Below are positions 1-34,265 of a stretch of 34,265 bases of DNA, piece by piece (positions within the stretch are counted from its first letter, which is position 1; each line of letters starts with the position of its first letter). Source of the stretch: Magnetococcales bacterium (lineage in GTDB: Bacteria; Pseudomonadota; Magnetococcia; Magnetococcales; JADGCH01). Where the stretch lies: assembly GCA_015228995.1 (NCBI GenBank), contig JADGCM010000003.1, positions 1 through 34,265 on the forward strand. Reading direction: 5' to 3'. The notes under the pieces were generated by a model. The model was not told the DNA's origin and searched no databases. It saw nothing but the letters and a program-made list of their open reading frames with translations. Position numbers and translations under genes: made by a program.

Positions 1-50
1 ACGATGGCACAAGCAACAACTAATAATAATATCCAATAAATAAAAATATA

Positions 51-1043
51 GCGATTGCGGCCGCCATTGGGGCTGGTTATGCGGGTGCGCGTGCGGCGAC
101 AGCCACTTCTGGTCCTGGCTTAGCGCTCATGATGGAGATGCTTGGCCTAGCGACGATAGCTGAGGTACCTTGTGTGGTTTTTGTGTCACAACGTGGCGGC
201 CCTTCCACGGGTATGCCCACCAAAACCGAGCAATCTGATCTAAATGCCGCCTTATATGGTAGTCCGGGTGATGCCCAGCGGATTGTCATTGCCCCAACCA
301 ATGTCGAAGGCTGTTATCGTTGCGCTGGCAAGGCGTTTGAGCTGGCGGAACGATTTCAAACCCCGGTGATCGTGCTGCTTGATCTATACCTCTCTAATCG
401 TTACGAAACGGTGTTGCTTGCCAATGCCGGGTCTCCCTTCGAGTTGGATGCCAATTGTTCGGTGCGGCCGCTGGAACAGGGAGAGATTTATCAGCGGTTT
501 GCCATCACCGCTGATGGGGTTAGCCCGCGTGCTGTCCCCGGTCAGCCAGGTTGTATGCACGTCGTCACGGGCCTGGAACACAACGAGTTGGGACGTCCCA
601 ACGATCAGGGCGATAACCATGAACGGATGAGCCGCAAGCGCCATGACAAACTGAAGGGGGCACTGGCTCACCCCGATTTCACCAAGTGCAAACGTTTTGG
701 TGATGAGGGGCCGGTCGATGTTGGCTTGCTGTCGTGGGGCTCCACCTTTGGTGAGTGTCTTGAGGCGATGTTGAAGGCACGTAATGAGGGTATTCGCTGC
801 GCTGCCATGAAGGTGGTGATGTTGTCACCGTTGCCGATTGAGCCAATCACCCAGTTTATGGATGATTGCCGGGTGGTGTTGGTGCCTGAGTTGAATTATG
901 AGGGTCAGTTCGCTCATCTCATTCAGGGGACGCTGGCGCGTCCAGTGGTGCGGCTCAGTCGAGTACCGAGTGGCCCGATGCCGGTAGAAGAGATTTTAGA
1001 GCAAATTCGTCGTTTGGCAAATCGTGGGGAGAGCGACACATGA
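51..1043 (+). CDS. korA: 2-oxoacid:ferredoxin oxidoreductase alpha subunit, 5'-truncated (C-terminal ~330 aa only)
   Basis: The frame of ORF 129..1043 is open upstream to about nt 51 and reads AIAAAIGAGYAGARAATATSGPGLALMME, then QRGGPSTGMPTKTEQSDL and VPELNYEGQF, all typical OFOR alpha motifs. Upstream of nt 51 is AT-rich sequence with three in-frame TAA codons (21-29). Confidence 0.9.
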   Translation, partial: AIAAAIGAGYAGARAATATSGPGLALMMEMLGLATIAEVPCVVFVSQRGGPSTGMPTKTEQSDLNAALYGSPGDAQRIVIAPTNVEGCYRCAGKAFELAERFQTPVIVLLDLYLSNRYETVLLANAGSPFELDANCSVRPLEQGEIYQRFAITADGVSPRAVPGQPGCMHVVTGLEHNELGRPNDQGDNHERMSRKRHDKLKGALAHPDFTKCKRFGDEGPVDVGLLSWGSTFGECLEAMLKARNEGIRCAAMKVVMLSPLPIEPITQFMDDCRVVLVPELNYEGQFAHLIQGTLARPVVRLSRVPSGPMPVEEILEQIRRLANRGESDT

Positions 1044-1903
1044 CCGCCATGGAAAAGCCGGTTTACGTCGATGAGAAATTGCAAGAGGTCAAACAGAGTG
1101 GGCGGTTGGAGTATCGTTCGCGCGCCTTGCCGACTTGGTGTCCAGGGTGTGGCTATTTCTCCATTGTTGAGGGGGTCACAGCGGCTCTGAATGGTATGGC
1201 GATTCCCCAACAAGAAGCCGTGGTGCTTTCTGGTATTGGCTGTGCCTCCCGGTTCCCTTTTTTTGTGAGTACTTACGGCTTTCACACCTTGCATGGTCGG
1301 GTGTTACCGGTGGCTACGGGGGTGAAGGTGGCCAATGACAAGCTGACGGTGGTGGCCATTGGTGGCGATGGCGACGGTTTTGCGATCGGCGGCGGCCATT
1401 TGCCCCACGCCGCCAAGCGCAATGTCGATATGACCTACCTGCTGTTTGATAACGGCATCTATGGATTGACCAAGGGACAGACCTCTCCCACTTCGGCTTA
1501 CGGGTTTCGCACTTCAACAACGCCTTATGAGAACCCAGATCAGCCGCTCAACCCAGTGCTGATGGTGCTTTCTTACGGTGCCAGTTGGGTCGGCCAGGCT
1601 TATGCAGGTCATCCGGATCATCTCCGGCAGATGATCGCTGCGGCCATTCAGCATCGCGGTTTTTCTTACTTACACATTCTTAGTCCTTGTGTAACGTTTG
1701 ATAAAACCAGCAAGACTTATGTTAATTTGGGCATGCAGGTGCGTGATCTACCAGAGGAGCACGATGTGACCAACCTGATGTCTGCCATGCACCACGCCTC
1801 ACGTACCAGTAGGCCACTGCTGGGACTGTTCTACCGTGACTTGCGCCCAACATTGGGCGATAATCTTGATGGTCTGGTTGCCAAAGCGGGCGGCGATAAA
1901 TAA
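1040..1903 (+). CDS. korB: 2-oxoacid:ferredoxin oxidoreductase beta subunit (TPP-binding)
   Basis: TWCPGCG, SGIGC, HTLHGR, GGDGDG...DNGIYGLTKGQTSPT and SPCVTF motifs; ATGA overlap with the alpha gene. Confidence 0.93.
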   Translation: MTAMEKPVYVDEKLQEVKQSGRLEYRSRALPTWCPGCGYFSIVEGVTAALNGMAIPQQEAVVLSGIGCASRFPFFVSTYGFHTLHGRVLPVATGVKVANDKLTVVAIGGDGDGFAIGGGHLPHAAKRNVDMTYLLFDNGIYGLTKGQTSPTSAYGFRTSTTPYENPDQPLNPVLMVLSYGASWVGQAYAGHPDHLRQMIAAAIQHRGFSYLHILSPCVTFDKTSKTYVNLGMQVRDLPEEHDVTNLMSAMHHASRTSRPLLGLFYRDLRPTLGDNLDGLVAKAGGDK

Positions 1904-1929
1904 ACCTAATCAGTTGAAGGAGAAATGCA

Positions 1930-2508
1930 ATGTCTATTTCACTTGCCAAGGGTGGCAATGTCTCTTTGACCAAAGAGGCGCCTGGTTTGACTTCGGTTAA
2001 CGTTGGTTTGGGATGGAGCATGCGTGCCACCGATGGTGCGGCATTTGATCTTGATGCTTCGGTTTTTCTGCTCAAGGAAGATGGCAAGGTGCGTTCCGAT
2101 GCTGATTTTATCTTTTATAACCAAAAGAAGTCATCCGACGGCATGGTCGAGCACATGGGGGACAATCGCTCTGGTGAGGGCGAGGGTGACGATGAGGTGG
2201 TCAAGGTCAATTTGGCTGGTTTGGCCGCTGATGTCAATCGTATCACCTTTGCCGTAACCATCCACGAAGCTGCTGAACGTAGGCAAAATTTCGGTATGGT
2301 GAGCAATGCCTACATACGGGTGGTGAACAGCGCCGACAACAAAGAAATCGCCAAATATGACTTGAGTGAAGATGCTTCGACGGAAACGGCCATGACCTTT
2401 GGTGAGTTATACCGTCACGGCTCTGAGTGGAAATTCCGGGCTGTCGGCCAGGGGTTCGCGGGTGGCTTGAAGGCATTGGCGACTGGCTACGGTATCAATA
2501 TAGGTTGA
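1930..2508 (+). CDS. terD: TerD-family stress/tellurium resistance protein
   Basis: [59 protein letters not shown]; RBS GAAGGAG. Confidence 0.93.
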
Positions 2509-2521
2509 GGAAGAGAGCATC

Positions 2522-3097
2522 ATGTCTATCTCTCTGACTAAGGGACAACGTCTCAGTCTGAACAAAGCCAGCTCCACGCCATTGAAGGCGGTGAGCATGG
2601 GGTTAGGCTGGGATGCCAAGAAGAAGTTGTTTGGGTTATTGGGGGGCTCCATCGATCTAGATGCCTCCTGTCTAGAATTCGACGCCCAGGGCAATATGAT
2701 TGATGCCGTTTGGTTCCAGCAGTTGCAAAGTCGTGATGGCGCCATCCGTCACTCTGGGGATAATCTGACCGGTGATGGTGAGGGAGATGACGAAGTCATC
2801 CACGTTGCCCTGGACCGGTTGCCAGCATCGGTGCAGTCGTTAGTGTTTACCGTCAACTCGTTTACCGGGCAGTCGTTCAAGGAGGTGCAGAATGCTTACT
2901 GCCGCTTGATCGATGCCAGCAATCAAAAGGAATTGGCGCGTTATACCTTGACTGAAACGGGCGACTATACCGCGCAGATTATGTCTCGGCTGTATCGTCA
3001 CGAGGGTGAATGGAAGCTGCACGCCATCGGCGATGCGGCAACTGGGCGCATCAAAACCTTTCACGATATGGTCCCAATGATCAAACAGCATCTATAA
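2522..3097 (+). CDS. terZ: TerD-family paralogue (TerZ-like)
   Basis: SLTKGQRLSL, MGLGWD, IDLDASC, HSGDNLTGDGEGDDE, FTVNSFTGQSF, WKLHAIG. Confidence 0.8.
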   Translation: MSISLTKGQRLSLNKASSTPLKAVSMGLGWDAKKKLFGLLGGSIDLDASCLEFDAQGNMIDAVWFQQLQSRDGAIRHSGDNLTGDGEGDDEVIHVALDRLPASVQSLVFTVNSFTGQSFKEVQNAYCRLIDASNQKELARYTLTETGDYTAQIMSRLYRHEGEWKLHAIGDAATGRIKTFHDMVPMIKQHL

Positions 3098-3113
3098 ACG
3101 AAGGGGTTGGTCT

Positions 3114-3563
3114 ATGTCTCTCTCCTGGTTGAAAGAAAATTTTGAAGCAGCCAAGCAGTCGGTATCGAAAGAGATCACCAAATTCAATAACCGCTCCATG
3201 ATGGAAGCGATTGTGGCGGCTTGCGCCATGGTGGCCTACTCCGATGGTTCTGTTTCATCAGCCGAAAAACAGAAGATGGTTGGTTATCTGCGCAGCTCGG
3301 ACACCATGAAGGTGTTTGACATCAACGAGGTGATTCAGCTATTCCAAAAATATGTCGAGAAGTTCGAATTTGACCACACCATCGGTAGTGGCGAGGCGAT
3401 GACGGTTATTGGCAAATTCAAGGGCAAGCCAGAGGCGCAGCTGATTGTTCGTATCTGTTGCACCATCGGTGCTGCTGACGGTAGTTTTGATGCCCAGGAG
3501 CGCAAGGTAGTGCGTGGCATGTGCCAAGAGTTAGGGTTGGATCCGCAGACGTTTGATCTGTGA
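3114..3563 (+). CDS. terB: Tellurite resistance TerB-family protein
   Basis: AACAMVAYSDGSVSSAEKQKM and IGAADGSFDAQERKVVRGMCQELGLDP motifs; adjacent to terD paralogues. Confidence 0.9.
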   Translation: MSLSWLKENFEAAKQSVSKEITKFNNRSMMEAIVAACAMVAYSDGSVSSAEKQKMVGYLRSSDTMKVFDINEVIQLFQKYVEKFEFDHTIGSGEAMTVIGKFKGKPEAQLIVRICCTIGAADGSFDAQERKVVRGMCQELGLDPQTFDL

Positions 3564-3596
3564 TCGCATTTACAGTTCGCCGGCTGGTGGGACCTT

Positions 3597-4571
3597 GTGA
3601 TGGCGTGTGCATTTTTTACCGTTTCGGGTCCTGGAGTTTCTCTGGTTCCACAGTCAGGAAAGGCAATTGTCACCTTGTTGATTGGTGGTAGCTATATCAA
3701 GCAGTGGTCGGAAGTTATTGGCAATAGCTGGTGGCATTATGCCGATAAACACGGTTTCGACCTGATAGCGATTGTTGGGCCGTTGGATGATTCTGATACG
3801 GCCCGAAATCGCTCGGTGGCATGGCAGAAGTGCCTCATTTTAAGCCAGCCTTGGTCACACCTCTACCAGCGTATCGCTTGGGTTGATGCAGATATTTTGA
3901 TCAATCCTTACTCCCCGGATATCTTCAGGGGTGTTCCTGATGAAAAAATTGGTGCGGTAACCACCTACCAGGATTCGACCATATCACAACTACACATTTC
4001 GCACAGTCGGTATCATGGTTTTTCCGGTACGGGTATGGTTGACCCTGATCAGCACCTGCTGGAGGAGGTAAAGCGGGCTTTTTATGATTTCTATGTCAGG
4101 GTCCATGGTTTGGAGCAAATAGATGACCAAATAGCTCCTGGTGAGGAGAATATGATTAGCACTGGAGTCTTGGTTCTTTCTCCGGTCGTGCATAAGGCTA
4201 TACTTGAAAAAGCATATTATTCCTTCACAGAAAGGACTCGTATGTATGAGCAGACGCCGTTGTCGTATCTCGTGCATAAAAACTGTCTGTTATATGAGAT
4301 AAATAGTAGATTTAACTGGTGCATTGGCAGTCATTTATTGAGACATTGGCCTGAGTTATGGCTTTTTCTTAATAATAAACATTATGATAAAATTGATATA
4401 GATTTATTAGAACATATAATGCATAATGAATATATTAATAGTTTTTTTATGCATTTTGCAACATTAATACACCTATTTAACTCGATTAAGACGGTGTCTT
4501 TTCCACCGCAGATCGGCGCGCTTTCTAGAGCTATAAAAATAGATCAGGTAAAATTTCTGGGCGCTATTTGA
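3597..4571 (+). CDS. Putative GT-A fold glycosyltransferase (GT34/GMA12-MNN10- or GT8-like)
   Basis: YADKHGFDL, AWQKCLIL, WVDADILIN (DxD motif), ISTGVLVLS, YEQTPLS, FMHFA; start codon uncertain. Confidence 0.6.
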   Translation: MMACAFFTVSGPGVSLVPQSGKAIVTLLIGGSYIKQWSEVIGNSWWHYADKHGFDLIAIVGPLDDSDTARNRSVAWQKCLILSQPWSHLYQRIAWVDADILINPYSPDIFRGVPDEKIGAVTTYQDSTISQLHISHSRYHGFSGTGMVDPDQHLLEEVKRAFYDFYVRVHGLEQIDDQIAPGEENMISTGVLVLSPVVHKAILEKAYYSFTERTRMYEQTPLSYLVHKNCLLYEINSRFNWCIGSHLLRHWPELWLFLNNKHYDKIDIDLLEHIMHNEYINSFFMHFATLIHLFNSIKTVSFPPQIGALSRAIKIDQVKFLGAI

Positions 4572-4580
4572 CACTTTTCT

Positions 4581-6185
4581 TTGCAGAAGATTTGGATTGG
4601 TGACATTGTGGCAAGTAAAGAGCGAGTTTCTCCTTTAGCACCCGTTGTTGTCCCTTCAATGGATAATGAAGAAGGACGGCGGCTGGTGCAGCGGTTTAAG
4701 GATATTCGAGGCTACCTTGGTTTAGATGAGGGGTACATGCTCTACTGTTGGGCCAAAGAGGGTCCGGGGGAGGGCGTGATTGTCGAACTTGGGAGTTTCA
4801 TGGGGCGGTCTACTTGCTGGTTGGCTGAAGGTAGTAGGGTAGCTAATAGGGGTAAAGTTTTTGCCTGCGATAACTTTCGGGGGTATTCTGAGGAGCAAAA
4901 TTGGGATACGTTGCCCCAGTTTCGGGCTAATATTGAGCAGGCGGGATTGAGTGATTGGGTTGATGTGAGGGTTGGTACCTCTGAAAATATTGGACGTAGC
5001 TGGCAGCAGTCACAGCGTATCCGTCTGCTGTTTATCGACGCTGACCACTCGTATGAGGCGAGCCGCCTGGATTTTATAACGTGGTTTCCGTATGTTGAGC
5101 CGGGCGGGATTGTCGCTTTTCACGATATTGGCTATCTGTTGGGATGCTCGCGGTTTTATAACGATCTATTGAGGTTTAATCCCGAAATTGAGGAAGTGGG
5201 ATCGGTCGGTTCTCTTCGTCTGGTGCGTCTGCCATCCTCCGGTGCCCATGTTCCCTCACTTGAGTCTATTACGGAAGAGCTTGATCGTTACCAGCAGCTG
5301 TTGGAAGGCGATGTTTTGGACGTCGGGGGGCTTATACAACTAGGGACGTTCCGTTTTGAACAGATGCAGCTGGAGGGTGCAGAGCGTTGTTACCGCCGGG
5401 CGATGGCCTTGTCACCGTCTGAGCCGATTCGCAATAATTTGGCACTGATATTAGTAAAGAGTGGCAAAGTCGACGAAGCGGTCAGCTGCTACGATGGCCA
5501 TACGGATCCTCGTTGGGTTAATTTCCAACAAGGCCAAGCTTTAGATGAATATTCGCAGGCCCACTATGATCGGGCAGAGTTTTGGTATCGGCGTATTTTG
5601 GATGTGACTCCCAATTCGGTTTTAGCGTGCAACAACCTAGCCGTGGCTTTGGGGAAACAGGGAAAGATAAAAGAGGCGGCTGAGTACTATGGTAGGGCGA
5701 TCAGCCTAGATCCGGGGACGACCTCGCTACAGGTGAGTGCGGAGATGTGCTATCGTCAGCTGGTGGAGCAAGTTCCATCCGCTGAGACTTTTAATAACTT
5801 AGCGATGGTATTAGTGAACCAGGATAGATTCGAAGAGGCGATTGGTTATTATACAAAAGCTATTGGGCTTGATCCCCAGCGGCTTGATTACCATTTCAAC
5901 TTAGCGTCGGCGTATCATCGTCGGGGTGATTATGGTCAGGCCGAAGTCTGTTATCGACGTGCGTTGACTATGGTGACTAATTCCCCCGTTGTCTGGTGCC
6001 GCCTCGGTTTTGTTGTCGGTTTACAAGGTCGAATTGATGAGGCTTTAGAGTGTTTCCAGCGTGCCATTGTTTTGCAGCCAGCCGCCGCGGGCCCATCTTC
6101 TGACGAAGTGGTGGTCTATCTTAGCCATTTGCGGAGTAGGCTACAAGGACAGATGGGTCGTATCGACGCGATGCTATCTCGGTGA
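4581..6185 (+). CDS. Class I SAM methyltransferase (Methyltransf_24-like) fused to multiple TPR repeats
   Basis: IVELGSFMGRST and IRLLFIDADHSYE...GGIVAFHD, followed by TPR units (AERCYRRAMAL, NNLAVALGKQGKIKEAAEYYGRAISLDP, FNLASAYHRRGDYGQAEVCYRRAL); start uncertain. Confidence 0.85.
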   Translation: MQKIWIGDIVASKERVSPLAPVVVPSMDNEEGRRLVQRFKDIRGYLGLDEGYMLYCWAKEGPGEGVIVELGSFMGRSTCWLAEGSRVANRGKVFACDNFRGYSEEQNWDTLPQFRANIEQAGLSDWVDVRVGTSENIGRSWQQSQRIRLLFIDADHSYEASRLDFITWFPYVEPGGIVAFHDIGYLLGCSRFYNDLLRFNPEIEEVGSVGSLRLVRLPSSGAHVPSLESITEELDRYQQLLEGDVLDVGGLIQLGTFRFEQMQLEGAERCYRRAMALSPSEPIRNNLALILVKSGKVDEAVSCYDGHTDPRWVNFQQGQALDEYSQAHYDRAEFWYRRILDVTPNSVLACNNLAVALGKQGKIKEAAEYYGRAISLDPGTTSLQVSAEMCYRQLVEQVPSAETFNNLAMVLVNQDRFEEAIGYYTKAIGLDPQRLDYHFNLASAYHRRGDYGQAEVCYRRALTMVTNSPVVWCRLGFVVGLQGRIDEALECFQRAIVLQPAAAGPSSDEVVVYLSHLRSRLQGQMGRIDAMLSR

Positions 6186-6208
6186 GCTGGGGGTAGGAGA
6201 GCTTTATT

Positions 6209-7432
6209 ATGGAAGAGTCTATCCCGTCCGTCTTCGTTCCACCGATTGGTGGTGTTGAAGGGCAGCAGTTAGCTCGGCGTTTTGGCAGTGTTCCCGGCCT
6301 GTTGCAACCGGTTGAGGGGTACACCCTCTATTGTTGGGCTAAGGAGGGTCCGGGGACAGGGATTGTCGTCGAGTTGGGGAGTGCCAGGGGTTACTCCACT
6401 TGTTGGTTGGCGGCAGCAAACCAAGCGGCTCGGCGCGGCAAGGTGTTTGCTTGTGACTCCTTCCACTACGATGAAAACGCACGTGTTGTGCCTCATGAAC
6501 ATGTGGGTGTCCCCCTGTTTCAGGAAACCATTCGGCGGATGGGGCTTAATGATTGGGTTGAAATGAGGGTTGGTGATTCCTCGGAGATCGGGCGGAGTTG
6601 GTCACATCCGCAGCCCATTCGTTTGTTGTTTATCGATGCCGATCACTCATACGAGGGGACCTACCTCGATTTTACCGCTTGGTTTCCACACGTCGAAGCG
6701 GGGGGGGTTGTCGCTTTTCACGACATTGATACCAATCCTGGCTGTTCGCAGCTTTATAAGTGTTTATTGTATTTTAATAAAGAAATTAAAGAGGTTGCGT
6801 CGGCATCAAGCCTTCGGTTGGTGCGTAAGCCGTTTCAGGATGTGACGCTCTTTCTTCCGAGTTCTGTCGAGGAGGCGATTGGTTGTTATCGGCAGGCACT
6901 GGAACGCCATCCATCGGACATAGAAGCTCTGACCTTGCTGGGAACAATCTATTTTGAGCAACAGCGACTGGATGAGGCGGAGCGTTGCTACCGTTCGGCG
7001 ATGGCAGTGTCATCGGTCTCTGATGACCTCTACGATAAATTGGCTGCGGTATTGGGAAAACAGGGCAAGGTTGCGGAGGCCATCGACTGCTATGGCCATA
7101 TTGCCAATTTAAGCCCGCAGCAGAACGTCAATTTGGCTGGGTTTTACTTTTCGCAGGGCCAGCACGCCCAGGCTGAGGCTTGTTATATGCGGGTGTTAAC
7201 AACAGCAATGAGTTCCCCGGTGGTGTGGAGTCGTCTCGGTTTTGTTGTGGGACTACAAGGAAGAATTGATGAGGCACTGGCGTGTTTTAAGCGTGCGGTC
7301 GTCTTGCAGCCAGCTACCTTTTCGGCGCCATTGGATGAGACGGTGGTATATCTGAATCACCTGAAAAATAAATTTCAGATCAAAGTAGAGGTTATCGATT
7401 CGATTTTGGCGCGTCCACCGGTTTCCAGTTAA
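6209..7432 (+). CDS. Class I SAM methyltransferase-TPR fusion, shorter paralogue of 4581..6185
   Basis: VVELGSARGYST, IRLLFIDADHSYE, GGVVAFHD; C-terminal SPVVWSRLGFVVGLQGRIDEAL shared with the upstream gene; RBS AGGAG. Confidence 0.85.
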   Translation: MEESIPSVFVPPIGGVEGQQLARRFGSVPGLLQPVEGYTLYCWAKEGPGTGIVVELGSARGYSTCWLAAANQAARRGKVFACDSFHYDENARVVPHEHVGVPLFQETIRRMGLNDWVEMRVGDSSEIGRSWSHPQPIRLLFIDADHSYEGTYLDFTAWFPHVEAGGVVAFHDIDTNPGCSQLYKCLLYFNKEIKEVASASSLRLVRKPFQDVTLFLPSSVEEAIGCYRQALERHPSDIEALTLLGTIYFEQQRLDEAERCYRSAMAVSSVSDDLYDKLAAVLGKQGKVAEAIDCYGHIANLSPQQNVNLAGFYFSQGQHAQAEACYMRVLTTAMSSPVVWSRLGFVVGLQGRIDEALACFKRAVVLQPATFSAPLDETVVYLNHLKNKFQIKVEVIDSILARPPVSS

Positions 7433-7991
7433 GGGCTTGGTCTTGTGCCTGGGAGACTTGGTTGTGAGCCATGTTGCTGGCCACTAGGTCGCGTGCTTTT
7501 ATGGCGTCACGGTGGCCGTGTGATGCCGCCAAGTTGAACCATACGTGCGCCTGGATGGTATCCTGTTTGACGCCACGCCCTTGCTCGTGCATCTTGCCGA
7601 GACTGAACTGAGCATCGGCGTAGTCCTGGTTGGCGGCTTTGTGGTACCACTCTACGGCGACACCGTAGTGCTGGGTCACGCCTTTGCCTTGTTCATACAT
7701 CATGCCTAGGATAAATTGAGCTTTGGCCTCGCCCTGTTTGGCGGCCTTGCGGATCAGTTTGCCAGCCTCTTTGTAATTTTGACGTTCGATACTGCAATCG
7801 ATATACATCAAGCCGAGGCTCAGTTGCGATAAAGCATCTCCTTGTTCAGCGGCGAAGCGATACCACTTCATGGCCTCGTTGTCGTCTTGCGCGACGTCGG
7901 TCCCTTGCCGGTACATCGTCCCTAACTTGTACTGGGCTGCCACGTCGCCGCGGCTGGCGCTGTGTAATAACTCTTCAAAATCTTGTTCCAT
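7392..7991 (-). CDS. Sel1-like repeat protein
   Basis: Repeated AQYKLGTMYRQG / AQFILGMMYEQGKGVTQ / AQFSLGKMHEQGRGVKQD and WYRFAAEQG units; terminal AHVWFNLAA. Confidence 0.9.
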   Translation of the reverse strand: MEQDFEELLHSASRGDVAAQYKLGTMYRQGTDVAQDDNEAMKWYRFAAEQGDALSQLSLGLMYIDCSIERQNYKEAGKLIRKAAKQGEAKAQFILGMMYEQGKGVTQHYGVAVEWYHKAANQDYADAQFSLGKMHEQGRGVKQDTIQAHVWFNLAASHGHRDAIKARDLVASNMAHNQVSQAQDQALNWKPVDAPKSNR

Positions 7992-8875
7992 TACGATTTC
8001 CCCTCTATTGCCTGTAGTAAGTACTCACCCATTGTTATATTTGCGACTGGCTGTTGTGTGGTTACCTCCAGCAACTGGTACCCCAGGTTTTCAATTAATT
8101 GGCGTAATTCGTCCAAGCTGTGACCAAGCATTTGAATGGGCACTGGGTGAACACTGAGAAAAACCAGCGGTTGCAGTGTGCGTAGAACGTGAGCAGCGCC
8201 GCGTAGTACCTCCAATTCATAGCCTTCAACGTCGATCTTGATGACCTGAGGATGAAGGGATTGTTGCTGGCAAAAACGATCAATCGTCACTTGGCGACGG
8301 CGTGTTTCGTGGTAGGCTGCCGCATCTTTTTTGATGACAACCGCATTCATCCCCGCCACCTCCTCTTGCTCAAAAAAAGCAACTTCGTCGCGGTCGTCTT
8401 CTCCAACCAGTAATTCGAGTGCTGTAATAGTTCGCTGCATACCATTTAATTCGATGTGGCGGCTCAGGTAGGTATGATTGGCATGGGCTGGTTCGAAGGC
8501 AAAGACGCGGCCGTTCGGTGCCAACACTGACGCCATTGGCAAGGCCACCAAACCGATGTGGGCACCAACATCTAATACACACTGACAGTCACGGCAGGCT
8601 TCGATACAGGCGACAAAGCCGGCGTTGTGACGATCACCCCATTGTTCAAAAGAGCTAAAGGCGAAATAACCGTCCAACTTGAACGGGCCATAAGGTCCAA
8701 TACGGCTGCTGGCCGTTAGGGAGCGACCGCTATGGTTTAGCGCAAAGCGGTAACAATGCCCCAATAATCGCCACATAGGCTCCATCTTCTTGAGGGGGCC
8801 GTGGCGCCATCGCCGCAGCGTTGCTACTGCTAGATGGACGAAGGAATAGGGATTCCAGCCCTTCATGCCCGTCAT
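7991..8875 (-). CDS. FkbM-family methyltransferase
   Basis: VLDVGAHIG, VFAFEP, TIDRF, VIKIDVEGYELEVLRGA. Confidence 0.92.
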   Translation of the reverse strand: MTGMKGWNPYSFVHLAVATLRRWRHGPLKKMEPMWRLLGHCYRFALNHSGRSLTASSRIGPYGPFKLDGYFAFSSFEQWGDRHNAGFVACIEACRDCQCVLDVGAHIGLVALPMASVLAPNGRVFAFEPAHANHTYLSRHIELNGMQRTITALELLVGEDDRDEVAFFEQEEVAGMNAVVIKKDAAAYHETRRRQVTIDRFCQQQSLHPQVIKIDVEGYELEVLRGAAHVLRTLQPLVFLSVHPVPIQMLGHSLDELRQLIENLGYQLLEVTTQQPVANITMGEYLLQAIEGKS

Positions 8876-10104
8876 GATCGACTCCTGCGCTGTTTAATGC
8901 CGTCCTGATATAACTCCAAATAACGGCCAACGACGTTATCCCAGCAGAAATCCTGGCCGCGCCGTTGAGATCGTTCTGCCCAACCACGACAGATAGTACT
9001 ATCGGACATCAGCAGCGCCATGGCATCCGCACAACTCTGGGCATCATTAGGATTGACGACCAAGCCATCGCGGCCGTGGCGAACCAAATCGCGGCAACCC
9101 GGGGCATCACTGGTAATGATGGGCAGTCCAGCCGCCATCGCTTCGGCCAACACAATACCAAAAGTTTCTAGACGTGATGGAAAGACAAAAGCGTCGGCTG
9201 CTAGGTAAAGATCGACGAGATCGTCGCCTGGTAATTGCAATAGTTGACCCACATCGGGATGGTGTCCAGAAATGCTCTCATGCAGGGATAGGTGATCGGC
9301 CACCCCCTGTTGTTTGGCTTCTGGTAGGAGGGCGGAGACACCACCACCAGCAATGACCATCATGAAGGGTTGCTTGGCAGTGCGTTGTTTGAGCAAGGCC
9401 ACCGCTTGTAGTAATAACACGAAATTTTTTTTAGGGTGATGCCGCCCCACTGATAAAAACAGAAAGGCTTGTTCCGGCAGTCCGAGACGCTGACGCAACA
9501 GGGCCTTGGATTCACGGCGCTGAAAACGGCTCAGATCAACGCCATTGGGGATGGCTACAATTTGTTCCTCTGCGACACCAAGGGCGCGATATTCGGCGAC
9601 GACACTGTCGCTGATAGCCACTAGGTGTTGGGCCAGGGGTAGCCAACGTCGCACCAGTTGATCAACCACTGGATTGAGACGCATGCCGTAGCCAATGTCC
9701 CGATCGATTTGGATGTCATCGCCGGCGCAACGCACCAACCAAGCAATATCCGGGCGGCATGCCGCAAAATGGTTAAAGGCGACTCCCACCGGATAACCCA
9801 TGGTGACGTGCCAATAGTCGAACTGCCAACGTCTTTGCAACAAGGCAAAGAACCGATCTAGTAACAAAAAACCAAGCCAAGGCCAACGTTCCAAAATCCC
9901 CCAGATACGCGGCGGAAACGCCTGTACCGGATAAGGCAGTTGCCATCCCCTTTGACGCAAGAGGGTCGGGTAGGGGTGCGAGGCAATTACCACTGGTCGG
10001 TGCCCCTGTTGCAGCAAACGGCTAGCGATATTATGTACCCCTACCTCGGCGCCGCCGATGTTGGGCAAGAAGGTAGAAATGGGTAAGGCAATGGTCAGTG
10101 ACAT
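8872..10104 (-). CDS. Glycosyltransferase family 4 (GT-B)
   Basis: FLPNIGGAE, IPNGVD, SVGRHHPKKN, FVFPSRLETFGIVLAEAMAAGLP (EX7E); start trimmed to ATG at 10104. Confidence 0.9.
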   Translation of the reverse strand: MSLTIALPISTFLPNIGGAEVGVHNIASRLLQQGHRPVVIASHPYPTLLRQRGWQLPYPVQAFPPRIWGILERWPWLGFLLLDRFFALLQRRWQFDYWHVTMGYPVGVAFNHFAACRPDIAWLVRCAGDDIQIDRDIGYGMRLNPVVDQLVRRWLPLAQHLVAISDSVVAEYRALGVAEEQIVAIPNGVDLSRFQRRESKALLRQRLGLPEQAFLFLSVGRHHPKKNFVLLLQAVALLKQRTAKQPFMMVIAGGGVSALLPEAKQQGVADHLSLHESISGHHPDVGQLLQLPGDDLVDLYLAADAFVFPSRLETFGIVLAEAMAAGLPIITSDAPGCRDLVRHGRDGLVVNPNDAQSCADAMALLMSDSTICRGWAERSQRRGQDFCWDNVVGRYLELYQDGIKQRRSRS

Positions 10105-11321
10105 GTGGCTACATCCAGAGTAGCGTTTGCTGGTAGGCTCATCAGACATTGCAACAGGCTCACTAAGCGACGATCAATCACGTGCGTACTGGCACAGGCG
10201 ATGATGTCGGCGGCAAACTGCTGCCGTTGTGCCAAAGACCAAGTTGTAGCTTGCCGAATGGCATCAGCCCATTGGCTTGCTTCCAATTCCGGCAGAAAGC
10301 CGTTATAACCCGGTTGAATCCACTGCTGAAAAGCGGGCTCATTGCCGTTGGCCACCACCGGCAGACCACAGGCCAACGCCTCCAACATCGGGGTGCTGAG
10401 CCCTTCGGCCAGTGATGGGATGGTGACGACATCGGCTAGCCGTACGTAATCAGCTGCTACCGCAAATTCGGTGTGTAACAGTACCCGCTCGGTCAATTGC
10501 AGCTCATGGATACGCTGTTTGATCTGGACGACGTAATCACGATTACGGGCTCCGTGCGGACCCGATTGCAACCATGGACCCGCCAATACCAGCTTGTAAT
10601 GGGCTGGTAATTGGTAAAGTACCTCCAGGAGAAAGATCTGGTTCTTGCCTGGAATGAAATTGGCCACCCAAACCAACACCACATCGGTCTCTTGAAACGG
10701 GGTGAGTTGTCGGCGTAACTGCCAGCGTGTGGTGGCATCGGCTGGGCAGAATGATTGCTCATCGACTGGATTGGGACGACACCAGATATTGCTGGTTAGA
10801 CCAAAACGCTGTTGGCATGCCTGGCGCAGTTTATCGGAGATGGCGATGATCAAGGTGCGTTGCTGAAGCTTGGGCTGCAGGTAACGTTGCCACAGCCAAG
10901 CCAGACCTGGCAGTGGTTGTAGAGGCTCGGCACCGGTGTTGACCAATTCGATGACCAGTGGCAGCCGCCTTAATTGCGCCCATAAAATAGCAGCGGCTGT
11001 CGATGATGAAGTACCTACCACATAAACCAACTCAGCCGGATAGCGCCACAACCACCATAGAGTTGCCACAGCTTCAAACCAGGTCCGTAACGCTTGGAAG
11101 AGACGGGCGTCGTAGCGCCAGCGGCAGGAGATGCGTTGCACCGCTATCCCTTGCCACTGATAAGCCTGGTTACCGCTATATTCCAATGAGTTGCACACCA
11201 CTTGCCAACTCCATCCGGTGCTAGCTGCAAGGCGCCGCCAAGTACGATCAATGCGGTAGCCCGAACCGGCATATTCTGGTGGATACTTGCTCGATACTAG
11301 CAGGACGTGCATGGATGACAT
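10095..11321 (-). CDS. Glycosyltransferase family 4 (GT-B)
   Basis: YPPEYAGSG, PNPVD, PSLAEGLSTPMLEALACGLPVV. Confidence 0.88.
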   Translation of the reverse strand: MSSMHVLLVSSKYPPEYAGSGYRIDRTWRRLAASTGWSWQVVCNSLEYSGNQAYQWQGIAVQRISCRWRYDARLFQALRTWFEAVATLWWLWRYPAELVYVVGTSSSTAAAILWAQLRRLPLVIELVNTGAEPLQPLPGLAWLWQRYLQPKLQQRTLIIAISDKLRQACQQRFGLTSNIWCRPNPVDEQSFCPADATTRWQLRRQLTPFQETDVVLVWVANFIPGKNQIFLLEVLYQLPAHYKLVLAGPWLQSGPHGARNRDYVVQIKQRIHELQLTERVLLHTEFAVAADYVRLADVVTIPSLAEGLSTPMLEALACGLPVVANGNEPAFQQWIQPGYNGFLPELEASQWADAIRQATTWSLAQRQQFAADIIACASTHVIDRRLVSLLQCLMSLPANATLDVATCH

Positions 11322-12469
11322 AACCCCTGATACAGTTCCTCATACAACTCCTGATATTGCTTAACAATAGAAGTCAACGAAAAATGGTCTACAATGCGTT
11401 GTCGAGCTGCCAGACCAAGCTGCTGCCGTTGCCGAGCATCCATGCTCAGTAGCTGTAAGCAGGCTTGCGCCATGGCCTTTGCATCCGCAGCGGGGACGAC
11501 CAGCCCCTGCTGTCCCACTACCCAAGCGGAATCCCCCACGTCAGTAACGACGCAGGGAACACCACAGGACATCGCCTCGCCAATAACATTAGCAAACCCT
11601 TCACCGATTGAGGCGGAGAGGGCGATATCAAAGGCAGCGTGGAGGGCGGCGATGTCTTGACGCCGCCCCAGCAGATGTAACCGATGGCCCAATGAGTTGC
11701 GGTGTAAAGCCTCAGCGAAAAACGGATTATCTGCCGTCACCCCGGGTCCTACCAGTACCAGATGACAGTTTGGCCACACGGCCTGCACCAACGCCACAGC
11801 AGTGAGGCAGAGGTCAAATCCTTTCATCGGATCGAAACGGGCCACCATGCCGATGACCGGAGCATCCGGGGCGATGCCTAACTCGGTACGGATACGCCAC
11901 CGTGCGGTGTCATCGGGCTGGTACTGTTGCACATCAAAACCATTCGGGATCAGTCGCCAAGCGCGTGGCCGATAACCAAGCTGCTGGTGTAACGTTTGCC
12001 CGGCCTTAGAGTTGACCAATATTAGATCCGGCCATCGCGATAGCCGCGCCAGCAGCCATAAGATCAGGCGCAGAGAACGCGAGTAGCTCAAATCCATGTA
12101 GGAGCAACGCAAACTCCAGATCAGCCTCGGTACGGACAGTAGCCGCGCTGCAATGGTTCCCAATAGATCAGCATGATAAAGCCAGGTTTGCAAAATATCT
12201 GGCTGTAACTGGCGCAACAGCCGCCATAAGCGCCACAGACCACGTGGATCAGCCTGGCCGCGTGGTATGGCTAAAAAATAGAGGGGTAACCCCAGAGCGT
12301 GAAAGGAGTCTGCCATGGGGCCACCACCGGTCATCACCACCACACTGTGCTCGAAGCGGCGAGAATCTCTTTGTGATAACAGCTTATGCAACATACGTTC
12401 GGCCCCACCGGTCTCCATACCAGTAATGAGATGGACGATGCGGATACGTTGGCTCACCTCTCGCACCAC
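11297..12469 (-). CDS. Glycosyltransferase family 4 (WbnK-like)
   Basis: HLITGMETGGAERML, QTWLYHAD, IPNGFD, VARFDPMKG, EGFANVIGEAMSCGVPCVVTDVGD. Confidence 0.9.
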   Translation of the reverse strand: MVREVSQRIRIVHLITGMETGGAERMLHKLLSQRDSRRFEHSVVVMTGGGPMADSFHALGLPLYFLAIPRGQADPRGLWRLWRLLRQLQPDILQTWLYHADLLGTIAARLLSVPRLIWSLRCSYMDLSYSRSLRLILWLLARLSRWPDLILVNSKAGQTLHQQLGYRPRAWRLIPNGFDVQQYQPDDTARWRIRTELGIAPDAPVIGMVARFDPMKGFDLCLTAVALVQAVWPNCHLVLVGPGVTADNPFFAEALHRNSLGHRLHLLGRRQDIAALHAAFDIALSASIGEGFANVIGEAMSCGVPCVVTDVGDSAWVVGQQGLVVPAADAKAMAQACLQLLSMDARQRQQLGLAARQRIVDHFSLTSIVKQYQELYEELYQGLCHPCTSC

Positions 12470-12474
12470 TTGCC

Positions 12475-12921
12475 TTAAGCCACTTCATGTTCCTCCTCTC
12501 CCCTTGCGGGAGAGGAGGTTGGGGGGTGAGGGGGAAATATACCCATGGCCAGTGACATGGGTATATTGGGACTCAGTGGGTTGGTTCGGACCCGCATCTG
12601 GACCGGCTCAATCACCAAGTCCATGTCTTCCATCGGAATTGCTCCCAGCAGTACTTGGTCGCCGAAAACCAGAGCCCCGGTCACACATTGACGCCCTAGT
12701 AGAGCGATTTTGACCGGAGCCATGTAGGGGATCAGGTGTAATTGACCATCCGCAGTTTTAATCTCACGTCTCCCCATTTCGGTCAACTGCAGCTGGATGG
12801 CAACATGTTGCGGAATGCACAGATGCAAGGCACCGGTATCTACGAGAGCATTAGCGTCAATCTCTTCCAGGTCAGGCCTAGCATAGTTGGCCAATCGAAG
12901 CGGTGTATAGATAATTCCCAT
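12475..12921 (-). CDS. Clan AA (retropepsin-like) aspartic protease, AF_0612-like, with a repeat-derived C-terminal tail
   Basis: ALVDTGALHLCIP, TADG and VLLGAIPMEDMDLVI motifs; likely start MGIIYT at 12921; the tail PPHPPTSSPARGEEEHEVA is encoded by hairpin repeat copy A. Confidence 0.85.
   Translation of the reverse strand: MGIIYTPLRLANYARPDLEEIDANALVDTGALHLCIPQHVAIQLQLTEMGRREIKTADGQLHLIPYMAPVKIALLGRQCVTGALVFGDQVLLGAIPMEDMDLVIEPVQMRVRTNPLSPNIPMSLAMGIFPPHPPTSSPARGEEEHEVA
12479..12531 (-). repeat. Dispersed hairpin repeat, copy A
   Basis: Perfect 11-bp stem cctcctctccc/gggagaggagg (12492-12502 with 12508-12518); 44/53 ungapped identity to copy C. Confidence 0.85.
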
Positions 12922-12931
12922 GGCGTTGTTG

Positions 12932-14068
12932 TTATTCTGTCTGGGTGAGTAACTGCTGCAACAGCACCTCAGTCTCTTGTGCCAGCCGCTGTGGCGAAAA
13001 ACGGCTGACAATCGAGTCGCGGGCTTGCTGGTGGTACTGGTCGCGTTGCTGGCACAGCCGCTGCGCCAGGGTCAAAATGCCCCGGGCCATGGCTTGGCTG
13101 TCTCCTACTGGCACAACGATGCCATTATTGGCCACGATATCCGCTGAATCACCTACATGGGTGACCACAAAGGAACGACCACAGGCCATGCCTTCTGCTA
13201 CCGCGTTGGAGAACCCCTCTCCAAAGGCCGATGATGAGACGCCGATATCGAGCGCGGTGTAAACGGCCGGCATGTCATCATGAGCACCCGCCCATAACAA
13301 ACGATCTTGTAGCCCCCATGCTTCAGCTTGTTGGCTCAGGGCGACGCGATAGGGATCTGGACCATCACCGACGCAAACGAAACGCAAGTTTGAGTCCTGT
13401 TCACTGGCCAGTGTTGCGGCACGCAAGAAGGTGACGTGGTCTTTCATTGGGTCGAGTCGAGCCACGATACCCACCAACAAATGGTGTTCCTCAATACCCC
13501 ACTGTTGACGTAATCGGAGGCGTCCCATTTCATCTGGTTGGAACAGCTCGATATCAATGCCATTGGCTACCAAGGCCAAACGGTTAGACGGGTAGCCCTG
13601 TTCCTGGTGGTAGAGCATGCCCACCCGTGAATTGGCGACGATGAGATGGGCCCAACGCGATAGCCAACAACTGCCATCGAATGCGAGCCGTTGCAGCCAA
13701 TCGTAACGGCTCAAATCCATGTTAGAAGCCCGTACGCCCCAGACGATCCGTACGCCCGGATAAAACCAGCGCAGCAACAGCGCTAACAAATTAGGTTCAA
13801 CCAAATAGCTGTGTAGAATATCCGGACGTTGTTGCCGCACCAGCCGGATCAAACGCCATAAAAATGTGACGACATGCCAGCGTGATCGTTTACCAAGATC
13901 GTGCACCGGAATGCCGGCTTGGTGCAACGGTTGTTCAAAGATACCTCCTCGATAAAACAGCGCGACGCCTACCGTATGGCCACGCTGTTTGAGACCGGCA
14001 GCCAATAACGCCAACTGCCGCTCGGCGCCACCGCGATCTAAGGAGCGTGCTAGAAACAGAATACGCAT
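12932..14068 (-). CDS. Glycosyltransferase family 4 (WbnK-like), paralogue of 11297..12469
   Basis: MRILFLARSLDRGGAERQL, VARLDPMKDH, GEGFSNAVAEGMACG; start trimmed to ATG at 14068, just after the NUDIX stop. Confidence 0.9.
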   Translation of the reverse strand: MRILFLARSLDRGGAERQLALLAAGLKQRGHTVGVALFYRGGIFEQPLHQAGIPVHDLGKRSRWHVVTFLWRLIRLVRQQRPDILHSYLVEPNLLALLLRWFYPGVRIVWGVRASNMDLSRYDWLQRLAFDGSCWLSRWAHLIVANSRVGMLYHQEQGYPSNRLALVANGIDIELFQPDEMGRLRLRQQWGIEEHHLLVGIVARLDPMKDHVTFLRAATLASEQDSNLRFVCVGDGPDPYRVALSQQAEAWGLQDRLLWAGAHDDMPAVYTALDIGVSSSAFGEGFSNAVAEGMACGRSFVVTHVGDSADIVANNGIVVPVGDSQAMARGILTLAQRLCQQRDQYHQQARDSIVSRFSPQRLAQETEVLLQQLLTQTE

Positions 14069-14070
14069 GG

Positions 14071-14487
14071 CTACGATTCCTGATCCATCAAGCAGGCGGA
14101 TAAAATCCGGTCGAGTCCCGGTACGGTTTTGTAATGTCCCAATTCTTGCGGTAAAATCCAGCGCAGCTCGTCGTTTTCCCAATCCAGTTTGATTTTGTCC
14201 GGTGTGGCCAACTCAAAGAGGAAAGGGTGAATACGCCAGACAACGCCAACATGGTTGTGGTCGACGATGTCGACTGGCTTGGCTTGGCGTATTAATGTCA
14301 GGTCGGTGGCGGGGATGCTGGTCTCTTCCAGTATCTCTTGCAGGGCATGGATGAGCGGATCTCCTTCCAAATAACCGCTGATACCGGACCAGAACCCTTG
14401 AAAGGAGCCGACCCGGTCGCTACGTCGCACCAACAACAGCCGACCGTCGTGGCGTAAAAACGCGGAAATAGCCTGACGTTGTTGCAT
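14071..14487 (-). CDS. NUDIX-family hydrolase
   Basis: LLLVRRSDRVGSFQGFWSGISGYLE, variant Nudix box ALQEILEETSI, LDWENDELRW; GGAG RBS before ATG at 14487. Confidence 0.8.
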   Translation of the reverse strand: MQQRQAISAFLRHDGRLLLVRRSDRVGSFQGFWSGISGYLEGDPLIHALQEILEETSIPATDLTLIRQAKPVDIVDHNHVGVVWRIHPFLFELATPDKIKLDWENDELRWILPQELGHYKTVPGLDRILSACLMDQES

Positions 14488-14635
14488 AGCTGTCACTCCA
14501 GATTTTTTACGTTATGTCCCGATTCCTGGCCAAAATATCATAGATTGATCGTTATGTCACATCACCGTAGCGCTAAATTTATTTTTTTGTCGTTGATTTT
14601 GATAGGGAGTTAAATATAGATTGGCCGGGCGAGCT

Positions 14636-14679
14636 GCCTCTTCACCCTCTCTCCTTGTGGGAGAGGGCAGAGTGAGGAG
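14636..14679 (-). repeat. Dispersed hairpin repeat, copy B (shorter variant)
   Basis: Minus strand reads ctcctcactctgccctctcccacaaggagagagggtgaagaggc: same cctcac head, ccctctc/gagaggg stem and tgaagNggc tail as copies A and C. Confidence 0.7.
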
Positions 14680-14715
14680 TGCGAAAGACTTAATCACATA
14701 CCTGGTTGATAAATT

Positions 14716-15321
14716 ATGAAATTTCGTCGCTGCCCAACTTGTGTCCACGCGGCTGTGTGGAGTGATTTTTTCTTCACCTTGGCCCAGGCGCTGTTTCAAA
14801 CCGCCATCGCCTTTGTTTCCGGCAGCATGGCTTTACATGCCCAGGGCATTTACTCCTTTGCTGATTTTACCACCAAAGGGATCAATTTGGTCAGCGTTAA
14901 AATGGCGGCGCGGTTCCCGCAACTCCCCTTTATATCGGCGGCTCTGATCGGTCTTTGCCTAATAGGGGGAGCCTCGTTATTCCTGATCCATAATTTTCAG
15001 GTTGCTAGCAGCGAACCCAGCCATATTCCCAATTTATTGGCATTTTTTGGTTCCCTATTATCTGCGTTGGCCAGCGAATTGATGTTTCGTTATCTGGCCT
15101 GTGTGGGGCAAGAAAATAGCTACCCTGCCATCACGGCAGCCGCTTGGGACAACCGGATGGACGCCCTGTCTTCTCTGGCAGTCTTTGTTGGTGTGCTGGC
15201 TGCCTATCTGGGTTGGCCGGCGGCTGACCACTGGGTCGCGGTTGCGGTCGCCTTGTTGGTGGTTTGGGTTGGCGGCAAAATTGTGGTTGACGCACTGCAA
15301 CATCTGCTAGATGTGTGGTAG
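14716..15321 (+). CDS. MamB-like cation diffusion facilitator, transmembrane domain only (no C-terminal cytoplasmic domain)
   Basis: MKFRRCPTC (C6xxC9), SGSMAL...YSFAD and ELMFRYLACVGQENSYPAITAAAWDNRMDALSS closely track magnetosome MamB as recalled (MKFENCRDC...ELMYRYQICVGNENNSPAIIANAWDNRSDAISS); the ORF stops just after the last TM (LLDVW*). Confidence 0.8.
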   Translation: MKFRRCPTCVHAAVWSDFFFTLAQALFQTAIAFVSGSMALHAQGIYSFADFTTKGINLVSVKMAARFPQLPFISAALIGLCLIGGASLFLIHNFQVASSEPSHIPNLLAFFGSLLSALASELMFRYLACVGQENSYPAITAAAWDNRMDALSSLAVFVGVLAAYLGWPAADHWVAVAVALLVVWVGGKIVVDALQHLLDVW

Positions 15322-15343
15322 AATAGGGACTTTTTATATGTAT

Positions 15344-17128
15344 CCGACATTCCGCAGTTGTTTTGTAGTTTTTTTGATTTTACGTTCTGCTGCCCCTCCC
15401 ATGTTCTACGATGAAGTCGTATTGTTTTACACGGTATCTGTGTAAACAAGATTGACGAGGTGGTGATGAGCATTCAAGTGAACCAAGTAAAGGCGTTGAT
15501 TCTTGATCATTTTGGTTTGGTGTCTGCTGTGGCAACGGACTTGGGTATTGTGGGCATGATTGATGCGCGGCTTCCAACGACAGATCGTTCTCATGCAACC
15601 ATGGGGCAACGGACGTTGGCCATGATTTTGAATGGACTTGGTTTTTTGAATGATCGGCTCTATATGGTGCCGAGGTTTTTTCAGAACAAGCCGCTGGAAC
15701 GTCTTATTGGGCCTGGTGTTAAGGCTGAACATTTGAATGACGACGCACTGGGCCGGTTACTGGATAGCGTTGCTGAATATGGAACGACGAAGCTGTTCGG
15801 TGAGATTGCATTCGAGATTGGAAGTAAACAGGGGTTGATAGGACGATCAGCCCACTTAGACACAACTAGTTTAATGGTTGTCACCCATGGTTACTCGAAG
15901 GATTACAGGAATGACCTGAAGCAGGTTGTTTTGTCGTTGACGACGACTGGGCCTGCTGGTTTTCCGATCTGGTTCGAAGCCTTGGCCGGTAATAGCAGTG
16001 ATAAGGTCTCCTTCCATGAGACACGAGACCGGGCAACAGAATTTCAGAAGCAGTTGTCAGCGAGTCATTTTCTGTATTGGGTAGCGGATTCATGTTTATA
16101 CACTGTTGGTAAACTGTTGTCTGTAACCGATACAATGTGGATACCAGGGTTCCTGACACGGTGGGTGATGCAAAAGCACTGACCATGATGCCACGGGAAC
16201 AGTTTGAGTGGCAGGAGATCGGCAACGGTTACCAGATAGCGGGAATTGGAAGCAACCATGGTGGTTTACGACAGCGGTGGTTGCTGGTCTATTCTGAACA
16301 GGCCGCCAAAAGGGAGACAGAAACATTCAATAAAAGCCTTGAGAAGATTGATGAGAAGCTCAAGAAGGACGTGTGGCATTTGGAGAATCAGTTATTTACG
16401 GAAGAGTCCTGTGCTGATAAGGCATGCCATGAGTTCAGCAAGAAACTACGCTGTCATCATGCAGAGTATACGGTTACAGCTGTGTTCAAGCACACCCAGC
16501 GCGGTCGTCCGAAAGCTGGTCAGCAAGCTGCTGATATTCGGATATGCGGTAAAGGTGGCATGGTCACGTCATGATGCTGCCATAGACGCCGAACTGAGGA
16601 GTAAGGGCCGTTTTGTTTTGGCGACGAATCAGCTAGATCATGATGAGCTGAGTGATTTGGAGTTTTTTCAGGAATACAAGGACCAGAGCCAAGTGGAGGG
16701 AGGGTTTCGATTCCTCAAGGACCCGTGGTTCATGGTAGACTCCATATTCTTGAAGACTCCAAAACGGATTGAAGCGTTGATGATGATCATGACCCTGTGT
16801 CTGATGGTTTACAACGTTGGCCAGTATCAGTTGCGAGAAAAGCTTTCTGCACAAGGTGGCTTCCTTCCCAACCAAGTTGGTAAACAAGTTCAGAACCCCA
16901 CCTTGCGTTGGGTTTTCAGAGTCATGGAGGGGATAACAATAGCCCGTGTGATGCTTGGTGGAACGATCAACGAGACTGTCCAAGAGATCGTGTGTAATGT
17001 GGATGATTTGCACGAAAAGATCATCCGCTATTTTGGCAAGCATGCCATGAGTATTTATGGTGTGACTTGAATGTTATAGCCTGTTCGTGAAAATGAAAAA
17101 AATGGCGTCAACAACTGCGGAATGTCGG
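15344..17128 (+). mobile_element. IS1634-family insertion sequence (1785 bp)
   Basis: Perfect 19-bp TIRs ccgacattccgcagttgtt (15344-15362) / aacaactgcggaatgtcgg (17110-17128); 6-bp TSD ATGTAT at 15338-15343 and 17129-17134. Confidence 0.92.
15460..17070 (+). pseudogene. IS1634-family DDE transposase, frameshifted into three ORFs
   Basis: DHFGLV, LNDDALGRLLD, HLDTTS, HGYSKDYRNDLKQ, GNSSDK, ADSCLY (ORF1); TRVP, QRWLLVYS, RGRPK (ORF2); GRFVLATN, YKDQSQVEGGFRFLKDP, PKRIEAL, PTLRWVF (ORF3). Frameshifts near 16140 and 16540. Confidence 0.9.
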
Positions 17129-18274
17129 ATGTATGGGCGCTTTCTGTCTTTTCTGGGCACACGGATCAACATTCGGGTCACGTTCATCCTGATCGGTGTT
17201 GTGGTGCTGTTACAGATGGCCTTGGCCACCTATGCTTAGCTGGTCGACAGCGGATGTTACTGCAAAAGGCCGCTAAAGAGTTTTTTATCCTCATGGATGG
17301 CCAGAGTTTGCTGGTGGAGTCAACCCGTCGCCAACTCGACACCACGATATGGGGCTTCGATGCCACACTGGAAGCGTTAATCAATGGTGGTTTGGCACCA
17401 GAACGTCTGGACAAACAATCGGCTATGGTGGTTGTGGTGACGCCACTGCCTCATGTGAAGGTGCAGTTGCTACAAATCCAAACCGGTTGGCGCCCTTTAC
17501 GTGATGCGCTGCAATTGGCGCTGGAGGAAAATGCTTGGCAACGGCTATCACAAGAGACGAGAAAGCGGGTTGCCCACGACAGCACACAATTGCTGGAAGC
17601 TATGGATCGTGCCACCACCATGATCGGTCAAGTTTCCAGAGAACAGATCCAATTCGTGCATACCGGATTGACTCGCAGTGCGATTGGCAGCGTCGTTTTT
17701 GCTGTCAGTTTGCTGCTGTTTTGGGTGTGGCGTTACGTAACGTTGGTGGGGCAATTACACCGTTTTGGCGATCATTTGGTAGCGCTGGAGCAGGGCAAAT
17801 TGCTCTATCGTAGCCACGGCGACACTTTTGTGTCGGAGCTGGCTTTTTTTGGTGAGCGCATCAATGCGACAAGCGATGCGGCAGCTAGCGAATGTGGGCG
17901 ATCCTCCTTTTGATGTACGTGCTATCAAACAGGCCCACATGAAATGGTTGGGACGGTTGGAGCATGTGGTGCGCGGTCGAGCTCGCTTGCGTCCGGAGGA
18001 GGTGGCCAGTGGCCATGAGTGTGCCTTTGGCAAGTGGTACGATAGCGCTGGCAGCGAAATATTCGGTCAGTTGCCCCTCTTCCAAGAGATGGGCATTGCC
18101 CACATGGCCGTTCATGAAAAGGCGCGCGCCATCGTTGTACTGGTTGCCAACGGAGAAACTGAAGCGGCGGTTGCGGCCATGGATCAATTTGACCTCTTGC
18201 GGCGCGAACTGTTCACTTATCTAGATGCCCTATATGTTGACCCGGATCAGAGGCGGCAGCTACCAACCAACTAA
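17129..18274 (+). pseudogene. Decayed chemoreceptor-like gene: TM, PilJ/NarX-like sensor, TM, HAMP-like, CZB domain; no MCP signalling domain
   Basis: ATG at 17129 gives MYGRF...VTFILIGVVVLLQMALATYA* (TM1, TAG at 17237-17239); a second frame gives LAGRQRMLLQK (PilJ-like motif) and TM2; a third frame gives AHMKW...HECAFGKWY...AHMAVHE (CZB zinc ligands). Confidence 0.7.
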
Positions 18275-18297
18275 AAAGACTATTGGGAGACAGGATC

Positions 18298-19506
18298 ATG
18301 AAACGTAGAGAATTTCTTCAGTCGTCTATGGCCATGGCCGCCGGTGCGGCCTTACCGACTTTGGGGGCAGCAGCGGAGCCGGCCTCAGTGGGCAAGCCCG
18401 TGGTCAAGAGCTACCGACAGTTGGGCAAGACAGCCATTACCATGAGTGATATCTCCTTTGGGGCGGGCAAGTTGGCTTCTGCATCAATGATTCTGCGTGC
18501 CATCGATCAGGGGGTTAATTATTTCGATACCGCCCCTGATTACGGTAGTAGTGAAGCCTTGATCGGCGAGGCCATGACCAAGTTCAAGCAACGCGATAAA
18601 ATTTATATCGCTTCCAAGTATTGTGAGGCAATTCCCTATCCAGCCCATTTAGCTATTGGTAAGTCTAAGGCCGATTATATCGCCGCTGTCGATGCCAGCT
18701 TGAAACGGATGAACTTAGATTATTTGGATGTCGTTTTTGTCCATGCTATTGGTGAGAAATCTGCTTCGGTAGAGCAAGAGCAGCAGCGGCTGCTAGATGC
18801 TACCATGCTGGAGGCAACGGAGGCCCTGAAAAAAGCCGGTAAAGTGCGTTATTTAGCGGTTTCTTCGCACGGTCCCAACAACCTGGAACCCTTATTGACA
18901 ACGGCAGTGGCCAGCGGCCACTATGATATCATCATGACCGCTTTCAATTTCATGAAGTTTCCCCAATTGCCCGAAGTTCTCAAAATGGCCGCAGCTCGTG
19001 GCGTTGGCATCATCGCTATGAAAACTTTGGCGGGGGCCAAGGAAAGCCAAGTGGAGGCCGGAGCGGCTGTTTTTGAACATGCTGCCTTCCGTTGGGTACT
19101 GAAACATCCTCAGATAGCTGGTCTGGTGGTTACGATCAAAACAGTGGACGATTTGAATCTTTATCTACAGGCCTCTGGCAGCTCTTTTGCGGCGGCCGAC
19201 CAACAAGCATTGGATCTCTACGCGGCGCGCCATGGACAAAATTATTGTCGTACTGGCTGTGGTGACTGTATGGGCTCTTGTCCGCAGGGTGTTGATATTG
19301 CCAATATCTTGCGTTACCAAATGTACTTTGAAGACTACGGCGACGAAAAACGAGCGATGCAAAGCTATGCGGCGTTGAGCCATTCGGCCTCACCCTGTGC
19401 CAGTTGTCAGCAACCGAGCTGCACGGCAGCTTGCAGTCACGGCTTGCCGGTAGCCAATAAGCTACAAGCGGCGCATCGGACGCTATCGTTTACTATGGTC
19501 GCTTGA
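18298..19506 (+). CDS. Tat-signal aldo/keto reductase with C-terminal 4Fe-4S domain
   Basis: MKRREFLQ twin-arginine signal with AAA cleavage site; YRQLGKT, GVNYFDTAPDYG, ASK, FVHA, GIIAMKTL; CRTGCGDCMGSCP and CASCQQPSCTAAC. Confidence 0.88.
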   Translation: MKRREFLQSSMAMAAGAALPTLGAAAEPASVGKPVVKSYRQLGKTAITMSDISFGAGKLASASMILRAIDQGVNYFDTAPDYGSSEALIGEAMTKFKQRDKIYIASKYCEAIPYPAHLAIGKSKADYIAAVDASLKRMNLDYLDVVFVHAIGEKSASVEQEQQRLLDATMLEATEALKKAGKVRYLAVSSHGPNNLEPLLTTAVASGHYDIIMTAFNFMKFPQLPEVLKMAAARGVGIIAMKTLAGAKESQVEAGAAVFEHAAFRWVLKHPQIAGLVVTIKTVDDLNLYLQASGSSFAAADQQALDLYAARHGQNYCRTGCGDCMGSCPQGVDIANILRYQMYFEDYGDEKRAMQSYAALSHSASPCASCQQPSCTAACSHGLPVANKLQAAHRTLSFTMVA

Positions 19507-20450
19507 TGGCTGCTGAAGCGCCGGTAGCCGTACGGTTGCTGTTGTTAGTGCTGTTGCCGTTGTTGGCAGCGGTGTTGTATGGGCGGGGGCAGCATTACGA
19601 TTCTACTTTGCTGGACTTCAAATCGGCGCGCAACCCGGTGACGGTGCTGTTGCCGCACCAAGCCGGTGATTGGCAACGTCAGGCTGAGGTGCGTTTGTTC
19701 GGTAAAGATAACCTCTACGAGTACATCAACGGCCATGCTGAGTATTTTTTAGGTGCCGGTTTTCGCTCTTTGGTGGTGGCCGAATATCGGTTGCCGACCG
19801 ACACTCGGCCATCGGTGGTCGCTGATGTCTACGACATGGGGGAAGCGATCAACGCCTTTGGTGTCTTGATGGAGGAGATGGGCCCCACCGGCCAATCTGT
19901 TGACATCGGCGAGACTGGCTTACAAAGCCAGCGCAGTCTGGGTTTTACCAGCGGCCCCTATTACGTCAAATTGGCCGCTTTTGCCGATCATCTACCGCTA
20001 TCGACGCTGGCGCAAACGATCAACAAGGCCTTGTTCAAAACGGCCGGGCCTGCTCAGGGTCGCATCTCCTGGCAAGGCCTTTTTCCCGATCTGGGCACGG
20101 TCACCAGCAGCCGCTTTATCAAGGAAAATTACCAAGGCTGGAGTTTTCTGCAACGTGTGGTCGAACGCAGTTTTATCCGCGCCGATGGTACCGTGATCCG
20201 TGCCTTCAGCGTCTCTGGCACAGCGGAACAGATGGCTGCGGTGCAACAAGCGTTGCTGACATTCATGCGCCAGGAGGAGAATAAGGTAACGGATACCCAG
20301 GTCGATGGAATGCGAATCCTGCAGATCACGGATCGTTACGAAGGAGATTGGATTTTGCTGCCGGTTAATAAGGGTTGGTTGGGGGTTTTTCATCCCCTGG
20401 ATTCGCTGTTGCAACAGCAACTAAAGGCTTTTATGAGCTCCCATGGATGA
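19506..20450 (+). CDS. Membrane-anchored conserved protein, DUF6599-like
   Basis: N-terminal TM; FGKDNLYEYINGHAEYFLGAGF, DVYDMGEAINAFG, GPYYVKL; overlaps both neighbours. Confidence 0.65.
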   Translation: MAAEAPVAVRLLLLVLLPLLAAVLYGRGQHYDSTLLDFKSARNPVTVLLPHQAGDWQRQAEVRLFGKDNLYEYINGHAEYFLGAGFRSLVVAEYRLPTDTRPSVVADVYDMGEAINAFGVLMEEMGPTGQSVDIGETGLQSQRSLGFTSGPYYVKLAAFADHLPLSTLAQTINKALFKTAGPAQGRISWQGLFPDLGTVTSSRFIKENYQGWSFLQRVVERSFIRADGTVIRAFSVSGTAEQMAAVQQALLTFMRQEENKVTDTQVDGMRILQITDRYEGDWILLPVNKGWLGVFHPLDSLLQQQLKAFMSSHG

Positions 20451-21468
20451 GAATGATAAAAAGCGTGTTGGCTCCCGCATCAATAAAGTCGAGCCAGCCT
20501 GGAGTCGACGCCGTCTTTTAGTCGAAGCGGGTATCACTACAGCAACGGCAGCGGCTGTGGGCGCCGTTGGCTACTGGGGTTACAGTTCTGAGGCGGTGCG
20601 GCATGCACCGCAGCCGATTTTGACCCTTAAAGACTTCCGAGTGGCGGCCAATACCCTGTACCCATCGCTGGTAGTGGTGCGTGGCGATGCGGTGGCAAAA
20701 ATGGTAGCGGAAGCATTGACACTGTTAGGCGGTATGCAGCGCTTTATCCAACGTGGTGATCGCGTCTTATTGAAGCCCAATGTTGGTTGGGATCGCCAAC
20801 CAGAGCAGGCGGCCAATACCAACCCCGAGGTTGTGGCGGCGGTCGCCCATCTCTGCCGGGAGGCTGGTGCGGCACAGGTATGGGTTACCGATTGCTCCAT
20901 CAACGATCCCCAACGTAGCTTTGTCCGTTCTGGCATTGAATTAGCTGCCCAGCAGGCTGGAGCGACCGTCAAATTACCAGCCAGCAACGATTTTTACCTC
21001 ACCAATATGCATGGCAGTCTCCTCAAAAATTGGCCCGTGGCGCGGTTCTTCCACCAAGTCGATAAGGTGATCAACCTGCCGGTGGTCAAGCATCACTCTC
21101 TAAGTGGCTGCACCGTGGCGATGAAAAATTGGTACGGGGTGTTGGGAGGGCAACGCAACCGCCTCCATCAGGACATCCATACCTCAATTGTTGATTTAGC
21201 CGCTGCTCTGCGACCGACGCTGACCATCGTTGATGCCACGCGGGTGTTAAAACGCAATGGTCCTTCCGGGGGCAGCCTGGATGATGTCGCACTGGAGAAC
21301 ACCTTAGTGGCTGGTCTGGATGAAGTCGCCTTAGATGCCTGGGCGTTGCCTCTGTTGGAATTGACGGTGACGCAGGTACCCTATTTGGCCATGGCTGAGG
21401 CGCGCGGTTTGGGAACCGCTAATTGGCGCAGTCTCCATTGGCTTGAACGTCAGCTCGGATCTGGGTGA
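20443..21468 (+). CDS. DUF362-domain protein with twin-arginine-like N-terminus
   Basis: SRRRLL plus hydrophobic segment; GDRVLLKPNVGWDR, ANTNPEVV, INLPVVKHH, AMKNWYG, PTLTIVDA, DEVALDA. Confidence 0.85.
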   Translation: MDENDKKRVGSRINKVEPAWSRRRLLVEAGITTATAAAVGAVGYWGYSSEAVRHAPQPILTLKDFRVAANTLYPSLVVVRGDAVAKMVAEALTLLGGMQRFIQRGDRVLLKPNVGWDRQPEQAANTNPEVVAAVAHLCREAGAAQVWVTDCSINDPQRSFVRSGIELAAQQAGATVKLPASNDFYLTNMHGSLLKNWPVARFFHQVDKVINLPVVKHHSLSGCTVAMKNWYGVLGGQRNRLHQDIHTSIVDLAAALRPTLTIVDATRVLKRNGPSGGSLDDVALENTLVAGLDEVALDAWALPLLELTVTQVPYLAMAEARGLGTANWRSLHWLERQLGSG

Positions 21469-21477
21469 GGGTGCGGG

Positions 21478-22989
21478 ATGTTGCCCAATTTGCGTGCCAT
21501 TCGCCGCCTATACGCTGGCTTCTTTTTGGTGCTGTTCCTGTTGCTGTTGTGGTTGGCCGACTTTAGCCACCTGCAGGGCTATGAGGTTAGCCTGTTTTTG
21601 GAGCTTGACCCTCTAACTGCTTTGGCGGGCGGTCTGACCAGTGCCACCCTCTATCGTGGTCTGGCGCTGTCGTTGTTAATCATCATCTTGACGCTGTTTT
21701 TGGGCCGGTTTTTTTGCTCCTGGGTCTGCCCATTGGGGATCATCAATCAGATCACCAGCCATCTTTTTACGCGGCGGCGACCGGCAGAAGAATATAGACG
21801 CAACCGTTATCAACCGATCTTTCGCATCAAGTATTACCTGTTGACGGCGCTATTGGTTATGGCCGCTCTGGGGGTGTTGCAGATTGGTCTATTGGATCCC
21901 ATTGCCTTGATTACCCGTTCTTTTGTTGTGGGTATCTGGCCTGCCTTGCAGCAGGGCGGGGCTGGTTTTTATCTATCACAGCCCTATTTTATCGGCGGTG
22001 TTTTGATCGCTTTGATTTTATTGGCTATTCTGGTAGCTAATCGCTTTATGACCCGTTATTGGTGTCGAGTGCTGTGCCCTTTGGGAGCGCTGCTGGGGCT
22101 ATTATCATGGCGACCACTGCTCCGTATCCGTCGCGATGTCGATAAATGCAACGATTGCCACAAATGTCTCCAATTTTGCCAAGGTGGTTGTGACCCCGAC
22201 GGGGCCTTGCGGGTGAGCGAATGTCATGTCTGCATGAATTGTATCGAGCAATGCCCGGATGGAGCACTGCACTACGGTCTGGCACAACCGCGCAGCTCCA
22301 TCCACCAGCCGCTTGATGTCAACCGCCGCCGCTTGTTAGAGAGCGGTGTGGTGGCGATGGCTTTTGTTCCCTTGTTGCGCAGTTCTTATTCATCGGCGGC
22401 TTCGCCGCACCCAGCCGTCATTCGTCCGCCTGGATCGTTGCCGGAGCTAGATTTTCTCGCCCGGTGTATTAAGTGTGCAGCCTGCATGCGCGTCTGCCCG
22501 ACCAACGTGCTGCAACCGGCCCTGTTAGAGGGAGGTCTGGAGGCCCTGTGGACGCCGATTTTGGTGAATCGTTTGGGCTATTGTGAACACCACTGCGTCT
22601 TATGTGGTCATGTCTGTCCCACCGGTGCCATTCGTCCGTTGACCGTAGCAGCCAAGGTCGGTACGACCAACCCATCTGAGCCCATCAAGTTGGGGACCGC
22701 CTTTTTCGATCACGGTCGTTGTCTGCCGTGGGCCATGCATACCCCGTGCATTGTCTGTGAGGAGGTGTGCCCGACCGCTCCCAAGGCTATTTGGTATCAG
22801 AAGACAACGATTACCGGTCGTGATGGCCAGCCAATCTCTTTGAAACAGCCTTACGTGGAGCCCGCCCGCTGCATCGGTTGTGGTATCTGCGAAAATAAAT
22901 GTCCTGTCAGCGACATGGCAGCAATTCGGGTGACATCGGTGGGGGAGAGTCGTTCTACCAAGAATGTCATGATTCTGCGTTCTCCATGA
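21478..22989 (+). CDS. Membrane polyferredoxin (NapH/MauN-like membrane domain fused to a NapG/MauM-like domain)
   Basis: Several TMs, two CxxxCP motifs (FFCSWVCP, YWCRVLCP), two 4Fe-4S motifs, internal NRRRLL plus TM, then IRPPG and four further Cys clusters. Confidence 0.88.
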   Translation: MLPNLRAIRRLYAGFFLVLFLLLLWLADFSHLQGYEVSLFLELDPLTALAGGLTSATLYRGLALSLLIIILTLFLGRFFCSWVCPLGIINQITSHLFTRRRPAEEYRRNRYQPIFRIKYYLLTALLVMAALGVLQIGLLDPIALITRSFVVGIWPALQQGGAGFYLSQPYFIGGVLIALILLAILVANRFMTRYWCRVLCPLGALLGLLSWRPLLRIRRDVDKCNDCHKCLQFCQGGCDPDGALRVSECHVCMNCIEQCPDGALHYGLAQPRSSIHQPLDVNRRRLLESGVVAMAFVPLLRSSYSSAASPHPAVIRPPGSLPELDFLARCIKCAACMRVCPTNVLQPALLEGGLEALWTPILVNRLGYCEHHCVLCGHVCPTGAIRPLTVAAKVGTTNPSEPIKLGTAFFDHGRCLPWAMHTPCIVCEEVCPTAPKAIWYQKTTITGRDGQPISLKQPYVEPARCIGCGICENKCPVSDMAAIRVTSVGESRSTKNVMILRSP

Positions 22990-23019
22990 TAGAACACGGT
23001 GCCCCGTATTCTACCATGG
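22984..23019. terminator. Stem-loop between convergent operons (possible terminator or 3' stabiliser)
   Basis: ccatgatagaacacgg-tgcc-ccgtattctaccatgg: a 16-bp stem, fully paired with two G-U wobbles on the minus-strand RNA; no U-tract. Confidence 0.5.
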
Positions 23020-23035
23020 GATTATGTCAATGGAA

Positions 23036-23536
23036 TCAGGCTACCTTCTGATAAGCGCTGTGTTTAGCGCCACAAATCGGGCACTGATCCGGTGCTTCAC
23101 CAAACACGGTATGACCACAGACGCCGCAGATGTGCAACATCTCGTGGTCCAGATCCTGGCCCTGCTCCAGTGCAGCGATGGCCTGCTTGTAAAGATCGCT
23201 GTGGACCTTTTCAACTTCCATGGCTTGGCGCATGCCCTGGGCAGCCCGCTTCTCCCCTTCCTCCTCGGCGGTGGCCACCATACCGGGATACATCTCGGTC
23301 ACTTCGTAATCCTCTCCAGCCATGGCTTCTTTCAAATTATCCAGGGTGGAGTGGATACCGCCCATATTGCGCAGGTGCGTGTGGGCATGCAGGGTTTCTG
23401 CCTCGGCAACAGCGCGGAACAGGTTGGCAATAACCGGGTAACCTTCTTGCTCGGCTTTTTTAGCAAAAGCCAGATACTTGCGATTGGCTTGGCTCTCACC
23501 AGCAAAAGCAGCTTTGAGATTGTCTTTGGTTTTCAC
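23036..23536 (-). CDS. rbr: Rubrerythrin
   Basis: NLKAAFAGESQANRKY, EAETLHA, GEDYE, VEKVH di-iron ligands; C-terminal CGVCG...CPICGA. Confidence 0.95.
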   Translation of the reverse strand: MKTKDNLKAAFAGESQANRKYLAFAKKAEQEGYPVIANLFRAVAEAETLHAHTHLRNMGGIHSTLDNLKEAMAGEDYEVTEMYPGMVATAEEEGEKRAAQGMRQAMEVEKVHSDLYKQAIAALEQGQDLDHEMLHICGVCGHTVFGEAPDQCPICGAKHSAYQKVA

Positions 23537-23548
23537 GATGGGGACTCC

Positions 23549-24682
23549 TTACTGATTGAGTTCTTTGATCAGAACTGATTTTTGGGTCGTAGCCTGACCA
23601 GTCAGGACAAAACCATCCAGAATGGCCTGCGCATTGAAATGGCGCCCGGTAACACCTGAATCGGATGGTTCTATCTCCCAATGCCCCTCTGTGGTACCGG
23701 GAGGCAAGGTGATGATAGGATATAACGTGGTTTTGATGGCAATGGGCATGACCGGATAGGTGACCGCCGTTTCCTGCCCGCAAAGGGTCGTTGCCAATGC
23801 CTTGGCTCCAGCCATCAGTGGTGCGACAAAGGGTAGATTACGACCATTGACTGCGGCGCAATCGCCCAAAGCGAAAATATCGGCAGCGCTGGTTCTTAGA
23901 TAGCCATCGGTCACAATGCCGCGCTCAACCTGCAGACCAGCCTGTTGCGCCAAGGCTGTAACCGGTCGAACCCCCACTGCCGACAGGATGAGATCGGCCG
24001 TGACAGTAACGCCATTTTTAAGTACTGTCCGGTAACCTGTGCCCGATTTTTCGATGGGACCATTAACGGTCTCAAGATGCCAGACAGCTCCATGACTGGC
24101 CAAAGCCTGCTGCACAGCCCGCCCTGCTTGTTCCGGCAACAGTGAGCTGATCGGCCAGCGATCCGGGCCAATAATGAGGACCTCACGTCCCGATTGCAAT
24201 AAATCGTTGGCAAACTCACAGCCAATCAGACCGGGTCCAATGATAGCGACGCGGCGTGATTGTTGGACCAGTTGCCGAAAATGGCCATAGTCGTCAAGGT
24301 TGTTGACCGACAGCACCTCCTGTGCACCGTCTCCGGTCAAAGGCAAGCGGATGGGGGTTGATCCAATCGCCAACACCAGTTTATCGTAAGTCAAACAAGT
24401 ACTACCGAAAGTGACCGTGTGTTGCTGTGGCTCAATAGCTGTCACAGGCGAGCCGGTTTTGATTTCTGCCTGTAGCTCGGATGCCATTTGCTCAGCCGTA
24501 GCCAGTGTCAGCGCTGTCGTATCCTTGTTTTGCGCCAAAGCTGTTGATAACAATGGCTTGGAGTAATAACGCCCCTCATCGGCTGTGATCAAAACCAGAG
24601 ATCCTGAATATTTCTGGCGACGCAGCTCCTTGGCTAGAGTGTAACCGGCTAGACCAGTACCAATAATACAGATAGGGTTCAT
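23549..24682 (-). CDS. rubB: NAD(P)H:rubredoxin oxidoreductase (RubB/NorW-like)
   Basis: IIGTGLAGY, YSKPLLS, IIGPGLIGCEFANDL, IFALGDCA, LPFVAPLM; adjacent to rubredoxin. Confidence 0.9.
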   Translation of the reverse strand: MNPICIIGTGLAGYTLAKELRRQKYSGSLVLITADEGRYYSKPLLSTALAQNKDTTALTLATAEQMASELQAEIKTGSPVTAIEPQQHTVTFGSTCLTYDKLVLAIGSTPIRLPLTGDGAQEVLSVNNLDDYGHFRQLVQQSRRVAIIGPGLIGCEFANDLLQSGREVLIIGPDRWPISSLLPEQAGRAVQQALASHGAVWHLETVNGPIEKSGTGYRTVLKNGVTVTADLILSAVGVRPVTALAQQAGLQVERGIVTDGYLRTSAADIFALGDCAAVNGRNLPFVAPLMAGAKALATTLCGQETAVTYPVMPIAIKTTLYPIITLPPGTTEGHWEIEPSDSGVTGRHFNAQAILDGFVLTGQATTQKSVLIKELNQ

Positions 24683-24691
24683 GGCTGCTAT

Positions 24692-24856
24692 TTAGCACTC
24701 CTCCATATCAAAATCAGCCTTAGCAACACCACAATCGGGACAAGACCAGTCATTTGGCACATCGGCCCATCGGGTGCCTGGCGCAATGCCCTCATCGGGT
24801 ACCCCTTGCGCTTCATCGTAGATATAGCCACAGATGTTACACCTGTATTTTTTCAT
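24692..24856 (-). CDS. rubA: Rubredoxin (54 aa, absent from the ORF track)
   Basis: Manual translation [54 protein letters not shown]; two CxxCG motifs; AGGAG RBS. Confidence 0.96.
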
Positions 24857-24877
24857 CGATTTTCTCCTGTTTTACGG

Positions 24878-25456
24878 TTACGGTGACCAGCTCCAGATGG
24901 TGATATAGGTACGTCCGTAGCGCCGCTGTTTCACCAGAGACCAGGGTGGGGTGGCGACCTCTACGGTGGGGCTTTCATGTTCTGCTATCACCCAAGCCCC
25001 TTCTCTTAGCAGCTCCGTCGCCGCCAGCAGCATCAGTGCGGCGCCGATTAGCTCCTGATCGTATTGCCAAGGTGGGTCCATGAATACCACATCAAACGGC
25101 CCCCAGTCCACTACCATAGCGTGTAATCGGGCGTAGCTGGTTGCGGCAACGGCTGAATCTGCCAATAATCGAGCCTGTTGCTGGAGGCCACATTGACGCA
25201 AGTTTGTTTGGATGAGCCGTCGTGCCAGTGGCTGTTGTTCAACAAACAGCACCCGTTGGGCGCCACGGCTCAAGGCCTCAATGCCCAGCGTTCCGGTCCC
25301 AGCAAAGAGATCAAGCACCTGTGCTCCTGGTAAGGAATCCAGCAACATACTAAAAATCGCCTCTCGTACTCGCTCTGTAGTCGGGCGGATCTGTTGGCCT
25401 TGGGCCGGAGAGATCAGACGACGGCCACATAACGTCCCACCAGAAACCCGCAACAT
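24878..25456 (-). CDS. rsmD: 16S rRNA m2G966 methyltransferase
   Basis: LRVSGG...GRRL, IRPTTERVREAIF, VLDLFAGTGTLGIEALSRGA, FMDPPW. Confidence 0.93.
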   Translation of the reverse strand: MLRVSGGTLCGRRLISPAQGQQIRPTTERVREAIFSMLLDSLPGAQVLDLFAGTGTLGIEALSRGAQRVLFVEQQPLARRLIQTNLRQCGLQQQARLLADSAVAATSYARLHAMVVDWGPFDVVFMDPPWQYDQELIGAALMLLAATELLREGAWVIAEHESPTVEVATPPWSLVKQRRYGRTYITIWSWSP

Positions 25457-25465
25457 GGTGCCCGA

Positions 25466-26233
25466 TTACTCCGGCAACCAAGCTCGTTGGCCGGTAGCAC
25501 TCTGCAACGGCACCATCGGCCGTTGCATCAAGCGGCTGACACACTGTTGTTGTAATATTTGGCTGGTGCTGCCCTGTTCATGGCTGCCATCGGCAAATAA
25601 ACAGAGCAGGTGGTCGCAATAGCGGGCGGCCAAGTTAATATCATGTAATACCATACAGATAGCCCCACCTTTGTTGCGCCAATGTTGGCTGATGTGGTCC
25701 AAAATTTGGATTTGATGATGGGTGTCTAGGTAGACAGTCGGCTCATCCAATAACAATAGCAATGGATCCTGTGCCAATACCCTAGCCAAGGCCGCTCGTC
25801 GCCGCTCGCCACCAGAGAGGCGGCTGACATCGTGTTGGGCGTAAGGCGTCAAGCCGACCACTGCCAGTGCTTGCTGGGCCGCGAGATCATCGCCTTGATC
25901 GTGGTGCCACAGCGTCGCACGACGATGTGGGTAACGGCCGCTCAAAGCCATTGCCAATGCTGTGATCGGAAATAAGGTGTCGCTATCCTGTAACAGCACC
26001 CCCAGAGAACGAGCCAAATCACGACGTCGCCAGTGCGACAAAGGGCGATTTAATAAGGTGATGTGGCCAGCTGCCAGTGGATACAGCGCCGCCAGGGCAT
26101 GCAGTAACGTGCTTTTACCGATGCCATTGGGGCCCAGAATCGCCCAGCAGCTGCCTGCTTCGATGGTCAAATCGAGGTCACGACAAAGGGTGCGGTTATT
26201 GCGAACCACCGTTACAGCATCAGCACGAAGCAT
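25466..26233 (-). CDS. ABC transporter ATP-binding protein, iron-complex/cobalamin type (FecE/BtuD-like)
   Basis: GPNGIGKST, LSGGERRR, LLLDEPT, VLHDINLAARYCD. Confidence 0.9.
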   Translation of the reverse strand: MLRADAVTVVRNNRTLCRDLDLTIEAGSCWAILGPNGIGKSTLLHALAALYPLAAGHITLLNRPLSHWRRRDLARSLGVLLQDSDTLFPITALAMALSGRYPHRRATLWHHDQGDDLAAQQALAVVGLTPYAQHDVSRLSGGERRRAALARVLAQDPLLLLLDEPTVYLDTHHQIQILDHISQHWRNKGGAICMVLHDINLAARYCDHLLCLFADGSHEQGSTSQILQQQCVSRLMQRPMVPLQSATGQRAWLPE

Positions 26234-26325
26234 TGGCTACCACCGAGAAAAGTGCCTTTCCGTTGATTTTTACTGGCAATAGGTGTATCTGTCAAGCGGT
26301 GGCCATTGATTCAAGGAGTGCAGGC

Positions 26326-26850
26326 GTGACCAATCCCAACGATAAACCGAGAATATTAATTGTTGACGATATACCAGGCAATCTCAGAGTAGCACAGGCG
26401 GCACTGGGGGGCGAGTATGAGTTATTTGCCGCGATTAACGGTCAAAAAGCGCTTGAAATTGCTCAGTCAAAACGTCCGCACATCATTCTTCTCGACATCA
26501 TGATGCCGGACATGGATGGTTACGAGGTCTGCCGCCGGTTAAAGTCTGATCCGGTCACCAGCGAGGCAACAATTCTATTCCTTTCCTCCAAAGACGAAGT
26601 CATGGATGAGGTCAAAGGGATTATGTTGGGTGCCGCCGACTTCATCCTTAAACCGATTGAGCCAACTCTGCTCAAAACGCGAGTGATGGGACATATTCAA
26701 CGGGCGCTGGCTCTTCAGTCACTGCAAAAACGTGTTGAACAACTGGAACAACGTCTGAAGGCCGGGAGCCAGCTGGCGCAGCAGGCCCTTGCTGGTGATG
26801 ATCAGGCCCTACCGCAATTGTTGGCCATTTTACAGGTTCCATCCCCATGA
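26326..26850 (+). CDS. Response regulator (REC domain plus short coiled coil, no evident output domain)
   Basis: [31 protein letters not shown]; GTG at 26326 after AGGAG; ATGA overlap with hemB. Confidence 0.85.
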
Positions 26851-27824
26851 TCGTCAGGCCACGCCGGTTACGGCGCACCGCTACCCTGCGGCGTTTGGTA
26901 CAAGAGACCGCTGTCAGCGCCGCTGATTTTATCTATCCCCTGTTTGTTATCCCGGGCCAGAGCCGGCGTCTACCCGTCGCCTCAATGCCGGGTGTCGAGC
27001 AGCGAACCATCGATCAGGCCTTATTATTGGCGCGACAGGCTTGGGAGGTTGGTATCGGTGCCGTCATTCTGTTTGGTATCCCAGAACAGAAGGACGCGAC
27101 CGGTAGTGAAGCCTACCGGGAGGATGGCTTGGTTCAGCGTGCGATCGCCGCCCTCAAACAGGAATTGCCCGAGCTGCTGGTTATCGCCGATGCCTGCTTC
27201 TGTGAATATACCGACCATGGTCACTGTGGCGTCTTGCAAGGCCACGATGTCGATAATGACGCGACGTTGGAGTTATTGGCTCGTGCCGCCGTTAGCTACG
27301 CTGCCGCTGGCGCCGATATCATTGCCCCGTCCGGAATGATGGACGGCATGGTCACCACCATCCGCACCGCCCTCGACCGCCACGATTATACCCAAGTGGC
27401 TATTCTCTCTTACGCCGCTAAATATGCCTCCGCTTTTTATGGGCCTTTTCGTGACGCCGCTGGCAGCACGCCGCAATTTGGTGATCGTCGTAGTTATCAA
27501 ATGGACAGTGCCAACCGCCGTGAGGCATTGCGTGAGGTAGCATTGGACATCGAACAGGGCGCTGACATGGTGATGGTAAAACCAGCCTTGGCCTATCTTG
27601 ACATTGTCCGCGACGTTCGCAACCGCTTTGATGTGCCGCTAGTGGCTTATAACGTCAGTGGTGAATACGCCATGCTCAAGGCCGCCGCCGCTCAAGGGTG
27701 GATTGATGGCCCCCGCGTCATGATGGAGACCCTGACCGCCTTCAAACGAGCGGGCGCCGACCTCATTATTACCTACCATGCCATTGAGGCGGCGCAGCTG
27801 CTGTTGCCACGGACGTTTCCTTAA
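26847..27824 (+). CDS. hemB: Porphobilinogen synthase (Zn-type)
   Basis: [50 protein letters not shown]. Confidence 0.97.
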
Positions 27825-27834
27825 ATCAAGCCAA

Positions 27835-28332
27835 TCAATGACCGCCGTGTGACATGTTGTGCGGTTTGTCATGACTGGCCGGATGCACCTCAACATCAAG
27901 CGCTATCTTGCTCCCATTGTCGAGCAGGATCGCTAGGGGCACCTTATCACCGGCACGCAGGGGCTGTTGCGGATTTAACAACATGATATGATAACCACCT
28001 GGTTGCAATTTCATAGTTTTACGGGCCGGAATGACGAACTGCTTGCGGGCCTGCATCATGGCGACCCCATCTTTTTGGATGGTCTCGTGCAACTCGGTTT
28101 TGGCAAACAACGGACTGGTGATTTCCTTGATCTGCACGGCAGCGTCGCTATTATTGGTCAGGACCATATAAGCCGCCAGTGCGGGCACCCCGGGCGGCGA
28201 TTCACGAATCCACGGCGTCTCAATCTGCAACGGTGGTTCGGTGGCAGCATCGGCGTTAGCAATGAGCCATCCGTAAACAGCCGCCAGCACCGCGATACCA
28301 ATCGAAGCGATTGTTCTAGTTCTCGTTATCAT
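27835..28332 (-). CDS. Periplasmic copper chaperone PCuAC
   Basis: Signal peptide; ELHET...MM...PGGYHIML copper motif; His-rich tail HPASHDKPHNMSHGGH. Confidence 0.9.
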   Translation of the reverse strand: MITRTRTIASIGIAVLAAVYGWLIANADAATEPPLQIETPWIRESPPGVPALAAYMVLTNNSDAAVQIKEITSPLFAKTELHETIQKDGVAMMQARKQFVIPARKTMKLQPGGYHIMLLNPQQPLRAGDKVPLAILLDNGSKIALDVEVHPASHDKPHNMSHGGH

Positions 28333-28336
28333 TTTA

Positions 28337-28999
28337 TTACCTCTCCAGTAGGCCAACGATACGTATAAATTGATCGGCCATTTTCTCCCCGCTTAACAAT
28401 TTCGGATCGAATATGGCCACCAGTTGCGCCTGTGGATTGATCAGAAAGATCGACGAGGAGTGAACAACCTCATACTCCGTGTCGCTCTCTTGGTTCTTTT
28501 GCAGGCGAAAATAGGCCCCAAATCTTTTAGCAGCATCAAGCAGTTGTGGCGCCGTTCCGGTGACGCCCAATAAATCTTTGCTGAAAAAGGCGACATAGTC
28601 CTGTAGTACCTTGGGGGTGTCGCGTTGTGGGTCAACGCTAATAAAAACACCGCGACTGCGCTGACGCAACGGCGGCGCTTTGTTAGACAGATCGGCGAGC
28701 ATCGCTCCCAGCACCCCCAATCCCATTGGGCAAATATCCGGGCAGTAAGTATAGCCGAAAAAAACCAAGCTCCACTGACCATTTAACCGGCTGAGATCGA
28801 AAGTTGCTCCCTGATGATCCACTAATTGAAATGGCTCTAGCGCTCGTGCTGCCGGCAATAAGGTGCCTCGCAGTTCGGAGGGAACGCTATAGCCCCGTTC
28901 ACCAGCACCGTACCAAGAAAACAGTAGGCCAACCCCAGCCAGTAGGAGACCCGCCAGTAATGCCGCCGGTAATAAATAACGATTGAACCATAACCTCAT
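28337..28999 (-). CDS. SCO1/SenC copper chaperone
   Basis: N-terminal TM; FFGYTYCPDICP, SVDPQRDT, VVHSS. Confidence 0.93.
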   Translation of the reverse strand: MRLWFNRYLLPAALLAGLLLAGVGLLFSWYGAGERGYSVPSELRGTLLPAARALEPFQLVDHQGATFDLSRLNGQWSLVFFGYTYCPDICPMGLGVLGAMLADLSNKAPPLRQRSRGVFISVDPQRDTPKVLQDYVAFFSKDLLGVTGTAPQLLDAAKRFGAYFRLQKNQESDTEYEVVHSSSIFLINPQAQLVAIFDPKLLSGEKMADQFIRIVGLLER

Positions 29000-29009
29000 A
29001 GCAATAACC

Positions 29010-30305
29010 TCATGACGGCCCAACCCGATAAAAATGATAACGATTTCCCCCCAGTTGCTTTGCCTGAGCTAAGGAGGTGTAAGCACACTGCATGAGTTGA
29101 TCTACCGATAGGCCATCGAGTGGGCAGAGGGCTATGCCGATGCTACAGCTATTCCATAGATAATCATCATGTCCGTCTAACGCGACCATACCGACCATGG
29201 CAACCAAGTGCTGCGCCAGATCGGCCACTGTATCCGGACTTGATGGCTGGTTGGCCGGGCTGGGCAGCAGGATAGCAAACTCGTCACTGCCTAAATGATA
29301 CAGCGTACTGCGGGCATGTTGTGCGATGACGGGGGCCAGACGCCGGGCCAGCATCACCAGTGCCTGATCACCAGCCTGGGAACCGATGGATTGATTGACC
29401 GCCCTGAAGCCATCCAGATCCAGCAGCAACAGCGCTAAATCCGCTTGCAGTCGTTGCTGTTCCGCAATGAGATAATCACAACGGGCGTAAAACAACAAGC
29501 GGTTAGGCAGCTTCGTCAGCGCGTCGTAACCAACGGATTGTAATAAACGCGATCCAGGTTCAGCAACGGAAGTCAATTGTGAAAAGACACAGACATAACC
29601 GGTCAGTAATTGATTGGCACCACGGATGGCATTGATGGTCACTCGTTCCAAATAGCGCTCGCCACTGCGACGACGCTGCCAGATATTACCGCTCCAACAC
29701 TGAAATTCCTGCAATAGCGCCCATATACGCGTCGGAGATGTGGTATCATCGTGCAACAGCGCTGTTTCCATACGCAGGGGTTGCCCGACCAATTGGGCCT
29801 CGGTATAACCAGACCGGCGACAAAAAGCCGAATTAACCGCCTGTACCAGCATGGCTTGATCAGTGATGACAATCCCTTCTGTAACATGATCAAACACCGA
29901 TGCCGTTAGATGCAGCTGCCGCTCGGCCTCCAGTATGCGCAGCAAGTGGCGTAATCGATGCCGGAGAATGACCCAATGAATGGGTTTAGTGATTAGATCA
30001 ATCGCTCCTGCGCCATAAGCACGTTCGATTGAGGTCACGTCATGGAGGCCAGTGATCATCATGATCGGAATATGCCGCTCTCCCCGCCGCTCATTCAGGG
30101 CCTCGCAGGTAGAAAAGCCATCCATTCCCGGCATGCGCCCATCCAGCAGCACTACGTCTGGAGTACGGGCATCAAACAGCCGAATTGCCTCTTCGCCACT
30201 TTCCGCTGCCATGACCTCGTAACCACTGCGATGCAAAAAACGACTCAGCATCAAACGCGACACAGCATCATCATCAGCAATCAGGAACAGCGGCTGGCTG
30301 GCCAT
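29010..30305 (-). CDS. REC-PAS-GGDEF protein with a variant (GSDEF) active site
   Basis: IADDD, LLDGRMP, ITKP; PAS segment EGIVITD...VNSAF; YDALTKLPNR, DLDGFRAVN, HLGSDEF. Confidence 0.88.
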   Translation of the reverse strand: MASQPLFLIADDDAVSRLMLSRFLHRSGYEVMAAESGEEAIRLFDARTPDVVLLDGRMPGMDGFSTCEALNERRGERHIPIMMITGLHDVTSIERAYGAGAIDLITKPIHWVILRHRLRHLLRILEAERQLHLTASVFDHVTEGIVITDQAMLVQAVNSAFCRRSGYTEAQLVGQPLRMETALLHDDTTSPTRIWALLQEFQCWSGNIWQRRRSGERYLERVTINAIRGANQLLTGYVCVFSQLTSVAEPGSRLLQSVGYDALTKLPNRLLFYARCDYLIAEQQRLQADLALLLLDLDGFRAVNQSIGSQAGDQALVMLARRLAPVIAQHARSTLYHLGSDEFAILLPSPANQPSSPDTVADLAQHLVAMVGMVALDGHDDYLWNSCSIGIALCPLDGLSVDQLMQCAYTSLAQAKQLGGNRYHFYRVGPS

Positions 30306-30323
30306 CTTTATTTAGTCTCTACC

Positions 30324-30812
30324 TCATTTGAGTAACAAGGTCCGTACGTCATCTTGAGTCGTATCATAGATCATATAGCTTGCCTGCCCCCCAAACCCAT
30401 GTAATGTACCGGGATTAAGTACCCGTGTCTTGCCATCGTAGCGATTTTCGATACGATGGGTATGGCCACAGATAACGGCATAATATTGGTGACTCAGGAT
30501 CAGGGCCTCTTTGATGGGACGTATTGTGCCGTGATAGAGAGCGATCAGCCCTTCCGGCGTCTCAATTTCGAGAAAATCACCCTCGATTTGACCAGATATT
30601 TTACTAAATACTTTGGATAATCCCAATACCTCGCCATCGTTATTGCCAAACACCGCCGCCACGCGCAGGCCGGATAGTGCCAATATCATCGATGGGCTGA
30701 CGAAATCACCAGCATGAACCACCAATTCCACCCGTTCGTTGCGAAACACATCTGCCACGAACTGGAGGTGTTCCAAGTGATCATGTGAGTCGGATACGAT
30801 ACCAATTTTCAT
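30324..30812 (-). CDS. YfcE/MJ0936-family metallophosphoesterase
   Basis: IVSDSHD, HAGD, GNND, YHGT, GHTH, LNPG. Confidence 0.92.
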   Translation of the reverse strand: MKIGIVSDSHDHLEHLQFVADVFRNERVELVVHAGDFVSPSMILALSGLRVAAVFGNNDGEVLGLSKVFSKISGQIEGDFLEIETPEGLIALYHGTIRPIKEALILSHQYYAVICGHTHRIENRYDGKTRVLNPGTLHGFGGQASYMIYDTTQDDVRTLLLK

Positions 30813-30853
30813 GGGAGCACGTTTTCACCCCTCTTATTATTTGCTCGGTCGCT

Positions 30854-30906
30854 CCTCACCCCCCGACCCCCTCTCCCACAGGGAGAGAGGGGGAGGATGA
30901 AGCGGC
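30854..30906 (+). repeat. Dispersed hairpin repeat, copy C
   Basis: cctcaccccccgaccccctctcccacagggagagagggggaggatgaagcggc; 44/53 ungapped identity to copy A. Confidence 0.85.
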
Positions 30907-30977
30907 CTCATCATAGCGACAACTGGGGCTGTTTACCACTGTTTACGTGATGCTATGGCCGTGATTTGTTTTGATGC

Positions 30978-31217
30978 TCAGTTCAATTCAATTTTTGGCC
31001 CTGCTAGAAACACAGCAACATCCAGAGCAATATCTCTAGCAATTTGCCGAATCAAAATGGGCGAGACATCCTGCCCAGGATGCACTGGAATTGTTGTCTG
31101 TCGCCCATCAGTATAGCGCCATTGCTGGTGAGAACCACGCTATCGAACCAGTTCAAAGCCCCAAGAACGCAACAACGATGCGATGTCTCTTGCCGCTAGA
31201 GGAGGAACGCGACCCAC
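30978..31217 (-). pseudogene. hicA: HicA-family mRNase toxin with an in-frame amber stop at codon 26
   Basis: Manual translation MGRVPPLAARDIASLLRSWGFELVR*RGSHQQWRYTDGRQTTIPVHPGQDVSPILIRQIARDIALDVAVFLAGPKIELN*; TAG at 31142-31140; GSH and TTIPVH motifs. Confidence 0.88.
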
Positions 31218-31219
31218 GG

Positions 31220-31429
31220 TCAAGCCACCCGAATACGTTGTACACCGATAAATTCAGTTTCGAGATGAGGTTCGCCATCTTCCAGCAGCATGGCAATAAC
31301 CTCCTGTAAATTAATTGAGAGCTCATCAAGAGTTTTTCCTTGAGAATGGGCTCCAGGAAAACCAGGGACATAGCCTACGTAATATCCAGTGTCTTGGCAT
31401 TGCTCAACGACAGCATCATAAATGCGCAT
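31220..31429 (-). CDS. hicB: Short HicB-family antitoxin (no DNA-binding domain)
   Basis: YVGYVPGFPGAHSQGKTLDEL...NLQEVIAMLLE; directly upstream of hicA. Confidence 0.88.
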   Translation of the reverse strand: MRIYDAVVEQCQDTGYYVGYVPGFPGAHSQGKTLDELSINLQEVIAMLLEDGEPHLETEFIGVQRIRVA

Positions 31430-31478
31430 TTTATCTGACCCTTTTTAATCATGGGAGCACCATGATTCTGTTTTGATG

Positions 31479-32552
31479 TCAATTATTTTCCATTAACAGA
31501 TCAATGGCCTCCAGCAAACGGAGCCCATCGGCATGGGTGGCGATGGTAATGCGTAGCTTATCGGATAGACGCGGGTCGTGACCAAAATAACGTACCAAAA
31601 TATTCAAATTTTTGAGATCGTTGCACCAGTCACGACCACCACGACGGCCGGCCGGGACGGTGGCCAACACGAAATTAGCCTGGCTCTCTGGTACTTGAAA
31701 GCCGCGTTGACGCAACCCCGAGGTCAGGTAGCGCCGCTCAGTGCGAATGGCCTGTATGGTTGGTTGAAACAAATCCAGATGCCGCAACACTGCAACGGCT
31801 GCCACCTGTGCCAGCCGGTCGAGGTTATAGGAGTCGCGCACCTTGTGCATCTGTTGCGCCAGCACTGTGGGTAGAAATCCCAAGCCAATGCGCAAACCGG
31901 CCAACGATAGTGATTTGGAAAAGCTGCGCGTGATGACCAGATTTTCATAGCGGGCCATCAAAGGGAGGCCATTGTCATCGGCAAAATCGACATAAGCCTC
32001 ATCCAATACCACGATGGCTGTGGTGGCGGCACATAGCTGCGCCACTTGCTCCAGAGGTACCGCATGTCCGGTGGGGGCATTGGGACGAGCAATCAAAATT
32101 AATTTAGCGCCACTCGCTAACAGCCCTTCAATGGGCAAATCGAGCTGATTTTGCCACGGGACGGCGTGAAATAGCCCCTCCTGTAACTGGGTCAAGACCG
32201 GGTAAAGGGTGTAACTGGGATCAGGAGCCGCTACCCCATCACCGACCGCAATAAAGGTACGCATGAGTAGGGTCAGTAGGTCGTCCGAGCCGTTGCCAAC
32301 CACCACTTGGTCAGCGTCCAGACCAAAGGCCGCTGCTGCAGCCTGCCGTACTTCACGTGAGCTGGGTTCTGGATAGAGGCGCAGAGCGTCATTGATAGCG
32401 GCGTGCAGCGCCTCTATCACCGGCTGGGGGGGACCGAATGGATTTTCGTTGGTATTGAGCTTAATGATCGGTTGGCCATCTCTTGGCTGCTCACCCGGGG
32501 CATAACCATCCATCGCCACGACACAGGGGCGCACCTGAGCCAATAGATTCAT
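31479..32552 (-). CDS. hisC: Histidinol-phosphate aminotransferase
   Basis: IKLNTNENP, GNGSDD, PNAPTG, VLDEAYVDF, RSFSKSLSLAGLRIG, LRITI. Confidence 0.95.
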   Translation of the reverse strand: MNLLAQVRPCVVAMDGYAPGEQPRDGQPIIKLNTNENPFGPPQPVIEALHAAINDALRLYPEPSSREVRQAAAAAFGLDADQVVVGNGSDDLLTLLMRTFIAVGDGVAAPDPSYTLYPVLTQLQEGLFHAVPWQNQLDLPIEGLLASGAKLILIARPNAPTGHAVPLEQVAQLCAATTAIVVLDEAYVDFADDNGLPLMARYENLVITRSFSKSLSLAGLRIGLGFLPTVLAQQMHKVRDSYNLDRLAQVAAVAVLRHLDLFQPTIQAIRTERRYLTSGLRQRGFQVPESQANFVLATVPAGRRGGRDWCNDLKNLNILVRYFGHDPRLSDKLRITIATHADGLRLLEAIDLLMENN

Positions 32553-32565
32553 CCGGACTTACTCC

Positions 32566-34251
32566 TTATTTTTGGTTCCATAGCACCGAACTTAGTTCCA
32601 ACAGCTCTCTTGCTGAAGAGAGCACACGAGCTGGCATGGGCTCGACCCGACCACGAATCTCCAATTGATGGAGCGGGTAGTCCACCTGGGGCAGGTTCGC
32701 CAGTTCAAAGACCGCCTCGGAGATGATAACCTGGGCATCGTACGCCTTGGTTAGACTTTCCAAACGGCTAGCGGTATTGACGGTATCCCCTATCGCTGTC
32801 GTCTGTCGTGCGGAACCGTATCCCATCTCACCAACAATGGCTGTACCAACATGAATGCCGATACCGATGCGTAACGGCTCGCTCAGCTCCTCTGCCAAAC
32901 TGGCGTTGAATTGATCCAGACTGTGTCCCATGGAACCCGCAGCACGGATGGCGTCTCGGCAACCCTGACCAACGTCGCCATTCAGACCAAACAAGGCCAT
33001 CACCCCATCACCAATAAATTTATCAAGTTTGCCACCGCATGATTCCACCGCCTCCCCCATAAAGAGAAAATAGCGATTGAGTACGAATAGAACATCAAAG
33101 GGCAGCCGCCGCTCCGAAAAAGAGGTAAATCCACGTAAATCAGCAAACAGCACCACAACATCCATCTCACGCCCATGGCGCTGTTCAACGGCAGCCAGCA
33201 CATCAGACGCCCCAACATTGGCTTTCAATAGTGGCCAAGCAGATAAATCTTGCTGCGCCCTCGTTTGACAAGCCAAACGAATGCTGCTGGGAGCCCCGAT
33301 CTGGTTCAAAACCTGGCGTTCCAACGGACTGGGCGGCAGTAGCGATTCACTACCGCTACCAACCCGCACCCGGCAAGTCGAACAGCGACCACGGCCACCA
33401 CACAAGCTGGGATGATTGATGCGCGCCTGCTGCAAGGTCTCAAGCAGCGTGGCGCCCGGAGTAATAGGAACGCGGTGACGGTCGGCATAGCGCAATAGCG
33501 GTCGGTTACCAACCCGACTGGAAAGGTAGCGCCGCAACACAGGTGACATCAAGGCGGCAGATACCAAGGCCAACAATCCAGCCTGAAACCAATTGGCCAT
33601 ATTGAGGGTTGGTGGCAACATCTCTAGGGCCAATCGAGTCTGCTGTGCCAATCTGCTAAATAATTCTGGGTCTGCGTCAGCCAGCCGGCGGATATGCAAG
33701 CCAGAAGCAATATACCCGGCCAAGGCCAGTGTTACCAAAACCCACATCAATGGCGGCCACAGCCAGTGCCAGCGCTTATACCAGGGGTGCAATCGAGCCC
33801 AGGACCAAACACCGATGGAAGCGTGGGCCCAGACCAATAACAACAACACCCCCTGGACAACGCCATCGCTGCCGTAGGCAACCCAGAGGCTGAACTGAAC
33901 CAAAGGATAATTGACATCCACATGGTAATAATCATCCAACATCAAGGCTTTGACCAGATGGGGAGCCAACAGCGGTAAAATCAGCAATCCCAGCCAAATT
34001 TGGGCGCGCTGCCAAGTAGGCAACAACAGATGACGGCGCCGCTGCAGCGTCCACAAGCCCAAAGCAGGATGGAGCAACAGGGCGGTGTAGAACACAAACA
34101 TCAGCGGCGGATGATTCCATATCTCGGTCAACCACACTGCCGCCCAGTCCTGCACCTCAATGGAGATAATCCCAAGCGCATGGTTGGTGAAATGGCTAAC
34201 AACAAATAACGCCAGCAACAGGCCACTTATCAGACGCAACCGATCTTGCAC
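32566..34251 (-). CDS. Class III adenylate cyclase with His-rich membrane domain and 2Fe-2S ferredoxin domain (CyaC-type)
   Basis: TM His residues (SHFTNH, LLHP, APHL, WAHA); CGGRGRCSTC...RLAC; LFADLRGFT, DKFIGDG, TAIGDTVNTASRLE. Confidence 0.9.
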   Translation of the reverse strand: MQDRLRLISGLLLALFVVSHFTNHALGIISIEVQDWAAVWLTEIWNHPPLMFVFYTALLLHPALGLWTLQRRRHLLLPTWQRAQIWLGLLILPLLAPHLVKALMLDDYYHVDVNYPLVQFSLWVAYGSDGVVQGVLLLLVWAHASIGVWSWARLHPWYKRWHWLWPPLMWVLVTLALAGYIASGLHIRRLADADPELFSRLAQQTRLALEMLPPTLNMANWFQAGLLALVSAALMSPVLRRYLSSRVGNRPLLRYADRHRVPITPGATLLETLQQARINHPSLCGGRGRCSTCRVRVGSGSESLLPPSPLERQVLNQIGAPSSIRLACQTRAQQDLSAWPLLKANVGASDVLAAVEQRHGREMDVVVLFADLRGFTSFSERRLPFDVLFVLNRYFLFMGEAVESCGGKLDKFIGDGVMALFGLNGDVGQGCRDAIRAAGSMGHSLDQFNASLAEELSEPLRIGIGIHVGTAIVGEMGYGSARQTTAIGDTVNTASRLESLTKAYDAQVIISEAVFELANLPQVDYPLHQLEIRGRVEPMPARVLSSARELLELSSVLWNQK

Positions 34252-34265
34252 AAATTCCCCTCTCA

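What the first reader, a model, noticed from the sequence alone, without database searches (positions are those of the whole stretch)
14716..15321. Orphan MamB-like CDF with no cytoplasmic domain and a hybrid MamB/MamM metal site
Seen: a 201-aa CDF with C6xxC9, Y46-x3-D50, C129 and D145-x3-D149, ending right after the last TM, with no other mam gene in the window. Recalled knowledge: MamB has C6/C9/C138 and transport site H46-D50/D154-D158, while MamM has Y46-D50/H155-D159; both carry a C-terminal domain and lie in the magnetosome gene cluster. This protein is in register with MamB to residue 50, is about 9 aa shorter across the usual PFGYG loop, and has a Y-D/D-D site. The neighbouring IS has an intact TSD and the stop codon lies upstream of it, so the IS did not remove the C-terminal domain. 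Inference: an extra-island magnetosome-type CDF paralogue, either a new CTD-less subfamily (metal transporter or heterodimer modulator of MamB/MamM) or a decaying duplicate.
Basis: partly seen in the sequence, partly recalled or inferred. Interest (0 to 1): 0.78.

Follow-up and report, generated by a model that had tools for sequence, protein, structure and literature searches.

The report
Truncated MamV-like metal transporter relic
This short gene is a cut-down copy of an accessory magnetosome-type metal transporter that is full length in every relative found, and it sits in a small stretch of decaying genes, so it is more likely a young gene remnant than a new kind of transporter.

Summary
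It is a CDF membrane domain (Pfam 94 bits) of the MamB/MamV branch, not FieF/CzcD. It is not a MamB/MamM hybrid or a new subfamily. It belongs to a well-supported sister clade of MamB whose nearest members score best on NCBIfam MamV, and Tyr46 is normal there: 11 of 12 rows. All 44 aligned relatives keep the loop motif and 70-143 residues after the last helix. Only this copy lacks 9 loop residues and the whole C-terminal domain. No remnant of that domain is in the 69%-complete assembly. The host carries mamK-M-N-O-P-A-Q-B-S-T on another contig. A 96%-complete genome of the same genus has no orthologue. The gene next door is an IS-hit chemoreceptor with two internal deletions relative to an intact 800-aa orthologue. 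The other 27 window ORFs scanned gave no sign of breakage (22 of 27 with Pfam hits). Best reading: a young deletion relic (0.6). A working domain-less transporter is not excluded (about 0.25), because the remaining sequence is well conserved.

The parts
14716..15321 (+). 201-aa ORF: membrane domain only of a MamV-like (MamB-branch) CDF transporter
14731..14742 (+). N-terminal CxxC (C6, C9)
   Evidence: Conserved in MamB and in the paralogue clade.
14851..14865 (+). TM2 half of the transport site, Y46-x3-D50
14917..14922 (+). junction (P68/Q69) of the in-frame 9-codon deletion that removed the conserved loop motif (F/H-x-Y/F-G-x-G)
   Evidence: 44 of 44 relatives have the motif
15148..15162 (+). 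TM5 half of the transport site, D145-x3-D149
15313..15321 (+). end of homology with relatives (..LLDV), one Trp codon, then the TAG stop. The C-terminal domain coding DNA is absent, not merely interrupted.
15342..17130 (+). IS1634-family insertion sequence with 21-nt perfect inverted repeats. The transposase is split into three frames (15460-16182, 16137-16574, 16246-17070).
17129..18274 (+). remnant of a PilJ-MCP-CZB chemoreceptor. The IS sits at its start codon. About 49 nt are missing near 17221-17239, and about 404 codons (the signalling domain) are missing at 17865/17866.
14636..14685 (.). short repeated palindromic element in the region upstream of the ORF, with many copies in the sister genome

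Best explanation
The ORF is a young deletion relic of an accessory MamV-like CDF transporter. Its ancestors were ordinary two-domain CDFs of a clade sister to MamB. In that clade the transport-site His46 is replaced by Tyr, and the gene is normally followed by a small CZB (zinc-binding sensor domain) gene. In this lineage one in-frame 27-nt deletion removed the conserved TM2-TM3 loop motif. A second deletion removed the whole C-terminal domain and whatever lay between it and the next gene, a chemoreceptor. That chemoreceptor then lost its signalling domain and was hit by an IS. Shown: both losses, the uniqueness of this form, the clade placement and the decay of the neighbour. Inferred: the product no longer works as a transporter and the ORF is still open only because the damage is recent.
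For: 1) Uniqueness. All 44 aligned relatives (30 paralogue-clade rows, 13 MamB, own MamM) have the loop motif and 70-143 residues after the LLD motif; this protein has 2. A search of 1.84 billion representatives gave full-length nearest relatives: 272, 312, 309, 329 and 321 aa. Its 90% cluster has 1 member on 1 contig.
2) No C-terminal-domain remnant. tblastn with four relatives over the whole assembly hit only MamB and MamM. The ZT_dimer profile found 2 domains, in MamM and MamB, against 3 Cation_efflux domains.
3) Dispensable in the genus. The 96%-complete congener G001 has only MamB, MamM and two generic CDFs.
4) Local decay. The next gene is an MCP remnant, compared with an intact 800-aa PilJ-MCPsignal-CZB orthologue in G001. 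The IS transposase is in three frames. The other 27 window ORFs scanned outside this 3.6-kb stretch showed no split genes: 22 gave Pfam hits, 5 gave none, and the first ORF starts inside its domain.
5) The missing parts matter. [quoted passage not shown] Another states that IL1 is the dimer interface of E. coli YiiP and holds residues critical for transport in OsMTP8.1 (PMC4995437, discussion passage).
6) No sigma-70-like promoter on the + strand upstream. This is weak evidence.
Against: The 201 codons are uninterrupted. All transport-site residues and the three Cys are kept. The copy has changed less than its full-length sister P0002 since they split: 10 against 21 lineage-specific substitutions, with 124 identical and 31 ambiguous columns, and only 1 hit on a column at least 80% conserved. 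Its end branch is 0.23 against 0.45. Both deletions are tidy: one is in frame and the other falls exactly at the domain boundary. AlphaFold2 still gives a confident six-helix bundle (pLDDT 93.5) with a 6-residue TM2-TM3 loop, though such a model says little about stability. CDFs without the C-terminal domain exist elsewhere (P0101 and P0124; a reference in PMC4995437 titled as a CDF lacking the cytoplasmic domain). Against giving conservation much weight: the undoubted MCP pseudogene next door also keeps 69-78% amino-acid identity and pN far below pS against G001.
Confidence: 0.6

Rival explanations
1. It is a working transporter or partner subunit without a C-terminal domain. The six-helix domain alone either moves metal through the Y46-D50/D145-D149 site or pairs with MamB or MamM in the membrane and alters their activity.
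For: The ORF is intact, with site residues and Cys kept. It evolves more slowly than its full-length sister. The model is confident and matches the YiiP membrane domain with TM-score 0.84. Natural CDFs without the domain exist (reference list of PMC4995437). MamB and MamM are reported to form heterodimers (PMC10470508, passage).
Against: No second example of this form was found in the 55 other class genomes or in 1.84 billion representatives. The invariant loop motif is lost, and the position of its Lys/Arg now holds Gln. The neighbouring gene is dead and an IS sits in the locus. The sister species has no such gene. The small CZB partner gene seen beside 5 of the 5 relatives whose downstream DNA is held is absent here.
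Confidence: 0.25
2. It is an assembly artefact. The metagenome-assembled contig joins or collapses reads wrongly, and the real gene is full length.
For: The genome is a 287-contig, 69%-complete assembly. The IS is multi-copy and breaks other contigs. No read set could be found to check it.
Against: The stop lies 20 nt before the IS, and the flanks fit a simple insertion. Two separate losses would be needed within one gene, plus two more in the neighbour. The other 27 window ORFs scanned showed no split genes, 22 of them with Pfam hits. No orphan C-terminal domain lies elsewhere in the assembly.
Confidence: 0.07
3. It is a recent duplicate of the host's own mamB or mamM, or a generic FieF/CzcD-type efflux pump.
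For: It shares the CxxC, C138-equivalent and D-D motifs with MamB and Tyr46 with MamM.
Against: It is only 34% identical to the host MamB and 24% to MamM. In the careful tree it lies inside a 27-row clade (100/99) that is sister to MamB (100/98) and apart from MamM-like and generic CDF rows. NCBIfam gives FieF 24 bits against MamB 190 and MamV 188.
Confidence: 0.02

Closest known systems
MamV (NCBIfam NF040994; extra CDF gene downstream of mamU in the mamAB operon of Magnetospirillum magneticum AMB-1, of unknown function according to a passage in PMC10470508)
   Same: Of the 7 scanned members of its subclade, 6 score best on the MamV model and P0005 ties with MamB (P0009 414 bits, P0015 322, P0003 300). 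The ORF itself scores 188 bits over profile positions 1-208 of 319.
   Different: None reaches the 500-bit cut-off. The gene lies outside any mam operon, has no C-terminal domain and has a 9-residue loop deletion. No verified MamV sequence was in the tree, so orthology to MamV is not shown.
MamB (NCBIfam NF033616)
   Same: It has the N-terminal CxxC, the C138-equivalent Cys, D50 and D-x3-D in TM5, and it belongs to the sister clade. It scores 190 bits on profile positions 1-204 of 284.
   Different: The score is below the 350-bit cut-off. It has Tyr where 13 of 13 MamB rows have His46. It is not in the mamAB operon, lacks the C-terminal domain and is 34% identical to the host's MamB.
'MamB-2' of Candidatus Magnetoovum chiemensis (NCBI name of P0010)
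   Same: It falls in the same 27-row paralogue clade, at its base.
   Different: P0010 is 315 aa with H46 and an H-x3-D TM5 site. It passes the MamB cut-off with 424 bits.
YiiP/FieF of E. coli and Shewanella (PDB 2qfi, 3h90, 5vrf, 8f6e)
   Same: These are the closest solved structures. The family profile matches at E 1e-49, and the model superposes on the YiiP membrane domain with TM-score 0.84.
   Different: Sequence identity is 16-19%. YiiP has the IL1 loop and a C-terminal domain. The single sequence finds no PDB chain by phmmer.
Natural CDFs without a C-terminal domain (MmCDF3 of Maricaulis maris; Russell and Soulimane 2012, seen only as a reference title in PMC4995437)
   Same: Membrane-domain-only architecture.
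   Different: They are unrelated in sequence. As recalled, MmCDF3 comes from a lineage where that form is conserved, whereas this protein is alone among full-length relatives.

Membership tests
Cation diffusion facilitator (Pfam PF01545) | Membrane-domain profile match above the gathering score | tested here: met
   94.3 bits against a cut-off of 26.6, residues 17-198
Cation diffusion facilitator (Pfam PF01545) | Six-helix bundle like YiiP | tested here: met
   AlphaFold2 gives six helices at pLDDT 93.5. Foldseek gives TM-score 0.84 to YiiP 8f6e/5vrf.
Cation diffusion facilitator (Pfam PF01545) | Acidic or His transport site on TM2 and TM5 | tested here: met
   Y46-D50 and D145-D149
Cation diffusion facilitator (Pfam PF01545) | Conserved TM2-TM3 loop motif (F/H-x-Y/F-G-x-G-K/R) | tested here: not met
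   There is a 9-residue gap here, while 44 of 44 relatives have the motif.
Cation diffusion facilitator (Pfam PF01545) | Cytoplasmic C-terminal domain (ZT_dimer, PF16916), present in most members | tested here: not met
   No Pfam hit. Only 2 residues follow the LLD motif. The assembly holds no remnant.
MamB (NF033616 equivalog) | Score at or above the 350-bit cut-off | tested here: not met
   190.4 bits. The host's true MamB scores 355.8.
MamB (NF033616 equivalog) | His46 in the transport site | tested here: not met
   Tyr here, against His in 13 of 13 MamB rows
MamB (NF033616 equivalog) | Falls inside the MamB clade | tested here: not met
   It lies in the sister clade; each of the two clades has 100/99 support.
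MamB (NF033616 equivalog) | Located in the mamAB operon between mamQ and mamS | tested here: not met
   It is on contig C42 among unrelated genes. The operon is on C89.
MamV (NF040994 equivalog) | Score at or above the 500-bit cut-off | tested here: not met
   188.1 bits. The best relative, P0009, scores 414.
MamV (NF040994 equivalog) | Groups with an authentic MamV sequence in a tree | not tested
MamM (NF033615 equivalog) | Score at or above 350 bits, and His in the TM5 site | tested here: not met
   93.9 bits. D145 stands where the host MamM has His.
MamV-like CDF + CZB gene pair (clade defined here) | Small CZB-domain gene directly downstream of a full-length CDF | tested here: not met
   All 5 relatives with downstream DNA held have it. 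Here the next gene is a broken MCP whose CZB domain is of a different type and has its orthologue elsewhere in G001.

The most novel reading that the evidence does not exclude
The 201-aa protein is a living, naturally minimised MamB-family transporter. It has a six-helix core, no regulatory C-terminal domain and a shortened dimer loop. It either moves metal without regulation or inserts into MamB/MamM dimers as a modulating subunit. That would show the core of a magnetosome-type CDF can work alone.
Probability: 0.2. Interest if true: 0.55.

Novelty: new member of a known kind. Interest (0 to 1): 0.25.

Why it matters
As a relic it matters little. It is one more example of deletion-driven gene loss in an uncultured magnetotactic coccus. 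It also warns that an open, well-conserved ORF can still be a remnant, since the dead chemoreceptor beside it looks equally conserved. The family it came from is more useful. MamB has a well-supported sister clade that is widespread in Magnetococcales: at least 19 of the 55 other class genomes have a member in the tree. In that clade the transport-site His is replaced by Tyr, Gln or Leu. My four literature searches that bear on this found no paper describing the clade. One of its branches is tied to a small zinc-binding CZB sensor gene. That pair offers a testable lead on what these extra magnetosome-type transporters carry and how the cell senses it.

Tried and rejected
1) Generic FieF/CzcD: rejected.
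2) Recent duplicate of the host's mamB or mamM: rejected at 34% and 24% identity.
3) A split gene with the C-terminal domain encoded elsewhere: not found. The assembly is only 69% complete.
4) The IS removed the domain: rejected for the present IS. An earlier IS-mediated deletion cannot be excluded.
5) Short orthologues: P0013 (207 aa) is a partial gene by NCBI's own label and keeps the loop. P0017 and P0025 are fragments or frame-shifted ends.
6) dN/dS against the nearest relative P0002: not possible. Its DNA was not found in genome contigs or metagenome contigs. All other relatives are 53% identical or less, so synonymous sites would be saturated.
7) Sequencing runs: none was listed, so neither the assembly nor expression could be checked. 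No RNA holder was listed.
8) Earlier findings of this scan: three look-ups returned nothing.
9) Literature: searches for MamB paralogues in Magnetococcales, for mamB-like/mamB2/mamB-II names and for MamV gave no description of this clade. PMC7170241 treats only MamB, MamM and FieF in the passages I read.
10) Promoter and terminator scan: nothing above the shuffled expectation on the + strand.
11) Complex prediction was not run. A dimer of CDF paralogues would probably pass by likeness to solved YiiP dimers and would tell little.

Full report
OBSERVATION. The ORF 14716..15321 (+) exists as described. It has an ATG start, 201 codons and a TAG stop. A script read C6, C9, Y46, D50, C129, D145 and D149 from the translation. 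Pfam Cation_efflux matches residues 17-198 to profile positions 4-198 of 198 at 94.3 bits, and no second domain is found. NCBIfam gives MamB 190.4 bits (cut-off 350) on profile positions 1-204 of 284, MamV 188.1 (cut-off 500), MamM 93.9 and FieF 24. Only the membrane half of a MamB-type protein is present.

HOST. The window is the whole of contig C42 of a 1.96-Mb assembly with 287 contigs, 69% complete. Contig C89 carries mamK, mamM, mamN, mamO, mamP, mamA, mamQ, mamB, mamS and mamT in one direction. Of these ten, MamK, MamM, MamN, MamA, MamB and MamS exceed their NCBIfam cut-offs, and MamO, MamP, MamQ and MamT fall just below theirs. The host is therefore a magnetotactic bacterium. All 56 genomes of its class, a single order, hold MamB-like genes. 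The protein of one of them (G007) is identical to a record that NCBI names 'Magnetococcales bacterium'. No other mam paralogue lies in the window.

FAMILY. The ORF is 34% identical to the host's MamB and 24% to its MamM. The careful maximum-likelihood tree has 58 rows. These were picked by hand from the 96 rows of the quick tree, which were themselves limited to proteins of 270-420 aa. Support values below are ultrafast bootstrap / SH-aLRT. The ORF pairs with P0002 (100/99). The pair lies in a 12-row subclade (100/96), inside a 27-row paralogue clade (100/99), which is sister to MamB (100/98). MamM-like and generic CDF rows lie outside (the quick 96-row tree agrees).

Six of the 7 scanned subclade members score best on NCBIfam MamV and one, P0005, ties with MamB. 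The top score is 414 bits, below the 500-bit cut-off. I therefore call the subclade 'MamV-like'. No authentic MamV was in the tree. MamV itself is described as a gene of unknown function downstream of mamU in strain AMB-1 (PMC10470508, passage).

Position 46 is His in 13 of 13 MamB rows. It is Tyr in 11 of 12 rows of the subclade (one Phe). In the other 19 paralogue rows it is His in 4, Asn in 1, Leu in 7 and Gln in 7. The 'hybrid' site is thus the norm of the clade and not a peculiarity of this gene.

WHAT IS UNUSUAL. All 44 aligned relatives carry the TM2-TM3 loop motif (F/H-x-Y/F-G-x-G followed by K/R, or N in two MamB rows) and 70-143 residues after the LLD motif. This protein has a 9-residue gap and 2 residues. 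The search of 1.84 billion representatives gave 158 hits at E of 1e-10 or better, and the nearest are 272-329 aa. The 207-aa P0013 keeps the loop, ends in mid-motif and is labelled 'partial' by NCBI.

In the 55 other class genomes, no listed match above the generic-CDF range has an open frame under 292 aa, except one that starts at a contig edge. The congener G001 (96% complete) has no member of the clade. The C-terminal-domain DNA is absent, not just interrupted. Only 20 nt separate the stop from the IS, and past the IS the next gene starts at once. No stray ZT_dimer domain is in the assembly.

LOCUS. The IS (15342-17130) is of the IS1634 family, has perfect 21-nt inverted repeats, and its transposase is in three frames. 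Its flanks fit a simple insertion at the start codon of the downstream gene. Before the insertion, 16 nt lay between the CDF stop and that ATG.

The downstream gene is the remnant of a chemoreceptor. G001 has an intact 800-aa orthologue with PilJ, MCPsignal and CZB domains. The window copy aligns to it in three pieces (17138-17221, 17239-17866, 17865-18251). It lacks about 404 codons, including the signalling domain, and about 49 nt near its 5' end.

The 3.6-kb stretch therefore shows four deletions and one IS. The other 27 window ORFs scanned outside this stretch showed no split genes: 22 gave Pfam matches and 5 gave none, and the first ORF starts inside its POR_N domain at profile position 75. 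Deletion-driven loss of unneeded genes is the usual fate in bacteria (recalled general knowledge).

SELECTION. DNA of the nearest relative could not be obtained, so no dN/dS is available for this branch. At the protein level the ORF has 10 lineage-specific changes against 21 in P0002, with 124 identical and 31 ambiguous columns. Only one change falls on a column at least 80% conserved.

This argues against long neutral drift, but it does not show present function. The undoubtedly dead chemoreceptor keeps 69-78% amino-acid identity to G001, with pN 0.12-0.19 against pS 0.52-0.71. The intact neighbour gene has 82% identity. Both genes look like recent casualties.

STRUCTURE. With a 52-row alignment, AlphaFold2 gives six helices (7-35, 38-63, 70-99, 107-134, 137-164, 170-200) at mean pLDDT 93.5. 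Foldseek puts the model on the YiiP membrane domain with TM-score 0.84. The family profile finds YiiP/FieF at E 1e-49.

The shortened loop can be modelled, which is no evidence that it is stable. [quoted passage not shown] They also report that IL1 is the YiiP dimer interface and carries residues critical for transport in a plant CDF (PMC4995437, discussion passage). That a Lys at the start of TM3 locks the YiiP dimer is recalled and was not checked here.

VERDICT. The most likely reading (0.6) is a young, non-functional deletion relic of an accessory MamV-like CDF. A living transporter or partner subunit without the C-terminal domain remains possible (about 0.25). Misassembly is unlikely (0.07) but could not be checked, because no run was listed. 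The 'new subfamily' reading and the 'hybrid site' reading do not.

BY-PRODUCT. Among relatives of the subclade whose downstream DNA is held, 5 of 5 have a small CZB-domain gene directly after the CDF: G007, G030, G027, G036 and 'Deltaproteobacteria bacterium TL4'. A sixth, G019, runs off its contig. G027, G030 and G036 belong to one family and two genera, so these are fewer than five independent cases. The TL4 ORF ends after 65 residues. Another branch of the paralogue clade follows a MamK-like actin gene. A third branch lies 23-28 kb from mamB on the same contig in at least 6 genomes. My searches found no paper describing these.

Noticed in passing
L013 2396-2776; L016 1297-1650; L044 9247-9618; L046 11031-11372; L048 6885-7079: A small CZB (chemoreceptor zinc-binding) gene lies directly downstream of the MamV-like CDF in 5 of the 5 relatives whose downstream DNA is held. 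This looks like a conserved transporter-sensor gene pair. Three of the five come from one family (two genera), and the TL4 copy ends after 65 residues.
   Followed up: partly
window 17129-18274 vs L063 3292-5697: The chemoreceptor next to the ORF is a pseudogene. It lacks about 404 codons (the MCP signalling domain) and about 49 nt relative to the intact 800-aa orthologue of the sister species, and it has an IS at its start codon.
   Followed up: yes
L043 8462-9547 and L045 8798-9841: In G002 and G028 a MamK-like actin gene sits directly upstream of a MamB-paralogue CDF, away from the main mamB.
   Followed up: no
coordinates: G048 C93, G054 C66, G036 C14, G042 C106, G035 C42, G024 C1: One branch of the paralogue clade lies 23-28 kb from mamB on the same contig, so it may belong to the magnetosome gene cluster of those cocci.
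   Followed up: no
window 14636-14685 and 12481-12537: A short palindromic repeat element of about 45-55 nt occurs in intergenic DNA, with more than 30 similar copies in the sister genome G001.
   Followed up: no
G000 contig C27 3959-4780 (-): A 273-aa protein with two tandem CZB domains is related (28-33% identity) to the small CZB partners of the CDF in other genomes. No CDF lies beside it.
   Followed up: partly
window 15460-17070: The IS1634-family transposase is in three reading frames (profile positions 2-223, 241-365 and 345-481 of 483), so this IS copy is probably defective. Related ends, 92-94% identical, occur in G001.
   Followed up: partly

Follow-up and report, generated by a model that had tools for sequence, protein, structure and literature searches.

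The closest described relatives of the system considered here come from three separate lines of work. In the AKR superfamily, NphT (PDB 9YEB) is a nickel-pincer mononucleotide-dependent hydride transferase, and according to the available text of that study, H144 is its nickel-ligand histidine and K200 its tethering lysine, a His/Lys pair that canonical AKRs lack (Semersky et al., Nat Chem, June 2026, PMC13524815). In membrane electron transfer, the NapH-NapG fusion polyferredoxin PFD was shown to depend on both Sec and Tat for its membrane insertion, and the available part of the same report describes NapGH as a quinol dehydrogenase that sends electrons outward (Tooke et al. 2017, eLife, PMC5449189). 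Finally, Pfam clan CL0471 includes both DUF362 and LarA (PMC11770544), and a literature search found no published function for any DUF362 protein.

All three lines meet in a four-gene locus of a Magnetococcales bacterium. It had been regarded as an undescribed system in a preliminary description, which holds for the quartet itself, as no publication on the four-gene module was found in a literature search, but not for its parts, as fusion polyferredoxins (PMC5449189) and nickel-pincer AKRs (PMC13524815) are already described in the accessible text of these sources. The quartet probably encodes a single oxidoreductase complex located outside the cytoplasm, with the nickel-pincer cofactor NPN (also NPMN) as hydride carrier and an Fe-S link to the membrane.

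Organization and conservation of the locus

The window is the whole analyzed stretch of 34,265 nucleotides (GCA_015228995.1 JADGCM010000003.1), in which the quartet consists of four co-directional genes at positions 18298-22989 on the + strand, with all four open reading frames present:

18298..19506, + strand: AKR with Tat signal and C-terminal 8-Cys Fe-S domain (AKR-FeS), 402 aa
19503/19506..20450, + strand: DUF6599 protein with N-terminal membrane anchor, 314-315 aa
20443..21468, + strand: DUF362 protein with Tat signal, 341 aa
21478..22989, + strand: NapH-NapG fusion polyferredoxin, 503 aa

The AKR and DUF6599 genes meet at a TGATG, where they overlap by 1 nt (4 nt with the TTG start), the DUF6599 and DUF362 genes overlap by 8 nt, and a gap of 9 nt precedes the polyferredoxin gene, so that the coordinates bear out the tight coupling with two overlaps and a 9-bp gap that had been noticed before. 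A GGGAGA is found 7-8 nt 5' of the ATG at 18298, and promoter and terminator scans of the locus gave results at chance level. Genes for a rubrerythrin and a NorW-like reductase adjoin the quartet, and the window is free of nap, nos and mau genes. By its sequence, the quartet is composed of two proteins with predicted export of the Tat type, a third with a membrane anchor, and a polyferredoxin in the membrane that has Fe-S motifs on both faces. The twin-arginine motifs that had been recognized in the AKR, the DUF362 protein and the polyferredoxin are conserved in the respective orthologue sets, with arginines that are either invariant or at least 90% conserved.

A survey of gene neighbourhoods had been proposed as a check, and in this survey, which covered 80 loci retrieved with the DUF6599 protein (the best 80 of 262 relatives), the quartet does co-occur: the gene order recurs in most of the related loci and in at least five phyla. 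Counting only loci with room for the neighbour, the AKR is encoded immediately upstream of DUF6599 in 56 of 71 and DUF362 immediately downstream in 60 of 73, which is then followed by the polyferredoxin in 52 of 64. Other loci encode either AKR-DUF6599 pairs or DUF6599-DUF362-polyferredoxin trios, and the two halves can therefore be encoded apart. Where the AKR gene is not adjacent, an AKR orthologue with 59-61% identity was found elsewhere in four of the five genomes that were checked.

The AKR subunit

The AKR comprises a signal (residues ~1-30), an AKR barrel (~38-310) and an 8-Cys domain of the two-cluster type (317-379). It matches Aldo_ket_red (PF00248, 4.2e-31), and its Fer4_9 (24.2 bits) and TAT_signal (18.2 bits) matches both lie under the cut-off. 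In 37 orthologues, the twin arginines R3 R4, the tetrad D77/Y82/K107/H149 and the eight cysteines are invariant, which confirms that the catalytic-type D/Y/K/H residues and the Fe-S cysteines are retained as claimed initially; invariant as well are S189/H191 and M241/K242. NphT is the second-best PDB match (1.4e-14), and in the alignment the tetrad corresponds to NphT D47/Y52/K75/H106, S189/H191 to T142/H144, and M241/K242 to I199/K200. The best PDB match, 9wk1, is a canonical AKR with F and S at the H191/K242 positions. Among 129 representatives of the family, spanning 28-60% identity, H191 is present in 128 and K242 in 127, with 126 having the two together, and this pair is thus kept better than the tetrad, of which D77 is found in 116 and K107 and H149 in 113 representatives each. 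The AKR is a candidate for a nickel-pincer (NPN/NPMN) hydride-transfer subunit.

The DUF6599 protein and the polyferredoxin

The DUF6599 protein (PF20244, 3e-25, 89.3 bits at a cut-off of 27) has a single strongly hydrophobic N-terminal segment in the hydropathy scan, and its AF2 model (pLDDT 92.6) has a helix at residues 8-30 followed by two alpha/beta domains; both agree with the earlier view that this protein is N-terminally anchored. A Foldseek search with the model gave no match at E<=1e-3. In VIA-align comparisons, the first domain is similar to the sensor domain of PknH (Z 12.7), and the second to TM1622 and to folds of the DcrB/Mog1/PsbP type (Z 6-9). In the GTDB order of the genome that carries the related locus L032, DUF6599 and AKR-FeS occur in the identical 8 of 151 genomes. 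DUF6599 is probably a tether or an accessory subunit of the AKR, with its two domains predicted to be periplasmic.

In the polyferredoxin, residues 7-266 match the NapH model and residues 279-486 the NapG model, but both NCBIfam equivalog cut-offs for NapG/NapH are missed (93.9 vs 269 and 82.5 vs 234). It has four strong transmembrane segments that contain two CxxxCP motifs, and in addition two 4-Cys motifs on the cytoplasmic side. An internal RRR precedes a weakly hydrophobic segment, which stays under the threshold of the hydropathy scan, and past this segment follows a C-terminal part with four 4-Cys motifs on the predicted periplasmic side. Across 35 orthologues, 28 cysteines are invariant and lie to either side of the RRR segment, in line with the earlier statement that Fe-S motifs flank the last transmembrane segment, and R284 is likewise invariant, with a conservation of at least 90% for R283/R285. 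This architecture matches the dual Sec/Tat PFD family.

The DUF362 protein

The DUF362 protein matches PF04015 (7e-50, 170.3 bits at a cut-off of 24), and its twin arginines R22 R23 are invariant in 46 orthologues. With the AF2 model (pLDDT 90.6), Foldseek found 19 chain matches at E<=1e-3, and the 15 listed among them are all members of the LarA family. VIA-align superimposes residues 80-309 of the model on LarA residues 35-270 with Z scores of 16.2-17.4 and an rmsd of 2.8-3.1 A over ~205 residues, whereas the next unrelated fold has a Z of 5.3. In its model, the protein thus takes up the same fold as the N-domain of LarA, the domain that binds the cofactor. H218 and K228, which are invariant even among divergent DUF362 proteins, are spaced by 10 residues, as are the catalytic H174 and the tethering K184 of LarA, and this putative residue equivalence is based on the fold-level alignment and the motif spacing; an hhalign comparison with seven LarA sequences pairs the same residues at a non-significant E of 0.34. 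The protein of the window has no Lar_N (PF09861) match at E<=0.01, and a PDB profile search with it gave neither a LarA match nor a solved DUF362 structure. Other DUF362 proteins have sub-threshold Lar_N matches at profile positions 140-196, directly followed by a Fer4 insert. Only the N-domain of LarA is matched: the C-terminal domain is absent, as the protein ends ~30 residues later, and an equivalent of the catalytic His108 was not seen and is apparently absent. H242 may be equivalent to the nickel ligand His200 of LarA, but it is not kept in all DUF362 proteins. The DUF362 protein is a candidate for a second nickel-pincer-binding subunit.

Linkage to the lar genes

In one of the related loci (L002), genes for LarC (4.8e-60), LarB (1.7e-79) and LarE (5.1e-86) are found directly 3' of the quartet. 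Of the 45 loci with room, 9 have larC directly after the polyferredoxin gene, 8 of them together with larB and larE. At the level of genomes, which were counted for 50 of the 80 loci, LarC exceeds its cut-off in 47 of these 50 and LarA in only 5. Three of the 50 lack LarC, and one of these is a closed chromosome with LarB and only a C-terminal LarC fragment.

The order of the L032 genome (Chromatiaceae) was sampled with 151 genomes, of which 8 encode DUF6599, 12 DUF362, and 15 LarC. LarC is present in 12/12 DUF362-positive versus 3/139 DUF362-negative genomes (Fisher p 2e-15) and in 7/8 DUF6599-positive versus 8/143 DUF6599-negative genomes (Fisher p 2e-7), with related and hence non-independent genomes in both comparisons. 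AKR-FeS, detected by a profile search with 12 candidates scored per genome, is confined to genomes with LarC except for one fragmentary case, and 5 of the 12 DUF362-positive genomes contain neither DUF6599 nor AKR-FeS. In the class of the genome carrying another related locus, L039, 128 of 151 genomes have both DUF362 and LarC, 6 only DUF362, 3 only LarC, and 14 neither, and LarA occurs in only 6. There, LarC accompanies DUF6599 in 33/33 genomes and is found in 98/118 genomes without DUF6599 (p 0.0075, related genomes), an association that is weak because LarC is near-universal in this class (131/151).

Of 56 genomes in the class to which the window belongs, 50 have DUF6599 and 49 have LarC, and the four genomes with DUF6599 and without LarC are each less than 77% complete. 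The genome of the window itself is 69% complete and encodes LarB (252.6 bits) and LarE (270.9 bits); neither LarA nor LarC was found in it, and a genome of the same genus (G069) has LarC. As to control genomes, Bacteroides thetaiotaomicron has DUF362 and no LarC, and Synechococcus has LarC and DUF362 and no LarA.

These data bear on the question which cofactor is used. The AKR could carry a tightly bound NAD(P) along on export, to be re-oxidized or re-reduced by the Fe-S wire, in which case the lar linkage would relate to DUF362 only or be incidental. The AKR fold with its full catalytic tetrad would be compatible with this, and there is a precedent in the glucose-fructose oxidoreductase of Zymomonas, which is Tat-exported with bound NADP. 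However, the His/Lys pair of nickel-pincer AKRs is present and better conserved than the tetrad, and LarC accompanies the locus in nearly all counted genomes and AKR-FeS in the sampled order, which together render a trapped NAD(P) very improbable. It is because of the lar adjacency and co-occurrence, the AKR His/Lys pair and the LarA-type fold of DUF362 that we read the cofactor as NPN.

It may further be asked whether NPN serves one protein only, with DUF362 as its sole client, or with the AKR as sole client and DUF362 as a partner that carries or loads NPN or has no catalytic role. In the L032 order, the link with LarC extends to more genomes for DUF362 than for the AKR (12 versus 8), and DUF362 often occurs there without the AKR and DUF6599. 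It is also devoid of the LarA C-terminal domain and apparently of His108, and the pairs and trios show that the halves can have separate loci, all of which would suit such a restriction. Yet a lysine and a histidine are kept at the cofactor positions of the solved relative in the AKR and putatively in DUF362 as well, the twin arginines are invariant in both, which makes a role of DUF362 as a cytoplasmic loader a poor fit, and in most of the checked genomes with a non-adjacent AKR the orthologue is still encoded elsewhere. A single client is thus unlikely, and NPN binding by both subunits is preferred.

Proposed mechanism

To our knowledge, the periplasm contains no NAD(P)H, and a bound cofactor is therefore necessary. 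In the preferred scheme, NPN would be made in the cytoplasm by LarB, LarE and LarC and loaded onto the AKR at H191/K242 and probably also onto the LarA-like DUF362 protein at H218/K228, and Fe-S clusters would be inserted. Tat would then export both holoproteins in folded form, and the membrane-anchored DUF6599 protein would keep the AKR at the membrane. The AKR tetrad would shift a hydride between NPN and a substrate of the carbonyl, alcohol or sugar type. The two electrons could then pass one by one through the two Cys clusters of the AKR to the NapG-like domain with its four periplasmic clusters, and onward to the NapH-like membrane part and then the quinone pool and/or the cytoplasmic clusters. 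The articles consulted contain no description of electrons moving between NPN and Fe-S clusters. The idea of a periplasm-facing dehydrogenase with a bound cofactor and an Fe-S wire, already put forward in the preliminary description, hence stands, with the nickel-pincer nucleotide as the probable cofactor rather than a trapped NAD(P).

Both the connection to quinones and the way in which electrons flow are inferred, and a substrate oxidation that feeds the quinone pool is slightly favoured over a reduction, because of approximate redox potentials known from general knowledge, by which quinol is a poor donor for the reduction of aldehydes or ketones. Conversely, electrons from quinol or cytoplasmic donors could move outward, and the nickel-bound hydride could reduce a periplasmic carbonyl or electrophile, for detoxification or reductive respiration. 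The outward direction described for NapGH (PMC5449189) and the action of NphT on sugars in both directions (PMC13524815), as far as the available text of these sources goes, would agree with this, as would the rubrerythrin and NorW-like reductase next to the quartet and the retention of cytoplasmic clusters in the fusion, which otherwise have no explained role. Considering the redox potentials, and as no conserved neighbour gene pointing to a stress or detoxification role was found around the loci, this reverse direction appears rather doubtful, and the oxidative direction is kept.

It is conceivable, albeit not quite probable, that DUF362 proteins represent a missing LarA-related class of NPN clients and that NPN in the quartet converts between a hydride and two single electrons with the Fe-S clusters. 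If so, DUF362 clients would explain why many genomes make NPN without having LarA, for example in Cyanobacteria, and a nickel-pincer enzyme on the far side of the membrane from the cytoplasm would be joined to an electron-transport chain in that membrane, which would be a new role for NPN.

Comparison with known systems

If the oxidative direction is right, the quartet would resemble the periplasmic, quinone-linked PQQ glucose and alcohol dehydrogenases, in which sugars, alcohols or aldehydes are oxidized outside the cytoplasm and the electrons enter the respiratory chain without NAD(P), but fold and cofactor are unrelated and the analogy is one of function only. The polyferredoxin shares with PFD of the delta proteobacterium MLMS-1 the four Sec-type transmembrane segments with CxxxCP, the cytoplasmic clusters, the RR motif that precedes a fifth segment of weak hydrophobicity, and the four periplasmic clusters; the PFD study, in its available part, dealt with membrane insertion rather than with function or partners (PMC5449189). 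Unlike NapGH, the polyferredoxin of the window is partnered with AKR-FeS, DUF6599 and DUF362 and has no nap, nos or mau genes nearby.

LarA (PDB 5HUQ/6C1W; PF09861) and the DUF362 protein have the N-domain fold (as modelled), the Pfam clan and, by spacing, the His-10-Lys pattern in common, whereas the DUF362 protein differs in being Tat-targeted and in having no C-terminal domain, no Lar_N match and apparently no His108 equivalent. Other members of the DUF362 family carry Fer4 inserts, which are likewise foreign to LarA.

The known system closest to the AKR is NphT, with the same barrel, tetrad, nickel-ligand histidine and tethering lysine at aligned positions, and with a comparable association with larB, larC and larE where LarA is absent. 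According to the accessible text, NphT is a soluble protein of 291 residues, a reported monomer, that catalyzes a redox-neutral disproportionation and is set apart by a small, capped cofactor cavity too tight for an AMP moiety, and 427 lar-adjacent and 798 motif-bearing AKRs were counted (PMC13524815), among which the AKR-FeS subfamily may be contained. The main text of that article makes no mention of iron-sulfur, 4Fe-4S, twin-arginine, periplasm or DUF362. AKR-FeS, in contrast to NphT, carries a Tat signal together with a C-terminal 8-Cys domain that is conserved, and it is encoded in an operon with DUF6599, DUF362 and the polyferredoxin. The quartet probably represents a so far uncharacterized arrangement, an enzyme complex at the outer face of the cell membrane that works with a rare nickel-pincer cofactor in place of NAD(P)H and is connected to the membrane through Fe-S clusters.

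A conserved four-gene unit

The four genes that the preliminary description had singled out as tightly coupled are indeed four open reading frames on the + strand, joined in order by a TGATG overlap, an overlap of 8 nt and a gap of 9 nt, and no other gene of the window is part of this unit. The source genome, in which the window is contig C42, has 1.96 Mb and is 69% complete.

Genes of the quartet
18298-19506, + strand: aldo-keto reductase (AKR); PF00248 at 4.2e-31, Fer4 and TAT_signal matches below threshold
19503/19506-20450, + strand: DUF6599 protein; Pfam match at 3e-25
20443-21468, + strand: DUF362 protein; Pfam match at 7e-50
21478-22989, + strand: polyferredoxin; N-terminal half matched by NapH models (residues 7-266), C-terminal half by NapG models (279-486)

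The scores of the polyferredoxin against the NCBIfam NapH and NapG models are far under the equivalog cut-offs. Upstream of the quartet lie a PilJ-N/CZB pair and IS remnants, and downstream, convergent to it, a rubrerythrin gene and a NorW-like reductase gene; promoter and terminator scans remained at chance level. No sequencing run was listed for the 4.7-kb stretch of the quartet, nor any holder of RNA data, a result that is neutral as to expression. Directly 5' of the operon, an ORF with a PilJ N-terminal sensor (17122-17913) overlaps in a different frame with an ORF of a CZB zinc-binding domain (17828-18274), and the pair is either one frameshifted sensor gene or two genes. At 14716-17070, a short cation-efflux (CDF) ORF (201 aa) precedes transposase-like ORFs that are broken up over two or three frames (DUF4277 at 15460-16182, then 16137-17070); the arrangement resembles a degraded IS element, which may have cut short the gene beside it. 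The rubrerythrin and the NorW-like rubredoxin reductase (NorW model 3.2e-94, under cut-off) occupy 23036-24682 on the - strand, and a NorW-like gene is found near the quartet also in two related loci, L015 and L030. An ORF at 32566-34251 on the - strand has both a 2Fe-2S ferredoxin domain and an adenylate/guanylate cyclase domain.

With an alignment of DUF6599, one genome per species was scanned; of the 262 relatives that came up, the 80 best loci were used for tblastn searches with the proteins of the window. This neighbourhood survey, which had been proposed as a check, found the gene order kept in most loci: among the best 80 of 262, the AKR is directly 5' of DUF6599 in 56/71 loci with room, DUF362 directly 3' of DUF6599 in 60/73, and the polyferredoxin comes next after DUF362 in 52/64. 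The closest named homologues of the DUF6599 protein of the window are from Magnetococcales MAGs, and the record titles of the loci name Magnetococcales, Thermodesulfovibrionia/Nitrospirota, Chromatiaceae and other Gammaproteobacteria, Nitrospinota, Hyphomicrobiales, and Thermodesulfobacteriota. Identities of the AKR, DUF362 and polyferredoxin are 52-70% across most phyla, with about 30% only in the most distant locus (L077), and those of DUF6599 drift to 30-45%. Variant loci have either AKR-DUF6599 only or DUF6599-DUF362-polyferredoxin only, and in the latter case an AKR orthologue of 59-61% identity is encoded elsewhere in four of the five genomes checked. Where the AKR or DUF362 is missing, unrelated housekeeping genes take the place, and gene context therefore yields no clue to the substrate. 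Beyond the quartet and the lar genes, no flanking family occurs in more than 9 of the 80 loci; in 5 of them there is an HtpG gene.

An exhaustive search gave 286 representative clusters of the AKR-FeS family, i.e. AKRs with the C-terminal Fe-S domain (E<=1e-30), and the module, as judged by DUF6599, is found in nearly all genomes of the window's own class (50/56), so that a common piece of anaerobe and microaerophile physiology is at stake. A link to magnetotaxis, prompted by the many loci from magnetotactic lineages, was dropped, because the module is also found under Chromatiaceae, Nitrospinota, Nitrospiria, Hyphomicrobiales and Thermodesulfobacteriota titles, and because many of those MAG sets had been sampled for magnetotactic bacteria.

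Within the AKR-FeS family, locus L052 has the gene in tandem duplicate (1276-3800), and the genomes G029, G031 and G033, which carry loci titled Nitrospinota (L043, L047) or Nitrospirae (L049) and are also among the five locus-bearing genomes with the lactate racemase LarA, have two paralogues each, 59% and 54-55% identical to the AKR of the window. An orthologue at G388:C15:22427-23611 has one in-frame TGA, which may be selenocysteine, a sequencing error or the sign of a broken gene.

Association with nickel-pincer cofactor biosynthesis

The nickel-pincer nucleotide (NPN) is the product of three enzymes, LarB, LarE and LarC. When all ORFs of the 80 loci were clustered for recurring families, three families recurring just 3' of the polyferredoxin turned out to be LarC (4.8e-60, together with LarC2), LarB (1.7e-79) and LarE (5.1e-86) by NCBIfam models. 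The larC gene directly follows the quartet in 9 of the 45 loci with room, and in 8 of those 9 it is accompanied by larB and larE. In the window's own genome, LarB and LarE are above cut-off on other contigs, LarC and LarA were not found by profile search of this 69% complete assembly, and LarC is present in a same-genus genome that is 96% complete.

The association extends to whole genomes. LarC is over cut-off in 47 and LarA in 5 of 50 locus-bearing genomes, a count taken over 50 of the 80 loci; the 30 others are mostly the remotest relatives or lie on short contigs. Of the three genomes that lack a LarC match, two are MAGs in which no lar gene was found, and one is a closed chromosome with LarB and, of LarC, a C-terminal fragment only. 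In the GTDB order of the genome with locus L032 (151 genomes, each at least 85% complete), DUF6599 is found in 8, DUF362 in 12 and LarC in 15 genomes, with LarC in 12/12 DUF362-positive versus 3/139 DUF362-negative genomes, one of these three having LarA; an AKR-FeS profile (E<=1e-30, 12 candidates scored per genome) matches exactly the 8 DUF6599-positive genomes. In the class of the genome with locus L039 (n=151), DUF362 and LarC occur together in 128 genomes, DUF362 alone in 6, LarC alone in 3 and neither in 14, and LarA in 6; DUF6599 is there always found with LarC (33 genomes), an overlap that means little since LarC is too common in this class. In the window's own class, LarC is present in 49/56 genomes, and the four DUF6599-positive genomes in which it is lacking are all less than 77% complete. 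The co-occurrence of DUF362 and DUF6599 with LarC was evaluated by Fisher tests, whose p-values overstate the association because related genomes are not independent. Of the 14 control genomes, six gave a LarC match, two a LarA match and five a DUF362 match; LarC is present in four of these five, the exception being Bacteroides thetaiotaomicron.

In two of the controls, Synechococcus elongatus and Haloferax volcanii, LarC and DUF362 were found but not LarA; the DUF362 protein of the window is also hit by the NCBIfam model of a cyanobacterial family, 'Npun_F2552 family' (6.8e-26). It is a published puzzle, set out in excerpts of PMC11796402, that most cyanobacteria produce the cofactor but lack LarA, and the S. 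elongatus gene content fits this. In another genome, G024:C3:80946-82964 has LarC and LarA matches on the same strand in one open frame of 914 aa, possibly a LarA-LarC fusion.

Candidate cofactor-binding proteins

According to excerpts of PMC13524815 (June 2026), AKR homologues adjoining lar genes bind the nickel-pincer cofactor, and in NphT (PDB 9YEB) H144 is the nickel ligand, K200 tethers the cofactor, and the classical tetrad carries out acid-base chemistry. In a search of the window AKR against the PDB, 9YEB is the second-best match (1.4e-14), and the alignment places the NphT tetrad at D77/Y82/K107/H149, T142/H144 at S189/H191 and I199/K200 at M241/K242 (the 9YEB chain numbering is that of PMC13524815 plus 3). 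Residues were counted in 129 near-full-length representatives from the best 150 of the 286 clusters, 22 rows of at most 340 residues being dropped: H191 is present in 128, K242 in 127, the twin arginines in 122 and each of the eight cysteines in 121-126. Judged by sequence, no feature of the Tat-AKR-FeS family as a whole is better conserved than the candidate cofactor motif H191/K242, as both residues stand together in 126/129 representatives versus just 113-116 for D77, K107 and H149.

Another candidate is the DUF362 protein. At E<=1e-3, the chains hit by its predicted model (pLDDT 90.6) all belong to the LarA family (19 matches, 15 of them listed), and VIA-align gives Z 16.2-17.4 to the LarA N-domain and 5.3 to the next fold. 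With LarA numbering carried over through a LarA homologue, the spacing H174-10-K184-16-H200 of LarA compares with H218-10-K228-14-H242 of DUF362, and hhalign pairs H218/K228 with the H174/K184 equivalents at a non-significant E of 0.34. Both H218 and K228 are invariant even in DUF362 proteins of 21-25% identity, which show sub-threshold Lar_N matches over this region, right behind which three of four such proteins have a ferredoxin insert. The DUF362 profile had no match among PDB sequences at E<=10, the single sequence gave chance rows only (near E 0.9), and a search at E<=1e-10 found no longer, fused forms, a negative of little weight. One paper takes DUF362 as outgroup to LarA.

The predicted DUF6599 model (pLDDT 92.6) has an anchor helix and two alpha/beta domains of the PknH-sensor and Mog1/PsbP/DcrB kinds, which suggests a tether or accessory subunit and not a catalytic one. 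Against PDB sequences DUF6599 gave one chance row, and an atlas look-alike search yielded, besides the family itself, just unnamed clusters (below 0.9). A complex prediction of AKR 30-402, DUF362 55-341 and DUF6599 36-315, the latter as scored partner, reached 0.55, with 0.39 for one control, and this weighs neither in favour of binding nor against it.

Predicted export and membrane wiring

The arginine, tetrad and cysteine motifs of the preliminary description proved to be conserved: the twin-arginine pair, the tetrad and eight cysteines are invariant in 37 AKR orthologues, the twin-arginine pair in 46 DUF362 orthologues, and R284 and 28 cysteines in 35 polyferredoxins. By hydropathy, DUF6599 has one strong anchor segment. 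In the NapH-NapG fusion family PFD, experiments on one member have demonstrated that Sec and Tat act jointly in its insertion, as reported in passages of PMC5449189. The window polyferredoxin resembles PFD in having four strong transmembrane segments and then an RRR motif before a segment of weak hydropathy.

A proposed exported nickel-pincer enzyme

Three independent lines of evidence speak for the nickel-pincer assignment, namely gene linkage, co-occurrence, and residues or fold. The periplasm has no NAD(P)H to offer, a lack to which a bound nickel-pincer cofactor would be an answer, and the most economical, and preferred, reading is an exported nickel-pincer enzyme wired to the membrane. 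Less likely rivals are an AKR exported with bound NAD(P), use of NPN by just one of the two candidate proteins, and the same complex running in the reductive direction. The exported enzyme would carry the bound cofactor in place of NAD(P)H, and its hydride chemistry would be coupled to the membrane via the AKR's own clusters and then a wire of the NapG/NapH type; here we infer the electron path, as we do any quinone link, direction or substrate.

No paper on DUF6599 was found in the literature, and the papers found for DUF362 (searched also as PF04015, IPR007160, COG2006 and Npun_F2552) assign it no function. No paper was found that joins nickel-pincer AKRs to Fe-S clusters or Tat, and a search for nickel pincer and aldo-keto reductase led to the NphT paper only. 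Eight supplementary files of PMC13524815 contain no mention of Magnetococc, PF04015, DUF362, PF20244 or Fer4, and the AKR-FeS subfamily may be listed without comment in its large supplementary tables. About 15% of surveyed genomes have larB, larE and larC without larA, and excerpts of PMC11796402 call the cofactor users there unidentified; with the quartet, it becomes testable which proteins these are. The exported Fe-S-fused AKR and DUF362 are two concrete candidates, with specific residues to mutate and an existing co-expression system in which to study them.

If the preferred reading is true, it would open the periplasm, which has no NAD(P)H available, to hydride chemistry in bacteria. To our knowledge, the known nickel-pincer enzymes, i.e. 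racemases, epimerases, a hydride shuttle and a cyclodeaminase, are all cytoplasmic and redox-neutral. If NPN trades electrons with Fe-S clusters, it would take a place beside the flavins in interconverting hydride and one-electron chemistry.
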